Positions 1 through 64,000 of a stretch of DNA of 64,000 nt are shown piece by piece. Numbering within the stretch: the first letter of the stretch is position 1; the number at the start of each line of letters is the position of its first letter. The notes below the pieces were generated by a model. That model had not been told where the DNA came from. It worked only from the letters and a program-made list of their open reading frames with translations, and did not search any database. Made by a program: the position numbers and the translations under genes. Source of the stretch: a phage; the NCBI GenBank assembly GCA_025823825.1, contig GCA_025823825.1_4720.1. One strand, written 5' to 3'.

Positions 1-480
1 AGGAAAGCCATGCGGGTATGGTAGTCCAGCGGCATGTTATCGATACCGCGATACAGATAACGGTTTGCGTTAAATGCCCCTTCGCTGTTATCTTTCCAGA
101 TCTTCAGAATATCAGCAAAGGCGGTGCGGAAAACCTCAGGATTATCCACATCCAGTAACGCACGGAAAGCAGACATTAAAGACCGCTGATGACGGATCAA
201 CGACTGCGGCGTTTGCGGCATGGTCGGACCCATTTCTTCCGCATATTTCTGGAACGGAGCAACCAGGGTTGCGGCACGAGAAGCCACGATAGAAACAGCA
301 GGCGATTCTTTCACCGCCGGTTTCGCAGGCTTTTCTTCAACAACGGTTTCCTTCTTCTCAACAGCGACCGTTTCCGGCTGTGCTACAACATCACTAACCG
401 GAGCATCTGCAACGGTGGTTTCTACCGCAGTAATCTCCTCGTCCATTTTTGCAGAACGTTGGTCTTTATTCTTGCTCATG
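1..480 (-). CDS. hypothetical protein, partial (3' end beyond window start)
   Basis: ATG at 478-480 on minus strand opens a frame (MSKNKDQRSAKMDEEITAVE...) that runs off position 1 without a stop; absent from ORF track because no stop lies in the window. Confidence 0.4.
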
Positions 481-504
481 TTTATTTCCTTTCATTTAAC
501 AAGG

Positions 505-1806
505 TTAACTAATATAAAGTTCAGGATCGTAAGGCGCTAACGATACACTGGCGTTATGCATTGCTTTCATCATAGTGTTCATGAAAACGTTGTTTACACC
601 GGTGATCTCTGCCCCGATCGCGTCTGGGGTTGGAGCCATCGCGTTACCGCAACAGGTAGCACAGTATTCCAATGGGCCTGCTTTACAACGTTGAGGATCA
701 CGTAACTTGATGGTCTGTCCTTCCAAGGAAGCAAGTAATTCAGCATCAATAAGTTTAAGCGCTGCGCCGTCGATCATGTAACGGCCGACAAGCAGCTTAT
801 CTTTGATATGATCGCGGTTTACCGTGAACAGAATATGTTCGTGGGTACCACAGTCGTCCATCGTGATTTTAAGGTTCTGTGTCGCACGTTGTGATTCTTT
901 CGCCGTCTGTCCCGCTAAAGCGGTCAGTGCGCCACGTGAGAACGAACCTGCACGTGCACTGTTGTTGTACTCCGCCCAATGGTCGACACGCATCCCTTCA
1001 GCCAGGCTGTGTGTGATAACGTTACGTTTACCAGGGTCAACGAAGTCGGCTTCAACCCCCATCATGATGTGTGTTTTCTTTCGAGTATTACCGAAACTCT
1101 TGCCTGGGTTAATATAGAACCCTTCCGATTCATCACCCTTAAAGGATTCCTTATCCATTTTGGTTAGCGTAGCTTCGAGTTTGATCAGTTCTTCAGGCGT
1201 GAACTTACCTTCCTCTTGTAAGCGTGCTAACTCTTTATCGCGATAGGCAATAATATCATCATCGACCGTTAACGCTTTATCGCTCATCGATGGGACAATT
1301 AAACGGTTGATAGCGGTTAACGCACTAATATTGTTGGTGAATTTCTTCACTTCGCTTGCGTACAGCGGGCCAATAGGACGTTCGTTAGGATCGGGTATCC
1401 CCTCTTCGGGATCGTCCGCTACGCGTGGCGCAATCAGTGATTCCAGTGTACCGCTGGTCAACCGTCCTGCCTGATATTCAATCTGAATACCGAAAGCATC
1501 ATAAAGGACGTACATATTGAACAACGCTTCACCGAAGGTTGTGGTGGTCGTATTCTTAACCGACGGTAGATCACCAGGTGCGAGCTCCAATGGCTCCCAG
1601 AAACTCAACAAGGGTTTTGTTGGCTCGGTTTCCCATTGATGTTCTTCACCGTCGATGGTAACCGTAACGACGTTACCTTGACGATGTAATTTGGGCTGAT
1701 ACTTCTCAGCACCACCTTCCGTAAAAGCAAACGCGTCGTTAATCCATTCAAGATAACGGTAGTGCCCTTCACGCATCGCGTAAAGGAAATATTCACGAGG
1801 TGTCAT
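505..1806 (-). CDS. hypothetical protein (433 aa)
   Basis: Long minus-strand ORF, co-directional with neighbours; no motif recognised. Confidence 0.65.
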   Translation of the reverse strand: MTPREYFLYAMREGHYRYLEWINDAFAFTEGGAEKYQPKLHRQGNVVTVTIDGEEHQWETEPTKPLLSFWEPLELAPGDLPSVKNTTTTTFGEALFNMYVLYDAFGIQIEYQAGRLTSGTLESLIAPRVADDPEEGIPDPNERPIGPLYASEVKKFTNNISALTAINRLIVPSMSDKALTVDDDIIAYRDKELARLQEEGKFTPEELIKLEATLTKMDKESFKGDESEGFYINPGKSFGNTRKKTHIMMGVEADFVDPGKRNVITHSLAEGMRVDHWAEYNNSARAGSFSRGALTALAGQTAKESQRATQNLKITMDDCGTHEHILFTVNRDHIKDKLLVGRYMIDGAALKLIDAELLASLEGQTIKLRDPQRCKAGPLEYCATCCGNAMAPTPDAIGAEITGVNNVFMNTMMKAMHNASVSLAPYDPELYIS

Positions 1807-1819
1807 GTAACAACTCCTT

Positions 1820-2698
1820 TTAAACCTGGGTCAGGTCGCCGCGACGTGAAACGAACTCTGATAACGCTCGGGTTGCTTCTTTGGATTCTTCAGCCATCGG
1901 GAAGTTTGCGGTAATAAGTTCTCGTAAGACGGGAATAATTTCATTATCTTCGAGATCAGAAGCTAAAGCGAATGCAATCAGTTCTTGGGTGTATGCATAC
2001 GGTTGCTGGCGTAATGTAGCCAACTGATTCCGACACTGCGCCATCAGCAAGTCTAGTGGAACCGCTATTGTACCCCCTTCATCAATATATTGGCTGAACA
2101 CCGGTGGGAACGCATCGCCGATTACACGAATTCGTCGACGAATATGATCCGGAATCAGGACGTTTTCTTCATCGACGACGTTTTCGCTATCTTTCTCCAG
2201 CTTCTTGGTCAGTACCTCTTGAATACGTGGAAGTAAGCTTGAATGTACGAAACTGATTAACGGTGTTACGTTAACAGCATCAACGCCGTAAATATGATGC
2301 GCGCATTCCGCCAGCGCTTCAGCTGTGGTGTAGTCTTCATCTTCAACGATAGCGAGTAGAAAAGCGGTATCGTCGTGTGTTTCCAGGTCTAATAACGTAG
2401 ACGCCAGTGCATGAAGATATTTCAGGCTATCCAGAGTTAGCTGTCCTTCGTTAATTCGGATCCCGAAGGCAAGCAATTGTTGTTTATAAAGTTCGATACA
2501 TCCGTTTGTTAAAATGATATCTAATTCGTTTAAATCGTATTGTTCCCCAGCACCTGATAACATCGTACTGCAGAACGTTTCCAGTTGTTCGCATTTAAAA
2601 TCTTGGTATAAACGATGCATGCAGTGCTGTAACAGCGTACGCCTTGTTTCAGGGATCTTACCTTCTAACAAAGCCAAGACGGAATCAATCATATCCAC
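1820..2698 (-). CDS. hypothetical protein (292 aa)
   Basis: Minus-strand ORF 14 nt upstream of 505..1806; no motif recognised. Confidence 0.6.
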   Translation of the reverse strand: MDMIDSVLALLEGKIPETRRTLLQHCMHRLYQDFKCEQLETFCSTMLSGAGEQYDLNELDIILTNGCIELYKQQLLAFGIRINEGQLTLDSLKYLHALASTLLDLETHDDTAFLLAIVEDEDYTTAEALAECAHHIYGVDAVNVTPLISFVHSSLLPRIQEVLTKKLEKDSENVVDEENVLIPDHIRRRIRVIGDAFPPVFSQYIDEGGTIAVPLDLLMAQCRNQLATLRQQPYAYTQELIAFALASDLEDNEIIPVLRELITANFPMAEESKEATRALSEFVSRRGDLTQV

Positions 2699-2788
2699 TC
2701 CGATGCGGTAAATGTCTACTAGCTCTCATAATCTATTGAAGAAACTACCGGCTTACGCCAACTTAGATTAATCAGGAGTAACCATCCC

Positions 2789-3262
2789 ATGCCAGTTTCA
2801 TCCAAACCAAGAAAAAAATCAGTAGGAAAACCGAAAGCTCAGGAAACAACAGCAATTCGTTGGGACGAGTTACGTGAACCTATCGAAAACTGCGAATTGT
2901 TATTGGGCACCCTGGGTGCGGCTATTTACCAAGCGACGCAGCCCTGTCGTTTACGATTAACCCAAAACAAACGTGATGAGTTCGTTGCGTTATCAACAAG
3001 CACGAATAAAGATCTGACCGAACTTCAAACCGAGTTGACGACGATCAAGAACTCCATTACGCCGATGTACGGTAAAGAAGTCGATGAACAAAGTATTCTG
3101 TTACAGTACAACTACGGGATGTCGTTAATGAACATCCTGGAACGCGCATCCGATATTCTGCGTCCTGACGTTGCACGCCTGAGCCAACTGCGTGTTGAAG
3201 GGATGGAGAACCAGATCCGATTCGCTAACAGTGTTAAATCTCAAGGAGCCACCGAAGCATGA
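2789..3262 (+). CDS. hypothetical protein (157 aa), basic N-terminus
   Basis: ATG preceded by AGGAGT; stop TGA overlaps the ATG of the next gene (ATGA). Confidence 0.6.
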   Translation: MPVSSKPRKKSVGKPKAQETTAIRWDELREPIENCELLLGTLGAAIYQATQPCRLRLTQNKRDEFVALSTSTNKDLTELQTELTTIKNSITPMYGKEVDEQSILLQYNYGMSLMNILERASDILRPDVARLSQLRVEGMENQIRFANSVKSQGATEA

Positions 3263-4944
3263 GCGAACAAGAAAAAGAAGTCGTGACGAATCAGGAAGCC
3301 ACCGAACGTTCAGAGTCGTCCGTTGAAACTACGATTCCGGCAAGTTCCGAGCCGGTTGGTTCCGCACAGCAGGAAAGTAAAGACGAAGTCAGCACGACTA
3401 AAGAAGATGTAGTGGCTCCAGAAGCAACCCGTGAAGAAGAACCATCACATCCACCGCTAATCGATTTCTCGAAGGCGACGATACGTTTCCAATGCGAAGA
3501 CATTCGTCCTAAGAGCCCGAAGAAAACAAAACGCCAGCCGTTGGTGTTACCGTTATATTCTCCGCGTGTACAGACAACGTATTACCGGGAATACATCAAC
3601 GAAGCAATGGATACCGTACAAGCCATTGTCGCTCAACGCGGTAAACCGACAGACGAACAGTTTGATAAATTCAGTAAAGCGGTGGTGCAATCGGTTGCTG
3701 ATGGACAATATCATCCGCGTGGTCCAGCTCACGATCGTGCGTTGGAACGTAAGGGCAGTCAGTGGACTAACGTGCCCGTAGACTCATCGGGTGTTGGTCG
3801 CGTTATTCCTGGCATCCCGCAACCGAACCATATTCCTGATGATGTCGAAGCGCCGCTGACAGGAACCGATGCGATCTATTTTGCCATCCGTAATACGAAA
3901 TCAGGTGCGCCTGCGGTAATGCCGTTATGGCATAGCGGTATTAAGCTGCAGTTTAATCCGCCGTCAAATGAACGTGTTGCAATTATGCACGAACGTATTG
4001 CTCGCGATAAAATCCTGGGTGGACGTGATAGTACCGGCTTCCTGTTTTCGGCAACCTCGATTATCACCATGAAGCACGCAATCGAATTAGCATTAGAATG
4101 CTGCTACATGGCCAACGTACCTAACCTGGATATACAGCGTTTGAAAGACATTATTCCGGTTACCGATGTTCCAGCGTTATTGTTGAACGTGTTGGTAACC
4201 ATGTATCCGTACGGATATCCTTACGTACAGACCTGCTATCAGAATCCAGAAACCTGCGACTATCGTGTCGAAGATACCGTAAGCTTTGCGAAACTCTATC
4301 AAGTTGACAACAGCGCAATAACCAAACGTATGCGACAGATCATGACCGAAGGTCCGGTCATGACAGATGAACTTTTGCGTGAGTATGCAAACGAACTGGG
4401 TGAAACAAACTCCCGTACGCTGGATCTGTCCGACAACGGTTCTGTTATCATTGAGCTTGAAGTACCGAAGATCTCACGACAAATCGCCATGGGCGAACGC
4501 TGGTTAAGCGATACCCTGGAAGATCTGCGTGATATTCTATCGCGTCCGTCAATGACCGAAGAAGAGCGTGATCGTGTTATTCGTGAACGTCAGTTCTATA
4601 GCTGGATGCGTCAGTATGATGCGTGGATCAAATCGATGCACGTGTCAGTAAACGGTACCATGCGTCGTGTAAGCGATGCGGATACAGCAACGGTATTAGC
4701 GCAGCTGTCTCGTGATAGCGATCTTCGTGAACGCTATATCGATGGGTTGATGCAATTCATCGGTGATTCGACGATTGCGCTTGCAGCAATGCCTGCCTGG
4801 AAATGTCCGAAATGTAATGCCGATATTGCTGACAATCTGCGTGACCAGAAATACTACGATCTGATTGCTTTGGATGTACCCCAGCTTTTTTTTACCCTAA
4901 ACTCCGTCCAATCTCTTCAGGAGGGGATGGACGCGGTATTCTAA
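3259..4944 (+). CDS. hypothetical protein (561 aa) with acidic, Ser/Thr/Glu-rich N-terminal ~70 aa
   Basis: ATG 3259 preceded by AAGGAG and coupled to upstream stop; T8 run near the 3' end, see findings. Confidence 0.7.
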   Translation: MSEQEKEVVTNQEATERSESSVETTIPASSEPVGSAQQESKDEVSTTKEDVVAPEATREEEPSHPPLIDFSKATIRFQCEDIRPKSPKKTKRQPLVLPLYSPRVQTTYYREYINEAMDTVQAIVAQRGKPTDEQFDKFSKAVVQSVADGQYHPRGPAHDRALERKGSQWTNVPVDSSGVGRVIPGIPQPNHIPDDVEAPLTGTDAIYFAIRNTKSGAPAVMPLWHSGIKLQFNPPSNERVAIMHERIARDKILGGRDSTGFLFSATSIITMKHAIELALECCYMANVPNLDIQRLKDIIPVTDVPALLLNVLVTMYPYGYPYVQTCYQNPETCDYRVEDTVSFAKLYQVDNSAITKRMRQIMTEGPVMTDELLREYANELGETNSRTLDLSDNGSVIIELEVPKISRQIAMGERWLSDTLEDLRDILSRPSMTEEERDRVIRERQFYSWMRQYDAWIKSMHVSVNGTMRRVSDADTATVLAQLSRDSDLRERYIDGLMQFIGDSTIALAAMPAWKCPKCNADIADNLRDQKYYDLIALDVPQLFFTLNSVQSLQEGMDAVF

Positions 4945-5366
4945 TCGATCCGCGATACGGGTTACATGACGGACAACTTGTTCGTAATGATGAAAAAATC
5001 TGGGAATTGCTGTTAGCGCGTAAAGGCGATGGTGGCATGAAACTGAACATCGAAATGGGTATTGCGTACGATACCATGTTTGGCTTGTACGATCGTGTTA
5101 ACGACTGGACGCCGTTGAAATGGGTTGCTCAGCACCCCGCTGAAGATCCCTGGGACAGATTAGGGATTAAGCCCTTAATCGAGGATTATGTTCGATTCGG
5201 TATTAAAGAGTTCATGACGTTGGATGCGTTTTTACAAGCACCGTATCCTTACGCGCAAACGGTACTCAAAATCGCACAAGACGAACTGCGGAAACGTAGT
5301 GCGGTACTGGACGACGATGAGGACAAGTTACGACGAGAAGAAGAACGTTTACGAAACGGAAAATAA
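4845..5366 (+). CDS. downstream frame reachable by -1 frameshift from 3259..4944 (or an independent ~110-aa ORF from ATG 5037)
   Basis: Frame is stop-free from 4845; ORF track starts it at a TTG (5007); first ATG is 5037. Confidence 0.35.
   Translation, partial: PEILRSDCFGCTPAFFYPKLRPISSGGDGRGILIDPRYGLHDGQLVRNDEKIWELLLARKGDGGMKLNIEMGIAYDTMFGLYDRVNDWTPLKWVAQHPAEDPWDRLGIKPLIEDYVRFGIKEFMTLDAFLQAPYPYAQTVLKIAQDELRKRSAVLDDDEDKLRREEERLRNGK
4886..4893 (+). other. T8 homopolymer / candidate -1 slippery site (T_TTT_TTT in the zero frame)
   Basis: Eight T at 4886-4893 inside the overlap between the 3259..4944 frame and the -1 frame open from 4845 to 5366. Confidence 0.5.
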
Positions 5367-5367
5367 A

Positions 5368-5877
5368 ATGGCGAGATTTACCAGTTTGATTGGGTTGGAT
5401 ATTTGGGAAACACCGGCTGACGTTCGGGTTATTCCTGTCAACACCGTCGGTGTGATGGGACGCGGTCTTGCCAAACAGGCAGCCGATCGCGTCCCCGGTC
5501 TTCTTGAAGCGTACCGTAAGCAATGTCAAGATGGGTTTAAGGTGGGCGAAGTCGTATCGTATCAACACGGCGATAACGATCAACTCACCTACGTGTTGTT
5601 TCCATCAAAATCGGATTGGCGTGAAAGAACACGACGCGAGTATATCGTTAACGGATTACTGGCGTTAAAAGCGTGGTTATTGGAGCTTCAGTTCGAAAGA
5701 GACGGCTTCTCATACCAGCGTCCGGCTGAACCGCTGATTGTCGCAATTCCTCCGGTTGGTTCTGGTTGCGGTAATATCGGTTATGGACAATCTGAAACAA
5801 TCCAGCCTCAATGGGTACGCGCACAAATCAAACAGTATCTTGCCACCGTACCGAACGTTCATTTCTACTTGTTCTAA
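5368..5877 (+). CDS. macro-like domain protein (putative ADP-ribose binding/processing)
   Basis: Real start ATG 5368 (MARFTSLIGLDIW...); motifs VIPVNTVGVMGRGLA and IVAIPPVGSGCGNIGY resemble macro-domain Gly-rich loops. Confidence 0.5.
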   Translation: MARFTSLIGLDIWETPADVRVIPVNTVGVMGRGLAKQAADRVPGLLEAYRKQCQDGFKVGEVVSYQHGDNDQLTYVLFPSKSDWRERTRREYIVNGLLALKAWLLELQFERDGFSYQRPAEPLIVAIPPVGSGCGNIGYGQSETIQPQWVRAQIKQYLATVPNVHFYLF

Positions 5878-5942
5878 CGCAAAGGTAACATAACCCTCCT
5901 CCTTCCCTCACGGGTTGGAGGAGGGCTTATGCTGTTATGCTA

Positions 5943-6317
5943 TTAATGTTCGTTCCAGATGGCATCTTCCGGTGGAACAATAGGATCTTTCTTCGGCATT
6001 GATGGCACTTCATGACGATGCTTACGGAACTGCCTATCAATAACCTCACGAAGCCGGTACGCGTCAACCCAGGTTGATTTATTGAACAGCTCCAACGTCA
6101 CAGTTAATCGTGTTCTTGACATTGAATAGCTTTTCTTCGCAATCAAATTGGGATAATTCAGTTGAGCGAACCACGCACGTATTTGTGCTTCGGTAAAAGC
6201 GATGCTGTAATAACTAAGTTTACCGTCATTAAAATCGTGCGCGTGGGTGTAACGTCCAGCGTAACGCCAGACAAGATGCACATTCAGATCGATCCATGGT
6301 GGGGTGGTATCAGCCAT
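5943..6317 (-). CDS. hypothetical protein (124 aa)
   Basis: Minus-strand ORF convergent with 5368..5877; no motif recognised. Confidence 0.5.
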   Translation of the reverse strand: MADTTPPWIDLNVHLVWRYAGRYTHAHDFNDGKLSYYSIAFTEAQIRAWFAQLNYPNLIAKKSYSMSRTRLTVTLELFNKSTWVDAYRLREVIDRQFRKHRHEVPSMPKKDPIVPPEDAIWNEH

Positions 6318-6326
6318 GTGTTACCC

Positions 6327-6896
6327 TCAACGATTCTTCATCACTTTACCCAGGCTTTCGATATTATCCCAAAAGCGATTTTTACTTGGCGCATCGCCGA
6401 CGATAACCGACATCAAATCGCGACGTTCACGACTGATGATGCCCTGTGATTTCCAGATCACCATCGTCCAGCAAGCAGCCAGAACGAACAGATGATTAAT
6501 ACTCGGTTTGGTTTGCGCGATGAACGCGAGCCATGCCCAGATACCGGTATATACTATCGTCACTAAAAAGAGCGAGATTGTTGCAACGACAACAACGAAG
6601 TTTTGGACAGCGGGTTGATTCGCGTTATCATGAATAGCGGTAAGATCAGGAAGGTTACCTTCAACTGAACTCGTTTCATCGATTTCCAATTCTTCGATTT
6701 CTTTTCGTGTGTCGGGAGCTAATCCGGCATCATCAAGATGCTTTTTTAACCGCTGTATACTTAATCGTTGACCGATAGGAATGTTGATGTTGTCGTAACT
6801 ATTAAGCGCATCAACCAGGGAGCGCCCGTCAACGAGAACCAAGCTCGCAGTACCCATTGTCTGCGGTTTTATTTTGTAAAGGTCTTTTACTTTCAT
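6327..6896 (-). CDS. membrane protein (C-terminal hydrophobic segments)
   Basis: Hydrophobic stretches VVVVATISLFLVTIVYTGIWAWLAFI and LFVLAACWTMVIW. Confidence 0.5.
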   Translation of the reverse strand: MKVKDLYKIKPQTMGTASLVLVDGRSLVDALNSYDNINIPIGQRLSIQRLKKHLDDAGLAPDTRKEIEELEIDETSSVEGNLPDLTAIHDNANQPAVQNFVVVVATISLFLVTIVYTGIWAWLAFIAQTKPSINHLFVLAACWTMVIWKSQGIISRERRDLMSVIVGDAPSKNRFWDNIESLGKVMKNR

Positions 6897-6917
6897 GTAG
6901 ACACCACCTCCAACGTG

Positions 6918-9530
6918 TTAAGCGTCTGGTGTAAAATCAAAAGGAATGTCCGTACGAATGATATCATAACGTTTTCCTAGGAAATAAAACTCTTCGGGAA
7001 CCTGGCCGGGAATAATGCTATCGCCGATGAACTGCGGATACGCCCAGATGTACTGAGTGAGTCCTTCGAACTTATCCAGGTTATTTGCGTGGTTACCCAT
7101 GATACGTTTCCAGAGTTCGCGTTTATACGGTGTTTTAACATCGAATCCATAAAGCGGTGCAAGATCTTCACCAGGAACAAATCCCAGGTAATAATGGATC
7201 TGACTAACCGGGAAACCAAGCGTATCTCGCGGAATGGTGATCGCTTGCTCAGCCTTGGTGACATGCGTTTCAATAATCCAGTCGTAGCACTCCGAATAGA
7301 ACCGATCGAATTTCTCTGGGTTATACCACGCTTTGGGAAGATTCAGTTTCTCCGTGAACGCGTTCGACATGATCGTCGGCAAGAACGGAAGAACGCCGGT
7401 TTTGATCTGCGTGTATTTCGATTTTACCCGGTTAACCAAATTCCAGCAACTGTATCCTAATTGGTCGTTACAAAACTCAACGTAGAGATCGTAGTCACCA
7501 CCGGATAACGGGTTGTTAATATCACCGATGTCTGCGGCGTATTTGTTGGGATATCGGTTATTGAAAGCCAGTTTGGTTTGGTAATCGTAGATACACGGTT
7601 TGTTGTTCGCTGTATTGATCCACCACCAGGGTTCACCTATTTGCACACAAATGTCCTGGACATGGGGGTAGATGATATCAGCAAACGCGGTTAACACGTC
7701 CCCTAACCACGCCATCGCCTGTTGGTTACATGGAGACAGCAACCAGGACGGTGGTGTATATCCGGTTGCGGCGATGTTTCCTTCCCAATCCTGCTGCGCC
7801 CACTCGAACGGGCATGCTGTACTCATCAATTCGTAACTTAAACTGATGGTGACAGAGAAATGGTGTTTTGCAGCATATGCGGCGAAAGCTTCATGCCACG
7901 CGATACAGGGTGGATTTAATACATCCGTGGTGTTCACCAGTAACTTACCCGCACTTGGCGTCCAGACAGTATCGTAGAAATGCGACATTCCAACATAATG
8001 CACTAATTCATCTTGATACCCCGCATAAACCAGGTTTTCAAATACGCGCTCCGGCGTGATGTTGTAATGGTCATCGTAAGCGGTTATCGCACGAAGTTCG
8101 TGTGGTGTACAATGATGGCGATTAACCGTCATTTCTTGATACACCCCATCGATAGGAAGAATCTCGAGGGTTAAACCGAGGTCGATTGGCGTTTCCAGAT
8201 AGGTCGTTTCAGTCGCATCTTCCTTATAATGTCGAGAACTCATGCTGAACATCAACGACGTTACCGATTCGAGTTCGATAGGCTCGTCAGCATAGAACCC
8301 CGCCATTGCGTCATTGAAATCGATCGTTACGATTGCGCTTCTACCGTCTTCAGAGACATCGGTGGCGTATCGGGTTAATGAGATATACTGACGGCTATCG
8401 TCTTTGTGTACGATGGTTAGAACCGGCGGGTTTTCGGTATCTGCAAAGTTACGCTGATCGCCAGTAAACGTGATCTTCGCTTTAAAGATCAAACCGAATA
8501 ACGACGTCATGGGATCATACGCAATACAACCGTGATCCAGCGTATCCGTTGTCCGCCATTCTATCCCGACCAACCCGTTAGCGGTATGGCATCGCATATA
8601 CGCATTAAGGACCATGTCTTCACTGACAACCGCGAAGTTCTCTGTTGACTGACCGTTGATAATCCAATACATCGGTTGCCAGAGGTTACGCGTACCTTTT
8701 GCGTAGCGGTAGGTTGGTGCGCCTTTAGGGTTGCCATTATTGAGATGGAATACGGCAGTACCTTGATAATGGTCGTTCGTATTAATCGGAACACTGTAAG
8801 CATCACCGAGATCCGTACGTTCGACCTTCGTGACTGTTGCGTTTTCAAATAACCCACGTAGCGCCGGTAAACCGATATCTTCAGGCGCGTTTTCTCGACG
8901 AATCGCATCCGCGATGCGGTGGGCTAAGGCAGGGTAAATGACCTCACCCTGCTGTAGGTTTGCAAGACCTACAAAGCGATCGGGGTCGATGCTAGCAATC
9001 AATAACTCGACATCACCCTTCGTTCTATCGTCGTTAAGATATTTCAGTCCGGTAAGGTCAAGATGCTGAATAAGCGACAACAGGTTGTATTTACGGTTTT
9101 CAACAGTTAGTACAAGATCGCCTGCCCAAACCAAACTTCCCTCATCCGCTGTTACTTTAACGGATTGTCGGCCTGTGGTAGACGTTGTTGTCGTTTTATT
9201 TAATTGTCCTTGTAGGAAGTCGGTTGCGAGGTCAAAGGCAATGCCGTAACGGTCAGCGACCGCTTGCATGATTTCACGTAACTGGGTATCTTCTTCAATG
9301 ATAATCTTGACAGGTATTCCCAAGAACGCTTTAGCGAGGTCTCGTTTAACCAACGAGACGAATACGGATTTGTAGTATCGACTTCCATCTTTCCCTTTAA
9401 AAAGAATGGAGGTTGTTTCGGGTGCCGATAGAACACGTGCAAATTCAACATCGTCGAAAGTAAGAGAAAGTCCGTTTTTCTCGTTGGTTAATCTTAGTAT
9501 TTCATTTTGCGCGGTTTCATGTAACTTCAT
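6918..9530 (-). CDS. tail fibre/tailspike-like protein (870 aa) with shared N-terminal module
   Basis: N-terminal ~170 aa paralogous to 15425..15952, 16108..17862 and 55648..57102; GAGG 8 nt upstream of ATG. Confidence 0.6.
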   Translation of the reverse strand: MKLHETAQNEILRLTNEKNGLSLTFDDVEFARVLSAPETTSILFKGKDGSRYYKSVFVSLVKRDLAKAFLGIPVKIIIEEDTQLREIMQAVADRYGIAFDLATDFLQGQLNKTTTTSTTGRQSVKVTADEGSLVWAGDLVLTVENRKYNLLSLIQHLDLTGLKYLNDDRTKGDVELLIASIDPDRFVGLANLQQGEVIYPALAHRIADAIRRENAPEDIGLPALRGLFENATVTKVERTDLGDAYSVPINTNDHYQGTAVFHLNNGNPKGAPTYRYAKGTRNLWQPMYWIINGQSTENFAVVSEDMVLNAYMRCHTANGLVGIEWRTTDTLDHGCIAYDPMTSLFGLIFKAKITFTGDQRNFADTENPPVLTIVHKDDSRQYISLTRYATDVSEDGRSAIVTIDFNDAMAGFYADEPIELESVTSLMFSMSSRHYKEDATETTYLETPIDLGLTLEILPIDGVYQEMTVNRHHCTPHELRAITAYDDHYNITPERVFENLVYAGYQDELVHYVGMSHFYDTVWTPSAGKLLVNTTDVLNPPCIAWHEAFAAYAAKHHFSVTISLSYELMSTACPFEWAQQDWEGNIAATGYTPPSWLLSPCNQQAMAWLGDVLTAFADIIYPHVQDICVQIGEPWWWINTANNKPCIYDYQTKLAFNNRYPNKYAADIGDINNPLSGGDYDLYVEFCNDQLGYSCWNLVNRVKSKYTQIKTGVLPFLPTIMSNAFTEKLNLPKAWYNPEKFDRFYSECYDWIIETHVTKAEQAITIPRDTLGFPVSQIHYYLGFVPGEDLAPLYGFDVKTPYKRELWKRIMGNHANNLDKFEGLTQYIWAYPQFIGDSIIPGQVPEEFYFLGKRYDIIRTDIPFDFTPDA

Positions 9531-9552
9531 TAAAAACCTCAGCCCTTTAGAA

Positions 9553-10194
9553 TTAGATGTACTGCTTACCGCCCACGAAGGAAGTTAACCAGTTCCCGCT
9601 GACGAGTTGTGATACCCAACCTGGAACGGCTCTACCATTCTGGCTCATGATGTTACCACACCAACCAGGGAATCCGGGACGGATGTAATAGAAAGTTAAA
9701 TTGTAGAGATGGCAATTCCATACCGCAACGTTATGTTTACCAGAAACCGCTTTAAAGATAAACGCGACAGGTAACGGAGACGATAACAATTCGGTCACAG
9801 GGACGGCTGACCAGTTCGCATTCGCGTTCCATGGTTGCCAGGTATGGCTACGCGAGTCACCGTTAACGTTACCGTTGCTACCGCGTCCGCCCGCGTTCCA
9901 CCAAAGCGATGGACTCATGTTCTTAAGTGAGGTAAATTGCTGTGGTGGAATATTCGGAATGATAACAGGGTTGGTACCTTGTCCGTGTTTCTTTTCTTTT
10001 GCGTTCACATAGCCGTTTATCGATTCCAGGTATTTGGTACCAGGATAATTGTTCTGGACTTGTGTCGCAATATCACGAACATCGAACGTCCAGCAGATCA
10101 TGGTGTTGTAGTAAGCATCGGTGTTGTCGTACCATGCGTTACCATCTTGTAAACGTGCGCCACTATTCGGTGTTTTATCTGTGTTTATAGCCAT
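9553..10194 (-). CDS. hypothetical protein, paralogue of 10306..10971 (possible fibre-associated adhesin)
   Basis: C-terminus RPGFPGWCGNIMSQNGRAVPGWVSQLVSGNWLTSFVGGKQYI nearly identical to that of 10306..10971. Confidence 0.55.
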   Translation of the reverse strand: MAINTDKTPNSGARLQDGNAWYDNTDAYYNTMICWTFDVRDIATQVQNNYPGTKYLESINGYVNAKEKKHGQGTNPVIIPNIPPQQFTSLKNMSPSLWWNAGGRGSNGNVNGDSRSHTWQPWNANANWSAVPVTELLSSPLPVAFIFKAVSGKHNVAVWNCHLYNLTFYYIRPGFPGWCGNIMSQNGRAVPGWVSQLVSGNWLTSFVGGKQYI

Positions 10195-10305
10195 AGTGTT
10201 GTCCTATACTGCGATGATTGAGATATCGGATGCCGGATGTGTGTTGCCATCAGGTGGTACGTACAGAAACACCCACAGATAAAACAGTAGCTTCTCTAAC
10301 TTCAA

Positions 10306-10971
10306 TTAAATTGAAGTTAGATATTGTTTACCTCCAACAAACGACGTTAACCAATTACCTGAAACAAGTTGCGATGCCCAGCCAGGCACTGCCCTACCGT
10401 TCTGGCTCATCACGTTACCTGCCCATCCCGGAAAACCCGGTCGGAAAATATATACTTGAATATGTGTTAAAGCGTTATCATTACCACTGCCAACAGCAAC
10501 GTTACGACTCCCAGATGACGGGAAATATTCTTTTAAGAACAGAGGATCGGTTGCTAATAAAGATGCGGGCCAAGGGTTCGCGGATGCATCAACATCGAAT
10601 TCGGTCCATCGCCATTTACGTCCCGTGTCGAACCATGTCGATGTACCACCACCCCTCACGGCAAGATTGCGCGCATCACGGACATTATAAATTGATTCGA
10701 TGTTACGCCATCCACCTTTTGCAGCGTTTGCTGCATAGCAAACCGCATTACCACCATTCTTCTTCTCGTAAACGGTTCGTTTGATATGAACACGGTCGAT
10801 GAACGCTTCACCGTATTTGTTGACGAGCGTTTGTGCGATATCACGAAGATCGTGCATGTGAAAAGCGATGTCTTCGTTATGGAACCATGTTGTCTGGTTC
10901 CAGACGGTACCGTTTGGTTCGGCACACATCGATCGGATATTGTTGCGTTGATTAATCGCGATAAAACCCAT
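10306..10971 (-). CDS. hypothetical protein, paralogue of 9553..10194
   Basis: Shared C-terminal block; start set at ATG 10971 (MGFIAINQ...) just after a terminator hairpin and T-rich tract. Confidence 0.55.
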   Translation of the reverse strand: MGFIAINQRNNIRSMCAEPNGTVWNQTTWFHNEDIAFHMHDLRDIAQTLVNKYGEAFIDRVHIKRTVYEKKNGGNAVCYAANAAKGGWRNIESIYNVRDARNLAVRGGGTSTWFDTGRKWRWTEFDVDASANPWPASLLATDPLFLKEYFPSSGSRNVAVGSGNDNALTHIQVYIFRPGFPGWAGNVMSQNGRAVPGWASQLVSGNWLTSFVGGKQYLTSI

Positions 10972-11026
10972 TGTATACCTCGTTCCTATTCTCAAAAAGG
11001 AAATTTCATACGATGACGCCATAGCA

Positions 11027-11056
11027 GCTCCTCCTTCCCTTACGGGTTGGAGGAGC
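11027..11056 (-). terminator. intrinsic terminator-like stem-loop (GCTCCTCC...GGAGGAGC)
   Basis: 8-bp GC-rich stem followed on the minus strand by a T-rich tract, downstream of 11065..11571. Confidence 0.5.
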
Positions 11057-11064
11057 ATACTTAA

Positions 11065-11571
11065 TTACTCGCTGATAACCTCAACGGAATTGGGATCAGC
11101 GATCATCGCACGGTCAGTAGAACAATTGAAGAAGACCATGCCGACACCATCGCCGTTCGAGTTCAGGGTTGAACTTACGTAAGACAGGGTTGGTTTATTC
11201 ATGCGGTAGAAGCGTTCGCTGGTAGCGGTATTGAACCCCAGATCAACGTAGTCTTTCACCGTGGTATACAACTGTGTGGATTCGAAAACGGTTACCGGAG
11301 AGTCGACGGTAAACTGACTACCTTCATCCACAACCAGAACTTTATCGTTCCAGATTTCAGTGGTTGAAAACTTCGGTTTCCAATGTTCGAATTCCTGGGT
11401 TGCTCCCCAGCAGGAATACACAGCGAGATTGCTGTTCTTCTCAACCGGTTTCAATCCCACCAGTTGTGTCAGGTCTTTATCCAGGTTCGGTAAGCCTTCC
11501 AGCGTAGCGCACCCACCCAGAGAAAGTACCATCAACATACCAAGAATAATCGCGCAGAGTTTCTTCATCAT
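11065..11571 (-). CDS. putative lipoprotein
   Basis: N-terminus MMKKLCAIILGMLMVLSLGGC has a signal peptide with lipobox-like LGGC. Confidence 0.6.
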   Translation of the reverse strand: MMKKLCAIILGMLMVLSLGGCATLEGLPNLDKDLTQLVGLKPVEKNSNLAVYSCWGATQEFEHWKPKFSTTEIWNDKVLVVDEGSQFTVDSPVTVFESTQLYTTVKDYVDLGFNTATSERFYRMNKPTLSYVSSTLNSNGDGVGMVFFNCSTDRAMIADPNSVEVISE

Positions 11572-11619
11572 TAGATTTCCTTATGTGTTAACGGAAGTGA
11601 CTTCCATAAGGATTGATGA

Positions 11620-12009
11620 TTACTTTTTGAGCGCTTTAAGTTCTTCTTCCAACGCTTCCACTTTTGCCGTAAGCTTCTGTACTTGTTTGATTAATGGAAC
11701 CACCAAACGTTCGTACATAACACCTTCAGCGACGAGTCCGTTAGAAGAAACGATAGCGGGGTCATCTTCTTCGGTTGCATCACGCCAGTGCACGTACTGC
11801 GGTGCGATCTCACCAACCTCTTCAGCAATCAACCCATACCAACCCCAATCCTTGTTGTCTGCTTCACATGTGGAACGATACCAAACAGGACGCATCTCCA
11901 ATACTTTATCCGCTTGTTCATCCGTGATATTCTCGATATCTTTCTTATAGCGACGCGACGACGTTGAACGAAACACATTGTTGATCCCAGAAACAGGACT
12001 GATATACAT
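11620..12009 (-). CDS. S74-type intramolecular chaperone domain protein (free-standing)
   Basis: SRRYKKDIENI...WYGLIAEEVGEIAPQYV...VMYERLVVPLIKQVQKLTAKVEALEEELKALKK matches the layout of the C-terminal chaperone domain of endosialidase-type fibres. Confidence 0.6.
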   Translation of the reverse strand: MYISPVSGINNVFRSTSSRRYKKDIENITDEQADKVLEMRPVWYRSTCEADNKDWGWYGLIAEEVGEIAPQYVHWRDATEEDDPAIVSSNGLVAEGVMYERLVVPLIKQVQKLTAKVEALEEELKALKK

Positions 12010-12058
12010 GTTAGCCCCGCTGGTTGTAGTGCTAATGTCCCATACCGCAAATCCGCCG

Positions 12059-15000
12059 TTACTCCCATTTTTTTACGATCAATGTGTTGGCAATAATGTC
12101 CAGGTTATTGTCGTAACCGGTTAATTGTCTTTCCGTTACATAACTGGATAGATTGACCGAGTAGTTCTTACTGTTATAACAACGACGCCATCCTGGGCTG
12201 TTGGTACTGCCATTATAGTTGTCGTAGCTATAAATGAACTCGGAGTTGGTTTTCGCACCACTGACGGAAGACGTGGTTGCGGTCGTAACACGGATGGTAT
12301 AGTTTGTCATCCCGAAGCTAACGACCTCGATAACAGCACCAGCCAGAGGGATAATACCGCACTTGGTTTCACTGTCTGGGATGTATGCGCTGTCGGCAGC
12401 TGCGAAGGAGCAACGTGCGACCCAGGCGCGGGTATTGAATGCACCTTGGTTTTGCAACAACGTGATAAACGATGAGGTCGTAATCGAGCTGTTATTATCA
12501 CCGGTGATCAACCAGCCGGTCGGGCATGCGGTTGCGCCAACGTTTTTCGCTGTTAACGTGATGTTCTGCGATCCGTCGAAGGCTACGCCACTGATAGTGC
12601 GCGCAGTCTGCAGTTTCGTCGCCGTTGCTGCGTTCCCTGATGTGTTCTGGTTCCCTGCGGCGTTAACACCCGGCAGATTGATATTCGCACTACCGTCGAA
12701 AGACACCCCACCAATGGTGCGGGCGGTTTTCAGTTTTGTCGCCGTGGCGGCATTACCGGTCGTGTCTTGGTTACCGGTGGTGTTTACCCCAGGTAGGTTG
12801 ATATTGGCCGTTCCGTTAAATGAAACACCACCAATCGTCCGTGCCGTTTGCAACTTCGTTGCGGATGCCGCATTCCCCGTGGTGTTTTGGTTACCTGTTG
12901 TATTCACACCTGGGATACTATCCTTAGATGTGTAGATCTGTGCCCATTCCGACCAGTTCGCATCTGATGCATCACGACGCGAACGTAGGTAAGCTGGAGC
13001 GTGTGCGCCTGAAGTACCTGACCATCCAATAAGGATCTCACCTTCACCTACTGCGGTTGCTCCTTTAAGATGAACAACGTTACCGTAGGCTGTAGGGTAT
13101 CCGTTATTGTACGCTTCATACATCTGGATGCCCGTATTGCTGCCCTGGGTCGCATTAGCTAAAGCGGTGACTCGTCCCATGGAAGCGAGCACGTTAATGC
13201 TAAAGCTAATATCAGTTGTACCATCAAAGGCGACCCCATTAATCTTCCGTGCTGTTTGGAGTTTCGTGGCAGTAGCCGCATTACCAGAGGTACTCTGATT
13301 ACCTGCTTTGTTCACGCCTGGTAAATCAATGTTGGCGGTTCCATCAAAGGACACACCCCCTATGGTTCTCGCCGTCTGAAGTTTTGTTGCTGAACCGGCG
13401 TTTCCGGAAGTGCTTTGATTACCCGCCGCGTTAACACCCGGTAGGTTAATGCTAGCAGAACCATCAAAAGAAACACCACCGATTGTGACAGCCGTTTTCA
13501 ATTTCGTGGCTGTCGCAGCGTTACCCGTTGTATTCTGATTGCCAGCTGCATTGACGCCAGGTAATGCGATATCAGCTGTGCCATCGAACGCGACACCGCC
13601 TATTTTACGGGCGGTTTGTAGCTTGGTTGCTGTAGCGGCATTACCGCTGGTATTTTGCGTACCGGCTTTATTTACACCGGGAAGATCGATGTTAGCAGAA
13701 CCGTCGAAGCTGACGCCACCTATTGTTCTTGCGGTAGCGAGTTTAGTTGCTGTGGTTGCAGCATTACCAGCCTTTAACCATTCGCCCCATGGGCCATCCA
13801 CGCCGTTCCATGAAGCTGTTAAACTACGTACGTAAATATTTCCTGTACGTACGGTGTAACGCTGTGTTCCACCGAATTGCCCAGCTGGGAGCACTTCGAT
13901 GTAACCTACTGCGTTTGCTTCAGGGAAATTGTGGGCAGCATCAGCATTCGTTGACGTTTGTTTGGACCAAATACCCACAGACGCTTCAACCGGACCGTAG
14001 GTATTTAGATTCGCATCGGTGGGAAGCTGTCCTCGGAAACGTCGGAATAATGAAGCTGTTAACCCCAACGTTGTTTGCATCCCTTCAATGCTTGACTGCG
14101 ATAAAAGCGCCCGAGCTGTCGACGTGATAGCCGCTAAAGCAACCTTATCCGTACCGGTAAAATACGGGAATTTGTTTGCTGAAGTTGCTAAACCTGAAAG
14201 GGCGGTCAGTAATGCGTTAAGGGGTTGTTTCCCAGCCAGCGCGTTAGTTACTGTTGTTGCGAAATTAGGGTCGTTGCCTAAAGCTTGAGCCAGCTCATTA
14301 AGCGTATTTAGCGCTTCTGGCGACGAGTCGATCAGTGATGCGATAGCACGCATCACAAATTCCGTGTTGGCGATCTGTTGACTGCTATCGTTATCTGCAG
14401 CCGTAGGTGCTGCTGGGATACCGGTGAACACAGGGTTATTAAGATCTGCCTTGAGAGCGATGAGACGTCTAAGCGCTTCGACATCGACTTTCAGGTTTTC
14501 CCATCCGACGAGATAACCATCACCGGTTGTATGATAACGGTTGTACCAAAAATCACCATTGACACCGAAATAGAATATTCCTTTCTCTTCGTATTGTGGG
14601 CCGGAACTGTTCCGTGATGAGCTAATGTATTTTATTTCGATAAGGCCGTCGAATACCACTCCTGGGATGATTTTATTATTTCCAGCTGGCTGTGATACTT
14701 GGTACATCCCCGGGGTTGCGGCTTTAACCCACGTTAAGAATTCTGTTACTCCGGCGCTACCACTGAAATTCTTAACGTCGGTAAGTATCGCCCCATAACC
14801 GAACATACCGGGTAGAGCAACTCGTCCGCTGGTACGGTCACGAATATTTGATGCGACGACAGGCAGCTGTTTACGAACATTGTTAACCGCCTTAGGTGTG
14901 GCCGATTTTGTCTCGTCATCGCTATCGATGGCGTTGCTCAGGATGGTCAGTCCTCGAGTATTTGTGGTCGCATCAGGAAGAAACGCGTTATCCAACACCT

Positions 15001-15418
15001 TAAGTTGTACAGCGCTCGTGTTACTAACAACGAGATACATCTGACAGTTAAGAACGCTGGATGCACCTTCAGTAGGCACCGGCTTATATCTTTCCGGTGC
15101 GCTGCAAACAGCGATCAGAACACCCTGATCGTCATACAGACCGATTTCACGTACCCAGAATCCACCTTGGTTTACAGGAATAATACCCTCAACAATAATC
15201 CTGGTTGTGTCATCCGTATCGACACGGATATTAGCAACTTCCCCACGATAAACTTCGTGTACGAGCGCTGTTTGACCAACAGCCGGTGTCGGTATCGACC
15301 CGTTACCATCGCCAACAGCAAAATGTGTGATTTTTAGTTTCTCGCCACCAGGAAGTAGTGCGGCGGCGATACGTTCAGCGCCTTTATCGGTAATGACCGT
15401 TTTATATGTTGTACTCAT
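12059..15418 (-). CDS. long tail fibre protein, P2 gpH-like N-terminus with tandem fibre repeats
   Basis: N-terminus TVITDKGAERIAAALLPGGEKLKITHFAVGDGNGSIPTPAVGQTALVHEVYRGEV and block IANTEFVMRAIASLIDSSPEALNTLNELAQALGNDPNFATT resemble P2 gpH; about ten repeats of ...GNAATATKLQTARTIGGVSFDGSANIDLPGVN... Confidence 0.85.
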   Translation of the reverse strand: MSTTYKTVITDKGAERIAAALLPGGEKLKITHFAVGDGNGSIPTPAVGQTALVHEVYRGEVANIRVDTDDTTRIIVEGIIPVNQGGFWVREIGLYDDQGVLIAVCSAPERYKPVPTEGASSVLNCQMYLVVSNTSAVQLKVLDNAFLPDATTNTRGLTILSNAIDSDDETKSATPKAVNNVRKQLPVVASNIRDRTSGRVALPGMFGYGAILTDVKNFSGSAGVTEFLTWVKAATPGMYQVSQPAGNNKIIPGVVFDGLIEIKYISSSRNSSGPQYEEKGIFYFGVNGDFWYNRYHTTGDGYLVGWENLKVDVEALRRLIALKADLNNPVFTGIPAAPTAADNDSSQQIANTEFVMRAIASLIDSSPEALNTLNELAQALGNDPNFATTVTNALAGKQPLNALLTALSGLATSANKFPYFTGTDKVALAAITSTARALLSQSSIEGMQTTLGLTASLFRRFRGQLPTDANLNTYGPVEASVGIWSKQTSTNADAAHNFPEANAVGYIEVLPAGQFGGTQRYTVRTGNIYVRSLTASWNGVDGPWGEWLKAGNAATTATKLATARTIGGVSFDGSANIDLPGVNKAGTQNTSGNAATATKLQTARKIGGVAFDGTADIALPGVNAAGNQNTTGNAATATKLKTAVTIGGVSFDGSASINLPGVNAAGNQSTSGNAGSATKLQTARTIGGVSFDGTANIDLPGVNKAGNQSTSGNAATATKLQTARKINGVAFDGTTDISFSINVLASMGRVTALANATQGSNTGIQMYEAYNNGYPTAYGNVVHLKGATAVGEGEILIGWSGTSGAHAPAYLRSRRDASDANWSEWAQIYTSKDSIPGVNTTGNQNTTGNAASATKLQTARTIGGVSFNGTANINLPGVNTTGNQDTTGNAATATKLKTARTIGGVSFDGSANINLPGVNAAGNQNTSGNAATATKLQTARTISGVAFDGSQNITLTAKNVGATACPTGWLITGDNNSSITTSSFITLLQNQGAFNTRAWVARCSFAAADSAYIPDSETKCGIIPLAGAVIEVVSFGMTNYTIRVTTATTSSVSGAKTNSEFIYSYDNYNGSTNSPGWRRCYNSKNYSVNLSSYVTERQLTGYDNNLDIIANTLIVKKWE
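12580..13790 (-). repeat. in-frame tandem repeats (~28-40 aa units) within the tail fibre gene, two blocks
   Basis: Repeated ATKLQTAR(T/K)IGGVxFDG motif in the translation; antisense shadow ORFs also repetitive; coordinates approximate. Confidence 0.6.
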
Positions 15419-15424
15419 GGCGTT

Positions 15425-15952
15425 TTATCCCGGGTAAATAGTGATGGTGTCACCAACGATAGTTGTAGCACCGGCGTAAAGATACGCTGGTGATGCCTCA
15501 CGTTGGTTTGTCACGATAAGATCCAGTCTCCCACGCCAAACCACGGAGGTATTCGCGATGGGAATCGAGATCTTCTTGGAAGTATCGTCACGAAAATTAA
15601 TGGCGGTAGCAAGGGTAACTGAATCAAAATCAACGTCGGGTTCAAAGTTGAATCCGTATTGATCTGAAATAGCTTGAATAACCGCTCTTATGGTTGTTGT
15701 TTCAACCGACTCCAAAACGATTTTTATCGGTATTCCTAGAAATGCTTTCGCGATATCACGTCGTGTGTAAGTGATAAAACTTTCACCACACCACCTTGTT
15801 CCTTCATTTGCTGTGACGATCACTTTTGCCCTGTTAGCACCAGAACTCCCATCCAGGGTTAAAGTGAGATCGGAGTTGCTGAATACACTACCGTTACGTT
15901 GGTTTATCAACGTAATAAGTTCGTCTTTCCATGGTGGGTAAAGTGAACGCAT
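15425..15952 (-). CDS. fibre adaptor module protein (shared N-terminal module only, ~175 aa)
   Basis: Start ATG 15952 (MRSLYPPWKDELITLINQRN) with GGAGGAGG 8 nt upstream; TAA is in frame with and 6 nt upstream of the fibre ATG. Confidence 0.55.
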   Translation of the reverse strand: MRSLYPPWKDELITLINQRNGSVFSNSDLTLTLDGSSGANRAKVIVTANEGTRWCGESFITYTRRDIAKAFLGIPIKIVLESVETTTIRAVIQAISDQYGFNFEPDVDFDSVTLATAINFRDDTSKKISIPIANTSVVWRGRLDLIVTNQREASPAYLYAGATTIVGDTITIYPG

Positions 15953-15992
15953 ATGCGCACCCTCCTCCAATAATCAAATTAAAATGCAAAAC

Positions 15993-16020
15993 GCCTCGAA
16001 ACCAGGGTGCGATTCGAGGC
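15993..16020 (-). terminator. intrinsic terminator (GCCTCGAA...TTCGAGGC plus T-rich tail)
   Basis: 8-bp stem, 12-nt loop, followed on the minus strand by GTTTTGCATTTTAATTT. Confidence 0.55.
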
Positions 16021-16063
16021 AAACGTAAACAGTCTTAACGACCGCATAAAATTCCGCGCATAT

Positions 16064-16084
16064 TACCCCCCCCCCTCGACGAAG
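16064..16084 (-). repeat. C10 homopolymer with flank TA-C10-TCGACGAAG (copy 1)
   Basis: Ten C at 16066-16075; same flanks as the C11 tract at 34212-34222. Confidence 0.7.
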
Positions 16085-16107
16085 CGAGGTAGAGGAGGAT
16101 AACACGA

Positions 16108-17862
16108 TTATGCTGCTACATACCCAGGCCAACGTTCTCTTGGCCAGTTTGTTGCGCCCTGTCCAACGTTGTCCTTACCAGAAGTTACATTACTTACATC
16201 CCAACCACTAAGATCCTGGTTAAATGCGGTGTTGTTACGCATCATGAGGTCGATATTACGTAATGATTGGGTATTCCAGCCGGAAATGTCTTGGTTGAAT
16301 GCCGTGTTGTAAGCAAACATGTTAACAACGTTTTGTAATTTTGAAGTGTTCCAGCCGCTAATATCGCCATTGAACTGCATGTTCGAGAACATACTGCTAG
16401 CATCGATAAGACTATCTGTTTTCCAGTTAACCAGCTTGTTCTCATCAAGTGCGTTGCAACTACTGAACATGTAACTCATGTTGTTAACTTTGGATACATC
16501 CCATTTATCTAACCCGTTACCAACGAACTCGTAACAAGCTTGGAACATCCAGCTCATGTCGGTAACCTGGCACACATTCCATTTGCTAAAGTCGAGGTTG
16601 AGTTTTGCGCATCCGGAGAAAGTTTTATACATACTGGTGATACGACTAACATCCCATTCTTGAATGTTAGGATCATTAAGTATAGATAAGAATTGGAACA
16701 ATCCGTCTAACGACGTCCATTTCTCTGGAATACGGTTTGGTACTGTACGGAGCGATGAAAGGTTATTGGTTGACGGAGAGCGGAACATACCGTTATCCCA
16801 ATTTACGATTTCCGTAATGTTGTACCCACGGATCGTTTGGCGTCCATTACCATTATACACAGACCCTGTTGCAGTTATTGTATATTCGTTTGTATCAGCA
16901 TACGTATATTCAGCCTGTGTAGGCCACTCACCTATTACATCCCTATTCCCATCACCCCAGTCAATGGAAATATCTATCCAACCATCAAGATCTAGGGTAA
17001 CGGTCCCGCCATTGGTCTTCAGGATGTATTTACCTGCATTGTCGGTATAATAACAAACAATCATCGCACCGTACAGGTTACCAATTTGCCAATCATCCTT
17101 TTGAGTTACCGCGATTTGTGCTGTACCACGCTGTAAGAAAAGTACCGTACGGTTCTCGTCAGTCTGTAGTGCGGTTAGTGCTTGAGTCTTATCATCGTCG
17201 GTAATTTCACCGGCTTCCATTAAAGCACTTAACATTCTTTCGAAGTACTCGATAGGCAACTGAGGTCCTACCGACATATCAACTGATGGAACAGTGAGAT
17301 CATCCAATGCTGCTGCCGTTGCGAGGACTAATGATCCCTTGGCGGTGTCTGTTTCTTGGAGGTAACGCAGTCCCGTAATCTGGTACGCTTGAATGATTGT
17401 AATCAGATCCAGTGTATCGTTAATGACCTGTACTTGTAAATGTCCAGACCAAACATAGCTGCTTTCAGCAATCGGTAATTCGACCGACTGAATACCCGAC
17501 GTTTCAAAACTGATCTTCTTATTAAGATCGGCTTCCAGGAAATCAACAGCTAGGTCGAAATTTATACCGTACTTCTCAGCGATGGAATCTACAATGTTCC
17601 TGAAAGCAACATCGGTACTTACGATGAAACGTAACGGGATCCCGGTGAACGCGTTGGCAATATCTCGACGAACATACGTGAGCGACTGCTCGAAGAAATA
17701 AGGACTGTTATCTCCAGGTTTGATGGTTACCTGGCATACTTCAGGATGTTCAGCTGGAATGAAAGATTCGAATTTAACGTCGGTTTCCTTCAACGATAGC
17801 ATGTTCTTCCGGTTTACCAACGCCAGAAGATCAGCTTTCCACCCAGGATAAACTGTAGACAT
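16108..17862 (-). CDS. tail fibre-like protein with shared N-terminal module and C-terminal BspA-like (DUF285-type) repeats
   Basis: Start ATG 17862 (MSTVYPGWKADLLALVNRKN) with GGAG upstream; C-terminal repeats WDVSxVxxMxxMFxxxxxFNQDISGWN. Confidence 0.65.
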   Translation of the reverse strand: MSTVYPGWKADLLALVNRKNMLSLKETDVKFESFIPAEHPEVCQVTIKPGDNSPYFFEQSLTYVRRDIANAFTGIPLRFIVSTDVAFRNIVDSIAEKYGINFDLAVDFLEADLNKKISFETSGIQSVELPIAESSYVWSGHLQVQVINDTLDLITIIQAYQITGLRYLQETDTAKGSLVLATAAALDDLTVPSVDMSVGPQLPIEYFERMLSALMEAGEITDDDKTQALTALQTDENRTVLFLQRGTAQIAVTQKDDWQIGNLYGAMIVCYYTDNAGKYILKTNGGTVTLDLDGWIDISIDWGDGNRDVIGEWPTQAEYTYADTNEYTITATGSVYNGNGRQTIRGYNITEIVNWDNGMFRSPSTNNLSSLRTVPNRIPEKWTSLDGLFQFLSILNDPNIQEWDVSRITSMYKTFSGCAKLNLDFSKWNVCQVTDMSWMFQACYEFVGNGLDKWDVSKVNNMSYMFSSCNALDENKLVNWKTDSLIDASSMFSNMQFNGDISGWNTSKLQNVVNMFAYNTAFNQDISGWNTQSLRNIDLMMRNNTAFNQDLSGWDVSNVTSGKDNVGQGATNWPRERWPGYVAA

Positions 17863-18088
17863 AAGCACTCCAATCATGGGGGCGAACGCCCCCCATCAGT
17901 TAAATGATCGTTTACGTCGCGTAAGGGTAATATAATTGCTGTGAGCCATATCAGAAGTTCACAACATTCTGAATCATAAGGTTACGTCGTTGGAAACAAA
18001 CCGATACAGATTCTTCATAGAACATTGAGATGATGGAAACCTAATTCGTACCATGAAAGCCGCAATAAAAAAAAGAAAAATAGGAAAA

Positions 18089-18118
18089 CGGTGTTCATCC
18101 TTTTAGGGATGAACACCG
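18089..18118 (-). terminator. intrinsic terminator (12-bp stem CGGTGTTCATCC / GGATGAACACCG)
   Basis: Perfect hairpin followed on the minus strand by a T-rich run (plus-strand A8 at 18067-18074), downstream of 18139..18717. Confidence 0.6.
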
Positions 18119-18138
18119 CGTACCGTTATGTTGAATGC

Positions 18139-18717
18139 TTAGTAAGGAATCAGATCGTTAAGCTTCTCTTCTTCGATAACAAAGAAGTTGTTCTGGTCGT
18201 CTAAATCTGTTAACAAGACTTGCCCGACAGTAAAGCATGTACCACCTTTCTTAGGTGTCCATACCGGCTCGTTCGTTACCTTATCAGGATACCATTTGAA
18301 ACGATTGGTATCCAAGAAGAACGCCGCTTTGTTCTCTTTATCGGTTGAACGATAACTAACCAATGCGGGCCACTCAATCCAGGTATTCGTACACGGTACA
18401 TGTAAAGGGTACCACGCACGCCAACATTTACCTGGTCTGTTAGGATCTATCCAATATTTAGCAAACAATACAGCATCTTTATACTGTTTCTGCATCAGCA
18501 TTTCGAGGACAAGTTCGTTAATTGGTAAACCCGCCTTTTCTTTCGTCACACTAGGAAAACCGACGTACACGTTATTCTTCGACACGGATGATGTAACAAC
18601 ACCGGTAACTAACGGTCTGCTCGGTTTACGTTTCTGTTCTTTCCGACGTGTGTAAAAGAATAGTCCGACAGATACAGCAACAAGTATAATAAACAACACT
18701 ACCTTAATCCAGCTCAT
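18139..18717 (-). CDS. membrane-anchored protein (N-terminal TM segment)
   Basis: MSWIKVVLFIILVAVSVGLFFYTRRKEQKRK signal-anchor-like N-terminus. Confidence 0.5.
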   Translation of the reverse strand: MSWIKVVLFIILVAVSVGLFFYTRRKEQKRKPSRPLVTGVVTSSVSKNNVYVGFPSVTKEKAGLPINELVLEMLMQKQYKDAVLFAKYWIDPNRPGKCWRAWYPLHVPCTNTWIEWPALVSYRSTDKENKAAFFLDTNRFKWYPDKVTNEPVWTPKKGGTCFTVGQVLLTDLDDQNNFFVIEEEKLNDLIPY

Positions 18718-19481
18718 TCGTCAATTTCTCCTTCTACAAACAGAGTCAATTTGATTTCAGGGTCATAGAACATGGTAATCACACCATCTTGCTCTACTGA
18801 ACGCTGCGCTGTCCATATTAACTGTTCATCCCGAATATCAAATTTATGCCGCTCATCACTCACCACAGCTTCTGCGTCGACGTAATGGTAAACATCGCCG
18901 AGAGGATTCTCAATCCAGCCGCGTACCATCAAACGTTCTTTTTGTTTACGTGTAAAGAAGCGATAAGGATCTTCGCACGTGCGCCACACATCCCCGTTCT
19001 CGTTAACCAGTTCATCATAAACTTTAGAGAGTTCGTCAGGTACCGGAATCAAAATGTTATCCTGATAGTTCGACCAGAAACGACGTACATCTTGGATCAA
19101 CTCATCGTCCTGCAGTTTAATTACCGCGTCACTATAATCGATTTCAACAGTATCGATATCAAGACGGGTAAACGGAAGAGCGTCTAGGTTTATCACAGCG
19201 ACATCGATCCGATCATGATGAATATAAACCCACCCATCAAACCACCTGTAACCATCAGCTTGATATAGCGTTGTGTGGTATCTGACGACGTTGATGTCTT
19301 CGAACGATTCTAATAAGGCTTTAGCTGCTAAAAGCGGCGAAAAGTTCTTTGATTGTCCTGGTTTACGTATTTCTTCTTTGATGAACAATTTACCAAGAGC
19401 TGGATGTTCGATAACAAAACCGCAGGAGAGCATGATGCTTCCTTGATAACGTGCTTCTTGCATTTTCCATTCCTCAAACAA
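18714..19481 (-). CDS. hypothetical protein (255 aa)
   Basis: Minus-strand ORF overlapping the next gene start by 4 nt; no motif recognised. Confidence 0.5.
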   Translation of the reverse strand: MFEEWKMQEARYQGSIMLSCGFVIEHPALGKLFIKEEIRKPGQSKNFSPLLAAKALLESFEDINVVRYHTTLYQADGYRWFDGWVYIHHDRIDVAVINLDALPFTRLDIDTVEIDYSDAVIKLQDDELIQDVRRFWSNYQDNILIPVPDELSKVYDELVNENGDVWRTCEDPYRFFTRKQKERLMVRGWIENPLGDVYHYVDAEAVVSDERHKFDIRDEQLIWTAQRSVEQDGVITMFYDPEIKLTLFVEGEIDE

Positions 19482-19638
19482 ATGTGTGTCTTTTACGCGA
19501 CATGATTACTAGTACACAGGTTACTGGATTTCTGTAAAAGTTAATTTTCGTAAACTAAAAGAAAATGTATCCGTGTTTCCTGGTTCTTCCCCTCCACAGC
19601 CTCAGGAAGAGAAGAACCGTTTACTAAGTTGTTATGTA

Positions 19639-19896
19639 TTAAAATGCATTGATTGGATTGTTCAGCGCTTTATCGCGAATTTGAATCGCTGCCAGCATTG
19701 CTTTCTGATACGAATCGTAAGCATCAACAGAAACCGTCATATCAACCAATTTCTCTAATACGGATTCAGCCGCTTTTACGCGGATGCGGAACTTGGTGAT
19801 GACGTTATCTTTGTTACGGTAAACCGTGATGTGGTGCAGCGGCTGGACATTGGTTTTATTCGTTTTAACGGATTTAGTTGCTTTGATCGTTTTCAT
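19639..19896 (-). CDS. hypothetical protein (85 aa)
   Basis: Small minus-strand ORF; no motif recognised. Confidence 0.4.
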   Translation of the reverse strand: MKTIKATKSVKTNKTNVQPLHHITVYRNKDNVITKFRIRVKAAESVLEKLVDMTVSVDAYDSYQKAMLAAIQIRDKALNNPINAF

Positions 19897-19989
19897 GATG
19901 ATTTCCTTCTTTATTAGGATGATTACGTTTAGTCAGTTTAACGGCATAAACCCTTCCTGCCTTACGCAGGAAGGGCATACGGATTTGTT

Positions 19990-20487
19990 TTACGTGTGTC
20001 GTCGTTTACCAAAGAAAATGTGGCTGTCTACCACGGTGATATTGGTAGCATGTTTTCTGAAATGCTTAGGGCGAAGATGTTTCGCGTTAAAGAATACGGC
20101 TCCTCGTGTTGGGTCGGCTTTATGGTAAGCCGCAATGTCAGTATAACGTAATGTTGCGACCTCTCGTGCTATTGCTCTTGCTCGCTCAAAAGCAGCATGA
20201 TCGCGTATGACAATACGCCTTTGTTTTGTCCAGGGGAATTGACCTCTCTGCAGTACGACGTCTTTGACGTTCGTAGGGAATCGGTAGTCCATAGATCGAT
20301 TATGTATTAAAAACGCAACGGAGTATTGCCCTTTTACAGATTCGCCTCTGGCTTCCATATACACAGCGCATGCGACGATCTCTTTCCGGCAATCGATTCT
20401 AGGTCCTGCGTTCACCGATGCTTGACTGAACGGTGTGATAAGCAACATAACAAGCCCTAAAATCAACGTGTGTAAAATACCTTGCAT
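19990..20487 (-). CDS. SleB/CwlJ-like cell-wall hydrolase with N-terminal signal sequence (candidate endolysin)
   Basis: Hydrophobic N-terminus MQGILHTLILGLVMLLITPFSQA and motif CAVYMEARGES typical of the SleB-like hydrolase family. Confidence 0.6.
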   Translation of the reverse strand: MQGILHTLILGLVMLLITPFSQASVNAGPRIDCRKEIVACAVYMEARGESVKGQYSVAFLIHNRSMDYRFPTNVKDVVLQRGQFPWTKQRRIVIRDHAAFERARAIAREVATLRYTDIAAYHKADPTRGAVFFNAKHLRPKHFRKHATNITVVDSHIFFGKRRHT

Positions 20488-21029
20488 CTTAATAACCTCA
20501 CGATAAGGTGCTGTCCACTGGCGTCTTGATAACGCATCCCGTCTATCGGGTTGTTCTATTCAGCGGGCAGCAGGTTAGCGTCAGATGTTTGCCCGACATC
20601 CACGACAGAAATAAACGGTACTGAAAATACGGTCTCCTCTGGTTTGGCAATAAACATAACGTTGGATAACAGAACCCATTTCCCGCATCCAACGCGGTAA
20701 AGGTGTACATCGTTTGAATTCATATAGTTTCTCAAAGATGTTAACCTCTACCGTCAAGCCATAGGTTGTATTTATCCCGAAGGTATGGATCACGATAAAT
20801 ACGTCGATAGACTTGATACGGTATAAACTTGCAATGTACGAGTTCGTCGCTTAATTTATGACGTCGCTCCATACCGTTGTGAATACGACGTATCTCCCGG
20901 ATATTAAAGGTTGTTTTATTCAAGAGAATAGACATAATGACGGATCGATGATCCAGATTAAAGATCGCCATTACGCCTCGTATCTCGCGTAAAACAACTT
21001 CTCTATCGACAAGGATGCGATTATTTAAC

Positions 21030-21401
21030 TTAAGATTCTCCGTGATACCCATAACCTTCATCCTCGACACGTCGACACATCGGTAAAAATAAACACCAGC
21101 TTGTTGCACTGAGGATCGCCGTTACGATGATATTTGCGATATCACTCAATCGAGCATCGGCTTGCCACATAACAAGCATAAAAAGAACGTACGCGAACCC
21201 ATACACGACAAACCGTCTGATGTTACGCGTCGACCACGTACAAATATACAAAAGGGGAAGTTGTCCTATAACACAAACGATGGTTCGGATAACGTAATAA
21301 ACGCGTTCCGTCGTTGTTTCAAAATCGATATTCGCTGCAGAAATCCCGATCATTATAAAAGTGAAAATGAAATAGATTTTTGCGTATGTCTTTAAACTCA
21401 T
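21030..21401 (-). CDS. membrane protein (multiple TM segments), holin-like candidate
   Basis: Several hydrophobic stretches (IYFIFTFIMIGISAA, FAYVLFMLVMW, IIVTAILSATSWCLFL). Confidence 0.4.
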   Translation of the reverse strand: MSLKTYAKIYFIFTFIMIGISAANIDFETTTERVYYVIRTIVCVIGQLPLLYICTWSTRNIRRFVVYGFAYVLFMLVMWQADARLSDIANIIVTAILSATSWCLFLPMCRRVEDEGYGYHGES

Positions 21402-21417
21402 GGCTTTTCTCGTTCGT

Positions 21418-21651
21418 TTATTTGCGTTTTCCTACATTCCTCAACAAGGTAACGATAACGAATACCGCTATCATCAAGAAGACGAACCATAACCCTACGT
21501 TAATTCGGGCGGCTGGTACATCCACCATAAGGAACATCGTCCCACAAAAACCAATTACCATCCATGCTAAGACCATCCCTGTTAATCCCCGTAGTAGCAT
21601 ATGTCCCATCATGAACTCCTTCTTACTTTTTCTGATAGAGCGATGATTCAA
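21418..21651 (-). CDS. small membrane protein (2 TM), holin-like candidate
   Basis: LTGMVLAWMVIGFCGTMFLMV and LWFVFLMIAVFVIVTLL followed by basic tail. Confidence 0.4.
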   Translation of the reverse strand: MNHRSIRKSKKEFMMGHMLLRGLTGMVLAWMVIGFCGTMFLMVDVPAARINVGLWFVFLMIAVFVIVTLLRNVGKRK

Positions 21652-22013
21652 ATTTTAGAAACACCGCTAACGCGAGTGCGATTAATAACGCACGTACCCA
21701 CATACCTCCTTGACAACTGTTGTACAACATAAAGACCAGAGCGATGCCGCCCATATGCAGGCGGCACTTATCGAACAGTGTTGGTTTATACATAAGAGAT
21801 CAATCGTTGAGTGATTTTTACTTTGCCTTTACCTGGGCCTTTCTTACAGCGATTCAACAGACGGATACGAGTTCGGGTTACGACGTCGCCATCATAATCA
21901 GCCTGGAACTGTGATAAGAAAGCAGGTTGTATCGGATCGACACCAGGATTGCTATAGAAAGGATTGAGACTTAAAAGAGGGTTAGCTGGAATCATCGTAT
22001 TGTCCTTACTCAG

Positions 22014-22364
22014 TTATTTACCCAGATAGAGGTATTCACCACCCTGAACAACACCGGTTGCTGGATCAACAAGTATACGAACCCGCGCGTAGGTCTTGAA
22101 AGAGGGGTTGAAAACTTCGAAGTCCGCCACTTTCAATTTCACGCTGGGGTTGATTGGGTTCTTAACACCAGGAAGTTCTTTCGGGGTACCGAAGTCAACA
22201 CCGCATTCTTCAAGGTCTGCTGGCGTCATGCTCTCCATGGCCATGTAGATTGTTTTTGCTTTATCGTAAACTTCCGGGCTATCCAGCAATCCCGCCTGCG
22301 CCGAACCGATAACACTACCGAACAGAATAGCAACAGCAACAAACAATTTAGTTAACGTTTTCAT
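22014..22364 (-). CDS. secreted protein (signal peptide)
   Basis: MKTLTKLFVAVAILFGSVIGSAQA signal-peptide-like N-terminus. Confidence 0.5.
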   Translation of the reverse strand: MKTLTKLFVAVAILFGSVIGSAQAGLLDSPEVYDKAKTIYMAMESMTPADLEECGVDFGTPKELPGVKNPINPSVKLKVADFEVFNPSFKTYARVRILVDPATGVVQGGEYLYLGK

Positions 22365-22402
22365 GATCGTTTCCTTAATAACTTAAATAAACCAATTTAG
22401 TA

Positions 22403-22825
22403 TTAACGTACAGCCGCTACGCTGCGAGCGCATGCCTGAATATCATCGGTGTTTACGATGATGGTTTCGTTAAACGCACGAATACGTGCGCGACGTGCTT
22501 CTTTAAGGCTGGCGATTGCGCTAGCAGCTTGATCTGTATTCGCAAGGCTAATAACCGGGATCAAACGCATGTCAGGACTGCAGATATTCAATGCTTGGTA
22601 CACACGTCCATTGATTCCCACGGTATCAGACATCGGATAGTGCGCACGGCATTGAAATTGACCCATGACAACAAGCGAACGATCGGAGATACCAATCTGA
22701 TAACGGCCGTCTTCGCTGTAGGCGTAGCAGTTATTCCCACGAGCCATCCAGTTAGCCTGTGCTTGTGTGCTAACAAAAGCCAGGGTGGTGACGATAGCGA
22801 ATACGATATTTTTGAACAGTTTCAT
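22403..22825 (-). CDS. secreted protein (signal peptide)
   Basis: Start set at internal ATG 22825: MKLFKNIVFAIVTTLAFVSTQAQA. Confidence 0.5.
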   Translation of the reverse strand: MKLFKNIVFAIVTTLAFVSTQAQANWMARGNNCYAYSEDGRYQIGISDRSLVVMGQFQCRAHYPMSDTVGINGRVYQALNICSPDMRLIPVISLANTDQAASAIASLKEARRARIRAFNETIIVNTDDIQACARSVAAVR

Positions 22826-22883
22826 GATAAAGATCCTTATTGAAATAAAATCGGTATAAAGGCCCCCATTTAGGGGGACCTGA

Positions 22884-23201
22884 TTAGTTTGCACGTAAGA
22901 AATGACCCAGAACCGTTACGATTGGAAACAGCCCTGTAACAGTATTATCACCCGAAAACATCATCATTGTTCCGTTAACGGTGATGAAACGGATGTCGGT
23001 TGCGGACCCATCGATAGCGACAAAACGCATCGAGTTCGGTGGAAGGTCCTCAACCACTTCCACGAGGTACTCGCGATTATCAAAGGCTTCTTTAACACGA
23101 CGCATGAAACGAATCAAGGTTCCTTCCGCGTCAGCTTCCAAATGACCTAAGATATCGCGATTATTACGAATAGCAAATACAGCCATTTTAAACATACTCA
23201 T
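22884..23201 (-). CDS. hypothetical protein (105 aa)
   Basis: Minus-strand ORF; no motif recognised. Confidence 0.4.
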   Translation of the reverse strand: MSMFKMAVFAIRNNRDILGHLEADAEGTLIRFMRRVKEAFDNREYLVEVVEDLPPNSMRFVAIDGSATDIRFITVNGTMMMFSGDNTVTGLFPIVTVLGHFLRAN

Positions 23202-23309
23202 CTTGACATCCTTTTATATTGGATTGGTTGCTAATAATTCAAGGTGAAGCTGATTACTGCATTGCTTCACCTAAGTAATATAGCCGTGAAAATTAATGTA
23301 TTAACCCAT

Positions 23310-24320
23310 TCACGCTTTTGCTAAGTAGGGTTGGATCTCATTAATCCGTTTAACCACAACCTCAGGGAAAAGTTTGAGTATTTCATCAGGTGGTATCGTA
23401 CCTTCTGTCCAACGATAGCGTTCGACCATCTCGATGCGTGGACTCCCTCCGACATCAGCGATACGAAAGATACAGGCGATGCCTAAATCGAAGCATACGC
23501 TGTAAATATCTTCCGTACCTCCTTTATCAGCAAGTATTTTCGCAAAATGCTCGTTGTCAGGAAGAATGGCTAAATTACGGATACACCAAACATTACTACC
23601 CATTTCTTCAAGTTTTGGGTAAGTTAAAGTGTGTCCGTATTGTGTTAACCATCGATGACTTTCGAGGTAGAAGTCCTTATCCCCTGGTCGATAACCCAAT
23701 ATCACTCCCGTGTAGAAGAGATTGGGCATATCGAGCAGTTCTCGAATCGTTGGGCCGGTATGCTCCCAGAGACAGATTTGTTTACGGTCTATATCGTAAT
23801 CTGTGACGTTACTCACCTCCCAACTTATCGTAAGTTCATCGGCAACACGCCAACCTAAAGCATGTTCGCCACCAAGCAGATTAACAATGGCCGATATTTC
23901 ATACTTGTCAAATACACCCAAATTACACGGCGGCTGCATCGTACGTAATGGCTCCCACAGCACATTGTAATCATAGAGCAAATGGCGACATAAACTTTTT
24001 GTTAGGGGTGTCTGTTCAGTGAAAAGTGGAAGAATCACCGTATCCAATAACGGGCGTAACGGATGATCGTTCGGTGGTAACGGGGCAGCCAGCCGACCTC
24101 CTTCTTTGGGGTAATCGAGACCAAACCCGTAGCGCTCCGAAATAAGCGCAACCAGCACTTTTGCTACGCGGTTACGTAGCATGCGATGGATATCATCACT
24201 GTAACTGAATTTCGGTTTATTTCCGCAAACGAAGGTGAAGTATCTAGGCGATAGCTTAACCATAGTCTTTTCCTTAATCCAGATAGTACGTGATGGATAG
24301 GTCTTTTCCATCGAATACAA
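23310..24320 (-). CDS. hypothetical protein (336 aa)
   Basis: Minus-strand ORF; no motif recognised. Confidence 0.5.
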   Translation of the reverse strand: MYSMEKTYPSRTIWIKEKTMVKLSPRYFTFVCGNKPKFSYSDDIHRMLRNRVAKVLVALISERYGFGLDYPKEGGRLAAPLPPNDHPLRPLLDTVILPLFTEQTPLTKSLCRHLLYDYNVLWEPLRTMQPPCNLGVFDKYEISAIVNLLGGEHALGWRVADELTISWEVSNVTDYDIDRKQICLWEHTGPTIRELLDMPNLFYTGVILGYRPGDKDFYLESHRWLTQYGHTLTYPKLEEMGSNVWCIRNLAILPDNEHFAKILADKGGTEDIYSVCFDLGIACIFRIADVGGSPRIEMVERYRWTEGTIPPDEILKLFPEVVVKRINEIQPYLAKA

Positions 24321-24720
24321 TATCCGTGCAGTCGTGGATGGTCGGTAATACCATTTTTGCTGCTATTGGGACGTATGCTTGCAACTCCATGAAGTTATTC
24401 ATACGGAACGCACGACGTACCATCAGCGGCGTTAGCGTAAACGTTACGCTGACGTTACCGCTTGGGAGCAGGTGCATTATCGCATGTCCATGATCGCACC
24501 AGCAATGGTTTTCGATCCATCCGGTGTAAATCAGAATGTCTTTATCTTCGTCGTAATAAGCAATGCCGGGCTGCTTTAGATGACTAGTGAATCGAGAGGC
24601 TTGCTCGTAGCCTGCACGCAACATTCGAGCAACCAGTCGAGTATTGTTAGCGATTCGATTCTGTTCGTTGGTTTTTGTGGTTTTGAAAATTTCGATACGT
24701 TCTGCTTTTGTAATTTGCAT
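24274..24720 (-). CDS. hypothetical protein (148 aa)
   Basis: Minus-strand ORF; no motif recognised. Confidence 0.45.
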   Translation of the reverse strand: MQITKAERIEIFKTTKTNEQNRIANNTRLVARMLRAGYEQASRFTSHLKQPGIAYYDEDKDILIYTGWIENHCWCDHGHAIMHLLPSGNVSVTFTLTPLMVRRAFRMNNFMELQAYVPIAAKMVLPTIHDCTDIVFDGKDLSITYYLD

Positions 24721-24798
24721 GATTACTGTCCTTTTGAAATATGTTTAGATAAGGAGGATTTACCGGGTATTAAAAAGTTATTTGGTGTGTAATGTTTT

Positions 24799-25398
24799 TT
24801 ACTTAGGTTCCAGTATTGGTCCGAACAACCAGAATGTCAGACGCTGGTAAACCTGTTCGATGACTGCAGCTTCTGTTTGCTCTTCTAGTGCTTTCCCTTT
24901 CTTATGTTGTATTTCTGGCGGGATGTCGCCGTTGTAAACATACTCTGTTGAGAAGTCCCACGCCAGCCGTTTACCGAAAGTGGGTAAGAACACCTCTTCG
25001 AATCGGAACGCTTTCGAATTCCAATGCAACAGCTGATCGGATTCAACACGTAAAGCTTTATTACGTTTGCTTGGCATGTTTCCGAAGTACTGAACGATAG
25101 CTGATTTCATAACCCGATCTGCGAAGTCTTTGGCTTCGGCCTCATCGAGGGGAGGCAGACGATGTGATAGATTCAGCTTGCGTTGTTCAACATCGATCTT
25201 ACGCATCGCTTTAATCAAATCACTAGGAACGATTTTACCCTTATGGCCTTCCTGTCGGTGTATGAAACACCCCTGGAATAACACGCAAAGTTCTTGAGGC
25301 GCGCTACTTTCCATTCGTCCGTAAGCAACGATCACCGAACGACGACGATCAATAACTTCGCGGATAAACCGCGGCTCAGTAATACTCACCACTGTCAT
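24799..25398 (-). CDS. hypothetical protein (199 aa)
   Basis: Minus-strand ORF; no motif recognised. Confidence 0.5.
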   Translation of the reverse strand: MTVVSITEPRFIREVIDRRRSVIVAYGRMESSAPQELCVLFQGCFIHRQEGHKGKIVPSDLIKAMRKIDVEQRKLNLSHRLPPLDEAEAKDFADRVMKSAIVQYFGNMPSKRNKALRVESDQLLHWNSKAFRFEEVFLPTFGKRLAWDFSTEYVYNGDIPPEIQHKKGKALEEQTEAAVIEQVYQRLTFWLFGPILEPK

Positions 25399-25442
25399 TT
25401 AAAGCCCTCTTTATCTTTTTCCATTTCTCTTTACATAACCAC

Positions 25443-26168
25443 TTAAGACGTTGCCATCTTATCTTCCAGAGACTTCTTCGGTAAACCATGGATAACTCCT
25501 TCCGGGGTTAAGAACACACAGTCTGGATTCTGCGTTCGTGAACGGTCGTCTGGACTGTTCAACGAAAACAGCAATGCAGAAATACCTTTTGTCCGATTTA
25601 ACGTTGCGACGATCACATCAAGCTGTCGTAGCGCATCCGATACCGTTCGATGAGGAACGATTCGCGACTGTTTGAAGCTGGCTAACCGCCAAGTCTCGAA
25701 CAAACAACGCAGTTTAAACACGTCGGACGGAATAGCTGTAGATCCCTGTTCGATAACCTCAACCCGATCAGCTTCAGGATAACCTACAGCAACCGCACTA
25801 AAGTGTCTTACCCCATTATGAAAATCATCGATAGACGCTTCAGCGTATTTACATACCGTACCAGAAACGACCATCACTTTTGCTAAACCGCGATAATTGA
25901 TCGTTAACGGAATACGAAATACGCGTAAAGCATGTTCCGGATTTAATGAGACGTCATTCACTTTCGCAGATACCAGCGCACCTCGTTCATATCGAGCTTT
26001 GAACGGCAGCCCATTATAAACGGGATTGATCACAACGCCCCCTGGGGAGGCGTTAGCGTTAAGATGAGTGTTAAGCCAATCGGATACTTCCTGTCTGCTG
26101 GTTACGATTAACATAAAACGGTCCTCCATTTCTTTTCCTTCATTCATGACGCATATCTTCCAAATCAT
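25443..26168 (-). CDS. hypothetical protein (241 aa)
   Basis: Minus-strand ORF; no motif recognised. Confidence 0.5.
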   Translation of the reverse strand: MIWKICVMNEGKEMEDRFMLIVTSRQEVSDWLNTHLNANASPGGVVINPVYNGLPFKARYERGALVSAKVNDVSLNPEHALRVFRIPLTINYRGLAKVMVVSGTVCKYAEASIDDFHNGVRHFSAVAVGYPEADRVEVIEQGSTAIPSDVFKLRCLFETWRLASFKQSRIVPHRTVSDALRQLDVIVATLNRTKGISALLFSLNSPDDRSRTQNPDCVFLTPEGVIHGLPKKSLEDKMATS

Positions 26169-26790
26169 CCTTTTGTTTTGTAAATTCTGATTGCTTGCGA
26201 TAAACCGCCCATGCGTCGTATATACCGTTAAAAGTCAAATGACGCGCATTTAAGTTCACGGTGAATTCTTCCACAGAGGCAAAATCCGAACGAAGCATCG
26301 AATGGAAGGTGTCATCTCCAGTGCAGCCTCCGTACCCTTCGCCCTGATAAACCAAAAGCTGGTGGGGTTGGATACGTGCGGCAACCAACGCCGCTTGTGA
26401 TTCGTGGTAAGGTGGCCACGACAGTAGAATAACGTCGTACTGTGAAAGATCGATGTTTGTGTAGTCCGCTTGCTGGATATCATCAATAAACGGATGGGGG
26501 TGTATTGCGATGTCGTACGCGGTAATATCCTCAACACCAAGTTTACGTAACACGTAAGTCAGGTAACCTGTCCCACAACCCAAGTCAGCGATGCGTCGCC
26601 CGTAACAGATGTTCGCTAACTGGAGCGCGGTATCCATGGTTAACAACGACCATCCAACATGCTGGGTATATTCTTCACGGACAATCCATTGTTGATGGTG
26701 CGTCATCGGTTCTAAGATAGCAGCAAGCTGCTGGTACGGCAACGGCATTTTGGTTTCGCCTTGCGTGAGTAATGCAATAACATCGTTCAT
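26140..26790 (-). CDS. class I SAM-dependent methyltransferase (substrate unknown, possibly DNA)
   Basis: Motif I ADLGCGTGYLT and downstream LLSWPPY; start set at ATG 26790 with AAGGA upstream. Confidence 0.5.
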   Translation of the reverse strand: MNDVIALLTQGETKMPLPYQQLAAILEPMTHHQQWIVREEYTQHVGWSLLTMDTALQLANICYGRRIADLGCGTGYLTYVLRKLGVEDITAYDIAIHPHPFIDDIQQADYTNIDLSQYDVILLSWPPYHESQAALVAARIQPHQLLVYQGEGYGGCTGDDTFHSMLRSDFASVEEFTVNLNARHLTFNGIYDAWAVYRKQSEFTKQKDDLEDMRHE

Positions 26791-26838
26791 TCTGTTTCCT
26801 TTTATCGGCATAAGCCCTCCCATGCCGGGAGGGTACAA

Positions 26839-27267
26839 TTATTCATTTTCAATAACTTTAAGATTCGGTGTACCAAGCGTTTTCTTCACCAACGCTTCGG
26901 CAACACGTTTCTCGATGAAATCGGTCGCATTGCTTCCGTCTATCGTACGCATGTCGCCACGGAAGTTATTGAAGACCATAAACAAGTCACAACCGTCGAT
27001 AGGTATCGCAAGATCATAACTGACTTGTGATGCCGTGAAATGGACACCCACGACAACGGCGGGAACGAATTTAACCGCTGTGTTATCTCCTTCTTCTCCG
27101 GTTCCGAACGGAAGCTCAACACGATCACCGATAGAGAACTGTGAGACATCATTAATCGCGTGAGTTAGTGCGATTCGTTGCATGTCGGCGATCTTTTCCT
27201 TATTCGCGTCGCAAGGTAGGTCCAAGACTTCTTCCAACGTGAAGAATTTACGATCGAACCAGCTCAT
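26839..27267 (-). CDS. hypothetical protein (142 aa)
   Basis: Minus-strand ORF; no motif recognised. Confidence 0.45.
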   Translation of the reverse strand: MSWFDRKFFTLEEVLDLPCDANKEKIADMQRIALTHAINDVSQFSIGDRVELPFGTGEEGDNTAVKFVPAVVVGVHFTASQVSYDLAIPIDGCDLFMVFNNFRGDMRTIDGSNATDFIEKRVAEALVKKTLGTPNLKVIENE

Positions 27268-27268
27268 G

Positions 27269-27802
27269 TTAAGCTCCTTTGTGTTTTACGGACGATGTTA
27301 ACCAGGACGATCTTACCGTGAAACCCTCAGACTCGTAGAACGCCTGGGCTTCATCATTGTCGGCGCGAACATCCAGACCGATAGAATGGCCACCGCACTG
27401 GTAAGCGATGTTGCGCGCCTCATTCATCAAGGCATGGCCGATCCCGCGTCCGCGATATTCGGGTTTTACAATAATCGATGTAACGTCATGAATGCCCATA
27501 TGGCTCTCTGTATTCACTTCCAAGAGGCCTACCGGCATCGAAGCGATAGCATCGATCATAACGACCAACATTGCAGTATCTGGTAAACGCTTTTCTAATT
27601 CTAAAGCATCGTACTCGCGTTTTAAATCGGGGATATTCTCAAACATAAACGTGGTAGCCCATGCCTCTGATTCTACATCGTCGAGAATACGGTACAGCTC
27701 ACGAATCTGTCGTTTATGTGGGTAAAGGTGTGGATCGGCAGCCGTTGAGGCGATAACGCAATAGAACGGTCGTTCATTAATAACTACTGTTTTGATGCTC
27801 AT
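27269..27802 (-). CDS. GNAT family N-acetyltransferase
   Basis: Acetyl-CoA binding motif IVKPEYRGRGIGHALMNEA and C-terminal AQAFYESEGF. Confidence 0.7.
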   Translation of the reverse strand: MSIKTVVINERPFYCVIASTAADPHLYPHKRQIRELYRILDDVESEAWATTFMFENIPDLKREYDALELEKRLPDTAMLVVMIDAIASMPVGLLEVNTESHMGIHDVTSIIVKPEYRGRGIGHALMNEARNIAYQCGGHSIGLDVRADNDEAQAFYESEGFTVRSSWLTSSVKHKGA

Positions 27803-28305
27803 GCTAAAATTCCCTCATTACCTAACAGTCGATTACGATGACGTCGGTACATTTGACAAAGTGTTGTGATTTGATAATGTTTGTTATAACGTAATTCGAT
27901 ACGTTTTTGCACCTCTTTCCATGAAAGTTTATCGTATTGCCGATAACGATGGATTTCATTTAACATACGAAGACGAGTAGGATCGGTGTTCTTTATCGTC
28001 GTGAGCTTCACACGTTGATATCCACGCTGTAGTCCCGATTCGGAATACGTGACGTCAAACTCATCTTGAATGATGGTAATGATCTCCCGCCACCGACGGT
28101 TCTCGCCGTCACGTAAATGGACAACCCGCGATAAGATATCGTTCCGATTACGATGACTCAGTTTAATGTTAAGCATTGAAGCAATCGCGCTAATTGCTCT
28201 CTGACTCCGTCCTAACGCTTCACCTATTTCTTTCGATGTCATGACGCCCGCGTTTCGGCGTATGAATGCGATTTCGGTTGTTGTGTATTCTTTACCTGCT
28301 GCCAT
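27799..28305 (-). CDS. double Myb/SANT-like HTH protein, array member 1
   Basis: Two repeats of ...EIGEALGRSQRAISAIASMLNIK... type; overlaps neighbour starts. Confidence 0.6.
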   Translation of the reverse strand: MAAGKEYTTTEIAFIRRNAGVMTSKEIGEALGRSQRAISAIASMLNIKLSHRNRNDILSRVVHLRDGENRRWREIITIIQDEFDVTYSESGLQRGYQRVKLTTIKNTDPTRLRMLNEIHRYRQYDKLSWKEVQKRIELRYNKHYQITTLCQMYRRHRNRLLGNEGILA

Positions 28306-28769
28306 TTCTTACCACGTGTGTTATAATAGTAACGCTGACAAAGATGTGTGTGATGATACTCCCGTTTGAACTCGACGCTGATAATGCGAGCAACTTCTCT
28401 CCAGTTAACTCCTTCATGCCGAAGTGCTGTAATACGGTCTGAAATTTTGCACCATTCATCTGGATCGTATCGTCGTAGTTTGAGTCGTCGTATTACGGAG
28501 GCGACACTCGCTCTCGATCGACCAAGATGATTTGACAGTTGTTTAACCGAGTATCTGTGGATATTGTCACGAATATAGGAAATCTCGTTGTCCGTATATG
28601 CCTCATTGGTTCTCGACGAAGGGAACAGCATATACAACTTATTCTTAATCGCGCTTTCTGTGCGTTGAAATACAGAAGCCAGCTCACTAACCGGTGGTCT
28701 GGGTATCTGGTCCGCGTAATACTCGAGGCGCGAGAGTTCCTCATCTGTCCAGCGACGACACTTGCGCAT
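28239..28769 (-). CDS. double Myb/SANT-like HTH protein, array member 2
   Basis: WTDEELSRLEYY... and QLSNHLGRSRASVASVIRRLKLRRY; start set at ATG 28769. Confidence 0.6.
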   Translation of the reverse strand: MRKCRRWTDEELSRLEYYADQIPRPPVSELASVFQRTESAIKNKLYMLFPSSRTNEAYTDNEISYIRDNIHRYSVKQLSNHLGRSRASVASVIRRLKLRRYDPDEWCKISDRITALRHEGVNWREVARIISVEFKREYHHTHLCQRYYYNTRGKKWQQVKNTQQPKSHSYAETRAS

Positions 28770-29244
28770 GGGCAACTCCTTTGTTTTTCGTGTAGTAACA
28801 CCAACGTTGATACAACGCATGTTTATTCGTTGTAATCCCAAATTTAACAACAACGTCGTATGTGATAACATTCCAATTTTGGGTAACGTTAAGTCGTTCC
28901 GCGATAAACGCGATAATCGCTTCCCGTTCTTGCTTGGTTAGCGCACGACGAATTCTATTAAGCCGTATAAACTGACGAACCGAGTCATACGAACGGTTTA
29001 AATCGTACGCAATCTCCCTCAGCGATTTTTGTTTGATTACCGACTTGATGTACGCGCGTTCTTCTTCCGTATACGGTCGATGCTTTTGACGTTGACGTAT
29101 TCCCAAACGTCCCAGACGCGCGTCGATGCTGGCGCGTGTTCGTCCTGTCCGTTGTGCGATTTCATCAATCGTCAGCGACGTGTTCAAATACAGGTGTGTA
29201 ACATCTTTTAACTCATCGTCACACCACGGCCGAGGTCGTCCCAT
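28741..29244 (-). CDS. double Myb/SANT-like HTH protein, array member 3
   Basis: WCDDELKDV...EIAQRTGRTRASIDARLGRLGIRQR and SLREIAYDLNRSYDSVRQFIRLNRIRR. Confidence 0.6.
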   Translation of the reverse strand: MGRPRPWCDDELKDVTHLYLNTSLTIDEIAQRTGRTRASIDARLGRLGIRQRQKHRPYTEEERAYIKSVIKQKSLREIAYDLNRSYDSVRQFIRLNRIRRALTKQEREAIIAFIAERLNVTQNWNVITYDVVVKFGITTNKHALYQRWCYYTKNKGVAHAQVSSLDR

Positions 29245-29722
29245 CTTGTATCCCTCTTTTCTTTCTATGATGCCACCAACGCTGATAGACAGCTTGCTTC
29301 GTACGTGTTATGCCAAAATGCGCATTAACCCGTTCAGCAATGTGGTGCCAATCCTGTGTTTCTTCCAACAATGTATCAACGAAGGCTATGAAGATCTTAG
29401 TATCATCCTCACTTAACCGCTTGAAACCATGACGGTGTGCTATCGTTCTAATACTGTTTGGATCTCTGTTTAAATCGCGTGCGAGTTGTTTGTAACTTTT
29501 GTGTTTGCAGTGCACTCTGATGTATTCCAACTCATCGACACTGAAACGTTTATGCGGTTTACGACGTTCAACATTTAAGTACCTCAACCTAGATTCGATT
29601 GCCCCATACGTCGTTTCCATGATTTCCGCGATTTCACGGATTTTTAATTTCGGATGGCGGTGGTACAATTTCAGCAACTGTTCATCGTCCTTACGATTCC
29701 ATCGTCGTACTGGAGGTTTCAC
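29219..29722 (-). CDS. double Myb/SANT-like HTH protein, array member 4
   Basis: WNRKDDEQLLKLY...IREIAEIMETTYGAIESRLRYL and YKQLARDLNRDPNSIRTIAHRHGFKR. Confidence 0.6.
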   Translation of the reverse strand: MKPPVRRWNRKDDEQLLKLYHRHPKLKIREIAEIMETTYGAIESRLRYLNVERRKPHKRFSVDELEYIRVHCKHKSYKQLARDLNRDPNSIRTIAHRHGFKRLSEDDTKIFIAFVDTLLEETQDWHHIAERVNAHFGITRTKQAVYQRWWHHRKKRGIQDGTTSAVV

Positions 29723-29735
29723 AACGAGATTTCTC

Positions 29736-30203
29736 CTATTCTACGCGTTTTAATGCTTGAGTGTAGTAGAGGGCATGAACACCGCTTAACGTGTAATGGG
29801 TGTTAAATTCGTTATTGATGATATTCTGTATTCTCTCCCAGGTTTTCTTCTCTTTTCTAAGAGTATGTATTCGGTGATAGATCATCTCTCGACGTTGCGC
29901 TTTGCACGCGATAATACCGTAGCGGTAGCAGAGTTTAGCGATCGCATCCACGCTACGATTGAACATTACCGCGGCTTCTTTCACGCTGTGCGTCTTGAGA
30001 TAATCGGCTAACATCACGCGTTCTTCGAAACAACAATAGCGGTGACGCGACGTGAGTTTCCAGCGCTTGCGATTACGGTTAATTCGACCTTGAACCGAAC
30101 CTTCCGTTCGGCCAAGTCGTACCGCAATCTCTTGCATCGGTATACCGTTTCGGTACAGGGTAATCAACATCGCATCTTCTTCGGGTGTCCAGTCCTTGAC
30201 CAT
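29736..30203 (-). CDS. double Myb/SANT-like HTH protein, array member 5
   Basis: WTPEEDAMLITLYRNGIPMQEIAVRLGRTEGSVQGRINRNRKRW and VKEAAVMFNRSVDAIAKL. Confidence 0.6.
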   Translation of the reverse strand: MVKDWTPEEDAMLITLYRNGIPMQEIAVRLGRTEGSVQGRINRNRKRWKLTSRHRYCCFEERVMLADYLKTHSVKEAAVMFNRSVDAIAKLCYRYGIIACKAQRREMIYHRIHTLRKEKKTWERIQNIINNEFNTHYTLSGVHALYYTQALKRVE

Positions 30204-30215
30204 AATGCCACCCCA

Positions 30216-32906
<2,691 letters not shown>

Positions 32907-32986
32907 AAAATTGTCAAAATGTACATCGGCATAACGCCCGTGCCCGCCCGTGATGGGAGGGACACAGGCAATACGCTTTTATTTCA

Positions 32987-33619
32987 TCAAGACTTCACAA
33001 CGCATTCGACTTCGTCGTTCATATAGGCTTCGTATAAAGACAGTACTTCCTTCATTTTAATTTCAGGTAACGCAACAGAACGAATCGCTTTCAGGATATT
33101 CCGTGTCTGATGATGTTTAACCTTCGCTTCACGTAGTTTACAGAATTGACGGATGCAGGTATTAACTTTACCACCTTCCGCACGTTCGAGGGCGACGTGC
33201 AGTTTCAGATCCAGTAATACTTCCGTGAGTTCCTGGGTGGCAGGATCGTTACGAATAAGTCGCACCGTCCGTTCATCCGGATTCAACATCGTGAGGAACT
33301 GAAGCTTGATCTGTTCAGGTACGGGTTTCGTGTTCATCATGATGGCGTCAAACTGTTCCTTAACATCCAACTCATTGAACACATAACGTTCGATGTGTAC
33401 GACGTGTGCTTTTCCCGACTCACCGTAAATCGCCATCGCACGATAGTCATCGAACAACACAGCATACAACAAATCCTGTTCCGGTCCGATGGTACCATCG
33501 ATGAGCTTCGGGGCGTGTTTCCTAAAGAAGCCGTAGCGAACCGCTTCATCCGGCATGAGCGTCCACGCATTAACGGGCTGTTTTACGAGTTCCATGTAAC
33601 ACCTCATCAAGATTATCAC
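32987..33619 (-). CDS. hypothetical protein (210 aa)
   Basis: Minus-strand ORF; no motif recognised. Confidence 0.5.
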   Translation of the reverse strand: MIILMRCYMELVKQPVNAWTLMPDEAVRYGFFRKHAPKLIDGTIGPEQDLLYAVLFDDYRAMAIYGESGKAHVVHIERYVFNELDVKEQFDAIMMNTKPVPEQIKLQFLTMLNPDERTVRLIRNDPATQELTEVLLDLKLHVALERAEGGKVNTCIRQFCKLREAKVKHHQTRNILKAIRSVALPEIKMKEVLSLYEAYMNDEVECVVKS

Positions 33620-33878
33620 TTACGCCAGGCGGTACCACAATACCGGTACGAATCACAGCAGCAACTTCCTGCATGCCCTTACCCTTCAACGCATAGGTTT
33701 CATGTACCACATTACGTCGAGTCGTTAATCCAACAAATTTACATACAACCATGTTGTTTTCTGAAAGATAAGCGGTGTCGAGTTCACCGTGCAACAATTC
33801 TTTTTCTTTGGTATCAATACCTAATAACGCAATTTGATAAGCAGAAAGTTTCCAATAACGCATAATCGTCCTATTCAT
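33570..33878 (-). CDS. hypothetical protein (102 aa)
   Basis: Minus-strand ORF overlapping both neighbours; start uncertain. Confidence 0.35.
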   Translation of the reverse strand: MNRTIMRYWKLSAYQIALLGIDTKEKELLHGELDTAYLSENNMVVCKFVGLTTRRNVVHETYALKGKGMQEVAAVIRTGIVVPPGVSDNLDEVLHGTRKTAR

Positions 33879-34698
33879 AAACTATCAAATATTCTGAAAC
33901 CAAGTTTCTTGTTTCTACTTTTGCCGAAATCGTTCTTCGTACAGTTACAGGGTACAATTTTGTCGCCGAACTATAAATCTCTTCAGTCAACGCACAAGCA
34001 CTGTTGCTAATGATTGTAGGAATTCCCCGCGAGCGCAAGTTGTCAGCCTTTTCTGCAAGATAACGATGATCGTCTAATGTAAACCCCTCTTGAGTATAGC
34101 CCGTAAACGATGCGGTGGGGGAAATGGGAATATAAGGAGGGTCGCAATAAACGACGTCACCCGGAACCACCTTTTCAAGATGCTTCTGGAACCCACCACT
34201 TACAATTTCTACCCCCCCCCCCTCGACGAAGGCAGCCTGAAGATGGTTCGCTGCCAGACGCAATTCCTGTTTCGGGAAATAGACGGTCTTATACCGCCCA
34301 TGCGCAACATTAAATAAACCATCACGATTATAACGACATAAGCCATTGAAACCGTAACGGTTTAAATACATGAAGCAAACTGCGCGTTCCCACGGATCTT
34401 CAGCGCGGTTAAAACGTTCACGTATCTCGTAGTAGCTTCTGACGTCGGTAGGATCCGTTTGAAAAAGACGTTCCACTTCTTCGATGAAAGATTCTGGACG
34501 CGCTAGCAACGCAGACCATACTGAGAGAATATCCTCATTCGCATCACCTATCGAATACGCTGGGTACTTAAGAGCAAGCGTAACAGCGCCGGAACCAACG
34601 AATGGTTCAACAAGACGCTTTCCTTTAGGTAACACTTTTTCAATCTCAGGGATAAGCCTGGTTTTGTTCCCAAGCCATTTAAGAAATGTTCTGCTCAT
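33871..34698 (-). CDS. dam: Dam-type DNA N6-adenine methyltransferase
   Basis: N-terminal FLKWLGNKTRL and EPFVGSGAV, catalytic motif VVYCDPPY, NRYGFNGLCRYN block; contains a G11 run encoding EGGGV. Confidence 0.85.
   Translation of the reverse strand: MSRTFLKWLGNKTRLIPEIEKVLPKGKRLVEPFVGSGAVTLALKYPAYSIGDANEDILSVWSALLARPESFIEEVERLFQTDPTDVRSYYEIRERFNRAEDPWERAVCFMYLNRYGFNGLCRYNRDGLFNVAHGRYKTVYFPKQELRLAANHLQAAFVEGGGVEIVSGGFQKHLEKVVPGDVVYCDPPYIPISPTASFTGYTQEGFTLDDHRYLAEKADNLRSRGIPTIISNSACALTEEIYSSATKLYPVTVRRTISAKVETRNLVSEYLIVYE
34210..34231 (-). repeat. C11 homopolymer with flank TA-C11-TCGACGAAG (copy 2), inside dam
   Basis: Eleven C at 34212-34222 on plus strand, G11 on the dam coding strand. 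Confidence 0.7.
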
Positions 34699-35113
34699 CG
34701 ATTGGCGTTCCGATAATGTTGATGACTATTTCCGTTCGAACCGGATTGGTCAGTACGGCCTGCATGCGTTCAAGCATTGTTGGGTTATCCGTAACCACCA
34801 CATCGGCGTAACACAACGGATGACTTTCGAATGCTTCGGTGTCACTTACTAACAGAACACCCATCACATTTACGTATTGCGGTATGCGTCCACGGATGCG
34901 TTGCCACATGTCTTGAGTAAGGTCTTCGTTTTCTAATGCCACCACGATGACAGGGCTGATATTTACCGGGAAACGCGGATGCACCGTGCGGCGAAAGGTC
35001 ACCCAGCTTTCGACGTGGGATAATGCAAGTTCGAGAGAACAGCACTTTGGAGAAATCTGTATGTTTATTTGCTGAATCAATGAAAGGGGGTTTTGTACAG
35101 TCGCTTCAGCCAT
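34679..35113 (-). CDS. hypothetical protein (144 aa)
   Basis: Minus-strand ORF; no motif recognised. Confidence 0.45.
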   Translation of the reverse strand: MAEATVQNPLSLIQQINIQISPKCCSLELALSHVESWVTFRRTVHPRFPVNISPVIVVALENEDLTQDMWQRIRGRIPQYVNVMGVLLVSDTEAFESHPLCYADVVVTDNPTMLERMQAVLTNPVRTEIVINIIGTPIDEQNIS

Positions 35114-36091
35114 TTACTTTTTCCTGAAAATTAATGTTGGTAAGCCGTTTCTTACAGCATAATACAACACTAAGAGGTTAATCTTACCTGCGGATACCGT
35201 AAGCATTTTACGACGACGTGGTAAACTAACCGGTACGGTAGACGCCATCGTTGCGCTGTTCTTGAACGTTTGGGAATAACGTCGCAGCGATGCTTCACCT
35301 AACAATGGAAGGAACAGATCCTCGGTAAGAATATCATCGCAGATATACGTAATCGCAAGTAACGGCGGATTCCACTCGTTCAGGAACTCGAAAATCTCGT
35401 TTGTGATACCCAACGCATTATTAGGAAGCGGAACCTCACGAACGTATTTCTGATTGCCTTTATCCAGCAGGATTCTTGACATACAGTAATCGTGGATTAT
35501 ACCCGCAACATCATCCGCTGTTTCTGCGTTCTGCATCAACGCCTGTGCTTCTTCCCAGGTCAGCTGACGTTTTGTTTCGTAGTAGGTTGGTTTCAAAACC
35601 GCGTAAAAATCGTGGATTAAGCGACCAACATCCCCACGGGTTTTTGTTGCTAACGCGATCGCGTACGCTTTCTTCTCCGCATCCGTTAAGATCTGATTAC
35701 GCCACAGTTCGTATTCGTCTAACAGCTCGGTGTATTTGGCTGTCCATTCAGAGGAAAGATAATAACCAATACTATCAATCATTGCACGTGTTAAAACACC
35801 CAGACGTTCGCGTCTTGGATCGACCGACGGCTCATAAACGAAAGGTAGCTTCGGTTTTTCAAAACCACCGGCTACGACGGTATCTGAAAAAGCGTTAGCA
35901 AAAACACCCATTGGTTTCCATGACGTAAGAAGATCCTGATATAGCATTGGATGAATGTTATTAATCGCAGTGAGTTTGTCATCGAAAAGACTAATGCTTG
36001 GATGTTCAGCATTCGCAAGCTCAAAATAAATTCTTTCGAGCAACGCCTTTACGACATCGCGTGTCTTATCAATTGGGCCAACAGAAGCCAT
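35114..36091 (-). CDS. hypothetical protein (325 aa)
   Basis: Minus-strand ORF; no motif recognised. Confidence 0.55.
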   Translation of the reverse strand: MASVGPIDKTRDVVKALLERIYFELANAEHPSISLFDDKLTAINNIHPMLYQDLLTSWKPMGVFANAFSDTVVAGGFEKPKLPFVYEPSVDPRRERLGVLTRAMIDSIGYYLSSEWTAKYTELLDEYELWRNQILTDAEKKAYAIALATKTRGDVGRLIHDFYAVLKPTYYETKRQLTWEEAQALMQNAETADDVAGIIHDYCMSRILLDKGNQKYVREVPLPNNALGITNEIFEFLNEWNPPLLAITYICDDILTEDLFLPLLGEASLRRYSQTFKNSATMASTVPVSLPRRRKMLTVSAGKINLLVLYYAVRNGLPTLIFRKK

Positions 36092-36105
36092 GTAGATTAT
36101 CCTCG

Positions 36106-36372
36106 TTAAAAAGTACCCATGATAGATAGGGCGATATGGTCTTTGTTCGCACGCGCTTGTAACGACATATCGAGACCGCTTTTCTTAATATGCCAACGCG
36201 CCACCAGTTCTGGTTGGTCAACGGAATACAGCCCTTCTCGATGTTGATTCAACCATTTAGCAATCGGATGCAATTTATCAGGATTGACCACACCCAATTC
36301 CAAGCCGCCGGATGTTAGTGGTTTAGAATAAAAGTCAAGTGCGTTCCGTAAAAAGTCATCCTCGATACTCAT
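36106..36372 (-). CDS. hypothetical protein (88 aa)
   Basis: Small minus-strand ORF. Confidence 0.4.
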   Translation of the reverse strand: MSIEDDFLRNALDFYSKPLTSGGLELGVVNPDKLHPIAKWLNQHREGLYSVDQPELVARWHIKKSGLDMSLQARANKDHIALSIMGTF

Positions 36373-36561
36373 CGCAGCATACCAGCCATGCCAATTACGG
36401 CAAACAGTATACCAACAGCGCTATATGCGAGCAACGCCTTAGCAACCCAAGATTTTATTTCCGTATACTCTTCATTATTCACCACGTTTCACCTCGTTCG
36501 GTTGTTGTCCGATCTCATACCTTTACCTAAGCGTATCCCCGTCGTTAAGACGGGGTGCTTA

Positions 36562-36936
36562 TCACCAGAGACGATTACCTTCCTCGTCCCACCACGCAAT
36601 CGCTTGTGTCGACTCAAATGAGTTAGGACGTAATACCATGCCCTTGCGATCAACGATTAATCGCAATTCCGTACCGAACCATTCAATCGAGATAAACAAA
36701 CCCTTCCGAATGATTGCTTGATAACCTGATAGCCGCTCAAAGAGTCGTTGAAAGATCTCATCATGCGAGCATGATGTTAACGCTTCTGAATAACGCTGCA
36801 TCGATCTTGTATCAACGGGTAAACGTGTTTTACAGTTCCACCACAACACAGCGTACATCAGTGCAGCACTACGCAATCGTAACGATTGAACAGGCGTTAG
36901 TTGTCGTCCTTCAACATCATCGATAATAACATACAT
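36562..36936 (-). CDS. hypothetical protein (124 aa)
   Basis: Minus-strand ORF. Confidence 0.4.
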   Translation of the reverse strand: MYVIIDDVEGRQLTPVQSLRLRSAALMYAVLWWNCKTRLPVDTRSMQRYSEALTSCSHDEIFQRLFERLSGYQAIIRKGLFISIEWFGTELRLIVDRKGMVLRPNSFESTQAIAWWDEEGNRLW

Positions 36937-37171
36937 TGCGTCTTATTCCGCGTCTGTTTTCTTAACATGGACACATTCCGCATCGATAGTCACGCCAGTA
37001 GAACGATTGGTCTCGTTGGTAGAATCAAATCCGCTGTTGAACAACATTGCGAACGTATTATTATCCATACGAGCAAAGGTCTCCGCAATACGATCGGGAT
37101 GAAAATCGGTGCGGTTGATGGTCGATTTCACAAAAACTCCTATAAACAAAAATTAATTATTGATGTTAAAA

Positions 37172-37651
37172 TTAAAGCAGAATCTGCGGACAGCAGCACG
37201 ATTCGTATCCACCTTCGTGCGGTAGTGTATTGCTGGTGTCAGGCCAGACAAGCTGGATACCAGCGACATTACCATATCGAATAACGGCCAACGTCGCGTA
37301 TTCTTTATTAAAGGCTTCGATATCTTCGATTTCGCGCACATCGAGTCGCAAGGTTTCGCCTGTACCTTTCAGGATCATGTTACCATCGAATGCGCCCAAT
37401 GGGATGGTCTTTGTTTTCACCATGAAGTTACCCAGTTTGTTGATTGCTGAACCGAGCGCCGGACAGCAACCAGATACAAAGATTTCCGGCATTCCATGGG
37501 CGGTTAGGCCAACAGTATACATAAAGCCGGGCTCGTCGCTTCCCTCATCAGGAGCGACACTGATAATAGCCCATTGCTTTTTCTCGATATAATCTTCAAC
37601 AAAATCGTCCAGTTTTGAAAAATTGTTATTAAGTTTAACCACGTTACTCAT
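37172..37651 (-). CDS. hypothetical protein (159 aa), possibly DUF4262-like
   Basis: EPGFMYTVGLTAHGMPEIFVSG motif; weak recollection of a domain of unknown function. Confidence 0.4.
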   Translation of the reverse strand: MSNVVKLNNNFSKLDDFVEDYIEKKQWAIISVAPDEGSDEPGFMYTVGLTAHGMPEIFVSGCCPALGSAINKLGNFMVKTKTIPLGAFDGNMILKGTGETLRLDVREIEDIEAFNKEYATLAVIRYGNVAGIQLVWPDTSNTLPHEGGYESCCCPQILL

Positions 37652-37937
37652 GTTCTTTATCCTTTAATGCGTTTTCTAACCAATGGACATAACTTTCGCG
37701 ATAGACATGTATATGTCCTTTGCCGTCGCGGGAATTAGGGTCGATAAGATGAACTGCAACACACGTTGATGCTGCTGCATGTTGCAGGTGTTTCTGCGTT
37801 AGCCGTCCGAGTTTTGCCCAACGTTTGATAAAGCGCGCATCAGCCGCTAGACACGTTCTATCGTCAACAAAGGGTACCAGCACCTGAACGATACTACCGT
37901 AATACACCATCGAACTGTTGAACATCTGCGTCTCCAT
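37644..37937 (-). CDS. hypothetical protein (97 aa)
   Basis: Minus-strand ORF. Confidence 0.4.
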   Translation of the reverse strand: METQMFNSSMVYYGSIVQVLVPFVDDRTCLAADARFIKRWAKLGRLTQKHLQHAAASTCVAVHLIDPNSRDGKGHIHVYRESYVHWLENALKDKEHE

Positions 37938-37955
37938 GCAAATGGATGGGGCGGA

Positions 37956-38264
37956 TTAGTGAAGAATTACCGTTTGCGATCCGTTCTCGTATTCGGTAAG
38001 TAACTCGTCATACCGACGATCGACTACCTTGATTGCATTATCGATCTCTGTCGTGTCTGATACAACAGATCGTTTCGCTTCCAGTCGATATACTAACGCA
38101 TCACGCATACCCTCGGCTGCAGCGAGTTCACAGGTTGCTTGATGTTTATTATCCGAAAAGACGAAGAATGGTTTGTTCTCTTCATCGGCCAGGAAGTAGT
38201 TACGAATCTCAACCAACCTTTCATCTGGAACCAGTTCACATTTGTTTTCGTTCATTTTCATCAT
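37956..38264 (-). CDS. hypothetical protein (102 aa)
   Basis: Minus-strand ORF. Confidence 0.4.
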   Translation of the reverse strand: MMKMNENKCELVPDERLVEIRNYFLADEENKPFFVFSDNKHQATCELAAAEGMRDALVYRLEAKRSVVSDTTEIDNAIKVVDRRYDELLTEYENGSQTVILH

Positions 38265-38269
38265 CTCTC

Positions 38270-38602
38270 TTAAAGTTTTAACGTATTGACGCCGCTTATA
38301 AAGGCGTTGATTTCATTGTCAATATTACCAGTTTGCTCGATAATCTTCTCCACGGTCAATCTTGGTTTGTTGTAAGCGATACATACAGCATCGGGACCAT
38401 TTCCATACATGCTCGCGACGTAAATTCGAAGTTCTTTTAAACGATCAAGTAACAACTGTGTGATATCCAGAACTTCTTCTGTGGCGGTCTGTGTGTTGCA
38501 TTCGCGTAACTTGTGTTCTAACAGCGAAGTCGCAGCATCGAGCATGGATGTGTATTTACGGTAGTTATAAATATCAATTATAGCTGTCTGATTCATATAC
38601 AC
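38270..38602 (-). CDS. hypothetical protein (110 aa)
   Basis: Minus-strand ORF. Confidence 0.4.
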   Translation of the reverse strand: MYMNQTAIIDIYNYRKYTSMLDAATSLLEHKLRECNTQTATEEVLDITQLLLDRLKELRIYVASMYGNGPDAVCIAYNKPRLTVEKIIEQTGNIDNEINAFISGVNTLKL

Positions 38603-38607
38603 GTTAT

Positions 38608-38976
38608 TTATTTATCGGGGTCTGGAAAATAGTAAAATCGCCAATACAACATAGAAATCGCATTTCTTATTCGATTCGCACGAACACGGCGTCCGAGAAA
38701 GGACTTGTAGCAAGAATCGCAATCCATAAACAACTCATGGCTCGATTTCATCAGAACCACGATATCTCTTATATACGAATTGCAGTACTCGATAAACGGG
38801 TCTGTATCGTACGTATATTTCCTCGCACTACCTATCCCCAACTCTCTATTTAACTCACGACAATTTATCATGAGCTTCACATAACGGATAAGCCGAACGA
38901 AGTCACGTAAATTACGATTAAACCAATATCGATACCAAAATGACTGTATACTCCGAACAGTTCTATTTAACTTCAT
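38608..38976 (-). CDS. hypothetical protein (122 aa)
   Basis: Minus-strand ORF in AT-rich block. Confidence 0.4.
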   Translation of the reverse strand: MKLNRTVRSIQSFWYRYWFNRNLRDFVRLIRYVKLMINCRELNRELGIGSARKYTYDTDPFIEYCNSYIRDIVVLMKSSHELFMDCDSCYKSFLGRRVRANRIRNAISMLYWRFYYFPDPDK

Positions 38977-39604
38977 TGATACCTTCTATTAGTTGTACAG
39001 CAACTTCTTTTTCGGTGCTATAAAAGAACTTGCGGTGGAACTGAACAAGAAGCTTTTCGAATTTACATTGAACGATCTTTTTGCGTTCGATATGACCCAG
39101 GGAGAGCAAAGCACCCATGCAACGTACCGCTTGTTCGAGAACTTGTTTCGCGGTATCGTGATCGTCCGGTAACGGTAAATCTTCCTCATCGTCTTTAGCG
39201 ATAAGGCGTCTGATGATGTTATCGATACGTATCTCATCACCGTTAATAAAAGCCCCCTTCTCCCAGTCATCGAATCGTTGATGGATTCGACGTTGTAAGT
39301 TGGCTCTGTCTTCCATTAACTCTTTCAACTGGCTTTCTAAGTGGGATACGGTACGGCGGTCGGTTTCAGTGAAGTTTTCCGATTCTTTGTACCACCAATC
39401 ATTACGCGATAGTAAATCGTTAACGCGCGAAATCGTCCGACGACACTCACTAACAAGCCCATCACCATTCGGTAGCTCCGTGCCGAAATAGCATTTGTAT
39501 TTATAACGCATAACACGGATTAAACGTTTCGCTAGAAAACCTTGCCTTTCCAGTTTCTTCTTCAGTTGTGTGTATTTCTCTTCTTTTGTTTCCATTAATT
39601 CCAT
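38963..39604 (-). CDS. hypothetical protein (213 aa)
   Basis: Minus-strand ORF in AT-rich block. Confidence 0.45.
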   Translation of the reverse strand: MELMETKEEKYTQLKKKLERQGFLAKRLIRVMRYKYKCYFGTELPNGDGLVSECRRTISRVNDLLSRNDWWYKESENFTETDRRTVSHLESQLKELMEDRANLQRRIHQRFDDWEKGAFINGDEIRIDNIIRRLIAKDDEEDLPLPDDHDTAKQVLEQAVRCMGALLSLGHIERKKIVQCKFEKLLVQFHRKFFYSTEKEVAVQLIEGINEVK

Positions 39605-39993
39605 GATGTTGTACCTCGTTCAGCAATCAGGAGAGTCGTGGTTGTGCTTTTCACTAATCTATTAAAGTCTTGATATATCCGCCTGAGGGATGGTTTCAAA
39701 TCACAATAACGGCTGAAATAAACCTTCAAGTCATCTTTTGTCACAGTCTCCGTATTTATTTTCGTAGAAACACCGAGATCGATAAACTCTTTTCTTAATT
39801 GGGATAATTCATCAAGAAGTCGATGGTGGCTTAGATAAATAACAGATTTATCGGATAACAACTCGCCGGTTATCCGGCTCTGGCGTTCATCGAAATATTG
39901 GAGCCGCCATTCAATTCGCTTACGTAATTTATCAAGTAAATCAACAAAAGCGGTATAGCTGTTAACGGCTAGGTTAACTTGACTCGTTATCAT
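39595..39993 (-). CDS. hypothetical protein (132 aa)
   Basis: Minus-strand ORF in AT-rich block. Confidence 0.4.
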   Translation of the reverse strand: MITSQVNLAVNSYTAFVDLLDKLRKRIEWRLQYFDERQSRITGELLSDKSVIYLSHHRLLDELSQLRKEFIDLGVSTKINTETVTKDDLKVYFSRYCDLKPSLRRIYQDFNRLVKSTTTTLLIAERGTTSWN

Positions 39994-40340
39994 TCCACTT
40001 TCTCCGTTATATGCTTTAAACTGTTACGTATACTTTTCAATCGATGGTTAAATCCGGAACGATAACATTTCCGTACATCCCGTGCTGCTCGCGCTTTATT
40101 CGCCTGATGAAGCTGCTCATTCACCTGCGACGCTATACGTAAACGCTCTAATAAAGACCTCAACCGAACGACAACCAACGGCTGTTCTTTTACCTTCTCT
40201 AGTTTGAGTAAAGAGTCAATATGAAACTTTATTTCGATAATCTGATTCCTGTTTTTGCGGTACTGATGAATATACCAACATCGACGAAAATAGGCGATGT
40301 TTAGCATCGGGTAGATCCTTTTCAACGCTACCTCCAACAA
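39990..40340 (-). CDS. hypothetical protein (116 aa), basic
   Basis: Minus-strand ORF in AT-rich block. Confidence 0.4.
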   Translation of the reverse strand: MLEVALKRIYPMLNIAYFRRCWYIHQYRKNRNQIIEIKFHIDSLLKLEKVKEQPLVVVRLRSLLERLRIASQVNEQLHQANKARAARDVRKCYRSGFNHRLKSIRNSLKHITEKVE

Positions 40341-40525
40341 TACATCGGATTAGGCGCTTTATGGTATTTATAGATACCTACTTTCTTCTGTCTGCCTTTA
40401 CCCGGGCCTCGTTTAATACGTTTGTTATAAACACGATCCAAATATCGAGTGGTGATACATCGGGATAAATACACCGGATCGATATATTCTAGCGTACCTG
40501 CTTCTGTCACTTCGAGGCATTGCAT
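40328..40525 (-). CDS. small basic protein (65 aa) with KRGPGKGRQKK motif
   Basis: One of three tandem mini-ORFs sharing a Lys/Gly-rich motif. Confidence 0.3.
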   Translation of the reverse strand: MQCLEVTEAGTLEYIDPVYLSRCITTRYLDRVYNKRIKRGPGKGRQKKVGIYKYHKAPNPMYCWR

Positions 40526-40551
40526 GCGTAACCTCTCTTTTCTCTAAAAAG

Positions 40552-40755
40552 TCAGTCCAACATAAGCCACGGCATCGCTTTCGCGATAGAATCCACCGCA
40601 GCATTTGCGATCCTTCGTTCAGTCGTCGGTACCACATGTGCAACGAACCGTTTCCCTTTATTGCAACCTTTCTTGTGTTTTCCTTTGACTAAACGAACAC
40701 CGATCATGTCATTGATAACATGATTTAGTATGTAGCGCTGTAGAGAATTAATCAT
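40552..40755 (-). CDS. small basic protein (67 aa) with KGKHKKGCNKGKR motif
   Basis: Tandem mini-ORF, shared Lys/Gly-rich motif. Confidence 0.3.
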   Translation of the reverse strand: MINSLQRYILNHVINDMIGVRLVKGKHKKGCNKGKRFVAHVVPTTERRIANAAVDSIAKAMPWLMLD

Positions 40756-40894
40756 CGCTTTTACTCCAGGCAGAGAAGATTCTCGGTTTTAGTTCTATCT
40801 GTCCGCATATCCAGGTGTATCTCCATTTACCTTTACGAGGACCTTTCTTATTTTTAACACCTATCAGAATACGATAGGGGTATGACCAAGCCAT
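40748..40894 (-). CDS. small basic protein (~48 aa) with KNKKGPRKGKW motif
   Basis: Hand-translated from ATG 40894 (MAWSYPYRILIGVKNKKGPRKGKWRYTWICG...); below ORF-track size cut-off, stop position approximate. Confidence 0.25.
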   Translation of the reverse strand: MAWSYPYRILIGVKNKKGPRKGKWRYTWICGQIELKPRIFSAWSKSDD

Positions 40895-40924
40895 TCTAAA
40901 CTCCTAAAATAAATCTCAATGTTC

Positions 40925-41251
40925 TTAATGCAACCGCTTCTCGAAGTCGGTTTTAAGAAGCATCATTCTTTCATCGATAGTATCCAACGCTTTCAGTAAT
41001 GATTTACGTTGTTCTTTCGTAAGCATTTCAGCTCGAAGACGTTCGTTAATTCCCGCTTTAAGCTGTATAGGAAGGGCTTGTGTAAGCACGCTATCAGCTT
41101 CTATCTCGTAACTATTTTTCGGTGGGGGTAATGCTGCAATAACACCAACGAGATAACAACCGACAATAGTTATCCGTTTATCCATTGCTTCTAACAGTTC
41201 AGAACTTACTTCATCCACGATAGTCCTCCGTATTAGGGTGGGCGTACCCAC
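40925..41251 (-). CDS. hypothetical protein (108 aa)
   Basis: Minus-strand ORF. Confidence 0.45.
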   Translation of the reverse strand: MGTPTLIRRTIVDEVSSELLEAMDKRITIVGCYLVGVIAALPPPKNSYEIEADSVLTQALPIQLKAGINERLRAEMLTKEQRKSLLKALDTIDERMMLLKTDFEKRLH

Positions 41252-41265
41252 CCTCAGTTGTTACT

Positions 41266-42285
41266 TTACACCGCCACCTTGGCCTTGATAGCGGGGTGTG
41301 ATTGATATCCGACGAACACAAAGTCTTCGTAACGGTAATCCGTAATACTTTCTGGTTTACGTACGATTGTTAGCTTCGGTAATGGATACGGCTCACGACT
41401 AAGTTGTTCTTTAACCTGTTCGAAATGGTTGTGATAGATATGACAATCTCCACCTGTCCACACGAACTCACCAACGTCCATATTCAACTGCTGGGCAAGC
41501 ATGTGTGTTAACAACGAATATGAGGCGATGTTGAATGGTGTTCCAAGCAGTACGTCCTGCGATCTTGCTAGCAGCATACACGACAAGGCACGTGTTGGTA
41601 CGTTATGCGCATTCAACCAAAGTTCCGTTTCACTGTGTCGTACATCATCCGTAACCCACTGGGTTCTTAATACGTCGTTGCGTTGAACATAATCAACACG
41701 TTCATCGATCGTGAGCTCGTGGGTATAGAACTGATAGAAACTGTGGCATGCGGGAAGCGCCATATCGTCTAAATCACCTACGTTCCATGCGCTAACGATG
41801 ATTCGTCGAGAATCAGGATCTTCTTTAAGCTGGCGCATCACGTTTGCAATCTGATCGTGATGTTTAACATACACGAGGTGTTTTAGCGTACCGTCATTAA
41901 GAATGCCGCAATACTCGTAACCACGCTGCATCAACTCACGAGTACGCTCTGTATCGTGCGGAACAACCACTTTGTAGTCTATCCATTCCCGCCACTGTCT
42001 ACCGTAAATCGGTCCTAGATTCCCTTCTTCGTCAGCCCACTCATTCCAGATACGAACACCGTTATCTTGAAGATACGCAACATTTGTGTCGCCGTTAAGA
42101 AACCAGAGCAGTTCGTGGATAACGCTCTTAAGGTGAATCTTCTTGGTGGTTACCAGAGGGAATCCTTTCTTCAGGTCAAAACGCATTTGACGTCCAAATA
42201 CGGAACGGGTACCGGTACCTGTACGATCGGCTTTATCGCGACCGTTATCCATGATGTCTTGCAAAAGGTCCAAATACTGTTTCAT
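41266..42285 (-). CDS. thyA: thymidylate synthase
   Basis: Motifs [65 protein letters not shown]. Confidence 0.9.
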
Positions 42286-42485
42286 TTTAATCCTCTAAGT
42301 GTTTCAAGTAGTTCCTGAAATTTGTAACGATATTTAGGATCGCTTAACGTGCAGCAGCAACCATGTAACACGTTATACGCGTAATCGGCTTGTAAACCAC
42401 GAACCTTAGGATCCAATGATAGATTCAATGACGCGCCATCAAAAATCCACGCTTCAATGTTCTTCTTGGATTCCTTCGTTAACAT
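42282..42485 (-). CDS. hypothetical protein (67 aa)
   Basis: Small ORF whose stop overlaps the thyA start. Confidence 0.4.
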
Positions 42486-42558
42486 CGTTTCTCACCTCGT
42501 CGTAAAAGTAAATAGAGTTTTGTCGAGACGCCCTAATTACATACAACGTCGGTTATCC

Positions 42559-43539
42559 TCAGTAACAGTTATAATGGGTTCCAAGCCGCTCCGGTTTTCT
42601 CAGAAGACTATCTTTAAGCGGTACGACGTCGATATCAACGTTTTCTGAATAATAACCATTAGAACTACCATACCAACGAATAACAACACATCCTTTTGCT
42701 GTACGAATATGGTAAAATGTCCATCGCGTACGTTTGCAAAAGTCGTCATCCTCGTCTCTTTCCTCGGTTCTTTCTTCAGCGCTAAGTATCTTCTCACCAA
42801 TAATGTCGTTAAGATCGCCATCGATGTCTTCAAGGTACACTTTTTCACAGCAATCTTGCTTATGGCAGAATTCAACAACGTTCCCATCGCCCCGATAGAA
42901 AAGAAGGGCAATGCTGTATTGTAGCTGTTCGGCCGTTAAGTCTGTCGCGCAATACAAACTTTGATCTTCGGTTATCACCAAGACATTGTTGATTACGTGT
43001 CCGGCAAGCGCTCCGATCTTATTTACCGTGATAATCGGACGAACGGGTTCAGGTTGAACGATCGGAATACGAACACAACCAATTAAGGCCATCCGTCCTT
43101 TCTTTGGTCTAACCGCAAGGTAAGGTGATTTTCTTGGGTGGTTATGCAGACGTATTTCTAATTCGTCAAATTTAATCCCGTATATACCTAAGAAACGATC
43201 GAACAACCGATGAAACTCATCTGTTGCTTCTTTCAACGTTATGGTGTCTACCGTGAGTTTATGTCCCCTGAACACCCGGGTTATATCGATAACGTCGAGT
43301 GTTTTAAAATGTATTTCCGTAAGGGGGTGATTTGTATTTTCCAGGTATGTAATGGTTCTTTGAACCGCGATTTTAGGTGACGCACCTTTAAAACGTTTCA
43401 GGTATTTAACACGATAGCGTGTATGATCTGATGTTAACATTTTAATCTCCTCTCCCGACTTCAGAGAATTCTTAAAATCCGTTAGTTTTGATAGATGAGG
43501 TAAGACGGCATAAAAGCCTCCCGTAATGGGAGGCTTCAT
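42559..43539 (-). CDS. hypothetical protein (326 aa)
   Basis: Minus-strand ORF. Confidence 0.5.
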   Translation of the reverse strand: MKPPITGGFYAVLPHLSKLTDFKNSLKSGEEIKMLTSDHTRYRVKYLKRFKGASPKIAVQRTITYLENTNHPLTEIHFKTLDVIDITRVFRGHKLTVDTITLKEATDEFHRLFDRFLGIYGIKFDELEIRLHNHPRKSPYLAVRPKKGRMALIGCVRIPIVQPEPVRPIITVNKIGALAGHVINNVLVITEDQSLYCATDLTAEQLQYSIALLFYRGDGNVVEFCHKQDCCEKVYLEDIDGDLNDIIGEKILSAEERTEERDEDDDFCKRTRWTFYHIRTAKGCVVIRWYGSSNGYYSENVDIDVVPLKDSLLRKPERLGTHYNCY

Positions 43540-43547
43540 TAATCAGC

Positions 43548-44096
43548 TTATTTCACAAGAACAGCGAATTCGAGAACATGAATAGCTTCATCGTCCATCG
43601 GATTTGTCGTGGTATAACCAACGAAGCAATAGCCCATATCCGCGATAAACTCGCTAAGTTTATCGATGACTGATGCCCCGATACGATCGTTAACAGACAG
43701 GCGACATTTACGGGTTATGTTTTGCCCGCGAGGAACGCCAGCTAACACGGATAGGAAATGTACGATCCGGTTATTGGTTGCGAACTGCTTGAAATCATCG
43801 TAGTGCTTAAGGTCTTTCATCGCAGACTCTACCGTCATACGACGACCAGGCGACACATACTCAGAATAAGAATAAGCTGCAATCGTGCGGCGGTCTTCAG
43901 TGAGGTAAGTATTCCCTTCGGGATGATAACTCTCGACTGTTCCGTCTTCATAGGTGACGGTCACAACAGGTGCACCGTACTCGTCGCGACCGAAATCAAT
44001 TTTACATTTATCCGAAAGCGGTAGAACCGTGCAAGGTTTTGCGTTGTTCTCATCAGGGAGATCGTAACCACTCATCATTTTCAAGAACATAGACAT
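43548..44096 (-). CDS. hypothetical protein, paralogue family member A (NNAKP N-terminus)
   Basis: Shares DxNNAKPxT N-terminal block and C-terminal ...EFAVLVK-type block with 44183..44716 and 44793..45125. Confidence 0.5.
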   Translation of the reverse strand: MSMFLKMMSGYDLPDENNAKPCTVLPLSDKCKIDFGRDEYGAPVVTVTYEDGTVESYHPEGNTYLTEDRRTIAAYSYSEYVSPGRRMTVESAMKDLKHYDDFKQFATNNRIVHFLSVLAGVPRGQNITRKCRLSVNDRIGASVIDKLSEFIADMGYCFVGYTTTNPMDDEAIHVLEFAVLVK

Positions 44097-44182
44097 AATA
44101 GAACCTCATGATAATAGATAATAGAAATGATAGATAGTACAACAAATTGAGGGGGTATTATCCCACCCCCTCGCAGGGATTA

Positions 44183-44716
44183 CTACTTAACGACCACGAT
44201 GATTTTGCCACCCGCACCGGCGTAATATGCCGTTAATTCACCAGTAAACAACTCTTGTAAAAGACGATTTACGTTACTAACAAAGTTAGGATTGTCTGAT
44301 TTTACAAACTCGATATTGCGCGTTTGTTTTATATCACGATCGATTAAGCGTATTTCCAACAACGCACAAATAAGGCGATCGTCAAGTTTACCACTTGCAT
44401 CCAGCACTTCTCCATACTTCGTAGCACGGACGTCTGCATACATACGGTCAACATCATCCTTCCCAAAACCACAGGAATAGGCGTACGTTGCGATGGTATT
44501 ACCATTGTCCATCACATAAACGTTACCGCCTGGGTAATCGATGAATCGTTGATCCTTATCACCATGAGCGACGAACTCCAGTGTCGGTCTACCTAGTGAA
44601 TCGCGATTGAATTCGATTGTGGTCAAACGGTCAGGCACCACATGCAATGTAAACGGTTTCGCATTGTTACGATCGCTAGTATCGCAGTTAGCCATTACTT
44701 TTACAATAACACTCAT
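44183..44716 (-). CDS. hypothetical protein, paralogue family member B
   Basis: MSVIVKVMANCDTSDRNNAKPFTL... ending ...GKIIVVVK. Confidence 0.5.
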   Translation of the reverse strand: MSVIVKVMANCDTSDRNNAKPFTLHVVPDRLTTIEFNRDSLGRPTLEFVAHGDKDQRFIDYPGGNVYVMDNGNTIATYAYSCGFGKDDVDRMYADVRATKYGEVLDASGKLDDRLICALLEIRLIDRDIKQTRNIEFVKSDNPNFVSNVNRLLQELFTGELTAYYAGAGGKIIVVVK

Positions 44717-44792
44717 GTTTATTCCTTAGTAGTCCTAGTAGTAGTAGTATTGAGGAATTTCACCTCATTAGATAATCAACTTTGGTAATGTT

Positions 44793-45125
44793 TTACTGAA
44801 ACAAGACATTAAATTCGACGAGATACCCATCGGATCTATCACCACGATATCTGTTGCAGAAAACACCGAATTTCATCAAGAACTCACATAACTCTTCGGC
44901 TTTGTATAGCGGAATACGATTTTCGTCGAGCAGGGGGCACTTATGGCTAACCCGCTCCGACGAATCAACGCAACACAAATAAAGAAGGAATCGAACAATA
45001 GCTCGGTTCTTAGTGAAGCTCTCGAATTCACCTGCAGTTCTGAACTCATCGAGGAGCTTTGTCGTTTTCTTCAATCGTTCACGATCGAGCATGTTAACCC
45101 CAATACGAGCATAACCCTCCTCCAA
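44793..45125 (-). CDS. hypothetical protein, paralogue family member C (C-terminal module only)
   Basis: NRAIVRFLLYLCCVDSSERVSHKCPLLDENRI...GYLVEFNVLFQ aligns with the C-terminus of 43548..44096; start uncertain. Confidence 0.45.
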   Translation of the reverse strand: MEEGYARIGVNMLDRERLKKTTKLLDEFRTAGEFESFTKNRAIVRFLLYLCCVDSSERVSHKCPLLDENRIPLYKAEELCEFLMKFGVFCNRYRGDRSDGYLVEFNVLFQ

Positions 45126-45155
45126 CCCATCAGGGAAGGAGGAGGGAATATGCTG

Positions 45156-45470
45156 TTATTCTGTTTTCGGTGTTGAACCGTTCTTCTTGAAGTCGGATTC
45201 GTATTTCACGTTAGAATCGAGAACCTCACGAACGGTTTTATCCGTACAACCACGAGCGATGTATGCATTAAGATCATCACGTAATTTACGCATCGTTGTT
45301 TTATCCGCATCAGAAACATCTGACTTGGTAAGACGGAATGCGATTGCATCGCGAATTTTATTCAACGTTGCTGGGTTATTACGCTGTTCTGCAAATACCG
45401 CTTTGATGAATGTACCGCTATCTTTCGAAGCGACAGCTGCATCAAGAATCTCAATATGCTTTTCAGACAT
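45156..45470 (-). CDS. hypothetical protein (104 aa)
   Basis: Minus-strand ORF. Confidence 0.45.
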   Translation of the reverse strand: MSEKHIEILDAAVASKDSGTFIKAVFAEQRNNPATLNKIRDAIAFRLTKSDVSDADKTTMRKLRDDLNAYIARGCTDKTVREVLDSNVKYESDFKKNGSTPKTE

Positions 45471-45521
45471 CTTCTTTCCTTTAATAAACGATCATCGTCA
45501 TATTCATTGCGCAGGATGCTA

Positions 45522-46775
45522 TCACTTCAGAAGCTTAGACACCGCCATGCTTCGCGCCATCGCAACGTCATACGCATCCATGATCGCGTCACCGATAGCG
45601 GTATGACGGATCAACGGAATACCCATGTCTGGATACTCTTTGGTGCCTAAGATGGATACCGGTTTGTCTTGATACGCGGCAATCATCGAACGAATATCCT
45701 GAATCTGGTTATAACGGCAGATTGGTTTGAAGCCTGCCTTACGGAACCAATGTTCTAATTGAGGCCAATCTGTTTCACCACGAGCAAGATAATAGAAGGT
45801 ATCCTTACCGTAGTATTCGGTCATCTCATCACGGATATTGTTAACAAATGCATTTACTGTAGCAATGGCTTCTTTATAGTCCATCACTCCGTCATGCTGA
45901 AAACAATAGTCACGCGCTTCCTTCGGTGCTTTGGTTTGCCACCATTCTACCGTGGACTTACTAATATCACCGCCATCAGCGATTTGACCATAAACGTCGG
46001 GGAAGATATCAATACGTGGGCCGTTAATAACAGATTCTGGATTGACTAGATCGAAGAACAAGATACCGATTTCCAGCAGTACCCCGTTCTTTTCCAGACT
46101 GAGATTCTCCACATCCAGGCAAAACGCAGGTTTCTCTACCGTTGAAAAATCAAAATATTCTTCGAGACGCGGCGTTGGTTCAGCAGCGAGAAACGTCTCA
46201 TGAATGAACTGGGCGAATGTCTTATTCATTGCTACTAAGTCAATACCCAATTTACTTAGCAGAGGTATAATTGCGGGGTCATTCTGCTGTATTACCACAC
46301 ACTCTTGGTTTTTGATACAACGACCAAGTGAGTAAAAAAGATGAACGATGTCTAACGGTTTGTACGGGGCCTCAAATGTTGTTCCCTGGAACGACTGAGC
46401 TAGCACTTTATGTGTTTCTTCACGATGATCTATCAGTTGGAAAATAGCACAGCGCAGATAATGCCGTAATGTTATCTCGTGAAGGTGTGATGTATCTTCC
46501 TGAAATAACGTCATGAAACCGTGATACGTATAATACGCACCTCTTCGAATTTCTTCGAGGAGTTCTTTGTCCCCATTTGTTTCCTCCGATGTTATCGGTT
46601 CCATTTGATCGAGGATAGTGCTGAGAAGGTCACTGCCGTGTACCTTAAACAGTTTTTCAACGTCAAGATTAGGTAATGTCGCGATTGCTGCGTACATTAA
46701 TGTTTCTGCGGGATTAAGTTCTTTATTGTCAATTGTGATGGTTAAAGCCATTTTATTATACCTCATCGAAATCAA
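45522..46775 (-). CDS. protein with C-terminal DnaQ-like 3'-5' exonuclease domain
   Basis: Candidate exo motif I CLDVENLSL and motif III RHTAIGDAIMDAYDV; N-terminal ~200 aa unknown. Confidence 0.45.
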   Translation of the reverse strand: MISMRYNKMALTITIDNKELNPAETLMYAAIATLPNLDVEKLFKVHGSDLLSTILDQMEPITSEETNGDKELLEEIRRGAYYTYHGFMTLFQEDTSHLHEITLRHYLRCAIFQLIDHREETHKVLAQSFQGTTFEAPYKPLDIVHLFYSLGRCIKNQECVVIQQNDPAIIPLLSKLGIDLVAMNKTFAQFIHETFLAAEPTPRLEEYFDFSTVEKPAFCLDVENLSLEKNGVLLEIGILFFDLVNPESVINGPRIDIFPDVYGQIADGGDISKSTVEWWQTKAPKEARDYCFQHDGVMDYKEAIATVNAFVNNIRDEMTEYYGKDTFYYLARGETDWPQLEHWFRKAGFKPICRYNQIQDIRSMIAAYQDKPVSILGTKEYPDMGIPLIRHTAIGDAIMDAYDVAMARSMAVSKLLK

Positions 46776-46776
46776 A

Positions 46777-47118
46777 TTAGTTCAGTTCTGGTTTATCAGC
46801 AACCAGACCAAGTCCAGTCAATATCACGTAGTCGTACCAAGCTTTTACTTTTGCTTTCGCTTCACCTAAACTATCTGCGTTGATGTGCGAAAACTCATCG
46901 TTGACTGGGAAAGGTAAATCGCAGTCATAGCTGGTATAATCCTTCCAACCTTTCCATTCGATAGTTAGAGAACCAAAAACGGTCTCAGCGACAACATGGT
47001 TATAGCGACAGTTTTCACATGGCGCGCGCTCTTCCGACCAAACAAGCTCGTGTTGCGCTAAAAGTTGTTGTACGACCGATAACGGCTGCTCTTCATTAAG
47101 TTCGATACTGTCTATCAT
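46777..47118 (-). CDS. hypothetical protein (113 aa)
   Basis: Minus-strand ORF. Confidence 0.45.
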   Translation of the reverse strand: MIDSIELNEEQPLSVVQQLLAQHELVWSEERAPCENCRYNHVVAETVFGSLTIEWKGWKDYTSYDCDLPFPVNDEFSHINADSLGEAKAKVKAWYDYVILTGLGLVADKPELN

Positions 47119-47711
47119 CGAATACTCTCCTTTTCCTTATCGTAATCGCTGCAAATATTGACAAACGCCGTATTATCAGACAGCCTGCTGACCATCTGAC
47201 GGATTGCGTCCAACGGTTCAAGTTTAGGATTGATTGATTCACCGGTCAACGCGCTTATTGCTCGTGTGATCTCAACCAAATCAACGTTCGGGTCGTTGTC
47301 ATCAATAATGAGCAGACTCTTCGCCGGTTTCTGACGACGTTTGATAATTAACAAATACGTGATGAGGTTCTCACGCCAAGCATCAGAATCCAGATTGCGT
47401 ATCAGGGTTAACGCACGACGCTCTTCCGCCCATGATGGTTTCTCACGGATAACAGGCATGTAAGATAATTGCTCAGCAAGCCCTTTCAAGCTGACACGGT
47501 TGGTGCCGCCAGGATGCTCGCTAATCCGCAACATCTCGGTTAACAGACGGACATAGGCGGCTGTTGTAGAAACACCCCTCAGCGGCAGGAACACATTATG
47601 TCCTGGAACCCCATCGTGACTCAGCGGTGCGATATACGCCATGAATTGCCGAATATCATCGTCGCTCTGTTCTCCAGCAACGAACTTAAACGCTTCACGT
47701 AAAACGCTCAC
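47115..47711 (-). CDS. hypothetical protein (198 aa)
   Basis: Minus-strand ORF. Confidence 0.5.
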   Translation of the reverse strand: MSVLREAFKFVAGEQSDDDIRQFMAYIAPLSHDGVPGHNVFLPLRGVSTTAAYVRLLTEMLRISEHPGGTNRVSLKGLAEQLSYMPVIREKPSWAEERRALTLIRNLDSDAWRENLITYLLIIKRRQKPAKSLLIIDDNDPNVDLVEITRAISALTGESINPKLEPLDAIRQMVSRLSDNTAFVNICSDYDKEKESIR

Positions 47712-47997
47712 TATGACGTCTCCTTAATGTTTCTTGCATACGTAGTCTCTCCGGCAGGTACAGACGTTTGTATAGATCAATTAACAGATAACGCATAACG
47801 GAAGCAACCACCAGGTATTCACCTTCAGCTTCCGAATAACGTATCATGTTAATTGGGTAGTTCAAATAAGAATAAGAAAAGAGATCATCGTTGGTAAGGT
47901 GATGATCTTCAAGATACTGACGAAACAATTTTGCTAAGGCATCGTACTCCATTCCGTAGTAACACAACGACACCTGTCTTGCAGATAGTCGTTTCAT
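47695..47997 (-). CDS. hypothetical protein (100 aa)
   Basis: Minus-strand ORF. Confidence 0.4.
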   Translation of the reverse strand: MKRLSARQVSLCYYGMEYDALAKLFRQYLEDHHLTNDDLFSYSYLNYPINMIRYSEAEGEYLVVASVMRYLLIDLYKRLYLPERLRMQETLRRRHSERFT

Positions 47998-48836
47998 GCT
48001 GGGTTACCTTTTAGTTTTCCACGTATCATGTCGACAACGCGTGAGGGATCAGAAATAACATTGGCGATAAGATGATCGATAGGTAGGTCGAGAATGATAT
48101 TCTTCAGCTGGAAAGCCGTATCTTTACGACGCACGCCGTAGAACACGCCATCTTTAAACACAACCTCGTACGAAATGGGGAGCTGGCTAATAACCGTGTT
48201 AGCGTAATCACCCAACCACATCGACCCCGCCATCAGATGCGCACAAACCGCATGACTAATACGCACATCTTTGTTCTTCCGGCTAACGTCTTTGGTTTTC
48301 GACATGGTAACCAGAAGCTCACCGATCTTACTCAGCATATCGTCGTATACCCCAAAGAACTTAATCAGTTGTCGGGCACCTAACGATATATATGTTTCTC
48401 GTGGTAAGACACAACACACCTGCGGTAACGTTCCAACCCCATAGACACAACTGTGTGGTGATAATGGAAGCAAATCAGCAACCGCGTTCTTGATGTTGTT
48501 ATACTCAACGATATCGTTGAACGGTGAAAGACCTTTCGTAATCGGTTTATCAATCGCCACATCGAACTCCGCGAACGTCCATGCTGCTTTACGTGGTTCC
48601 CCTTTCTGGTACGGTGGAGCCAGTACCGCGACAACACGAAGTCGATGTTCATGGGTATCACGTAGCTTAAGTTGGATACCCTCACCATCACCCTCACGCA
48701 CAAGTGAGTAGCGGCTTGCGCAGTCATCACATACCACCGTTGGTTCGTGTTGACCGTATGCTGCAAGCATCGGTTTACTAAGATCTTTATCACAGTGTTT
48801 ACAGCGATGATCCTGTTCCTGATAACTGATTTTCAC
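47994..48836 (-). CDS. hypothetical protein with N-terminal Cys4 zinc-ribbon-like motif
   Basis: CKHCDK...(17 aa)...CDDC near N-terminus. Confidence 0.5.
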   Translation of the reverse strand: MKISYQEQDHRCKHCDKDLSKPMLAAYGQHEPTVVCDDCASRYSLVREGDGEGIQLKLRDTHEHRLRVVAVLAPPYQKGEPRKAAWTFAEFDVAIDKPITKGLSPFNDIVEYNNIKNAVADLLPLSPHSCVYGVGTLPQVCCVLPRETYISLGARQLIKFFGVYDDMLSKIGELLVTMSKTKDVSRKNKDVRISHAVCAHLMAGSMWLGDYANTVISQLPISYEVVFKDGVFYGVRRKDTAFQLKNIILDLPIDHLIANVISDPSRVVDMIRGKLKGNPA

Positions 48837-48851
48837 ACCGAGACCCCTTTG

Positions 48852-49808
48852 TTAATGCAAGACACGATCTGCTGGAATTATCGAGGCATTGCTGTCGGAC
48901 AGATCCGTCGCTTTACGATCAGGACTGAATCGACGCGCGTTCTCTTCATGGTGGTTGACGGGATTATCCTGTTTTAGCAGTTCCATTGCCTCATCAAACG
49001 TTAGTTCCCGAAATCCTCTTGGGTAGAGGAACAAGGGTTCATCAACATCCAACCCTTTAACAAACCCGTGCGACAACCAGACGCTGCCATCAGCACTGTA
49101 AAGAACCGGCTCAACGTCATAATCCAAGACGTATTGATACCAATAATTAAACAGTTGAGCAATCCACCGATTACGTAATAAGTAATCGATCATAACCGCA
49201 CTACGCACGCTGTGGCACCAGCCGATCTTACCATCAACTTTCTGCAACAACGTACCCTCATTTGCTTGATGAATAACCGCATTAAATAACCACGCAAGAT
49301 CGGTTGCGAAAAGTGCTGCTTCTTGAATATCGCTAATGTAACGCACGGGTATCGTCAGATGCGTGCGGTAATGCGACATCGCCTCTTCGTAGTTGTCTCC
49401 TTCGATACAGAGAGTCCCGTTTGGTGACAGATGCCCCTGATTCAACGACTGACCAATATAAAGATCAGCGATCGCGTTAATATGTTCGACGGTACCCAAG
49501 GTTAACTCAGACATAAAACAATCGACATCAACAGCCATCGATGTACTGGAAACAAACGGATTGGCTGGGCGAGTTGTATTAGAGAAAATAATCGACCAAA
49601 TCGCTTCGTGTTTTTCATCCGATGGCAAAAACGAAATATGGCGTTCTGCGCTATTATCGACAACAAATACCTTTACGGTTTTCAAACAGCTAGTACAAAC
49701 ATAGCAGGTGTTCGGCAGCGGCATATCCGAAAACATATCGTAACGAATCGATGCCAGCGAAATGTCATGTCCGCAATGAGGGCATGTCGTATCAATAAGC
49801 GTTTTCAT
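48852..49808 (-). CDS. hypothetical protein with N-terminal Cys4 zinc-ribbon-like motif
   Basis: CPHCGH...(24 aa)...CYVCTSC near N-terminus. Confidence 0.5.
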   Translation of the reverse strand: MKTLIDTTCPHCGHDISLASIRYDMFSDMPLPNTCYVCTSCLKTVKVFVVDNSAERHISFLPSDEKHEAIWSIIFSNTTRPANPFVSSTSMAVDVDCFMSELTLGTVEHINAIADLYIGQSLNQGHLSPNGTLCIEGDNYEEAMSHYRTHLTIPVRYISDIQEAALFATDLAWLFNAVIHQANEGTLLQKVDGKIGWCHSVRSAVMIDYLLRNRWIAQLFNYWYQYVLDYDVEPVLYSADGSVWLSHGFVKGLDVDEPLFLYPRGFRELTFDEAMELLKQDNPVNHHEENARRFSPDRKATDLSDSNASIIPADRVLH

Positions 49809-50071
49809 TATTGAATTCCTTTTGATAAGAATAACTGAATATCGGTAAACTGTTCTTCAGGAACATCGTCAGCGGCCGTTAGAACCTTAGGACCGTGTTC
49901 ATTGAGGTAAGCTTCCCGTAGACAATGATGACGTCGATTGGCTTCCTGGAACTCAGTGTCCGTCATGTAAACCAGCGTAAACTTCGAACGTTTATTCGGA
50001 TTATATCTCTTATTACGTTTCTTTGGTTTCTTCGCCATAATAGCCTCGTGAAGGTGGATGGATACACCCAT
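49808..50071 (-). CDS. hypothetical protein (87 aa), basic
   Basis: Minus-strand ORF. Confidence 0.4.
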   Translation of the reverse strand: MGVSIHLHEAIMAKKPKKRNKRYNPNKRSKFTLVYMTDTEFQEANRRHHCLREAYLNEHGPKVLTAADDVPEEQFTDIQLFLSKGIQ

Positions 50072-50086
50072 CCACCTTCCTCCATG

Positions 50087-50608
50087 TTAAAGTGTGTTCA
50101 ATTCTTCAGGCGTACGTACAGTACGCGTGTTGGGATCAACCATTGCTGGCACGCCCGCTGGGCATTTACGGACATCAATCCGCATCTCCGGTTCGATCGG
50201 ACGAACGCGATACGTTTTGCCATCGTCGGTTAACACCGAAATGGTCAACGCCTGATTCAATTCACTAACGAAGTTCACCAAACGCTGTTGTCCACCCTTC
50301 GACCAGAAGTTAAGATCGGTTTCTCCATTGAAATAACTGATTCCATCAGCGGTTCCAATCGTGATTTTAACGATACCCGGATAGTCACGAAGAAGAGGTG
50401 CCTGATAACCTTCATCTTCCGTATCCAGTTTTACCCACGCGCCTCCCGTAGACAAACAGTTAACTTCCAAGGCGGTTGGTGCGCTGACTTCCGCCGATGA
50501 CCAGGTATACATCGTGCCTAGTTTAGCGTGTCCGGTTTCCAGCTCGCTGTAATCCCAAGCATGTGCTGATGCCGTAATAAATAAAGCCGCAAGAAACAAC
50601 TTTTTCAT
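50087..50608 (-). CDS. secreted protein (signal peptide)
   Basis: MKKLFLAALFITASAHA signal-peptide-like N-terminus. Confidence 0.5.
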   Translation of the reverse strand: MKKLFLAALFITASAHAWDYSELETGHAKLGTMYTWSSAEVSAPTALEVNCLSTGGAWVKLDTEDEGYQAPLLRDYPGIVKITIGTADGISYFNGETDLNFWSKGGQQRLVNFVSELNQALTISVLTDDGKTYRVRPIEPEMRIDVRKCPAGVPAMVDPNTRTVRTPEELNTL

Positions 50609-50663
50609 TCTTTTCGATTCCTATTAAAAGTGACCGATTTCTGTGGTCGAGATTGCTAATAAA

Positions 50664-51125
50664 TTAATTCCGGTTTTGTTTCCGTATTGCACGGTTACGT
50701 TTACGTTCTTGGTCTTTGACTGCACCAAGAAACTTCTTTAATTCCGACGGTTCGAGCGTACCCTCACGTACCACACCGTTTTGTTCGATATGGTACGACC
50801 AATAACCAACTTCAGCCGTTAAGGATAACGTTGTCGGTTGCTCATCAGGTAACGATCGGGGTGAGAAAATAAAGAGTAATTCAAAAGGCGTTTCTCGGCT
50901 GATGGTGGGACGGATACTCACGTCAAGCCCCTCCCATCGCTGAGGTTTAAATATTCCTCCAGCGGCGACGATTGTCTCCGAGCGCTGGTCTACAAGCTCG
51001 GCTAATTCACGATCGTCATTGAAATAAATATCGTGAAGGATATCCGTATCGATAAAAAACCCGCGATCCGAATCGTGACGAACAATGGAATTCTTCATTC
51101 TAACGCCTTTGTTGTTTGTTTTCAT
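50664..51125 (-). CDS. hypothetical protein (153 aa)
   Basis: Minus-strand ORF. Confidence 0.45.
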   Translation of the reverse strand: MKTNNKGVRMKNSIVRHDSDRGFFIDTDILHDIYFNDDRELAELVDQRSETIVAAGGIFKPQRWEGLDVSIRPTISRETPFELLFIFSPRSLPDEQPTTLSLTAEVGYWSYHIEQNGVVREGTLEPSELKKFLGAVKDQERKRNRAIRKQNRN

Positions 51126-51174
51126 GTCCTATACGAACATGAAAAACCGTTAATTTTTACCATAGCCGCGTGCG

Positions 51175-51450
51175 TTAAAATTCCACACCGCGACCTGTCA
51201 TCGACGAAGGAACCGCGCGATAATAGAAGTAGATGTAATGGTCACGATGGCTAAAATAGTTTTTGCAAGCATAGAACTCTCCAGATCCAATGAATGATTT
51301 AATACGTGTAACTTGAGGGTGTCGTGCGATTAACGCCTGTATAACGATTTCCATTTGGTGTGCGCTCAAGCCTGGTCGAGCTGCAACATGATAATGAAGC
51401 TCCTTAAGAAATCGTTTCCAGGGGTCGTGGTGTGTCGATGATCGAGACAT
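51175..51450 (-). CDS. hypothetical protein (91 aa)
   Basis: Minus-strand ORF. Confidence 0.4.
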   Translation of the reverse strand: MSRSSTHHDPWKRFLKELHYHVAARPGLSAHQMEIVIQALIARHPQVTRIKSFIGSGEFYACKNYFSHRDHYIYFYYRAVPSSMTGRGVEF

Positions 51451-51516
51451 CTTTATCTCCTTAACGGGTGCTGGTAACGCAGCATAAACCCTCCCCGAAG
51501 GGAGGGCGGTTAACGT

Positions 51517-52074
51517 TCACTCCATCCATACTTCTTCGTCGTAATGATTTTCTATCGCATTACGCCAAAAACGTACGGTGTCCAAACTAATCGGTGCATA
51601 AAAATGCTGATCAACGCCTACATTAAGTCCGTTGGCTTTCGCTAACATACAGCGATGAATATGACCGAATAAATTAAAGTAGCCTGGGTTTCTTTCGCTG
51701 GGCTTATGGCATAGCCAGTAGGATTCGTCATTGCTAATCGGCAACACCAACGGATGTTCATAAACCGCAGCAAACCCCATACCGAGCAATTTATCACGCC
51801 ACGCTTCAAAGCTTAATCCTGTCGCTTTGTATGCGTCCTCGTCCCAATTCCCCAATACCAATTGAACCTGGATATCAGAACGAATGGCTTCCACGAACTC
51901 GAACTTACCCCAATCACCTAAATGCCACAACACACTGTTCTTTGGAAGCTTGTTGATGGCTTTCAGCATATGCTGGTTCATATCGGCGACGCTTGCGAAC
52001 GGACGGCGTGAATACGTCCACGTACGCTCGCTATCAAAATGGGTATCCGACATAAAGAAGATGGGTGGGGTCAT
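51517..52074 (-). CDS. calcineurin-like metallophosphoesterase
   Basis: Motifs MSDTHFD, HLGDWG, GNWD, GHIHR in canonical order. Confidence 0.7.
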   Translation of the reverse strand: MTPPIFFMSDTHFDSERTWTYSRRPFASVADMNQHMLKAINKLPKNSVLWHLGDWGKFEFVEAIRSDIQVQLVLGNWDEDAYKATGLSFEAWRDKLLGMGFAAVYEHPLVLPISNDESYWLCHKPSERNPGYFNLFGHIHRCMLAKANGLNVGVDQHFYAPISLDTVRFWRNAIENHYDEEVWME

Positions 52075-52553
52075 TGATTTAATTGCTCCAGAAATGCACG
52101 ACCTGATTTACTTGCTTTTAAATGCTGTTCTGCGGAAGTAAGCAGAAGATCGGTTGGTGTGAACGCAGCGCTACCTTTCCACTCTGTTTTCAGTTTACCC
52201 TCTTCGATACTGAACTGAATCAGTTGTTGGGTGCCGAAGTTAAGCGTGTTCGTCGCGGCGCTAAATACACCACCCATCATGCTGTAACCAAAGACTTTCA
52301 CGTTTTCCGTGTAGAAGTCATTGTCGATCAATTTGTTCTGGAGCTCGAGTTGGTCGGACGGTAGCAATCCCCCATCAAAGACGCTTAAAATACCAGCCAG
52401 GCGATACATACTCACCTTTCCTGAAACACCCACCACGTAATTGCCGTACAGGGTTTCTTCCAGTTTAGCAACAACGGTGCGATCGTCGGAGGTTTTCATC
52501 GAAACCTCAATACCATCACCAATTTCTGTTAACGTTAAATCAACGATGCTCAT
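52071..52553 (-). CDS. hypothetical protein (160 aa)
   Basis: Minus-strand ORF whose stop overlaps the phosphoesterase start. Confidence 0.45.
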   Translation of the reverse strand: MSIVDLTLTEIGDGIEVSMKTSDDRTVVAKLEETLYGNYVVGVSGKVSMYRLAGILSVFDGGLLPSDQLELQNKLIDNDFYTENVKVFGYSMMGGVFSAATNTLNFGTQQLIQFSIEEGKLKTEWKGSAAFTPTDLLLTSAEQHLKASKSGRAFLEQLNQ

Positions 52554-52575
52554 TCATTATTCTCCGCTTTCATGT

Positions 52576-53262
52576 TTAACACATGATTTCACCATGTTTC
52601 TTTTCGACATACGTATAAACATCATCCAAATAAGCAATGAGTTTATCACGATCCGCACAAAGCGATTTAATCGCCGCAATCTCTTTCATATAAAGCTGCT
52701 GACCTAACGCTGGATACGTAATCCAAGCGTAGCCGTCAGGCGCAAATTTAGAAATAAGATAATCGGCGGTTTCCTGTAATGCGAACTCTTTGCTCATCTG
52801 ACCGTAACGATGTTCGATTGCGCGGATACCAAAACGTTCGCTATCAAGACGACCCATATCCGCCAAACGAAGCACCTGAGAAGCAACCGAACTACGTGGA
52901 CCAGAGTACGAGGCACGATGTTCGGCAATAAGTACGCGTATCTCTTCGATGTCTTCCGGTGTGAAAATATGCTGCTCGTTACGAAGCAGGATAACCGACG
53001 CACGAATACCCCCGATAAGGTGGTGGTAGGTTCTGTTTTCATGGCAAGCGATATCATGCATAAAAGCAGCTGTTAATAGACGGCGGCGTTCGGTAGGTCT
53101 AATAATCCCGACCACATCAGCAAGTTCATTTGCCAGTTCAACAACAGCAAGCACATGTTCTTCTTGATGTGCAAGATCGTTCTTCCGAATATTTTCAATT
53201 ACTTCAGCGCGTGTTTCCTGAGATAAGAAATTTAAACAATCCAACGAATATAAAGATTTCAT
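52576..53262 (-). CDS. HD-domain phosphohydrolase
   Basis: HQEEHVLAV ... AAFMHDIACHE consistent with an HD motif. Confidence 0.6.
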   Translation of the reverse strand: MKSLYSLDCLNFLSQETRAEVIENIRKNDLAHQEEHVLAVVELANELADVVGIIRPTERRRLLTAAFMHDIACHENRTYHHLIGGIRASVILLRNEQHIFTPEDIEEIRVLIAEHRASYSGPRSSVASQVLRLADMGRLDSERFGIRAIEHRYGQMSKEFALQETADYLISKFAPDGYAWITYPALGQQLYMKEIAAIKSLCADRDKLIAYLDDVYTYVEKKHGEIMC

Positions 53263-53405
53263 CGCACGTACCTCTTTGAATCTATTAATAAATTTTCTTT
53301 ACTCACGTAAGTAATATAGCCGTGAAAGGATTTGTGTTGGCCCGTTTCGATGCCCATCGTATTTTATGGATTGTCGAATGACGTCATTTTAAGGGACATC
53401 CCCGG

Positions 53406-53442
53406 CCTCCTCCCCAGGAAAGGTGTGGGGAGGAGTTTTTAT
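53406..53442 (+). promoter_or_regulatory. GC-rich stem-loop plus T5 upstream of the helicase gene (terminator/attenuator-like)
   Basis: CCTCCTCCCC...GGGGAGGAG followed by TTTTTAT on the plus strand, at the divergent switch region. Confidence 0.4.
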
Positions 53443-53470
53443 CATACATTCTATTAAATCGAGCGCGATT

Positions 53471-55552
53471 ATGTTGGATAGAATCAATCGTCTAATGAAC
53501 CGAATAACGGTTAAAAATCAGAGTAACAATACCGTGCATATCGGGGGTATCGATGCCTGGCGTCTTTCAGATGACATTCAGCGAATATGGGGTACCTCCC
53601 GATTTATGAAACATATGTTTCGTAATTTCTCTTCTAGTGGACTCAGCCTCCACAACTTTTACCTCCCCGATTTCGTTTATATTCTCGAGACGATCATCGA
53701 AGCAAAGAATACCCGCAGTAACAAACGCATGCTGAAACACCTTATTGAGGTACTGCTACAGGAAACCTGGTTGCAAAATACCACAATCGAGCAACCTGCA
53801 ATCCTCGATAAAGCACGCATGAACAAAATGCTAACGCTCTCTTTGTTCGATTATCAAGATGAGTTTATCGACATCTATAACCGTAACGTACCTAAATACC
53901 GACTGAAAGGATACGTGTGTGCGATGGGTGCTGGTGCGGGTAAAACAATCACCGCACTGGCATTAAGCTCCGCAATGAACGTCGATGTATTTGTGGTCTG
54001 CTGTCCTAAGAACACCATGCGTTCAGCATGGCAATCCGATGTAAACAAAGCCATCGTTGACCCTGCAACAGAAACCGCGTTCTGGTCAGATACGATGCCA
54101 CCATCACAGCTGCAGAAAAGCGATAAGTACTATTTTCTGCATTATGAATCGATGGGTTTATTAAACGATGTAATGATCAAGCATAAACGCACAGCGAAGC
54201 GCGTGTTGATCGTGGTTGATGAAAGCCATAACTTCAACGACAAGAACAGTCAACGTTCCCAACGACTGGTTGATCTCGTACAGACGATGCGTCAGACCAT
54301 GAATGCGGATGTGCACGTCTTGTTTATGTCAGGTACACCTGTTAAACAAATGGGTTCTGAGATGATCCCATGTTTAGGTTGTATCGACCCGATGTTCCAA
54401 GGACAGGTGGTCGATAGCTTCAAAGCGATTTACGGTTTAACCAGCAGTCGCGCTAACGATATCCTCAGACATCGTCTTGGGTTCATGATGCATGTCGTAC
54501 CTAAAGAGGCTTACCGTAAAACCCGTCCGGAAGTTCAGGATGTTTACGTGAAGCTCCCTAACGGTAGCGATTATACCATCTCAAGTATCCGCGACGACAT
54601 GGCGATATTTGTACGCGATCGGGCGAAGTATTACAAGGATAACTGGGGACACTACAGAAAGATTTTTGATGACGCCTTGGACTACTATCGTAAGACTATT
54701 CGTACCGACGGAGAACGTAAAGAGCTATCTCGATACGAATCGATTGTTGCTCGTTTCCAGAAAGGTTACGACCCCGTCAGAGACAAAGAAGATGCGATGT
54801 TCTGCAACGCGTTTGAAAAACGTTCCATCATGCCGGTTCTTCCTTCTGATTTAAGGATTGCTTTCAAAGACGCTAAGAGTGTCATCAAGTACGTTGGGTT
54901 GAAAATTCAGGGTGAGGCGTTGGCCCGTGTTCTCGGTGCAGCCCGCATTCGGTGTCATGTCGATATGGTGGAGTACATCGACTTCGAAGGGTATATCAAC
55001 AACGCTGAAGCCAAGGTGTTGATCTTCACGTCGTACGTTCAGGTGGTTGAGCGTGTCGACAACATGCTTCGTGATGCGGGTTTCTTACCGGAACCCATTT
55101 ACGGGAAGACCAACAAAAACATCAACCAAATACTTGCTCGTTTACGCGACGATCCCGACAGCGGCCCCGCTATCGCAACATTTGATAGCTTAGCTGAAGG
55201 GGTTCCGATGTTGATGTGTAACGTGGGTCTCTTCTTGAACAACCCATGGCGTTCATCCGATGAAATCCAAGCCATCAGCCGTCTCGATCGTGTAGGGCAA
55301 ACGCAACCGGTTCGGATTTATCGTTTCATGTTAGATACGGGAAGCGAGGGTAACGTTTCTACACGTAGCCACGAAATCATGGAGTTAAGTCGGCAGCTTG
55401 TTGAAGAAATCACGGGTGTCAAATACGTGGTGAACAAGCAAGACGATGTTAACTTGCAAGAAACGTTGGCGATGGAAGGATACGATCAATACGTTACCGT
55501 AAACACCACGGAATACGATATTAAACCACGACCTGCGTTCTTGGAATGGTGA
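53471..55552 (+). CDS. SNF2-like (SF2) helicase
   Basis: Walker A-like GAGAGKT, DExH-like VVDESHNF, SGTP motif III, C-terminal QAISRLDRVGQ signature; start set at first ATG. Confidence 0.75.
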   Translation: MLDRINRLMNRITVKNQSNNTVHIGGIDAWRLSDDIQRIWGTSRFMKHMFRNFSSSGLSLHNFYLPDFVYILETIIEAKNTRSNKRMLKHLIEVLLQETWLQNTTIEQPAILDKARMNKMLTLSLFDYQDEFIDIYNRNVPKYRLKGYVCAMGAGAGKTITALALSSAMNVDVFVVCCPKNTMRSAWQSDVNKAIVDPATETAFWSDTMPPSQLQKSDKYYFLHYESMGLLNDVMIKHKRTAKRVLIVVDESHNFNDKNSQRSQRLVDLVQTMRQTMNADVHVLFMSGTPVKQMGSEMIPCLGCIDPMFQGQVVDSFKAIYGLTSSRANDILRHRLGFMMHVVPKEAYRKTRPEVQDVYVKLPNGSDYTISSIRDDMAIFVRDRAKYYKDNWGHYRKIFDDALDYYRKTIRTDGERKELSRYESIVARFQKGYDPVRDKEDAMFCNAFEKRSIMPVLPSDLRIAFKDAKSVIKYVGLKIQGEALARVLGAARIRCHVDMVEYIDFEGYINNAEAKVLIFTSYVQVVERVDNMLRDAGFLPEPIYGKTNKNINQILARLRDDPDSGPAIATFDSLAEGVPMLMCNVGLFLNNPWRSSDEIQAISRLDRVGQTQPVRIYRFMLDTGSEGNVSTRSHEIMELSRQLVEEITGVKYVVNKQDDVNLQETLAMEGYDQYVTVNTTEYDIKPRPAFLEW

Positions 55553-55647
55553 TTAAGAAGCCCTGCCGTCAAGCAGGGCTTTATGCTGCGTTTGTTGCAA
55601 GATCGTATGACGTATATGCGTTGTACTTATTTAAAAAGGCAGAATAA

Positions 55648-57102
55648 ATGAAACTCAAACAAAGCTGGAAAGACGAACTTCTCGCGTTAGTAAACAACAA
55701 AAACAGTTTACAGCTGACATTAGACGACGTAAAATTTGAACTAACTGAACCGGTAAGCGAAGTGCCCGGAACAGTCGTCGTTACGATCAAACCGAACGAT
55801 GATAGCCGTTACTTTAACGAGCAGTCTCTGACCTACATCCGTCGAGACATCGCTAAAAACTTCACCGGGATCCCGTTACGTGTTATCGTTAAAAATGATA
55901 CCGTCGTAAGGGATATCATCAATACGATTGCTGAACGTTACGGATTGGTATTTGACACAACCGTTGACTTCCTCGAATCAGAGCTGAATAAGCAGATTAC
56001 GTTCGAAGACACCGGTATTAAAGACATTACGGTTCCGGTTGCAAACACGTCTTATGTTTGGGCTGGTAATCTTCAGTTCAATATCGCTAACGATACGTTA
56101 AGCTTGATTACGATCATCAAGGAAACCAATCTTACGAATCTGGTTTATCTGGATGGCGTTGAAGCTGACACAACCGGATCGTTATTATTAGCAACGGCCT
56201 CGATTATCGACGATAACGGAAATACCGAAACAACTGAAGGTGTCCTTGATGCCGAGTACTTCCAGAATGTCCTGAATGTCATGGTTCGTTATGGTGATAT
56301 TACCAGCGAACAAATGCAACAAGCAATGCAGACAATTAACCAAAACGAAGACGTTCGTGAAGTGGAGGTTAAGTCATACGGCGACTCTGAGCTGTTGGTA
56401 ACCACAAAGAAAGATTGGGCTATCGGTAACCTTAAGGGCGCTATGGCAGTTGTTCGCAACGCTCAACCGAAACCAATTCAGTACATTCTCAAAACGAATG
56501 GCGGCTCCGTTACACTAGCATTGGACGGTTGGACAAATATTTCCATCGATTGGGGTGATGGGAATAAAGCAACATTACCAGGCGGACAAACTCGCGGATT
56601 CCACGAATACAGTGACGGTACAGAACGTACGATTGTAGCTACTGGTGTCCTCTCAAACCCTGAAGCACCAACACAGACACAAACCATCAGCGGCGATAAC
56701 ATCACTGAAATCGTTGACTGGAACAACGGATTACCGCAGGCTGTACAATTAACGGGATTAACCAGTTTGATTAAGGTTCCCGATTATATCCCGTCATACT
56801 GGACAACGTTGGAAAGTTTGTTCGAGAGCTGCTCATCGATAAACGACGTAAACATCACGAAATGGAATACCGGTAACGTCACATCAATGAAGAATTTGTT
56901 CTTTGGCTGTAACGTCTTCAACCAACCGATCATCGTATGGGATGTTACCCATGTAACAAATATCGACAATATGTTCTCGGGATGTTCGGCGTTCAACCAG
57001 GATCTAAGGATGTGGTCATTCCCAGCGGATACTTCCCGCAACAACTACGATAACGGTGCTACAGCCTGGCGGTCAGAGTATCGTCCAAGCTTCGATTTGT
57101 AA
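55648..57102 (+). CDS. tail fibre-like protein with shared N-terminal module and C-terminal BspA-like repeats (remote, opposite-strand paralogue)
   Basis: N-terminus MKLKQSWKDELLALVNNKNSLQLTLDDVKF... paralogous to 16108..17862; C-terminal ...VFNQPIIVWDVTHVTNIDNMFSGCSAFNQDL. Confidence 0.65.
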   Translation: MKLKQSWKDELLALVNNKNSLQLTLDDVKFELTEPVSEVPGTVVVTIKPNDDSRYFNEQSLTYIRRDIAKNFTGIPLRVIVKNDTVVRDIINTIAERYGLVFDTTVDFLESELNKQITFEDTGIKDITVPVANTSYVWAGNLQFNIANDTLSLITIIKETNLTNLVYLDGVEADTTGSLLLATASIIDDNGNTETTEGVLDAEYFQNVLNVMVRYGDITSEQMQQAMQTINQNEDVREVEVKSYGDSELLVTTKKDWAIGNLKGAMAVVRNAQPKPIQYILKTNGGSVTLALDGWTNISIDWGDGNKATLPGGQTRGFHEYSDGTERTIVATGVLSNPEAPTQTQTISGDNITEIVDWNNGLPQAVQLTGLTSLIKVPDYIPSYWTTLESLFESCSSINDVNITKWNTGNVTSMKNLFFGCNVFNQPIIVWDVTHVTNIDNMFSGCSAFNQDLRMWSFPADTSRNNYDNGATAWRSEYRPSFDL

Positions 57103-57117
57103 AAAAAAAAAAAAAAA
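57101..57117 (+). repeat. A17 homopolymer starting within the stop codon of 55648..57102
   Basis: Seventeen consecutive A; reads as T17 on the minus strand directly after the stem-loop. Confidence 0.8.
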
Positions 57118-57129
57118 TAGTTAGCATAT

Positions 57130-57162
57130 CTTCCTCCCTACCCATAACGGGCGGGGAGGAAG
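57130..57162. terminator. bidirectional intrinsic terminator between convergent genes
   Basis: Stem CTTCCTCCC / GGGAGGAAG flanked by A17 upstream and GTTTTAT downstream. Confidence 0.6.
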
Positions 57163-57180
57163 GTTTTATGGCGTTATAGC

Positions 57181-57519
57181 TTAGAACCAGAGTTCTTTCA
57201 TGAGGTAGGCTTCCATATCGTAGATAAGCCACGCATCGGGGATTTCTAAAGGATCGTCTTCGGTTAAGGTCAGCATGTGCAGGGCGAACGCACGCTTGAT
57301 ATCTTCCAACAGCTTATCATCACCGTAATCCTCGGGTAGTTTACGGTCAACCAGCTGGGTTTGTTTATAGACGTCGCGGAACGCTTCAGGGCTGTGTTTG
57401 TCCATCGGGAATTGTTCAGCAGCCTGAACCATCGTCAACGTCCAGCTTACAACATTGTAACGCTCACCGTTAATTTCACTGAACTGATCATCGATTAAAC
57501 AGATTTGTTGTACGTTCAT
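57181..57519 (-). CDS. hypothetical protein (112 aa)
   Basis: Last gene of a minus-strand operon, overlaps upstream gene by 4 nt. Confidence 0.45.
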   Translation of the reverse strand: MNVQQICLIDDQFSEINGERYNVVSWTLTMVQAAEQFPMDKHSPEAFRDVYKQTQLVDRKLPEDYGDDKLLEDIKRAFALHMLTLTEDDPLEIPDAWLIYDMEAYLMKELWF

Positions 57520-58409
57520 TCATTTTCTCCATTCTTATCTTGGTCGCAATCACACTCTTCGACGTCTTTCTTACTTAAACGTAAGACACCTAGTGCAGCA
57601 TGCTTGAGTTCTTGCAAAGCGCTTTTCAGCTGACCTTCTTCATCGAAATCAAAATACTTCTCGTTGTAGCTTAATGCCGGAATCATATTTACGAGAGGTT
57701 CGATGGCGGGCATCAGCATTTCAATGACGACCTTAGGATCGACAAAACGTTCAAACCCTTCAGGAAGTTTGCTCGCTACAACCTTATCGTTCTTGATGTA
57801 GAATTTGTTCTTGAATAGATCGTCAAGAATAGCATTCTCTTCATCCGTACGTTTTGCGTGAGGACGATCGATCATCTGCACAAACACACCACTCAACGCT
57901 TCAGGCAAAGTCGGATTTTCGCGAAGATAAGTTCCGGCCGGAATTTCAATGTCGATCTTCGTCCACTCAACAACCTGATGGTCTCGCGTATAGATGACGT
58001 CAACTTCCCATGCCAGACCATCAGCGCTTTCTACGGTGTAACGTGTTTTCGCCTGGCCTTCAGGAGCCATACGTTCGATCGCATCAAACATCTCGACTGG
58101 GATTTCGACTTCGCTTTCCGTTGCATCGCCTGGACCGCGATACACCTTCGTGGTCATGATGTATTTCGGTTCTTCGTTATCGATCTGTATAGCTCGTGCT
58201 CGTACTTGACCTTTCACACCACCAACGGCCGTGTTATCAAACAACCATTGATGTTGCACCATATGTTCGATTTTTGATGCGACTTGACGAAGACGTTCAA
58301 CACCGTCTTCGGCCAGTTTACCAAAGAAGACCAGCTCACGTTCCTGCTGTGTCTCACCACTTAACATCATTAAATTGGCGATTTGTTTCACGCCTCTTAC
58401 TTTTGACAT
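57516..58409 (-). CDS. hypothetical protein (297 aa)
   Basis: Minus-strand ORF. Confidence 0.5.
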   Translation of the reverse strand: MSKVRGVKQIANLMMLSGETQQERELVFFGKLAEDGVERLRQVASKIEHMVQHQWLFDNTAVGGVKGQVRARAIQIDNEEPKYIMTTKVYRGPGDATESEVEIPVEMFDAIERMAPEGQAKTRYTVESADGLAWEVDVIYTRDHQVVEWTKIDIEIPAGTYLRENPTLPEALSGVFVQMIDRPHAKRTDEENAILDDLFKNKFYIKNDKVVASKLPEGFERFVDPKVVIEMLMPAIEPLVNMIPALSYNEKYFDFDEEGQLKSALQELKHAALGVLRLSKKDVEECDCDQDKNGENE

Positions 58410-58477
58410 ACATGCTCCGGTTATAAGGGCCTGCTTCGAGGCCCTTCATTGATTTTTGATTCCACCAAACGCTATCG

Positions 58478-60052
58478 TTACAATTCAAAATCTTCATCGA
58501 TAACACGCTGGGTAAGCACTTTGTCGCTGAAGAACTCCACCTTGCGCTGATGGTATTTACGGTGCGCTTCGATAGAAGTACATACCAGATACCAGAACGT
58601 TGGCGTCATTCCTTCAAACTTTCCTTTCAGCTGACGCAGTCGTCCCAACACCTGAATGTTACCGGTTCGTGACCCCATCGCTAATGTCATGAACGTCATC
58701 ACCAAGTCAGGAAGGTCGATACCTGTACCTGCCGATTTCACCGTTGTAACGCTAATATCGTTATCCAGCAAGACCATGAAGTCTTCTTCAGCAGTATAAG
58801 GACCGATTTCTAACTCAGGGATACGTTCACTGAGATAATGCGACAACGACTTACACATATCGACGGTTGCACAATACACCAGCATCTTCATACCTTCCTG
58901 ATACTGGTTCATGAAACCCTTGATAATAACGGTATAGATGAAGTTAAAATACGCGAGTTTGAGTTGCTTGTTCTTCATGATAGACTGTTCGAATATCGTG
59001 TGCGAATAAGCTCCACCAAACCCTTTGTATCTGACTTTATCTGTACTGCGTAGTCGGTACGTTACCGCATTTACCGCAATGTATTTCTTGTATTCGCCTT
59101 TCGCATAACGGGCTTCTTTCGGATACATCAAATACAGCATCTGTTCGATAAACGGATCATCGGATACCGCTGTTGCCGACAGATAAATGATTTCCGGAAT
59201 ATTGGCGTAACACTTGACCTTAAACAAGAAATGCAATGCTTCGTGACACTCGTCATGAATCAGCAAACCTATGCCGGTCTTTTCCCAAAACTCAGCGGGA
59301 TGAAAGGCATATGGCGCAACGCAGTTATTCTTCTCGTAGTCCGCAATATAACGTTGGAACATGTTCAAGGAGAACAATGCGATTTTGAAGTCGAGTTCAC
59401 CTTGTTCAACCAAGGTTTGAAACTCCAACATACTGTAACGAGGAATGTCGGGATGCGGTGGATCCTCCTTAGCGTTCCCGCGTATCTCGATAACGTCCCC
59501 TGGTTCCATCCCGAAGAAGTTCAGCAGTGAGCTTCGCCAACCTGGCATGTATCTCGGCGACAGAATGATACCCGTCCGTACACCGCGTCGGAAGGTGATC
59601 TCCTGCGACATGGCCGTTTTTCCTGACCCCGTTTGAGCGGTGTTTAGGCTCATTCTGAAGGGGGTATCCTTACCCCCGTCCATGTACTCCAACCATTCTT
59701 GCTGATCTTGACGCCATGGAAACTTCCATTTCTTTACGAACTCCACTTCTTTACCTGGTACCGGATCGTGATAGACGATTTCCAACCACTCTTTTCGTAT
59801 CCCTCGGGAAAAGATAAAATCCAAAAACGATTTCAACTGTTCACGGAGTAAGTATACCTCGCTATAATCGCTTCTTGCCGCGGCATACGTGTTTATGGTA
59901 TCGGTAACCATTCTCCGTGTACGAGGGTCACGCCGTTTCCTCAGATGCAAACAACGGTCTCGAAGGTAATGGCCGATAAGATGGGCAAATCGAAGTCCGT
60001 ATCCGCTCAGCCTCATGCCGTGCGAGAAGACGTCGATACGAGCTAACTTCAT
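58478..60052 (-). CDS. SF2 (DEAD/DEAH-type) helicase
   Basis: Walker A AQTGSGKT, DExH box IHDECHE, motif VI-like QVLGRLRQ. Confidence 0.7.
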   Translation of the reverse strand: MKLARIDVFSHGMRLSGYGLRFAHLIGHYLRDRCLHLRKRRDPRTRRMVTDTINTYAAARSDYSEVYLLREQLKSFLDFIFSRGIRKEWLEIVYHDPVPGKEVEFVKKWKFPWRQDQQEWLEYMDGGKDTPFRMSLNTAQTGSGKTAMSQEITFRRGVRTGIILSPRYMPGWRSSLLNFFGMEPGDVIEIRGNAKEDPPHPDIPRYSMLEFQTLVEQGELDFKIALFSLNMFQRYIADYEKNNCVAPYAFHPAEFWEKTGIGLLIHDECHEALHFLFKVKCYANIPEIIYLSATAVSDDPFIEQMLYLMYPKEARYAKGEYKKYIAVNAVTYRLRSTDKVRYKGFGGAYSHTIFEQSIMKNKQLKLAYFNFIYTVIIKGFMNQYQEGMKMLVYCATVDMCKSLSHYLSERIPELEIGPYTAEEDFMVLLDNDISVTTVKSAGTGIDLPDLVMTFMTLAMGSRTGNIQVLGRLRQLKGKFEGMTPTFWYLVCTSIEAHRKYHQRKVEFFSDKVLTQRVIDEDFEL

Positions 60053-62055
60053 AACGTGATTACATCCTCCGGTTTAGGTTCTTTACGCGGTAACAGCATG
60101 TAGTCGATCGGATGATCCGGCTTCATGGTTGGGATATAACTGTTCGGGTTTTGGAACGCATCCAGCTGCTCTTGGTGAGCGAACTTCATACTCAAGGAGC
60201 GCATGTTCATGTTCTTCTTGAAGGTACTGAAGTATCGTGTTGTTCCCTGTTTCGGCATGCGATAATCTTTCGTGTGCGGTGAACGAATCATGCTGGCGTA
60301 GAGAATAACATCGAGATGCGAAAGGTTCATTCGCAGACGCTGGGCACACAGACGATGCCAATAGTACAGCACGTTTGCAACTTCTTCCGGTGTTGCTTCG
60401 TCTTCCGAAAGGAATCCGGCACTGAAAGAACCTTTCCCGAATTTGAATTCACGTTCGATTTCTTTTGCGTATTCCATCATGTTTTTGTGGATTAACGGCA
60501 TCTGGAATAACGTACGTGAATTGTCCCAATGTTTCAAGTCGAAAATCACAATCCCGTCAGACGTCACTTCCCAGCTATGGCGTTTAAGATAACGGATAAA
60601 CGCTTTACTCGGTACAACAGGACGTCCACAGAAATCGAAATTGACTTTGAGCTTACGATAGCTTTCATCTTTCCTGTCGTAAATCTCCATATCGCAAAGC
60701 GTCATGTTAAACAAGCGTTGCGGTATCAGCGAACTGATTTCTTCCGCTTCGGCTACGTCGTACAACATGTTCGCAAGACCTAACTTCATCTTAATCAGCA
60801 CGTGTTTACCTTTCAGCTCACGTGCGAGTTTGATGTCGTTCATGTTCTGGCTATAGCGAAGGATATGTTGATATTCCGGTGGGATTGGTGCTGTGGATAC
60901 CGTTGACGAACCATCGTGGTGTTTGGTAGAAAGAATGTTCTGCGTCACCTGTTGCGAACAGGTACGCGCTGCGCCATCGCCGACATTATCAGTCAATGCG
61001 AAGTTATGACTTAATTCACCGTAACACGTTGTACATACCCCAGCAGGATCGGGATGATGACAATAGTTAACGGAGCGCATGCGTACCGTCGTGCCGATCA
61101 ATTCTTTCATGTGTGGTTGTATCGCTACCAACGAACCGTCATCACGAATAATGAATCGACCATGGAAGCCACGCAGGTCGGTCTCGTCGCGGATTGGCAT
61201 CGGGATGGTCTCTTTACTACCACAATCACCAGGATGGAGTCGTTGTACAACCGCTGTCGCTATCTGAAGTTCACGACCGAAATATTCAGACTTTTTAATC
61301 TGCTCTTTGTTGAACAGCAACGATTTTGCCGCAGAACGACTTTCTTTCAAGCTGTCGGGAAGAGAGATCAAACCGGCTGCGTATGACCGCATTACTGGAT
61401 CACGGAATATCTCGGAGTTAATATCGGTCAAGAATCCACGCATCCCAATACACTGCAGCACCTGTCCAATCGAAACGTGTTCGGTTCTTACCGCACGTGC
61501 GATAGGGTTTGCATGTAACGTTTTATCGGTGCTCAGTACCTTTGTCAGTTTCTTGTATGCGCTTTCGATACCTTCACGGGTGGGTTCCGCTTCGGCGATG
61601 ATTTTCTTAACTTCGGGATGTACGGTAATCTGATAAAAATCGTCCGCGCAAATCGTTGTTACGTATTCCTCCAACGCATACGTAAAGAAGTTATATACGT
61701 TGTTGAACATATCGAACAGTGCTTTCCAGAGAACCTCACGATTCTCTTGTGGGTAAGCATACATGCATTGACGATACGCTGCGCTTTGCAACGCAACCGA
61801 CGAACCAGCAGTAAACTTGCGTTTATCGACCAGGTTCTCTTTTGTCAATGGTGTCTCAGGATACATGCGATGCACAGACCAGTGCATGTAACTAAAGAAA
61901 ATGCGTCGCGCACGCAATTCATGAACGCCATCGTCCATCTCGATATATACACGGTCATTAGGCTGTGCCCACTCGAACACCTCATCAACCGGCCAATGCA
62001 TAAGCTCGCGTGCCCTCACACGACGTTTCGTGGTGGTCGTCTGTGTTATAGTCAT
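60049..62055 (-). CDS. hypothetical protein (668 aa), translationally coupled to the helicase
   Basis: Stop overlaps helicase start (ATGA); Cys/His cluster CHHPDPAGVCTTCYG; no catalytic motif recognised. Confidence 0.6.
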   Translation of the reverse strand: MTITQTTTTKRRVRARELMHWPVDEVFEWAQPNDRVYIEMDDGVHELRARRIFFSYMHWSVHRMYPETPLTKENLVDKRKFTAGSSVALQSAAYRQCMYAYPQENREVLWKALFDMFNNVYNFFTYALEEYVTTICADDFYQITVHPEVKKIIAEAEPTREGIESAYKKLTKVLSTDKTLHANPIARAVRTEHVSIGQVLQCIGMRGFLTDINSEIFRDPVMRSYAAGLISLPDSLKESRSAAKSLLFNKEQIKKSEYFGRELQIATAVVQRLHPGDCGSKETIPMPIRDETDLRGFHGRFIIRDDGSLVAIQPHMKELIGTTVRMRSVNYCHHPDPAGVCTTCYGELSHNFALTDNVGDGAARTCSQQVTQNILSTKHHDGSSTVSTAPIPPEYQHILRYSQNMNDIKLARELKGKHVLIKMKLGLANMLYDVAEAEEISSLIPQRLFNMTLCDMEIYDRKDESYRKLKVNFDFCGRPVVPSKAFIRYLKRHSWEVTSDGIVIFDLKHWDNSRTLFQMPLIHKNMMEYAKEIEREFKFGKGSFSAGFLSEDEATPEEVANVLYYWHRLCAQRLRMNLSHLDVILYASMIRSPHTKDYRMPKQGTTRYFSTFKKNMNMRSLSMKFAHQEQLDAFQNPNSYIPTMKPDHPIDYMLLPRKEPKPEDVITL

Positions 62056-62200
62056 TATTGCTTTCCGATTTAAATGGTTTTATCATACGGTTTACCAAAT
62101 CCGTTGGACTTTACTATCGTTGTGATAGCATCGGGAATCCCTTCCCTTAGGTTATGTAGGTGTTAATATATCTCCACTGCTGACCTTTATGTCGGCAGCA

Positions 62201-62686
62201 TTATCCAGCTTTCTGTTGTAAAGCGTATGGATCCATAGCGTCTGACATATCCGCAAAAACGGTGAGAATAAACCCCTTTATCTGTCTCACCTCGGTTACA
62301 CGAAGCCCTTTATCATTGCGATATACGTTTTCTTCACCGACTAACTTTGGTCGAATAACATAAACTCCATCAACAAGCGGGAATGTCGGATACGGATAAA
62401 TACCAATACGAATGATGTTTGGGTGATCGCCTAGAAGGTCACGTCCAAACTTATCGACTCGACCATAAATCGCCCCATCCGCACCTTCCACTTCAATGAG
62501 ATCATTTCGAATATCCTGAAATAGTTGCTCTAACGTGTCGGCGGGATACGCATATGCGACGCCTAACGCCGGATCCTCGACGGTTTTGACACTGAATCCG
62601 TTAAGCCAAACAATCCGTTCATCCGCCCATGTTTCTTCATATACCGTTAATCCATCGCCGTATATGTTGGCGTGTGCTATCTCCAT
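62201..62686 (-). CDS. hypothetical protein (161 aa)
   Basis: ATG preceded by AAGAGGA. Confidence 0.45.
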   Translation of the reverse strand: MEIAHANIYGDGLTVYEETWADERIVWLNGFSVKTVEDPALGVAYAYPADTLEQLFQDIRNDLIEVEGADGAIYGRVDKFGRDLLGDHPNIIRIGIYPYPTFPLVDGVYVIRPKLVGEENVYRNDKGLRVTEVRQIKGFILTVFADMSDAMDPYALQQKAG

Positions 62687-62800
62687 AATCTCATTTCCTC
62701 TTATACGTTAGGATAGATGACATGTTGGATATACGTTGCCTTTGCATATATTGCTTTATTTCCGTCAGAAATAACGGAAAATAAAAACAACGACATAGTT

Positions 62801-62830
62801 CCCTCCCACCTCCACATGGGAGAGGGAGGG
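62801..62830 (-). terminator. intrinsic terminator-like stem-loop (CCCTCCC...GGGAGGG)
   Basis: GC-rich hairpin followed on the minus strand by a T-rich tract, downstream of 62844..63206. Confidence 0.5.
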
Positions 62831-62843
62831 CTATTCGTGTTTA

Positions 62844-63206
62844 TTACTCTATGCTGTCTTCTTCAGCACAATCCTCTTCTGAACCGTCGAACGTTTTCTG
62901 CACTGCAGTGGTATCCCAGTTGGCAGCGTAATCAGCCATCGCTTCGCGCAGTGCTTCTTCACCAGCATCACCGGCCAGGTCAAGCACAACCAAACCTTGC
63001 GCGACGTTTTGAGCGACAGTATCAATAACGGTCGCATCTTCTTCAAAACTACGTACCGGTTCAATGGTGCCTACATCAACAGCATAGTTCGTGGTCGCTG
63101 TAAGCACGGCGACTTGTAGCGCGTCGCTATCTTCATCATGCAATGCTGCTTCAATACCGATTGGACGGGCCAGTTCTTGCAGTGTTAATTTGCGAATTAA
63201 GTTCAT
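62844..63206 (-). CDS. small highly acidic protein (120 aa)
   Basis: Asp/Glu-rich throughout (...DEDSDALQ...GDAGEEALREAMAD...GSEEDCAEEDSIE); paralogue of 63697..63975. Confidence 0.45.
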   Translation of the reverse strand: MNLIRKLTLQELARPIGIEAALHDEDSDALQVAVLTATTNYAVDVGTIEPVRSFEEDATVIDTVAQNVAQGLVVLDLAGDAGEEALREAMADYAANWDTTAVQKTFDGSEEDCAEEDSIE

Positions 63207-63227
63207 TATATTTTCCTCAGGTGAATG

Positions 63228-63578
63228 TTAGCAATCGTTTAAAACTTTTTCGATACGATGGTTGACGAATTCATTGAACGACTCTTCGGCTTGTTCGATA
63301 ATTTCATCAACGTCGATATCTAATTGTTGGGGTTGGATAACATGCTCTTTCATGGTTTCTAGCCAGTATTCGGCTTTAACCATAACGTTAGCGACATGTT
63401 CGACCTGACTGCGTATGTCGACGATCTGGCAGTCAGGATTGTTAATATCGATGATGTGTCCGTGGTGGTTGATAAAACCTAGCTTATTTGATGCCCTTAC
63501 CGCATCGCGGGTAAGTTCTTGCAAGATTAAATTATTGACGTAGTTCACTGCTACGGAACGATTTTCGTTATCACTCAT
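63228..63578 (-). CDS. small acidic protein (~117 aa)
   Basis: Start set at ATG 63578 (MSDNENRSV...). Confidence 0.4.
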   Translation of the reverse strand: MSDNENRSVAVNYVNNLILQELTRDAVRASNKLGFINHHGHIIDINNPDCQIVDIRSQVEHVANVMVKAEYWLETMKEHVIQPQQLDIDVDEIIEQAEESFNEFVNHRIEKVLNDC

Positions 63579-63696
63579 ACCAGGGATCCTCTTTAAGTCT
63601 TCACATTCTAGTGTTAAGCAGTTAAAATAAACCGTTCCTTTAATCAGCATAAACATCCTCCTCCCACCACATGGGCAGGAGGAGGCGTAATATGCA

Positions 63697-63975
63697 TCAG
63701 AAAGGAGGACGATCTTTAAATTCTAACAACGTGTCTTCGAAGCAAGCGATGAGTTCAGACTGCAATTCGGTACGGCCTTGTTCACCGAAGAGTTCCAGCA
63801 ACATTAACCCCCGAGCGGTCTTCGTAGCAACCTCTTCGCAGATGCGGAGATCGTGAACTTCATCATCGTTGACATCTTTACGCAACTGTGCCGCAATGGG
63901 CTTAAGATTGCCGTTTTCATCGTGTTCGTCACGAAATGCATCATAAGCCGCATCGATGTTCGCGATCCGTGTCAA
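63697..63975 (-). CDS. small acidic protein (92 aa), paralogue of 62844..63206
   Basis: TARGLMLLELFGEQGRTELQSELIA aligns with VAQGLVVLDLAGDAGEEALREAMAD. Confidence 0.45.
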   Translation of the reverse strand: MTRIANIDAAYDAFRDEHDENGNLKPIAAQLRKDVNDDEVHDLRICEEVATKTARGLMLLELFGEQGRTELQSELIACFEDTLLEFKDRPPF

Positions 63976-64000
63976 TCCTTCAGAATCCCGCCAGTCTCGA

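Follow-up and report, generated by a model that had tools for sequence, protein, structure and literature searches.

Does the small open reading frame (ORF) that follows the gp081 gene of Goslar-like phages represent a gene in its own right, or is it the C-terminal part of a longer protein that is reached by a change of reading frame? The locus was found in a 64-kb stretch of DNA (hereafter the window) of a Goslar-like jumbo phage of E. coli. ORF1, the zero frame of the locus, occupies positions 3259-4944 of the plus strand, encodes 561 aa and closes at TAA 4942-4944. It corresponds to Goslar gp081, and the DNA of this region is 97.5% identical to that of Goslar. ORF1 belongs to the phiKZ gp77 family (phrog_4585); its product matched the phrog_4585 profile with an E-value of 1.4e-67, residues 9-553 being aligned with positions 11-539 of the 551-position profile. 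ORF1 is flanked by the genes for the RNA polymerase beta subunit, a gp79-like head protein and a gp78 homologue upstream and by a macro-domain gene downstream. The homologue in phiKZ, gp77, retains the synteny beside the virion RNA polymerase beta subunit and gp79/gp78.

Two reading frames overlapping at a run of eight T

The -1 frame contains no stop codon from 4845 to 5366, and the two frames overlap across a run of eight T at 4886-4893 on the plus strand. A -1 slip on this run would give ...LDVPQLFF-YPKLRPISSGGDG..., in which base 4893 is read twice and the -1 frame extension (4893-5366, plus strand) provides 157 codons followed by TAA at 5364-5366. A preliminary description of the locus had reported the 561-aa ORF with its TAA, the T8 run and the open -1 frame (4845-5366), all of which were confirmed on the sequence; it had also expected the slip to add about 157 residues, and we computed exactly 157, with a total of 702 aa. 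The extension matched phrog_12109 in a PHROG profile search and contains the whole of annotated Goslar gp082 (5037-5366, plus strand; 109 aa from ATG 5037). Positions 4893-4944 of the plus strand would be dual-coding, with the tail TLNSVQSLQEGMDAVF and the stop codon in the zero frame and YPKLRPISSGGDGRGIL in the -1 frame. The tryptic peptide predicted for the trans-frame product is YYDLIALDVPQLFFYPK, and that for the zero-frame C-terminus is YYDLIALDVPQLFFTLNSVQSLQEGMDAVF.

The zero-frame codons at the run are CTT (4885-4887), TTT (4888-4890) and TTT (4891-4893), forming an X_XXY_YYZ heptamer in the zero-frame register (T_TTT_TTT, 4887-4893) with TTT 4888-4890 in the P-site and TTT 4891-4893 in the A-site. 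The T8 pattern as such is not unusual, as 12 matches at three loci were found in the 64 kb against 8.2 expected by composition. Among the 61 ORFs, the run at 4886-4893 is the sole case of seven or more T on the sense strand, and T_TTT_TTN occurs in frame only once in the 16,945 codons of the window, namely as the heptamer described above. Elsewhere in the window, Phe-Phe is encoded with TTC as the first codon in 20 out of 22 cases. The genome avoids such T runs elsewhere.

If the true run were T9, both frames would be joined into a single gene of ~700 aa, and some sequencing platforms are error-prone at homopolymers. The preliminary description had raised such an assembly error as the alternative to a frameshift. 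Nevertheless, the run is exactly T8 in the window, Goslar, 10 further independent assemblies and the IMG/VR contigs, which came from differing projects and assemblers. T8 was also found in the lineages of 85-87% identity and in two lineages with protein identities as low as 45-56%, and unrelated chimallivirus genomes repeat the two-frame layout, with T7 or T8 in the register seen here. Furthermore, the zero-frame tail past the run (TLNS[VI]Q.L.E...stop) is conserved together with its stop, is always 16 codons long and shares homology with the C-termini of distant members of the family. From the T8 in every independent assembly and the conserved zero-frame tail, we regard the miscall as excluded with a negligible residual probability.

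Selection on and conservation of the -1 frame

The stretch of the -1 frame between the stop of ORF1 and the first ATG, GTG or TTG (4944-5006, plus strand) bears a coding signature and the family motif D-P-R-Y-G-L. Synonymous and non-synonymous variable sites in this stretch stand at 11:5 when read in the -1 frame and at 2:13 and 1:14 when read in the control frames, and all of the six variable sites in the set of close genomes fall on codon position 3 of the -1 frame. Over 12 genomes, no variable site was found at 4885-4913 and six were found in the 51-nt overlap, compared with 70 over the preceding 285 nt, and the conservation at the nucleotide level starts exactly at the T run. TTTTTTTTACCCTAAACTCC[R]TCCA is identical at the nucleotide level in the lineages with 45-56% protein identity. 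In the nearest diverged lineages (L019, L020 and L049; 45-56% protein identity), T8 plus ACCCTAAACTCC is kept at the nucleotide level, the zero-frame stop lies exactly 16 codons past the run, the -1 ORF is open from just 11 nt upstream of the run, and any start is preceded by the family motif P-x-[FY]-G-L. Homologues align from residue ~17-27 of the -1 frame, well upstream of M49, and conserved protein motifs precede any start in the window, L020, phiKZ and others. Altogether, the -1 frame is under purifying selection upstream of both TTG 5007 and ATG 5037, and the substitution pattern at 4944-5006 shows that this frame is translated upstream of any ATG, GTG or TTG.

The gp082-family domain was found in the -1 frame, which is uninterrupted as far back as the conserved Phe-Phe codons, in all of the 26 lineages of Chimalliviridae (nucleus-forming jumbo phages, including phiKZ) surveyed; these lineages are phylogenetically related, and the counts given here are not independent trials. 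The first Phe codon is TTT in 26/26, and the full T_TTT_TTN heptamer is present in 21/26 (TTTTTTT in 14 lineages, TTTTTTC in five, TTTTTTG and TTTTTTA in one each). The other five lineages, which lack the first T of the heptamer, keep the U_UUY tetramer in the same register (N_TTT_TTY). The codon before Phe-Phe has T at the wobble position in 21/26, across the amino acids L, V, I, T, G and Y. We note that Phe-Phe is conserved at the protein level, and this sets the register of the run under any mechanism. Measured from the site, the frames stay open over a median of 163 codons (-1 frame), 15.5 codons (zero frame) and 12 codons (+1 frame). The linker occurs in 11 different lengths, every one of which is frame-preserving, and the product from the slip site to the stop is 151-172 residues long in 25 out of 26 lineages. 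The search for related loci with the -1 product of phiKZ found one locus only. No homologue with the two parts fused in frame was seen, as the gp082-family matches were all of 172 aa or shorter and the gp081 matches were of 536-561 aa; this absence would fit a need for both isoforms. The preliminary description had considered that homologues lacking the overlap or the T-run would speak against a frameshift, and we found both features kept family-wide in the 26 lineages. The two-frame arrangement thus appears to be ancestral and conserved across Chimalliviridae, on which ground Goslar gp082, PHIKZ076.4 and similar downstream ORFs are likely trans-frame C-terminal fragments.

All database records annotate two separate genes, and the downstream domain might accordingly be produced with no recoding and only via its own start, either ATG 5037, TTG 5007 or a non-canonical codon such as ATT 4938. 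Consistent with such initiation are AGGAGGGG at 4919-4926, with AGGAGG 13 nt upstream of ATT 4938, the start codon found 4-6 residues before an R-[FY]-G-L motif in several distant homologues, and the starts that RP12 (ATG), 201phi2-1 (TTG) and LucasX (GTG) have at the stop of ORF1 or immediately behind it. However, the purifying selection on the -1 frame extends upstream of 5007, and none of the candidate codons is stable among the relatives. L048 has CTG instead of TTG 5007, and L020 and L049 lack ATG 5037, with Thr there. In place of ATT 4938, L019 has CAT, L020 has GCT and L048 has GTT, and the neighbouring positions contain no conserved near-cognate codon; a non-AUG start at ATT 4938 behind AGGAGGGG was rejected for this reason. 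Across the survey, the -1 ORF has its first canonical start anywhere from residue 8 to 87, at scattered, non-homologous positions and often inside the conserved domain (residue 85 in phiKZ, 87 in AgentSmith and 68 in Desertfox). In phiKZ, AgentSmith, Phabio, pEa54, KpGz_1 and CR5, this start is found 87-219 nt downstream of the stop, within the conserved motifs or beyond them. As these starts are non-homologous, we rejected the view of the gp082 homologues as stand-alone genes with their own starts. Gene callers take the first ATG, GTG or TTG in an open frame, and the impression of a stand-alone gene is thus regarded as their artefact. Moreover, independent initiation leaves unexplained the -1 relation in 26/26 lineages, the frame open to Phe-Phe, TTT in 26/26 and the wobble T in 21/26, and we consider it quite improbable as the only source of the domain. 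Read from ATG 5037, Goslar gp082 most likely covers no more than the C-terminal two-thirds of the domain encoded in the -1 frame. Additional initiation at this ATG may occur, and in RP12, 201phi2-1 and LucasX independent initiation may coexist with the shift or replace it.

Probable slipping of the ribosome or of the RNA polymerase

The T run is very probably a genuine site of programmed -1 frameshifting into the next reading frame. We propose that the site is probably a programmed -1 ribosomal frameshift giving a 561-aa protein and a 702-aa trans-frame protein. The frameshift put forward in the preliminary description is supported at the sequence level by the conserved overlap, the T-run and the purifying selection on the startless -1 frame. 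Host ribosomes translating ORF1 (gp081, phiKZ-gp77 family) would arrive at U_UUU_UUU (4887-4893), where a fraction of them would slip back by one base with both tRNA-Phe re-pairing on UUU. The slipped ribosomes would continue in the -1 frame through a poorly conserved linker of ~30 residues and the helical domain of the gp082 family to the stop at 5364-5366, yielding the 702-aa protein, and the unslipped ribosomes would stop at 4942-4944, yielding the 561-aa protein. In E. coli, heptamers of the form H_HH.U_UU.Y rank with the most efficient -1 motifs, and tetramers of the form U_UU.[U,C] with the most shift-prone ones (PMC4066793).

A candidate stimulatory RNA structure was predicted at 4894-4962 on the plus strand, comprising the hairpins 4903-4909/4925-4931 and 4932-4936/4950-4954 and the closing helix 4894-4897/4959-4962. 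The predicted structure starts 9 nt 3' of the slip site and received z-scores of -2.49 and -2.9 in two runs on the Goslar group. The consensus fold of six sequences of this group was weak with essentially no covariation, the z-score of the 3' structure averaged over the 26 lineages was only -0.83, and no match was found in Rfam for the region 3' of the slip site. Covariation lends no support to a conserved 3' stimulatory structure. No Shine-Dalgarno-like element was seen by eye upstream of the site. As neither a convincing or conserved 3' stimulator nor a Shine-Dalgarno-like element was found, the shift efficiency may be low. The T-run was also considered as a terminator or promoter and rejected as such, since neither was found there and the hairpin upstream of the run is not significant (z=-1.09).

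The main rival of the ribosomal frameshift is transcriptional slippage, in which the RNA polymerase, most likely one of the multisubunit enzymes of the phage, stutters on the A8 template and adds one U. The inserted U yields exactly the needed frame, and the U9 mRNAs would give the same 702-aa protein by standard translation. Polymerase stuttering typically requires runs of nine or more and is weak at 7-8; A9 in Thermus dnaX and T9 in Shigella mxiE are known slippage runs. T8, found in the Goslar group, is at the lower edge of the slippage-prone lengths. The lack of a strong ribosomal stimulator noted above is in favor of slipping by the polymerase, as is the fact that E. coli genes avoid UUUUUUU in each of the three frames, a pattern that was put down partly to transcriptional slippage (PMC4066793). 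On the other hand, the run is often too short for it in the family. The 26 lineages have T5 in two (Noxifer and PA1C), T6 in six (including PhiPA3, Phabio, RVTF4, pir03 and YongMS32), T7 in twelve, which make up most of the others, and T8 in six. In addition, the run is never lengthened 3' past the A-site codon and grows only 5', into the X position, as expected from the heptamer rule. The T5-T7 runs argue against transcriptional slippage as the general mechanism, and we regard it as an unlikely account of the site, albeit one that may contribute in this phage. We infer that the ribosome rather than the RNA polymerase slips, and the same reserve applies to the efficiency of the shift and the function of the two isoforms.

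We also lean, if only slightly, towards the broader view that the ribosomal frameshift site is ancestral and obligatory in all nucleus-forming jumbo phages, that the ~700-aa form has been missed in every annotated genome, and that the isoform ratio matters functionally for infection. The length of the run (T5-T8) would tune this ratio, with a possible contribution from the RNA polymerases of the phage or from phage factors that act on host ribosomes. If this view is true, the ~700-aa form of the phiKZ gp77 family is missing from the annotations of phiKZ, 201phi2-1, PhiPA3 and Goslar, and the small 'orphan' downstream ORFs are fragments of it.

The protein family and comparison with known recoding systems

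The ORF1 homologues are labeled 'T4 gp26-like baseplate hub assembly protein' in two GenBank records. No baseplate-family match was found in Pfam for nine family members even at E<=1, the PHROG families 4585 and 8054 are annotated as 'unknown function', and a PDB sequence search of solved structures, including jumbo-phage virion models, found no relative of ORF1. Thus, the baseplate hub identity has no sequence support from Pfam, PHROG or PDB, and these searches gave no function for ORF1 or the extension. The AlphaFold model of ORF1, based on a 6-sequence alignment, was unusable (pLDDT of 35.7), and that of the extension was mediocre (pLDDT of 66.7). We found no report of a frameshift in the ORF1 family in the database records or the searchable literature, in which no paper names PHIKZ077 or PHIKZ076.4.

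Chimalliviridae such as phiKZ, 201phi2-1, PhiPA3 and Goslar are intensively studied as models for the phage nucleus, the evasion of host defence and phage therapy. A homologue of the ORF1 gene is held by 159 phage records, in all of which the frameshift, if true, would correct the gene model and remove spurious small 'hypothetical proteins'. Three synonymous codon changes would then offer a simple genetic handle on an uncharacterised conserved protein.

Among the known recoding systems, tail assembly chaperones (lambda G/GT; P2 E/E+E') resemble the site in being dsDNA phage genes with a conserved -1 shift and in yielding a short and a C-terminally extended isoform. The slippery sequence of P2 E/E+E' is T_TTT_TTG. 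In the chaperones, the isoform ratio is fixed, the shift is conserved by position but not by sequence, and the frames are never fused. However, the chaperone genes lie between the tail tube and tape-measure genes, whereas ORF1 adjoins the genes for the virion RNA polymerase beta subunit and head proteins. The chaperone equivalents of ORF1 are of ~100-140 aa, in contrast to 561 aa here, and no sequence or profile similarity was found between the chaperone families and ORF1. With the different neighbours, the size of ORF1 and the lack of profile similarity, we do not assign the site to the G/GT type. T7 gene 10A/10B likewise has a -1 shift close to where the ORF ends and a C-terminal extension on a minority of molecules, but the protein extended in 10B is a capsid protein and gains only ~50 residues, compared with the conserved domain of ~160 residues here.

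The IS3-family elements (IS911, IS3 and IS150) with OrfA/OrfAB share a second ORF that lies in the -1 frame and lacks a strong start, the short overlap with an X_XXY_YYZ heptamer, and the production of a trans-frame fusion besides a short upstream protein. The heptamers of IS elements include U_UU.U_UU.C (PMC4066793). The site described here differs from them in belonging to a phage core gene instead of a transposase and in using U_UUU_UUY instead of the prevalent A_AAA_AAG; in IS3 and IS911 the stimulators are also defined, namely a Shine-Dalgarno-like element upstream and a stem-loop or pseudoknot on the 3' side, in contrast to the candidate structure predicted here. E. coli dnaX (tau/gamma) shares the -1 ribosomal shift on a homopolymer-like heptamer, carried out by the ribosomes of the same host. 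Unlike here, the shifted ribosome in dnaX terminates almost at once to give the shorter product, and strong Shine-Dalgarno-like and hairpin stimulators bring the efficiency to about 50%. The slippage genes, Shigella mxiE and Thermus dnaX, likewise have a homopolymeric T/A run where two frames overlap; in these genes, an extra mRNA nucleotide gives the fusion, and the runs are of 9 or more, in contrast to T8 here and T5-T7 in most relatives. The recoding mechanism itself is not new. If the frameshift is true, a poly-U heptamer with no obvious stimulator would extend conserved recoding beyond the paradigms of tail chaperones, IS elements and dnaX.

Frame arrangement at the T8 run

The stretch 3259-5366 shared 97.5% identity with Escherichia phage vB_EcoM_Goslar, a nucleus-forming jumbo phage of the Chimalliviridae. 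ORF1 (3259-4944, plus strand; 561 aa) corresponds to Goslar gp081, a member of the phiKZ gp77 family (phrog_4585/8054), and adjoins the virion RNA polymerase beta subunit and the homologues of gp79 and gp78, the synteny being kept. Goslar gp082, as annotated, is equivalent to 5037-5366 on the same strand, and a macro-domain gene (5368-5877) directly follows the -1 ORF. The ATG of the latter gene (5368) lies one base past the TAA of the -1 ORF (TAAAATG, 5364-5370), a tight packing with possible translational coupling; the Goslar record gives this gene a longer, overlapping start, 49 nt upstream of the -1 ORF stop. The N-terminus of gp081 (3259-3560) is acidic, of low complexity and length-polymorphic in near-identical Goslar-like genomes (L005-L014), where products of 554, 561 and 567 aa occur, with a 21-nt difference from Goslar.

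The preliminary description placed the ORF1 stop (TAA) at 4942-4944, eight consecutive T at 4886-4893 and an open -1 frame at 4845-5366, all of which hold. The zero-frame codons at the run are CTT TTT TTT, so that the heptamer T_TTT_TTT occupies 4887-4893, and a -1 slip would, as first proposed, continue as ...PQLFF-YPKLRPISSGGDG..., adding 157 residues to yield a 702-aa product. T8 runs per se were no rarity in the window, occurring at 3 loci (8.2 pattern matches would be expected in shuffled sequence). Among its 61 ORFs, a sense-strand run of seven or more T was found only at 4886-4893, and the in-frame heptamer T_TTT_TTN appeared once in 16,945 codons, at 4887-4893. Phe was encoded by TTC 384 times versus TTT 272 times, and TTC came first in 20 of the 22 Phe-Phe dicodons (TTC-TTT 13, TTC-TTC 7, TTT-TTT 2, TTT-TTC 0). 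U-rich slippery runs are avoided in the coding sequence of the window, except at 4886-4893. Elsewhere, an A17 run (57101-57117; T17 on the minus strand) starts within the stop codon of ORF 55648-57102 and, with the G+C-rich inverted repeat that comes after it (CCTCCC...GGGGAGGA), resembles an intrinsic terminator that acts in both directions between convergent genes; a second A8 run (18067-18074) is likewise intergenic.

An assembly error, in which the true run would be T9, was also suggested initially, but we regard it as extremely improbable. The exact T8 was present in the window, in Goslar, in ten assemblies obtained independently from metagenomes or genomes, in more IMG/VR contigs, in three loci with gp081 identities of 85-87% (L046, L047 and L048), and in three contigs whose proteins are just 45-56% identical (L019, L020 and L049). 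In every one of these lineages, the zero-frame tail past the run (TLNS[VI]Q.L.E...) is kept and terminates exactly 16 codons past Phe-Phe. As the tail and its stop are conserved, and the tail can be aligned to the C-termini of distant family members (e.g., Noxifer, ...EFFMLASRKLNRILS followed by the stop), the 561-aa product is real. L046 (GCA_007261085.1, AAHLWB010000010.1), a 180-kb Goslar-related contig with 87% identical gp081, belongs to an assembly that bears the label Salmonella enterica serovar Panama, which hints at Salmonella as a further host of the Goslar group or at a phage carried in the culture of the isolate.

Conservation across chimalliviruses

We compared 26 chimallivirus lineages at the DNA level, namely the Goslar group (3 lineages), phiKZ, 201phi2-1, PhiPA3, Phabio, PA1C, Noxifer, RVTF4, LucasX, RP12, RSL2, DT01, Erwinia phages pEa54, pEa6 and Desertfox, CR5, Serratia/Klebsiella phages KpGz_1, KpSz_1, FBKp24 and Moabite, Salmonella phage SPLA10, Vibrio phages pir03 and Yong MS32, and AgentSmith. 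The overlap of the two frames, the absence of which in related phages would have spoken against a shift, and the Phe-Phe site were kept in all 26: the gp082-family domain is constantly encoded in the frame -1 to that of the gp77-family ORF, and no stop codon separates it from the conserved Phe-Phe codons upstream. From the site onward, the -1 frame stays open for a median of 163 codons, the zero frame for 15.5 and the +1 frame for 12. Eleven different spacings (53-72 residues) separate the site from a conserved Tyr, so many indels happened and every one was frame-preserving. The site-to-stop product spans 151-172 residues in 25 of the 26 lineages. In RVTF4 (L016, ~3070-3140), the -1 ORF stops 58 codons past an A_TTT_TTT site and the remaining gp082-family domain lies in another frame (tblastn with PA1C: residues 1-41 in one, 46-162 in another), owing to a second indel, a sequencing error or gene decay. 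In AgentSmith (vB_BspM_AgentSmith, L036), a 200 kb record annotated as a Bacillus phage, the gp77-family gene is present with a T_TTT_TTA site and its -1 domain, as in phages infecting Gram-negative bacteria; the host label is doubtful unless chimallivirus-like phages extend to Firmicutes.

The first canonical start in the -1 ORF falls at non-homologous positions, from residue 8 to 87, often within the conserved domain (phiKZ 85, AgentSmith 87, Desertfox 68, pEa54 58, Phabio 56). In phiKZ, the -1 ORF of 171 codons begins four codons ahead of ACT TTT TTT, and the annotated PHIKZ076.4 (80 aa) is its tail.

Coding signature and the probable mode of recoding

In the window, the first ATG, GTG or TTG of the -1 ORF is TTG 5007, which is CTG in L048, while ATG 5037 is replaced by a Thr codon in L020 and L049. 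Among variable sites at 4944-5006 in 12 Goslar-group genomes, 11 synonymous and 5 non-synonymous were counted for the -1 frame, versus 2 and 13 for the zero frame and 1 and 14 for the +1 frame as controls; in the closest genome set, all six variable sites upstream of 5007 fell on -1 codon position 3. Judging from these substitutions, the -1 frame is translated at 4944-5006, where a start codon is absent. The same 12 genomes displayed no variable site at 4885-4913, 6 in the 51-nt overlap and 70 in the 285 nt upstream. ATT 4938, which follows AGGAGGGG (4919-4926), was rejected as a non-AUG start, the codon being CAT, GCT or GTT in relatives.

The heptamer was TTTTTTT in 14 of the 26 lineages, TTTTTTC in 5, GTTTTTT in 2, and TTTTTTG, TTTTTTA, ATTTTTT, GTTTTTC and ATTTTTC in one each. 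The first Phe codon is invariably TTT (26/26), which matches the requirement for tandem re-pairing and reverses the genome-wide habit of the window. In 21 lineages, T is the last base of the codon before it, despite the variety of residues (L, V, I, T, G and Y) encoded there, indicating selection at a synonymous position, and the run never extends 3' past the A-site codon. The five lineages without the full T_TTT_TTN keep a U_UUY tetramer in register. In E. coli, heptamers of the form H_HH.U_UU.Y rank with the most efficient -1 motifs, U_UU.[U,C] is among the three most shift-prone tetramers, and UUUUUUU is under-represented in genes (PMC4066793).

Recoding of some kind at this site is very likely. 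Independent initiation as the sole source of the extension is improbable: starts at or just past the ORF1 stop in RP12, 201phi2-1 and LucasX speak for it, but it leaves the -1 frame relation, the coding signature without a start and the synonymous-site selection unexplained. Such initiation may coexist with a shift, and ATG 5037 could provide a free 109-aa form in the window phage. Transcriptional slippage, which would make the identical protein, may occur on a T8 run, depending on how readily the phage RNA polymerases slip, but many lineages have just T5-T7, and we consider it rather unlikely. Because of these short runs and the fit to the heptamer rules, we favour ribosomal -1 frameshifting as the probable mechanism; a slip on T_TTT_TTT would produce the 702-aa trans-frame protein beside the 561-aa form.

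Folding of the 70 nt 3' of the site was more stable than that of shuffled sequence in the Goslar group (z = -2.5 to -2.9), with a predicted hairpin beginning 9 nt downstream. The hairpin is an unproven candidate stimulator, since the consensus fold of six diverged sequences was weak (-8.4 kcal/mol) and essentially without covariation, the mean folding z across the 26 lineages was -0.83, and Rfam had no match.

Putative role, annotation and known systems

With the 157-aa extension as query, an exhaustive HMMER search retrieved small proteins alone (92-158 aa) and no fused homologue, and a profile search added 47 proteins of at most 172 aa. A need for both forms is suggested by the lack of any lineage in which the frames are fused. 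Searches of Pfam, PHROG and PDB with the sequences of gp081 and the extension gave no functional match, and both AlphaFold models were poor (pLDDT 35.7 for ORF1, 66.7 for the extension). Residues 1-33 of the extension are modelled as disordered, consistent with a linker, followed by helices; we infer a putative domain or partner that would have to be tethered to some of the gp081 molecules. GenBank gives gp081 homologues the label 'putative baseplate hub assembly protein' (T4 gp26-like) or 'baseplate protein', namely in pPa_SNUABM_DT01 (L034, 958-2562), AgentSmith (L036, 901-2604) and, by record listing, AH06 (MZ501268); the hub gp26 label, which two records carry, found no support in Pfam, PHROG or PDB.

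In the GenBank/RefSeq records inspected, neither a joined CDS nor ribosomal slippage is annotated, and our search of openly accessible full texts found no published report of such a frameshift. The mechanism itself is classical; what is notable is a probable frameshift site kept throughout an entire, intensively studied virus family.

What the first reader, a model, noticed from the sequence alone, without database searches (positions are those of the whole stretch)
5368..5877. Macro-like domain protein next to the frameshift locus: possible counter to ADP-ribosylation-based defence
The product contains PVNTVGVMGRGLA and AIPPVGSGCGNIGY, resembling the two glycine-rich ADP-ribose-binding loops of macro domains. 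A phage macro domain could bind or hydrolyse ADP-ribose signals or remove ADP-ribosyl modifications placed by host toxins (a DarT-like toxin, for example). The assignment is by eye and is uncertain.
Basis: inference. Interest (0 to 1): 0.5.

Follow-up and report, generated by a model that had tools for sequence, protein, structure and literature searches.

The report
Phage anti-DarT macrodomain (AdfM), already described

Summary
ORF 5368-5877 (+) encodes a 169-aa protein with both quoted motifs. It passes Pfam's Macro threshold. Its best matches among solved structures, by sequence and by predicted fold, are the DarG antitoxin macrodomains of Thermus aquaticus, M. tuberculosis and Thermosipho; TARG1 comes next.

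The residues that matter for DarG activity are present: N25 (Taq N22), K81 (K80), W84 (W83), Q37, and G131/G133/G135. At the three positions where DarG and TARG1 differ, this protein is DarG-type. It lacks DarG's C-terminal DarT-binding domain and has no darT neighbour, so it is an orphan antitoxin.

[quoted passage not shown] The protein is 97% identical to Goslar gp83 and 31-32% identical to PhiKZ gp104. PhiKZ gp104 is the experimentally characterised AdfM, which removes DarT2 ADP-ribose from ssDNA (Morgan et al., Cell Rep 2026). That paper lists Goslar gp83 as an AdfM homologue but did not test it.

The gene is under strong purifying selection (dN/dS about 0.07-0.09). Verdict: real, correctly interpreted, already known. 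The remaining open points are direct activity of the Goslar-type protein and the role of its altered second loop and two insertions.

The parts
5368..5877 (+). adfM-like gene: 169-aa stand-alone DarG2-type macrodomain (ortholog of Goslar gp83), stop codon included
   Evidence: ORF and sequence. Pfam Macro. DarG hits in PDB, NCBIfam and PADLOC. AF2 model pLDDT 87 with DarG macrodomains as top Foldseek hits. 97% identical to Goslar gp83. 31-32% identical to PhiKZ gp104/AdfM, E=7e-25. dN/dS 0.06-0.09.
5434..5472 (+). Loop 1 motif PVNTVGVMGRGLA (residues 23-35); N25 (5440-5442) is the equivalent of TaqDarG N22 and PhiKZ AdfM N23
   Evidence: Alignment A2 and residue map. TaqDarG N22A and PhiKZ N23A reduce activity.
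5599..5619 (+). FPSKSDW: catalytic Lys K81 (5608-5610; TaqDarG K80, PhiKZ K78, TARG1 K84) and W84 (5617-5619; TaqDarG W83, proposed to stack on the modified thymine)
   Evidence: Invariant K81 and W84 in A1 and A2. Roles of K80 and W83 from PMC5179494.
5743..5784 (+). Loop 2 motif AIPPVGSGCGNIGY (residues 126-139). G131, G133 and G135 match TaqDarG G117, G119 and G121. N136 replaces G122 throughout the Goslar clade.
   Evidence: The model is least confident here, pLDDT <50 at residues 136-139.
5689..5733 (+). Insertion 1 (about residues 108-122, FERDGFSYQRPAEPL) relative to bacterial DarG macrodomains; PhiKZ gp104 has an unrelated insertion at the same place
   Evidence: Alignments A1 and A2; mean pLDDT 64 for residues 111-120.
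5779..5808 (+). Insertion 2 (about residues 138-147, GYGQSETIQP) directly after loop 2; specific to the Goslar clade
   Evidence: Alignments A1 and A2; low pLDDT.
5037..5366 (+). Upstream gene (Goslar gp082 ortholog, unknown function). Its stop lies 1 nt before the macro start, so translational coupling is likely. Context only, not part of the mechanism.
   Evidence: The same gene pair is found in relatives L003, L004 and L006.
5889..5931 (.). GC-rich hairpin between the convergent macro gene and the leftward gene 5943-6317; probable bidirectional terminator ending the gp080-gp083 operon
   Evidence: Fold -32.2 kcal/mol, z=-5.0, 0 of 200 shuffles as stable. Annotated as a terminator in Goslar. 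Not found by the T-run consensus scan.

Best explanation
The gene encodes an orphan, DarG2-type macrodomain ADP-ribosyl-DNA glycohydrolase: the Goslar-lineage member of the chimallivirus anti-DarT factor AdfM. During infection of an E. coli host that carries a DarTG2 toxin-antitoxin defence, DarT2 ADP-ribosylates thymidines in single-stranded phage DNA. This protein binds the ADP-ribose in the pocket formed by its two glycine-rich loops and cleaves the thymidine-ribose bond using K81, with N25 and W84 positioning the substrate. That restores unmodified DNA so that replication and packaging can proceed. Because it lacks DarG's C-terminal domain, it works only enzymatically and does not sequester DarT. 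Shown here: macro fold, DarG-type active site, absence of the C-terminal domain and of a darT partner, homology to AdfM, chimallivirus context, and purifying selection. Shown in the literature for homologues only: hydrolase activity, rescue from DarT2 toxicity, protection of phage, and import into the phage nucleus. Inferred for this protein: all four of those functional properties.
For: Family and fold: Pfam Macro above threshold. PDB by sequence gives DarG macrodomains at E=5.7e-15, and 145 bits with the family profile, against 55 bits for TARG1 and 25 bits for Poa1p. NCBIfam antitoxin_DarG matches only profile positions 7-146 of 338. PADLOC DarG E=4e-22. The AF2 model has pLDDT 87 and pTM 0.85. 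Foldseek ranks 5m3e, 5m31, 5m3i and 7omu (all DarG) first, with TM-score normalised to the target up to 0.88, then TARG1.

Active site: N25, Q37, K81, W84, G131, G133 and G135 are conserved. The three positions that separate DarG from TARG1 (N22, W83, G121) are all DarG-type (with residue roles).

Homology to AdfM: 31-32% identity over the full length to PhiKZ gp104, E=7e-25; each is the other's only significant hit in the other sequence searched (the PhiKZ record, this window). Both fall in the same PHROGs, 335 and 30914. Goslar gp83, 97% identical to this protein, is listed as an AdfM homologue in PMC13309987.

Literature on homologues: PhiKZ AdfM removes DarT2 ADP-ribose from DNA, rescues cells from DarT2, and is needed for plating on DarTG2 strains. 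A DarG macrodomain alone is sufficient as an antitoxin in T. aquaticus and in EPEC. E. coli carries thymidine-targeting DarTG with a macrodomain DarG.

Context and selection: the window is collinear with the nucleus-forming phage Goslar. dN/dS is 0.06-0.09.
Against: No experiment has been reported on the Goslar-type protein; the paper tested PhiKZ and PhiPA3 functionally and Asesino only for localisation. The second ADP-ribose loop departs from DarG (G122 to N136, N120 to C134) and is followed by an 8-10-residue insertion that is modelled with low confidence. Other differences from TaqDarG are K29 to R32, T20 to P23 and H82 to D83. The protein is no closer to PhiKZ AdfM (81 bits) than to bona fide bacterial DarG (82 bits), and there is no shared synteny with PhiKZ gp104. 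So function is transferred across about 31% identity rather than across clear orthology.
Confidence: 0.85

Rival explanations
1. A general ADP-ribose-metabolite or protein de-ADP-ribosylase. This would be TARG1/OARD1-, MacroD- or Poa1p-like: an O-acetyl-ADP-ribose deacetylase, an ADP-ribose-1''-phosphate phosphatase, or a remover of protein mono-ADP-ribosylation. It would serve phage nucleotide or RNA metabolism, or counter protein-targeting toxins, rather than DNA repair.
For: Existing labels point this way. PHROG 335 is called 'phosphatase'. The Goslar record cites the conserved domain Macro_Poa1p_like. JGI names some homologues 'O-acetyl-ADP-ribose deacetylase'. TARG1 is the next-best structural match and shares the catalytic Lys.
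Against: The family profile scores DarG at 145 bits against 55 for TARG1 and 25 for Poa1p. TARG1's second catalytic residue D125 is Gly here, and W84 and N25 are DarG-specific. The characterised homologue acts on ADP-ribosylated DNA.
Confidence: 0.06
2. A DarG-type hydrolase whose altered loop 2 and insertions have shifted its substrate. Candidates are other nucleic-acid ADP-ribosylations, such as RNA-targeting ARTs or other DarT-like toxins, or only particular E. coli DarT2 variants.
For: The GGL-to-GN[IVF] change and the insertion after loop 2 are conserved across the Goslar clade down to 47% identity. That loop closes over ADP-ribose in TaqDarG. In relative L006 the macro gene has diverged more (36%) than its neighbours (55-64%).
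Against: The catalytic Lys, the Asn and the thymine-stacking Trp are retained. PhiKZ AdfM also varies in this loop (A126 for G119) and is still active on DarT2 substrate.
Confidence: 0.06
3. A non-catalytic ADP-ribose reader or sponge that binds ADP-ribose-derived immune signals or ADP-ribosylated targets without hydrolysing them.
For: Macrodomains have repeatedly lost activity in evolution (title of PMC10221186, listed). Loop 2 is atypical.
Against: The catalytic K81 is invariant and N25 nearly invariant (absent only from TARG1) across all aligned homologues. Strong purifying selection does not by itself distinguish the two readings, but no sponge of this family is known.
Confidence: 0.03

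Closest known systems
Goslar gp83 (YP_009820768.1), 'macro domain-containing protein'
   Same: Ortholog: 164 of 169 residues identical, same locus, same neighbours. Listed as an AdfM homologue in Fig. 1B of PMC13309987.
   Different: Five substitutions (D40E, Q54R, K58T, D69E, Q117H), none at active-site positions. RefSeq starts the Goslar gene 51 nt further upstream, which the evidence here does not support.
AdfM, PhiKZ gp104 (and PhiPA3 gp108, Asesino gp217), Morgan et al. Cell Rep 2026
   Same: A stand-alone DarG2-like macrodomain of about 160-170 aa in a chimallivirus. It has the same catalytic Asn and Lys (N23 and K78 in PhiKZ, N25 and K81 here), the same PHROGs, and each protein is the other's only significant hit in the PhiKZ record and this window.
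   Different: Only 31-32% identical. It sits at a different genomic locus with no shared neighbours. Loop 2 is GSGCGN here and GCANGG in PhiKZ. The insertions differ. Each protein is at least as similar to bacterial DarG as to the other. Activity and nuclear import are shown for PhiKZ, not for the Goslar type.
DarG (DarG2) antitoxin macrodomain, T. aquaticus 5M31/5M3E, M. tuberculosis 5M3I, EPEC DarG
   Same: Best sequence and structure match. ADP-ribose-contacting and catalytic residues are conserved. The macrodomain alone suffices to reverse DarT toxicity.
   Different: No C-terminal DarT-binding domain, no adjacent darT, phage-encoded, and two insertions.
AdfN (NADAR-domain orphan antitoxin of T4-like phages) and AdfA/AdfB
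   Same: The same strategy: a phage-borne counter to DarTG. AdfN is likewise an orphan enzymatic antitoxin domain.
   Different: AdfN has a NADAR fold and is specific for DarT1 guanine adducts. AdfA and AdfB inhibit DarT directly. This protein is a macrodomain, expected to be specific for DarT2 thymidine adducts.
TARG1/OARD1 (human C6orf130)
   Same: The same macrodomain subclass and the same catalytic Lys position.
   Different: TARG1's D125 is Gly here. TARG1 lacks the Asn and the Trp (S and A at those positions). Profile score is 55 bits against 145 for DarG.

Membership tests
Macro domain (Pfam PF01661) | Profile match above the curated gathering score | tested here: met
   25.9 bits against a cut-off of 22, residues 23-141 on profile positions 3-113 of 118.
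Macro domain (Pfam PF01661) | Mixed beta-sheet sandwiched by helices, with an ADP-ribose pocket formed by two Gly-rich loops | tested here: met
   AF2 model pLDDT 87 with six strands and four helices. 163 PDB matches at E<=0.001, of which the 50 listed are macrodomain-fold structures, led by DarG. Both loops align with TaqDarG contact residues.
DarG antitoxin (NCBIfam NF048014, DarTG2) | N-terminal macrodomain with catalytic Lys (TaqDarG K80) and Asn (N22) | tested here: met
   K81 and N25.
DarG antitoxin (NCBIfam NF048014, DarTG2) | C-terminal DarT-binding domain; whole-protein score above the equivalog cut-off | tested here: not met
   The protein ends after the macrodomain. 81.2 bits against a cut-off of 250; only profile positions 7-146 of 338 are matched.
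DarG antitoxin (NCBIfam NF048014, DarTG2) | Encoded next to a darT toxin gene | tested here: not met
   The six flanking genes have no PADLOC hit. The neighbours are jumbo-phage genes, including a PhiKZ gp077 homologue and virion proteins.
AdfM (anti-DarT factor macro, chimalliviruses) | Encoded by a nucleus-forming (chimallivirus) phage | tested here: met
   The window is collinear with Goslar 87.5-153.5 kb at about 94% identity. Goslar is nucleus-forming.
AdfM (anti-DarT factor macro, chimalliviruses) | Stand-alone DarG2-like macrodomain homologous to PhiKZ gp104, with the conserved Asn and Lys | tested here: met
   E=7e-25, 31% identity over 163 columns. Each is the other's only significant hit in the PhiKZ record and this window. 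N25 and K81 are present. Goslar gp83 is named in the defining paper.
AdfM (anti-DarT factor macro, chimalliviruses) | Orthology with PhiKZ gp104 (shared locus, or closer to it than to bacterial DarG) | tested here: inconclusive
   No shared neighbours. 81 bits to PhiKZ gp104 against 82 bits to the bona fide DarG P0052. The domain is too short and too divergent to resolve one acquisition from two.
AdfM (anti-DarT factor macro, chimalliviruses) | Removes DarT2-placed ADP-ribose from ssDNA and protects the phage from DarTG2 | not testable with these tools
   Shown for PhiKZ and PhiPA3 only.
AdfM (anti-DarT factor macro, chimalliviruses) | Imported into the phage nucleus (PicA-dependent) | not testable with these tools
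   Shown for the PhiKZ, PhiPA3 and Asesino proteins. No import signal is known at the sequence level.
TARG1/OARD1 | Catalytic Lys-Asp dyad (K84 and D125) | tested here: not met
   The Lys is present (K81), but the D125 position is G135.
Poa1p-like ADP-ribose-1''-phosphate phosphatase (the label in the Goslar record and PHROG 335) | Closest similarity to Poa1p-type macrodomains | tested here: not met
   Poa1p chains score about 25 bits with the family profile against 145 for DarG. In Foldseek they rank 21st or lower.

The most novel reading that the evidence does not exclude
The Goslar-clade macrodomain may not be a simple copy of PhiKZ AdfM. It may be a separately acquired or strongly remodelled DarG derivative. 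Its conserved GGL-to-GN[IVF] change in loop 2 and its two surface insertions could then give it a different substrate range (other DarT2 variants or other nucleic-acid ADP-ribosylations), or could carry the determinants for selective import into the Goslar nucleus.
Probability: 0.12. Interest if true: 0.45.

Novelty: already known. Interest (0 to 1): 0.2.

Why it matters
DarTG2 is a DNA-targeting defence that reaches phage DNA even behind the protein shell of nucleus-forming jumbo phages, and AdfM is the counter-measure. Confirming the gene in a second Goslar-like E. coli phage adds one instance to a published story. It has practical value for choosing or engineering jumbo phages against E. 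coli strains that carry DarTG2. It also offers a natural sequence variant, with a changed loop 2 and two insertions, for structure-function and nuclear-import studies. It does not open a new question.

Tried and rejected
1. Longer ORF or frameshift reading. The in-frame extensions to 5224 (217 aa, as in P0001) and to 5317 (186 aa, as in RefSeq and P0003) were rejected. The reasons are the homologue N-termini, the absence of any extension in relative L003, and the substitution pattern.

2. Synteny with PhiKZ gp104. tblastn of six neighbouring window proteins against the PhiKZ locus found only the macro gene. gp082 and PhiKZ gp103 give no alignment, and the PHROGs of the neighbours differ.

3. 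A darT partner or any defence-system protein beside the gene: none found.

4. A sigma-70 promoter or a canonical T-run terminator for the gene: none found, and promoter-like sites were fewer than in shuffles, as expected for a phage with its own RNA polymerases. The hairpin at 5889-5931 was found by folding instead.

5. Weak Pfam DUF7242 and PHROG 2808 hits over residues 4-55 are below threshold and were treated as echoes of the same loop-1 region.

6. The word-indexed protein search returned only 15 hits. The exhaustive search returned 2890 hits, mostly macro proteins of about 150 aa.

7. Literature search for Goslar together with DarTG or macrodomain found only the AdfM paper as relevant; the Sharanji paper was irrelevant.

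8. I did not build a phylogeny. Pairwise scores already show the domain is too short and too divergent to separate chimallivirus clades from bacterial DarG with confidence.

Full report
**1. What is in the sequence**

On the + strand an ORF runs from ATG 5368 to the TAA at 5875-5877 and encodes 169 aa. PVNTVGVMGRGLA is residues 23-35 and AIPPVGSGCGNIGY is residues 126-139.

The same frame is open upstream to 5224, and RefSeq starts the orthologous Goslar gene at the position equivalent to 5317. Three observations favour 5368.
- All homologues, including PhiKZ gp104, begin MA[RNET]F.
- In a relative with 47% identity (L003) the gene starts 3 nt after the upstream stop and cannot be extended.
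- Between the window and an 88%-identical relative (L004), the changes in 5317-5367 are four synonymous and one conservative in the frame of the upstream gene, but five of six are non-synonymous in the macro frame.

The gene therefore starts 1 nt after the stop of the upstream gene (TAAAATG). It needs no frameshift.

**2. Is it a macro domain?**

Yes.
- Pfam Macro scores 25.9 bits, above the gathering score of 22.
- phmmer against PDB sequences gives the DarG macrodomains of T. aquaticus (5m31/5m3e, E=5.7e-15) and M. tuberculosis (5m3i, 3.9e-11), and the Thermosipho DarTG fusion (7omu).
- A profile of 14 homologues raises these to 145, 145 and 123 bits. TARG1 scores 55 bits and Poa1p about 25 bits.
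- NCBIfam's antitoxin_DarG model matches only its first 146 of 338 positions, at 81 bits against a cut-off of 250. PADLOC DarG gives E=4e-22.
- An AlphaFold2 model built from the alignment has mean pLDDT 87 and pTM 0.85. Foldseek against the PDB ranks 5m3e, 5m31, 5m3i and 7omu first, with TM-score up to 0.88 normalised to the target, and then TARG1.
- The viral structure library returns phage and RNA-virus macro domains.

**3. Active site**

I used the TaqDarG residue roles from Jankevicius et al. 2016 (PMC5179494) and alignment A2.

| TaqDarG residue | Residue here | Status |
|---|---|---|
| N22 | N25 | conserved |
| Q34 | Q37 | conserved |
| T79 | S80 | conservative |
| K80 (catalytic) | K81 | conserved |
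| W83 (proposed to stack on the thymine) | W84 | conserved |
| G117, G119, G121 | G131, G133, G135 | conserved |
| K29 | R32 | changed |
| T20 | P23 | changed |
| H82 | D83 | changed |
| N120 | C134 | changed |
| G122 | N136 | changed |

The alignment reproduces the published PhiKZ numbering (N23, K78), which validates the register.

At the three positions where DarG and TARG1 differ, this protein is DarG-type. TARG1 has S where DarG has N22, A where DarG has W83, and D125 where DarG has G121.

Relative to bacterial DarG macrodomains, the Goslar clade has two insertions (about residues 108-122 and 138-147) and GN[IVF] in place of GGL in loop 2. The model is least confident exactly there, with pLDDT <50 at residues 136-139.

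**4. What the protein lacks**

It has no C-terminal DarT-binding domain. It has no darT or other defence gene beside it. It is therefore an orphan antitoxin-type enzyme, not a DarG.

**5. Where it sits**

The window is collinear with Escherichia phage Goslar, positions 87.5-153.5 kb, at about 94% nucleotide identity. No other phage record matches at that level. Goslar is a nucleus-forming jumbo phage.

The protein is 97% identical to Goslar gp83, which RefSeq annotates as 'macro domain-containing protein'.

The gene is the last of a rightward cluster, gp080 to gp083. The 561-aa member of that cluster is a homologue of PhiKZ gp077 and is found in 159 records, nearly all of them jumbo phages of 220-320 kb. 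The cluster is conserved in three metagenomic relatives, L003, L004 and L006.

The cluster ends at a strong hairpin at 5889-5931 (-32 kcal/mol, z=-5) that faces a convergent leftward block containing at least one virion-type protein.

dN/dS for the macro gene is 0.06-0.09 in three pairwise comparisons, so it is a functional gene under constraint.

**6. What is already known**

Morgan et al., Cell Reports 2026 (PMC13309987) define AdfM, 'anti-DarT factor macro', from PhiKZ gp104.
- It is a DarG2-like macrodomain found in about half of chimalliviruses.
- It localises to the phage nucleus.
- It removes DarT2-placed ADP-ribose from a DNA oligonucleotide, and N23A reduces this activity.
- It rescues E. 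coli from DarT2.
- PhiKZ and PhiPA3 need it to plate on DarTG2-expressing hosts. Without it, DarT2 modifies phage DNA and blocks packaging.

Their Fig. 1B alignment includes Goslar gp83. The experiments used the PhiKZ, PhiPA3 and Asesino proteins, not the Goslar protein.

The window protein is 31-32% identical to PhiKZ gp104 over its full length (E=7e-25). Each is the other's only significant hit in the other sequence searched (the PhiKZ record, this window), and they share PHROGs 335 and 30914.

A DarG macrodomain alone is a sufficient antitoxin in T. aquaticus and in EPEC. E. coli has thymidine-targeting DarTG with a macrodomain DarG. The target system therefore exists in this phage's host species.

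**7. Mechanism, with the status of each step**

- Shown here: macro fold; DarG-type pocket with catalytic Lys, Asn and Trp; single-domain architecture; phage-nucleus lineage; selective constraint.
- Shown only for homologues: hydrolysis of thymidine-linked ADP-ribose on ssDNA; neutralisation of DarT2; protection of phage replication and packaging; import into the nucleus.
- Inferred for this protein: that it does the same in E. coli against DarTG2.

I put this at 0.85.

The main caveat is the variant loop 2 with its adjoining insertion, together with transfer of function across about 31% identity. Against that caveat, PhiKZ AdfM also varies in this loop (Ala for G119) and is active.

**8. A nuance on family membership**

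Pairwise scores show that the Goslar-type protein is no closer to PhiKZ AdfM (81 bits) than to a bona fide bacterial DarG (P0052, 82 bits). PhiKZ AdfM is closer to bacterial DarGs (95-103 bits) than to the Goslar type. The two phage genes also sit at unrelated loci.

'AdfM' is therefore well supported as a functional and homology class. Orthology, meaning a single acquisition in chimalliviruses, is not established. In relative L006 the macro gene has diverged more (36%) than its neighbours (55-64%). That fits either an arms race or gene replacement.

**9. Rivals**

- Generic metabolite or protein de-ADP-ribosylase. This is where the 'phosphatase', 'Poa1p-like' and 'OAADPr deacetylase' labels come from. 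It is disfavoured by the profile scores and the residue pattern.
- Shifted substrate range. This remains possible, but nothing beyond the loop-2 differences supports it.
- Non-catalytic reader. This is disfavoured by the conserved catalytic residues (K81 invariant, N25 absent only from TARG1).

**10. Verdict**

The finding is already known: the gene is annotated as a macro domain in RefSeq, and its 97%-identical ortholog is named as an AdfM homologue in the 2026 paper.

What remains is modest: a direct test of the Goslar-type protein, the role of its variant loop and insertions, and a start-codon correction for the RefSeq record.

Noticed in passing
window 5317-5367 (Goslar NC_048170 92868-92918): RefSeq starts Goslar gp083 51 nt upstream of the start supported here, which creates a 50-nt overlap with gp082. 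Homologue N-termini and the substitution pattern indicate the real start is ATG 5368, 1 nt after the gp082 stop (TAAAATG). Gene callers elsewhere also over-extend it, to 186 aa or 217 aa.
   Followed up: yes
window 5889-5931: A very stable GC-rich hairpin (-32 kcal/mol, z=-5) lies between the convergent genes. It has no T-run, so the consensus terminator scan missed it. Goslar annotates it as a terminator.
   Followed up: partly
window 1-64000: The whole window is collinear with Goslar 87.5-153.5 kb at about 94% nucleotide identity, and Goslar is the only near match in the phage collection. Only 85% of window 1-25000 aligns, in 11 pieces; that stretch includes the tail-fibre genes. This looks like a second, undeposited Goslarvirus lineage. 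Near-identical macro proteins occur in many SRA assemblies (a cluster of 232 members) and on an 809-bp contig labelled Salmonella Muenchen.
   Followed up: partly
window 3259-4944 (+) and 2789-5877: The 561-aa protein upstream is a homologue of PhiKZ gp077 and is present in 159 records, nearly all jumbo phages of 220-320 kb, so it is probably a core gene of unknown function. The four-gene cluster gp080-gp081-gp082-macro is conserved in metagenomic relatives L003, L004 and L006. In L006 the neighbours are 55-64% identical but the macro gene only 36%.
   Followed up: partly
protein P0033 (318 aa): A single protein fuses a DarG-type macrodomain (residues 6-153) to a NADAR domain (167-303). It therefore carries both known kinds of DNA de-ADP-ribosylase, the DarT2-type and DarT1-type antidotes, in one polypeptide. 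Its genomic context was not examined.
   Followed up: no
phage records (e.g. KM044272 SU10 34083-34424; MH673674 phiMa 27047-27466; NC_027402 SPN3US 174486-174848): DarG-like macrodomain ORFs also occur in phages with genomes far smaller than jumbo phages: E. coli and Shigella phages of about 77 kb such as SU10 (vB_EcoP-type names) and Thermus phage phiMa. They occur too in about 240-kb Salmonella and E. coli phages such as SPN3US. These may be further untested macrodomain anti-DarT factors outside the chimalliviruses.
   Followed up: no
locus L007 6001-6465 (138-kb Logan contig SRR26329226_4992): One of the closest non-Goslar relatives lies in a large phage-like contig with HNH, ParB, Rad52 and RNase T genes. 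By HMMER it is 47% identical over the matched stretch; by tblastn it is 35% over 160 aa. It shows no Goslar synteny.
   Followed up: no

Follow-up and report, generated by a model that had tools for sequence, protein, structure and literature searches.

The window (the whole stretch of phage DNA analysed, 64,000 nt) shares 92-94% nucleotide identity with the E. coli jumbo phage Goslar (genus Goslarvirus), which according to the literature forms a phage nucleus. It encodes four proteins, here called A to D, which are paralogues with a common module, DUF7941, known from nucleus-forming jumbo phages. The relevant features are:

6918..9530, minus strand: gene of protein A (870 aa), orthologue of Goslar gp86 (99% amino acid identity)
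~8700-9530, minus strand: A, full DUF7941 module (aa 2-277; Pfam DUF7941, 5.9e-43)
~8181-8678, minus strand: A, NCTSP_N domain (aa 285-450; Pfam, 5e-11, 42.5 bits)
~7020-8105, minus strand: A, TIM barrel of the N4 gp64/gp65 type (aa 476-837; TIM-barrel_NCTSP, 2e-85, 287 bits)
11620..15418, minus strand: tail-fibre gene and S74 chaperone segment (Phage_tail_fib N-terminus, fibre repeats), not a member of the family
15425..15952, minus strand: gene of protein B (175 aa), orthologue of Goslar gp91 (88%); DUF7941 N-terminal domain only (Pfam, 1.1e-16, profile positions 7-154 of 276)
16108..17862, minus strand: gene of protein C (584 aa), without a Goslar orthologue, at the place of gp92 and gp93
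17413-17862, minus strand: C, DUF7941 N-terminal domain (aa 1-150)
17047-17412, minus strand: C, linker and C-terminal subdomain (aa 151-272)
~16765-17037, minus strand: C, beta-sandwich (aa 276-366)
16111-16755, minus strand: C, DUF285/PARCEL repeat solenoid (aa 370-584)
16120..18025: cassette replaced relative to Goslar (blastn breakpoints, locus matrix)
55648..57102, plus strand: gene of protein D (484 aa), orthologue of Goslar gp161 (78.6%)
55648-56463, plus strand: D, DUF7941 module (aa 1-272)
56464-57099, plus strand: D, beta-sandwich and DUF285/PARCEL repeats

All four reading frames that the original prediction had grouped by a common N-terminal module are present and are real paralogues. 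Since around 50 relatives of C are 584 aa long, we prefer its start at 17862 over the upstream ATG at 17877 given by the ORF listing. Each of the six pairwise BLASTP comparisons of the N-termini scores far better than chance, with E-values of 5.8e-22 (A vs B), 5.6e-36 (A vs C), 7.4e-40 (A vs D), 2.5e-25 (B vs C), 1.8e-29 (B vs D) and 9e-131 (C vs D, 48% identity across 447 aa). Pfam DUF7941 (PF25613), for which membership is set by the gathering score of 27 bits, is matched by A, B, C and D with 147.8, 61.5, 76.9 and 84.0 bits, respectively. A module HMM run against the 477 six-frame ORFs of the window matched these four (E <= 1e-72) and no fifth copy, the next-best E-value being ~2. The predicted feature is thus confirmed, but the family was largely known already from Goslar (2026), and one gene cassette has been swapped.

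The shared module was initially taken to span ~170 aa. A shared N-terminal domain indeed exists, but the length needs correction: it comprises ~150 aa in all four proteins, and the longer module of A, C and D (~272 aa) consists of this domain, a linker and a C-terminal subdomain. A profile of 65 modules matches phiKZ gp127 in the PDB (9xqd_0, 'PHIKZ127'; E = 1.4e-25), with profile positions 9-270 aligned to residues 11-290. AlphaFold2 models of D aa 1-285 (pLDDT 89.8) and of full-length C (mean pLDDT 89.6) show a globular alpha/beta domain with a flexible linker and no trimerisation element. For both models, 9xqd_0 is the sole PDB match found by Foldseek with E <= 1e-3 (D: E = 1.6e-6, TMt 0.60; C: E = 4e-5, TMt 0.67), and all 150 modelled residues are aligned. 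Beyond phiKZ gp127, the module has no significant sequence or fold match in the PDB. The linker motif L-x2-I-x7-L-x-G-L-x-Y (D aa 151-168) is conserved across the family to the same degree as the core of the N-terminal domain. In the monomer model of C, its pLDDT stays under 50; in that of D, the start of the linker (aa 151-160) is modelled confidently (pLDDT 92), and docking in cis is therefore possible.

The C-terminus of A, previously described as unknown, can now be identified as an NCTSP_N domain followed by a TIM barrel related to gp64 of phage N4. The barrel matches N4 gp64 (PDB 9lc0_M) with E = 2.2e-30 and, more weakly, N4 gp65 (PDB 9lc0_I) with E = 5e-7. Among the four proteins, A alone passes the thresholds of the N4 sheath TIM-barrel families PF23845 and PF23844. 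The BspA-like repeats seen at the ends of C and D correspond to Pfam DUF285 and NCBIfam PARCEL repeats. DUF285 scores above threshold in both (150.5 bits in C, 75.3 bits in D); TIGR02167, with a cut-off of 30 bits, is exceeded by C (65.4 bits) and just missed by D (27.1 bits). A Foldseek search of the C model against the PDB returned no solved structural relative of the PARCEL solenoid. B had been read as the module alone. It does lack a distal domain, but what it carries is the N-terminal domain only, plus a 25-aa tail; both the C-terminal subdomain and the conserved linker motif are missing, and the motif is also absent from the B orthologues P0128 and P0142. The B gene ends 6 nt upstream of the start of the tail-fibre gene, which belongs to the same variable island and separates B from A. 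The label 'fibre-like' does not suit A to D in its classical sense; the true tail fibre (12059-15418, Phage_tail_fib) is a separate gene between the family members and does not carry the module.

A, B and D are direct orthologues of Goslar gp86, gp91 and gp161 at the same genome positions and in the same orientation. Goslar gp92 (1198 aa) and gp93 (276 aa) are missing here, and the DUF7941-PARCEL protein C is found instead, its closest Goslar protein being gp161 (45%). Ten DUF7941 proteins have been described in Goslar, including gp86, gp91, gp92, gp93 and gp161 (Basu et al. 2026 preprint, 10.64898/2026.04.21.720040). For gp92, family membership is a structure prediction of that preprint, and Pfam DUF7941 does not match the protein. 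The orthologues of A, B and D were found by mass spectrometry in Goslar virion preparations, with estimated copies per virion of ~111 for gp161, ~4.5 for gp86, ~4.9 for gp92, ~4.8 for gp93 and ~1.2 for gp91, the latter detected by two peptides only (10.64898/2026.04.21.720040, Table S4). By transfer from these orthologues, A, B and D are plausibly present in the virion. The same preprint reports ~577 copies of gp22 and ~2144 of gp23, filaments formed by gp22 in vitro (negative stain) and head-to-tail DUF7941 dimers predicted by AlphaFold 3, and proposes that head-to-tail DUF7941 chains anchored at the peripheral baseplate serve host recognition. The support for filaments and docking comes from gp22, a Goslar paralogue outside the set A to D.

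The expectation that a constant N-terminal module is combined with exchangeable distal domains, plausibly recognising the host, is borne out by exchange that is directly visible between relatives: distal domains are swapped, with breakpoints at module boundaries. By blastn, homology to Goslar ends at 16120, between B and C, and restarts at 18025, between C and the gp94 orthologue, and the locus matrix reveals at least four allelic states at the gp92 position among relatives. D is itself a mosaic relative to gp161, with a breakpoint near nt 56350: DNA identity is 89-97% up to this point, 62-80% from there to the gene end and 86-99% beyond. At the protein level, D and gp161 share an identity of 0.97 in the N-terminal domain and 0.59-0.65 distal to the module; across D-type orthologues, the ranges are 0.91-0.97 and 0.36-0.95, respectively. 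C-type proteins (n = 50) have mean identities of 0.93, 0.81, 0.71 and 0.85 across their four domains. More broadly, the module forms 214 representative clusters in 1.84e9 proteins, in which it stands almost without exception at the N-terminus, the proteins being 165-1478 aa long; among the distal domains found in long members are DUF285 (11 out of 48), Kelch/propeller, LRR_5 and TIM-barrel domains. Among catalogued phages, it is limited to jumbo phages of 212-307 kb.

Taken together, A to D are paralogues of the DUF7941 family, which is specific to chimalliviruses, and probably use a constant N-terminal domain to build baseplate-rooted heteropolymeric chains with swappable host-recognition cargo. 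The linker and C-terminal subdomain of one protomer would dock head-to-tail onto the N-terminal domain of the next, with indirect support from the conservation of the linker motif, its disorder in the C monomer model and its absence from B. Such docking would yield flexible heteropolymers that start at the baseplate and display the cargo domains of A (the N4 gp64/gp65-type TIM barrel and a putative carbohydrate-binding domain) and of C and D (a beta-sandwich and the PARCEL/DUF285 repeat solenoid), which putatively bind to structures on the host surface or process them. B would terminate a chain, since it has the acceptor N-terminal domain and lacks the donor linker. Host range would evolve through exchange of entire cassettes or of the parts that follow the N-terminal domain, which itself would be kept. 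A more elaborate plug-and-play version is tentative and on balance rather unlikely: donor-competent subunits would extend chains from six sites on the baseplate and present different receptor-binding cargos along them, donor-less terminators would set filament length or the identity of the tip, cassettes would be swapped and B would perhaps be coupled to the fibre. Terminators could be B/gp91 and the 477-aa C-type protein of locus L006, which is without the donor part. Because of the 6-nt spacing, and because both B and the fibre gene are missing from L006, B may couple the classical tail fibre to the DUF7941 network, although in locus L007 a B-like gene is kept and the fibre N-terminus is missing. 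If this version were true, cassette swaps at the gp92 position would reprogram host range while leaving the baseplate untouched.

An improbable alternative is that the shared N-terminus is a stoichiometric adaptor that joins tailspike or fibre trimers to a branched baseplate complex, as in CBA120, phi92 and G7C, each protein having a single fixed site. Such systems are typified by variable C-termini behind a constant N-terminus, the family genes flank a true tail fibre, the ~4-5 copies of gp86, gp92 and gp93 would fit about six sites per baseplate, and phiKZ gp127 occurs once per star lobe. However, Pfam, PHROG and NCBIfam scans found no T4 gp10-like/XD or tailspike-anchor families in A to D, nor does the module resemble such adaptors or tailspike N-termini by PDB sequence or fold, and a globular domain with a flexible linker is not a trimerisation element. 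The copy numbers of gp161, gp22 and gp23 are incompatible with fixed-site adaptors, and gp22 builds long filaments. The likeness to phi92 and CBA120 drawn in the original prediction is one of analogy only; nothing detectable relates the module to the adaptor domains of these phages.

It is quite improbable that A to D are intracellular or free filaments that co-purify with virions, or a capsid or tail decoration, without a role in adsorption. DUF7941 filaments could merely co-purify, because the same Goslar preparation contained the non-virion assemblies chimallin and PhuZ, along with ChmC. The Goslar cryo-EM maps lack DUF7941 density (10.64898/2026.04.21.720040). Moreover, the PHROG class of the module is 'head and packaging: virion structural protein', and D/gp161 has replication and transcription genes as neighbours and is remote from the tail genes. 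On the other hand, phiKZ gp127 has been modelled in baseplate density, the genes of A, B and C lie in the tail-fibre island, and the distal domains belong to types that bind surfaces or process glycans, in common with the receptor-binding sheath of N4. Their fast evolution, together with cassette swapping, is a signature of host interaction.

Finally, it is very unlikely that C (at 16-18 kb on the minus strand) and D (at 55.6-57.1 kb on the plus strand), as similar genes in inverted orientation, are substrates for inversion of the 38 kb between them or for ongoing gene conversion, acting as a switch of host range. They are paralogous in opposite orientation with the same domain architecture, and D-type genes from different relatives are mosaic in their distal parts, so that recombination acts on them over evolutionary time. 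Yet C and D share little DNA similarity, and only in patches (the best HSP covers 85 bp at 81% and the longest exact word has 21 nt), both window ends are colinear and co-oriented with Goslar, gp161 occupies the same place and strand there, the 1.9 kb offset difference fits indels seen in the island, the local order is unchanged in the relatives L004 and L005, and no site-specific recombination signals were seen (invertase genes fell outside the scope). From the earlier suggestion of inversion or module exchange, the latter stands, as it is seen between relatives, and the former finds no support, given the short exact word and the Goslar-colinear order.

With baseplate-rooted chains as the preferred reading, several known systems offer points of comparison. 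An invertible segment of the Mu G or P1 C type was considered and rejected: there are no long near-identical inverted repeats and the orientation is as in Goslar. CBA120 (TSP1-4), phi92 and G7C (gp63.1/gp66) share the functional logic of several receptor-binding proteins per virion with conserved attachment and exchangeable distal domains, but rely on trimeric spikes and T4 gp10-like/XD adaptors at fixed stoichiometry, whereas a head-to-tail polymer is proposed for DUF7941. A second chimallivirus paralogue set, phiKZ gp131-gp135, has a common N-terminal baseplate-attachment domain and differing C-termini (PMC13250141). Its N-terminal domain is another one (gp131-like), with a six-helix-bundle hetero-hexameric fibre base, and the preprint does not list these proteins under DUF7941. 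In N4 (PDB 9lc0, 9yf4), the TIM-barrel domain homologous to A aa 476-837 is part of a six-fold non-contractile sheath around a podovirus tail, in which the gp65 subunit of the gp64/gp65 heterodimer is the receptor-binding protein; in A, the barrel is fused behind a DUF7941 module, which N4 lacks, and occurs in a myovirus. Like A to D, phiKZ gp127 and gp126 are chimallivirus proteins. The former (290 aa) is homologous to the whole module at ~21-23% identity, with the same fold of the N-terminal domain (Foldseek probability 1.00, TMt 0.60-0.67), and sits in single copy at the tip of each star lobe, where it caps the outer end of a gp139 dimer band, in the outer peripheral baseplate (PMC13250141). 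Both are module-only proteins without the distal cargo of A, C and D, and gp127 is the one of the two with a demonstrated baseplate location. The Goslar proteins have the same architecture as their orthologues here, in which an N-terminal DUF7941 module precedes a carbohydrate-binding/glycoside-hydrolase-like or LRR-type domain.

The window encodes four proteins, denoted A to D, that share an N-terminal module:
A, 6918-9530, minus strand, 870 aa according to the ORF listing
B, 15425-15952, minus strand, 175 aa counted from the ATG chosen in the original prediction
C, 16108-17862, minus strand, 584 aa
D, 55648-57102, plus strand, 484 aa
For C, the start at 17862 is favoured over the upstream ATG at 17877 because around 50 relatives are exactly 584 aa long. 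The claim of four genes with a common N-terminal module is confirmed by ORFs at these places, by BLASTP and by a module HMM. Pairwise comparison of the N-termini yields E-values of 5.8e-22 to 7.4e-40, and C and D are 48% identical across 447 aa (E 9e-131). An HMM built from the module recovered exactly A to D (E <= 1e-72) among 477 six-frame ORFs of at least 50 aa, so the window carries four copies; no fifth was found in this set, the next best match having an E-value of about 2.

All four proteins exceed the Pfam gathering score for DUF7941 (PF25613), and the module is assigned to phrog_1037 and phrog_2935 in PHROG ('virion structural protein'). Searched exhaustively with a module profile, 1.84 billion representative proteins yielded just 214 module clusters (E <= 1e-3), with the module almost always at the N-terminus of proteins of 165-1478 aa. 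Most of the 48 long members have a distal part without Pfam domain; the distal domains that are annotated comprise DUF285 (11/48), Kelch and other propellers, LRR_5 and the NCTSP TIM barrel. In AlphaFold2 models (mean pLDDT of 89.8 for residues 1-285 of D and 89.6 for full-length C), the module consists of an alpha/beta N-terminal domain (aa 1-150) and a C-terminal subdomain that runs up to about aa 272, with a linker in between (about aa 151-200 in D; pLDDT < 50 at aa 160-167 in C). A profile of 65 modules has a single match among solved proteins, PDB 9xqd chain 0 ('PHIKZ127'), over the whole length and with an E-value of 1.4e-25. A single-sequence search with D against PDB sequences gave no match, and phiKZ gp127 is reached only by the 65-sequence profile. 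Likewise, 9xqd_0 is the sole significant Foldseek match in the PDB for both D (E 1.6e-6; TMt 0.60) and C (E 4e-5; TMt 0.67). The phiKZ atlas places gp127 in the outer peripheral baseplate, with one gp127 per star-lobe complex ending a band of five gp139 dimers (PMC13250141). These results establish that the proteins belong to DUF7941 and that their module is homologous to, and has the same fold as, a phiKZ protein located in the baseplate.

By megablast, the window belongs to a relative of Escherichia phage vB_EcoM_Goslar (237 kb, genus Goslarvirus), described in literature as a nucleus-forming jumbo phage of the Chimalliviridae. No phage closer than Goslar was found in the phage collection. 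Window 6000-16121 corresponds to Goslar 93551-103565 (92% identity) and window 50000-62000 to Goslar 139484-151476 in one unbroken piece (94% identity), both on the same strand. Based on BLASTP and position, A is the orthologue of gp86 (99.1% aa identity), B of gp91 (88%) and D of gp161 (78.6%). Ten DUF7941 proteins were described in Goslar by Basu et al. (bioRxiv April 2026, doi 10.64898/2026.04.21.720040), i.e., gp22, gp23, gp31, gp33, gp34, gp86, gp91, gp92, gp93 and gp161. According to this preprint, gp86, gp92 and gp161 carry carbohydrate-binding, glycoside-hydrolase or LRR/beta-helix domains after the module, and gp22 assembles into filaments when purified (negative stain). The head-to-tail dimers predicted with AlphaFold 3 have the linker and C-terminal subdomain of one protomer docked on the N-terminal domain of the next, and unexplained phiKZ baseplate density was fitted by a gp126-gp127 heterodimer. 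The proposal of Basu et al. is a 'DUF7941 fibre cloud' attached to the peripheral baseplate. The preprint names the phiKZ outer peripheral baseplate entry '9QXD', while the entry with the PHIKZ127 chain found here is 9xqd. The DUF7941 membership of gp92 is the assignment of the preprint; our searches gave zero Pfam matches for gp92 and no BLASTP match to C.

The original prediction named proteomics showing that these proteins are not virion components as grounds for its dismissal. Given the orthology of A, B and D, the Goslar mass spectrometry came out opposite, as their orthologues occur in virion preparations. The estimated copies per virion (Table S4, 10.64898/2026.04.21.720040) are about 111 for gp161, 4.5 for gp86 and 1.2 for gp91 (2 peptides), next to about 2144 for gp23, 577 for gp22, 4.9 for gp92 and 4.8 for gp93. 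Two caveats apply to this virion status: the Goslar preparation also held non-virion assemblies such as chimallin and PhuZ, and DUF7941 density was not seen in the Goslar maps (same preprint). Capsid or tail decoration, a role hinted at by the PHROG category and by an older GenBank annotation ('weakly similar to capsid protein ESCO13'), is rated unlikely.

The distal parts of the four proteins differ. A carries NCTSP_N (residues 285-450) and TIM-barrel_NCTSP (residues 476-837, E 2e-85) according to Pfam, and its TIM barrel is related to the solved gp64 of coliphage N4 (9lc0_M, E 2e-30) and, weakly, N4 gp65 (E 5e-7). Together, these two N4 proteins make up the non-contractile sheath, and gp65 has long been known to bind the N4 receptor (PMC13434306). 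In C and D, a beta-sandwich (aa 276-366 in C, including a 'DWGDGN' motif) is followed by a DUF285/PARCEL-repeat solenoid; no solved structure significantly matched either part in a fold search with the full-length model of C. B comprises the N-terminal domain and a 25-aa tail. That distal domains are exchangeable, as originally predicted, is borne out among orthologues, in which the N-terminal domain is constant and the distal parts vary. D is a sharp mosaic relative to gp161: DNA identity is 89-97% to about nt 56350, 62-80% from there to the gene end and 86-99% thereafter. Identity among D types is 0.91-0.97 in the N-terminal domain and only 0.36-0.95 in the distal parts. For C types (n = 50), mean identity is 0.93 in the N-terminal domain, 0.81 in the linker and C-terminal subdomain, 0.71 in the beta-sandwich and 0.85 in the repeats. 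These D-type and C-type identities are direct evidence for exchangeable distal domains and show that the proteins evolve in modules around a constant N-terminal domain.

C has no Goslar orthologue, and its nearest Goslar relative is the paralogue gp161 (45%). In blastn, Goslar homology breaks off at window 16120 and restarts at 18025, both breakpoints being intergenic; between them, the window holds C as a single gene of 584 aa and Goslar holds gp92 (1198 aa, 'tail protein') and gp93 (276 aa). Proteins of the C type are not uncommon, with about 50 clusters of 74-95% identity, all of about 584 aa and on contigs of up to 248 kb. A survey of seven loci anchored on flanking genes revealed at least four states at the gp92 position; a viral contig scan with the gp94 orthologue gave three loci only, one being Goslar.

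States of the gp92 position among the compared loci:
gp93 and gp92: Goslar (L001 = L008) and L009
584-aa C type: the window, L004 and L005
477-aa C type, N-terminal domain joined straight to beta-sandwich and PARCEL repeats: L006, 4199-7000
apparent gp93(1-81)::gp92(732-1198) hybrid, without fibre N-terminus: L007, about 2224-4831

The 477-aa protein lacks the linker and C-terminal subdomain. Its locus, from a more distant relative, is a minimal island without B, tail fibre or A, with gp88-like and gp87/250-aa-ORF-like genes following the 477-aa gene. In L007, a B/C-like N-terminal-domain gene and a Caudo_TAP-type assembly gene come after the hybrid, and a query with the tail-fibre N-terminus found no match; this locus carries the island in a deleted or rearranged form. 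An intergenic stretch of 64 nt upstream of C (17928-17991) matches the interior of gp92 (L001 16664-16727, 87.5%). This stretch was found in neither L004 nor L005 and may be what the cassette replacement left behind.

The neighbouring genes vary as well. A tail-fibre gene (1119 aa) and a 129-aa Peptidase_S74 chaperone ORF (11620-15418, minus strand) correspond to one 1480-aa gene in L004. The split is due to a 1-nt homopolymer insertion at about 12066-12072 (A7 in the window, 'GTAAAAAAATGGG'; A6 in L004), past which 150 residues are 100% identical to L004; the cause may be a sequencing error, slippage or a mutation of recent date. The fibre (12059-15418) is a mosaic relative to Goslar gp90/gp89, with a conserved N-terminus and repeat region (73-90%) and a different tip. 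Goslar has a glycine-rich C-terminal domain and a separate Caudo_TAP assembly protein (gp89), whereas the window and L004 have an S74 intramolecular-chaperone ending and no TAP gene. An extra 250-aa ORF (10306-11058, minus strand) is a paralogue of the adjoining 213-aa ORF (9553-10194; Goslar gp87), with 36% identity overall and, judged by eye, high similarity over the final ~45 aa. Goslar and L004 lack the 250-aa ORF, and related copies occur in L005 (85%) and L006 (70%); neither ORF matched any family in a Pfam scan. A 168-aa ORF (11065-11571, minus strand), 98% identical to Goslar gp88, has a lipoprotein-like signal at its start, together with a lipobox-like motif (MMKKLCAIILGMLMVLSLGGC). 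For gp88, about 737 copies per virion are estimated (Goslar MS table, 10.64898/2026.04.21.720040), unexpectedly high for a small uncharacterised fibre-island protein. A consensus terminator scan confirmed only one strong hairpin, upstream of C (18119-18088), and not the hairpins that visual inspection had suggested in the C/B gap and ahead of D; the Goslar record does annotate a terminator upstream of gp161. Sigma-70-like promoter matches are at or below shuffle expectation and would be uninformative for a phage with its own RNA polymerases. Cytosine homopolymers are located at 16066-16075 (C10, 33 nt downstream of the stop codon of C, beside a hairpin) and at 34212-34222 (C11); none are expected by chance (100 shuffles), and such runs are also error-prone sequencing sites.

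In the head-to-tail model, DUF7941 chains would be rooted at the baseplate and their cargo domains would act in host recognition. A linker motif (D aa 151-168, approximately L-x2-I-x7-L-x-G-L-x-Y) and the core of the N-terminal domain are equally conserved in a family that is roughly 20% identical. The motif is disordered in the C monomer model and wholly absent from B and its orthologues. This combination is suggestive, fitting the docking model without being proof of it. B would accept a partner, be unable to donate and hence end the chain; the 477-aa L006 protein would likewise be an acceptor only and end the chain. The D monomer model positions the start of the linker with confidence, and docking may therefore instead take place in cis. 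Little is understood of how nucleus-forming jumbo phages find their hosts, and the fibre cloud was proposed only very recently. Natural variants with and without the donor linker are ready test cases for the head-to-tail model, and may also be used in engineering the host range of Goslar-type phages.

Inversion via C and D, also put forward originally, is rejected, as is a shufflon. Nothing indicates inversion, as the DNA similarity of C and D is patchy (best HSP 85 bp at 81%; longest exact word 21 nt) and the arrangement at both window ends is identical to that in Goslar. Exchange between these paralogues across evolutionary time, rather than a switch, is plausible. For the nearest relative, three of the four genes included, both the family and the role proposed for it had been published before. 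What this analysis adds is the C cassette at the gp92 position, a map of the mosaic boundaries, the link of A to N4 gp64/gp65 and the variants that lack the donor part. The window contributes comparative support and no new principle: the N-terminal domain as conserved anchor, recombination breakpoints at its boundary and at least four alternative cassettes at one locus among Goslar-like phages.

The original observation stands, and its interpretation is partly right. As for the comparison with phi92 and CBA120, the logic of several host-binding proteins with a conserved attachment part is similar; a sequence or fold relation of the module to phi92 or CBA120 was not found by Pfam, PHROG, PDB profile or Foldseek searches. 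The copy numbers of some paralogues, from roughly 100 to a few thousand in each virion, and the gp22 filaments are a misfit with fixed-site trimeric spikes. A closer analogy within the chimalliviruses is offered by phiKZ gp131-gp135, which share a different N-terminal fibre-base domain (PMC13250141).

Follow-up and report, generated by a model that had tools for sequence, protein, structure and literature searches.

Organization of the Locus

The window analyzed here, a single stretch of 64,000 nucleotides, comes from a Goslar-like chimallivirus, a close relative of the nucleus-forming jumbo Escherichia coli phage Goslar. A gene for a predicted lipoprotein lies there on the minus strand, followed by two paralogous genes, B and A. 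An earlier sequence-only reading had proposed these three genes and placed the lipoprotein upstream of the paralogs; an ORF check found all three where it had put them, and read along the transcribed direction the stated order holds (11571..11065, then B, then A). The features referred to below are as follows.

6918..9530, minus strand: DUF7941 + NCTSP_N + TIM-barrel protein (Pfam), 870 aa, ortholog of Goslar gp086
9553..10194, minus strand: paralog A, 213 aa, ortholog of Goslar gp087; residues ~1-172 predicted to form a beta-jelly-roll body, with the C-terminal block in addition
9556..9681, minus strand: conserved C-terminal block of A, 42 residues, Gly/Trp-rich (RPGFPGWCGNIMSQNGRAVPGWVSQLVSGNWLTSFVGGKQYI)
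10295..10321, no strand assigned: palindrome with a perfect 12-bp stem, its center at the TAA stop of B
10306..10971, minus strand: paralog B ("slot 1"), 221 aa, with a GAGG ribosome-binding site; Goslar lacks B
10318..10443, minus strand: conserved C-terminal block of B
10972..11064, minus strand: conserved element in the intergenic gap that separates slot 1 from the lipoprotein gene, with a strong hairpin at about 11061..11023
11065..11571, minus strand: predicted outer-membrane lipoprotein, 168 aa, ortholog of Goslar gp088, member of phrog_9559
11620..12009, minus strand: Peptidase_S74 intramolecular-chaperone domain of the tail fiber (Pfam, E = 1.6e-9), in its own ORF and a different frame
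12059..15418, minus strand: long tail fiber, 1119 aa, Phage_tail_fib N-terminus, ortholog of Goslar gp090 but differing in its tip

The gp086-type protein is predicted, from Pfam and from the Goslar preprint, to be a carbohydrate-binding/hydrolysing host-recognition protein (Basu et al., bioRxiv 10.64898/2026.04.21.720040). The Peptidase_S74 domain, a separate ORF in the window, is fused to the fiber in the related genome L006. An A7 run stands at 12068..12074, and the split of fiber and chaperone is putative.

The N-terminal peptide published for Goslar gp087, AISTDKTPNSGAR, confirms where A starts. For B, the longest possible ORF begins at 11058 (250 aa, 29 extra codons), and the start at 10971 is preferred because positions 10972..11058 form a 100% conserved non-coding element that is kept in Goslar with an in-frame stop, and because the gene calls in L006 and P0004 begin MGF. 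The 250-aa version was rejected: its extra codons overlap the hairpin and are conserved at every codon position.

The Paralogous Proteins

The description of A and B as paralogs with a near-identical C-terminus and differing N-termini is borne out. BLASTP aligns the two at E = 5e-35 with 35% identity overall, which divides into 35 of 164 positions (21%) before the block and 38 of 42 (90%) within it (RPGFPGW..GGKQY(I/L)). Two copies of the block, those of A and B, are all that the 64-kb window holds. The block does not mark a recent duplication with swapped N-termini: 26 of its 38 conserved residues are specified by different codons; with 12 of 42 codons identical and synonymous sites saturated (dN 0.09, dS saturated), both recent duplication and gene conversion are ruled out as its origin. 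The block is instead a family-wide signature, being the best-conserved part of all members, those of PCH45-like phages included, and retaining 53% identity between clades vs 18% elsewhere in the protein. The codon pattern argues that it is under very strong purifying selection, not gene conversion.

The family is tiny, comprising 11 clusters among 1.84 billion (1.84e9) proteins. Searches of Pfam, PHROG, NCBIfam, and PADLOC returned no match for A or B (for Pfam and NCBIfam, none at E <= 1), and there was neither a PDB sequence match nor membership of any curated CBM/DNRLRE family. Nor did Pfam or PHROG link them to the Caudo_TAP or gp38-like tail-fiber assembly/adhesin families; Caudo_TAP was matched by Goslar gp089 and by a 194-aa protein of L005. 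The modeled fold is a lectin/CBM-like beta-sandwich or jelly roll, resembling beta-jelly-roll CBMs such as the chondroitin-sulfate CBM 8wab, the CBM96 alginate module 7vbo, CBM15, and CBM6/35/36. Sequence identity to these is 6–11%, Foldseek against the PDB gave nothing at E <= 1e-3, and the CBM assignment is one of fold level only, jelly rolls being generic. The paralogs are predicted to be of the beta-jelly-roll carbohydrate-binding type and to bind glycans. Unlike the CBMs, they stand alone as small proteins and have an additional 42-residue Gly/Trp-rich segment; this is the block, which sits ahead of the last strand of the jelly roll and is the part of A modeled with the lowest confidence (pLDDT 56–69). 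Two candidate explanations of the block were tried and set aside. Mimicry of the DUF7941 docking linker was rejected on an hhalign comparison of the A/B profile with Goslar gp22 and gp23 (probability 0.1%; no similarity to DUF7941 linkers), and Pfam found no DUF7941 in A or B. Docking to a fiber segment common to both clades was rejected in that PCH45 and Goslar-type fibers share no detectable sequence similarity.

Members of the family occur in a few Enterobacterales jumbo phages, the Goslar-like and PCH45/SPLA10-like groups among them. In the Goslar-like group their gene comes directly after that of the fiber or lipoprotein, and in five PCH45/SPLA10-like genomes it immediately follows a Peptidase_S74 fiber; the member in genome L014 has nucleotide-metabolism genes and small ORFs around it instead of tail genes. 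In the window both paralogs are situated within the fiber/DUF7941 host-recognition island. Paralog A is 97.7% identical to Goslar gp087, and B is 97.7% identical to its copy in L006. Window positions 10247–10967 have no counterpart in Goslar, where slot 1 is reduced to a 35-nt remnant identical to the first 35 nt of variant C of L005. Because the beginning of a slot-1 gene is thus retained, insertion of B in the window phage was rejected in favor of a deletion in Goslar. Between near-identical phages, slot alleles have been exchanged, lost, or inactivated (a nonsense mutation included), and one intact copy is always kept.

Both the ortholog of A and that of the lipoprotein were detected by mass spectrometry of Goslar virion preparations, and this phage has no second paralog. 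Goslar gp087 was recovered at about 19 copies from four peptides, compared with about 43 copies for the gp090 fiber and about 52 for Tfa, and is not discussed in the text of the preprint (Basu et al., bioRxiv 10.64898/2026.04.21.720040). Thymidylate synthase, an obvious contaminant, reached about 20 copies in the same data, the level of gp087, and chimallin and PhuZ were also detected (bioRxiv 10.64898/2026.04.21.720040). This equivalence weighs against a virion role for the paralogs and favors an alternative in which A and B do not belong to the virion but act inside the cell, in assembly or scaffolding of the peripheral baseplate and fibers, in host takeover, or in anti-defense, and their detection reflects carry-over. 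The non-structural context in L014 and the tolerated loss or nonsense mutation of one copy point the same way, as does the absence of either family protein from the Goslar cryo-EM model (bioRxiv 10.64898/2026.04.21.720040). That absence is uninformative, however, because the peripheral baseplate and fibers are unresolved in the Goslar maps. Two distant clades conserve the position immediately after fiber genes, the fold is typical of accessory domains of tail proteins, and fibers that end in Peptidase_S74 carry their own chaperone, so that a second one is not expected. Taken together, an intracellular role appears unlikely.

The sequence-only reading had cast A and B as exchangeable adhesins or fiber-tip proteins. 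The adhesin part gains moderate support from the host-recognition island, the exchange and loss at the slots, the predicted lectin/CBM-like fold, and the presence of gp087 in virion preparations; the assignment to fiber tips is conjecture. T4/T2 gp38 and Mu/P2 Tfa offer a partial parallel, being likewise encoded by small genes directly 3' of the fiber gene that vary among close relatives and combine a conserved with a variable part. There is no homology, however, and the polarity is reversed: adhesins of the T4 gp38 kind have their conserved attachment part at the N-terminus, whereas in A and B the conserved part is the C-terminus, and fiber attachment is putative. Goslar already encodes a Tfa of the Caudo_TAP type, gp089, and an S74 chaperone goes with the fiber of the window.

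The Lipoprotein

The lipobox LGGC of the proposed lipoprotein is real and conserved, and the prediction of a lipoprotein is firm. The protein has a signal peptide with LGGC at residues 18–21, the cysteine being Cys21, and the PROSITE-type pattern (L[GSAT]GC) is present in nine of nine family members. Position +2 is Ala in the window protein and Asp in none of the nine. Each member has exactly two further, aligned cysteines, represented in the window protein by the pair Cys54/Cys150. The protein is 98.2% identical to Goslar gp088. Profile searches of Pfam, PHROGs, NCBIfam, PADLOC, and PDB sequences returned only phrog_9559, of unknown function, and an AlphaFold2 model (pLDDT 34.7) provided no structural clue. 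A DUF2846 label carried by one Erwinia phage homolog could not be reproduced with Pfam.

The association of lipoprotein and paralogs is close without being obligate. Within the Goslar-like phages a family member directly follows the lipoprotein gene in every genome whose lipoprotein is at least 89% identical, including L015, which keeps the pair with no gp090 or gp086 within about 6 kb on each side. Yet the lipoprotein is found in more than 50 Erwinia and Salmonella jumbo phages that have no member of the paralog family, PCH45/SPLA10-like phages have the family and no lipoprotein, and the two distributions overlap only in the Goslar group. The lipoprotein is conserved among phages infecting E. 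coli, Salmonella, Erwinia, and Proteus. It remains 94–98% identical whether a genome carries A, A' (75%), B, C, or several of them together, and across two different fiber tips; it stays constant while tip and chaperone are swapped. From these separate distributions, and from the constancy of the lipoprotein across fiber tips, it follows that the three genes are not an obligate module. The lipoprotein gene nonetheless keeps its surroundings, adjoining fiber/chaperone and DUF7941 genes in all Goslar-like loci, with no co-variation with fiber tip or paralog allele, and lying within DUF7941/fiber clusters even in lineages where it is 48% identical.

These data bear on the proposal that the long tail fiber has A and B as its interchangeable tips or adhesins and that the lipoprotein is a dedicated blocker of their receptor, as in T5, the whole forming one module. 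Adjacency, shared orientation, and position 3' of the fiber agree with it, as do the intact pair in all the close Goslar relatives, L015 among them, and the predicted lectin-like fold. Against it stand the near-constancy of the lipoprotein alongside differing paralogs and two fiber tips, the limited overlap of the two families, the C-terminal rather than N-terminal location of the conserved part of A and B, the lack of a fiber segment common to Goslar-like and PCH45-like phages, and the lack of homology to Llp, and we regard it as quite unlikely. When T5 Llp was compared with the lipoprotein family profile by hhalign, 17 columns aligned with a probability of 31%, covering signal peptide and lipobox only. 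The gene for Llp, which blocks FhuA, lies beside the receptor-binding protein gene oad/pb5. The two have in common that they are phage lipoproteins with a classical lipobox, no Asp at +2, and a cysteine pair in the mature part, encoded beside host-recognition genes. They differ in the size of the mature part (61 aa in Llp vs 147 aa here) and in gene orientation, llp being an early, divergently transcribed gene and the window gene apparently being co-oriented with the late fiber genes. A further difference is that the window lipoprotein is conserved across host genera and unchanged when the fiber tip changes; co-variation with the tip would be expected of a receptor-specific mask paired with it. 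The analogy with Llp would thus extend only to lipoprotein nature and location near fiber genes, and an Llp-like role is possible. A literature search yielded nothing specific on chimallivirus lipoproteins or on superinfection exclusion by these phages.

The abundance of the Goslar ortholog raises a separate alternative, that the lipoprotein is a true high-copy component of the virion, bound to the DUF7941 fiber cloud or delivered to the next host. Goslar gp088 was recovered at about 737 copies per virion-equivalent with 78% (77.84%) coverage, making it the sixth most abundant unmodeled protein, and the preprint lists it with the abundant virion-associated proteins that have no known function, making no mention of a lipoprotein signal (bioRxiv 10.64898/2026.04.21.720040). 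That listing counts against treating gp088 as outer-membrane contaminant, as does a top peptide area (5.3e5) more than 100-fold above those of Lpp peptides (about 2e3). However, the same preparation is rich in OmpA, OmpF, and OmpC (peptide areas 5e4–2e5), which fits gp088 as an outer-membrane lipoprotein, and the signal peptide, lipobox, and presumed disulfide pair conserved in all members imply export away from the cytoplasm, where virions are assembled. The coverage would correspond to residues 32–167 minus two tripeptides, with none from residues 1–31. In addition, the homolog in SPN3US, gp159, is absent from the virion proteome tables of that phage, and the Goslar structure has no gp088 density (bioRxiv 10.64898/2026.04.21.720040). 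A structural role in the virion is therefore judged highly improbable.

A function in lysis or envelope remodeling, spanin-like or outer-membrane-destabilizing, in place of receptor masking is very unlikely as well. The protein is a predicted outer-membrane lipoprotein that seems to be produced late, its gene is apparently co-oriented with late structural genes, and in SPN3US and Kwan the homolog lies 1–1.5 kb from the endolysin gene. Outer-membrane spanins, however, are short and Pro-rich, whereas the mature domain here has 147 residues with an intramolecular cysteine pair and no C-terminal transmembrane segment. Its neighbors are the fiber chaperone and the paralogs; neither an adjacent or embedded i-spanin-like gene nor a lysis cassette accompanies it. 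Goslar endolysin gp024 is encoded about 80 kb away, and a link to a lysis cassette in the window was rejected on finding no homolog of the SPN3US endolysin or of its neighbors in the 64 kb.

Proposed Roles in Host Recognition

The reading we favor, tentatively and at a little short of an even chance for the whole, is that of a variable host-recognition island combining glycan-binding accessory paralogs with an outer-membrane lipoprotein that acts at the cell surface. The island would be hypervariable and bounded by the conserved lipoprotein gene and the gp085 homolog. A and B are anciently diverged members of a small unnamed family, each with a predicted lectin/CBM-like jelly roll of ~170 residues and the 42-residue segment, and probably serve as low-copy, virion-associated accessory glycan-binding proteins. 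Specificity would come from the variable jelly roll, and the invariant segment, poorly ordered in the monomer model, may be the docking interface to a conserved partner at the tail periphery or, less likely, the ligand site itself. In relatives one copy has been swapped, deleted, or inactivated but an intact one is always kept, so that the two slots may form a partly redundant, exchangeable cassette. The non-structural setting of the L014 member and the generic nature of jelly rolls speak against this account of the paralogs.

In the same reading, the lipoprotein would be a Sec/Lgt/LspA substrate passed by the Lol pathway to the outer membrane and made at high levels late in infection, and the abundance of gp088 in "virion" preparations would reflect co-purifying outer-membrane material, not packaging. 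Its most likely task would be to mask or alter an envelope component at the cell surface, sparing progeny and superinfecting phage from infected cells and debris, by a logic like that of Llp and not by common ancestry. Overall, participation of A, B, and the lipoprotein in host range and receptor masking is plausible but unproven.

The locus provides two handles on host recognition by nucleus-forming jumbo phages. One is the two-slot cassette, whose small lectin-like proteins are exchanged in nature and carry an invariant tail segment that should reveal where they dock. The other is the lipoprotein, which is conserved and has been newly reported among the most abundant proteins of virion preparations without comment on its signal peptide. 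If it is an outer-membrane protein, the Goslar copy-number list needs correcting, and chimalliviruses would gain a candidate factor for superinfection exclusion or debris protection unrelated to Llp and Cor. Both handles bear on the engineering of host range in jumbo phages.

A bolder conception, which we consider a long shot, joins the lipoprotein and the lectin-like proteins as a self-recognition pair, the former flagging infected cells, debris, or vesicles and the latter, or the fiber cloud to which they belong on the virion, sensing the flag or being blocked by it. If true, it would explain both the retention of the pair in every close Goslar relative and the co-purification of gp088 at hundreds of copies; the flag would stand at about the level of OmpA. 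Bolder still is the variant in which virions do carry the lipoprotein and it helps to form the lipid vesicle for chimallivirus DNA injection.

In the intergenic element that precedes slot 1, a candidate terminator plus late promoter, about 55 nt are identical among the window, Goslar, L005, and L006. The 96-nt stretch has a folding energy of -30.6 kcal/mol (z = -3.3), and L006 carries the hairpin with its interior exactly inverted. At the other end of slot 1, the stop codon of B is replaced in L006 and P0004, where the ORF extends for 34 more codons.

A Goslar-like host-recognition locus

The window region comes from a phage closely related to Escherichia phage Goslar, a nucleus-forming jumbo phage; nucleotide identity to Goslar is 97.4% across 879-10246 and 96.1% across 10968-11608. 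All genes of the locus lie on the minus strand and are transcribed in the order fibre, S74, lipoprotein, B, A and DUF7941 protein.

Genes of the locus, with Goslar counterparts in brackets
15418..12059, minus strand: long tail fibre, Phage_tail_fib N-terminus (gp090)
12009..11620, minus strand: Peptidase_S74 chaperone ORF (gp089, a Caudo_TAP protein where the window has the S74 domain)
11571..11065, minus strand: lipoprotein (gp088)
10971..10306, minus strand: paralogue B
10194..9553, minus strand: paralogue A (gp087)
9530..6918, minus strand: 870-aa DUF7941, NCTSP_N and TIM-barrel protein (gp086)

Paralogues A and B

The sequence-only reading described A and B as sharing a near-identical C-terminal block while differing N-terminally, and both halves of that description hold: the proteins align with E = 5e-35, matching at 38 of 42 positions (90%) within RPGFPGW...GGKQY and at 35 of 164 (21%) ahead of it. 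No further copy of the block was found elsewhere in the window. Differing synonymous codons encode 26 of the 38 conserved residues, identical codons number 12 of 42 (four of them Met or Trp), and dN for the block is 0.09 while dS is too saturated to compute. Family-wide, the best-conserved part is the motif P.FPGW...QNG.AVPGW.SQL..GNWL..F.GGK.YL, and between the Goslar and PCH45/SPLA10 clades the block motif is 53% identical against 18% for the remainder. The block is an old family signature under strong purifying selection; a trace of recent duplication with N-terminal swapping is ruled out by the synonymous-codon divergence together with the family-wide conservation.

Published Goslar proteomics includes the peptide AISTDKTPNSGAR, which confirms where A begins; B, which has a GAGG ribosome-binding site, most likely begins at 10971. 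The longest ORF for B was rejected, as its 29 additional codons cover a strong hairpin together with sequence that four phages share unchanged at every codon position and that contains a stop in Goslar. At the other end of the gene, the TAA stop of B falls at the centre of a perfect palindrome (10295-10321; 12-bp stem); in L006 and in protein P0004 Lys replaces this stop and the reading frame extends by 34 codons across a hydrophobic segment (LLFYLWVFLYV).

Across 1.84 billion representative proteins, exhaustive HMM searching recovered 11 family members, and tblastn against 50,697 phage records placed the family only in Goslar, Serratia phage PCH45 and Salmonella phage SPLA10; Pfam, PHROGs, NCBIfam, PADLOC and PDB sequences gave no match. 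Distant members (316-370 aa) carry an additional ~130-residue domain C-terminal to the block. In five PCH45/SPLA10-like genomes the single member always lies 30-60 nt after the gene for a 575-aa fibre that has Peptidase_S74 at its end. Modelled with AF2 (15-sequence alignment; pLDDT 80.9, pTM 0.76), A forms a beta-sandwich from residues ~1-172 and the last strand, the conserved block being a lower-confidence excursion (pLDDT 56-69).

A two-slot cassette

The interval from the lipoprotein gene to gp086/gp085 was compared among close relatives.

Family members in the two gene positions after the lipoprotein gene
Window: slot 1, B; slot 2, A
L006: slot 1, B with stop replaced and 34 extra codons; slot 2, A' (75% identical to A)
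L005: slot 1, third variant C, intact; slot 2, A with nonsense mutation
Goslar and two IMG/VR genomes: slot 1, a C-type gene reduced to its first 35 nt; slot 2, A
L015: slot 1, B' (70%) only, with gp085 directly after; slot 2, none

The L005 arrangement, A disrupted and C intact, suggests that one intact copy is enough. The disrupted A (2441-3079) starts with GTG, carries a nonsense change (TGG-to-TGA) at codon 98, and is otherwise 94% identical. Around the L015 cassette, gp086 and gp090 were not found within ~6 kb on either side.

All genomes with a lipoprotein at least 89% identical keep at least one intact family member, and two lineages with a 48% identical lipoprotein have none beside the lipoprotein gene. 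The lipoprotein occurs in 55 phage records (hosts E. coli, Salmonella, Erwinia and Proteus), the paralogue family in one of these, Goslar. That A, B and the lipoprotein constitute a single three-gene module is distinctly unlikely.

The lipoprotein

The lipoprotein prediction was borne out by a signal peptide with n-region MMKK and a hydrophobic core of 14 residues, by LGGC as the lipobox, and by Ala at +2. Nine homologues were inspected, SPN3US gp159 (LLAGC) and Kwan gp173 (from Erwinia phage Kwan) among them, and all keep the lipobox Cys and two more Cys unchanged. The position of the gene favours a role like that of T5 Llp, the receptor-blocking lipoprotein to which the protein had been likened: all Goslar-related lineages, including those at 48% identity, have it inside the fibre/DUF7941 host-recognition cluster, and in SPN3US and Kwan it lies among tail-associated genes. 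Like Llp, the window protein is a predicted lipoprotein, but against the analogy it lacks homology to Llp beyond the signal peptide, and its mature part has over twice the length. Also against it, the sequence stays essentially the same when the fibre tip alternates between P1 gpS/Tfa and S74 types and when paralogue alleles change, and of the 55 phage records with the lipoprotein only Goslar has the paralogue family. Any masking role would have to target a conserved envelope component seen by a conserved adsorption part.

Directly past the lipoprotein stop lies a strong hairpin (window 11023-11061; L006 ~9135-9175), whose 14-nt interior is AACCCGTAAGGGAA in the window and the exact reverse complement, TTCCCTTACGGGTT, in L006, a hairpin-loop inversion. 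The following ~55 nt, including a TATG motif, are identical in four phages, and the two elements may represent a terminator plus promoter.

Virion proteomics

The Goslar virion preprint (2026) does not resolve the peripheral baseplate and fibres (bioRxiv 10.64898/2026.04.21.720040). Label-free MS estimates from purified virions give gp088 ~737 copies per virion (78% coverage, 20 peptides), gp089 ~52, gp090 ~43, gp087 ~19 (4 peptides) and gp086 ~4.5; gp88 is described as high-copy and of unknown function, and its lipoprotein signal is never mentioned (bioRxiv 10.64898/2026.04.21.720040). The authors also report chimallin and PhuZ in the preparation, and the tables hold thymidylate synthase at ~20 copies and many OmpA, OmpF and OmpC peptides (Table S4), with areas of 5e4 to 2e5 compared with 5.3e5 for the best gp088 peptide and ~2e3 for Lpp (bioRxiv 10.64898/2026.04.21.720040). 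Because E. coli OmpA, OmpF and OmpC peptides are so abundant, copy numbers for unmodelled proteins may include outer-membrane carry-over, for which gp088 is the obvious candidate.

The reported gp088 coverage, 130 of 167 residues, would fit detection of everything from residue 32 save FYR and MNK, and of none of residues 1-31, where the signal peptide and the N-terminal peptide bearing the Cys are located. The SPN3US homologue gp159 is absent from the text and tables of the SPN3US virion proteome, where its neighbour gp158 is present. We read the lipoprotein as exported, abundant and outer-membrane-bound, co-purifying with virions on membrane fragments; that it is truly virion-borne, as its copy estimate taken at face value would have it, is highly improbable. 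A spanin-like role is less likely than a masking one, the domain being large, an i-spanin partner absent and the Goslar endolysin gene ~80 kb from the lipoprotein gene; a lysis function is quite improbable. gp087 may genuinely belong to the tail at low copy; its MS signal is at contaminant level, and the alternative that A and B are not virion proteins is unlikely.

Proposed roles

Tentatively, and with slightly less than even confidence in the whole, we propose that A and B are accessory glycan-binding proteins at the tail periphery, and that the lipoprotein acts independently of them at the outer membrane of the infected cell, where it would most plausibly protect progeny and exclude superinfection. 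The variable jelly roll of A and B would set specificity, and the invariant C-terminal segment, disordered in the monomer, would provide the interface for docking onto a conserved partner; the slots would be partly redundant and exchanged by recombination within a hypervariable island. Both families are unnamed and uncharacterised, while accessory lectin-like adhesins and lipoproteins encoded beside receptor-binding genes are already known from other phages; the most useful new points are the recognition of Goslar gp88 as a lipoprotein, the pattern of selection on the block and the rule that the cassette keeps one intact copy.

Exchanges in the surrounding island

Fibre tip and chaperone differ between the window (11608-12537; S74 intramolecular chaperone) and Goslar (L001 10016-11074; P1 gpS-like tip and Caudo_TAP gp089), with flanking genes still 96-97% identical, and this is a clear exchange of a host-range cassette. 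Goslar gp092 (a 1198-aa 'tail protein') and gp093 are missing from the window, which instead has a 589-aa ORF (16108-17877) with 86% identity to the L006 DUF7941 and DUF285 protein, a second cassette difference within the same host-recognition island. The window fibre ORF ends in 'LIVKKWE*' (stop 12061..12059), and the Peptidase_S74 domain follows in a different frame as an ORF of its own. Deleting one A of the A7 run at 12068..12074 (region 12059-12074) restores the exact fused frame of L006 (...VVKNGSNGGFAVWDISTTTSGANMYI...), and the split may reflect a sequencing error in the homopolymer, a genuine frameshift or slippage.

A fourth family variant (218 aa, ~40% identical to A) lies at 6001-6657 of L014, a chimallivirus-like contig, with a thymidylate synthase/phrog_10766 gene pair on one side and small ORFs on the other; the thymidylate synthase is only 43% identical to the SPN3US-group enzyme, and the variant is the sole family member found outside a tail-gene context.
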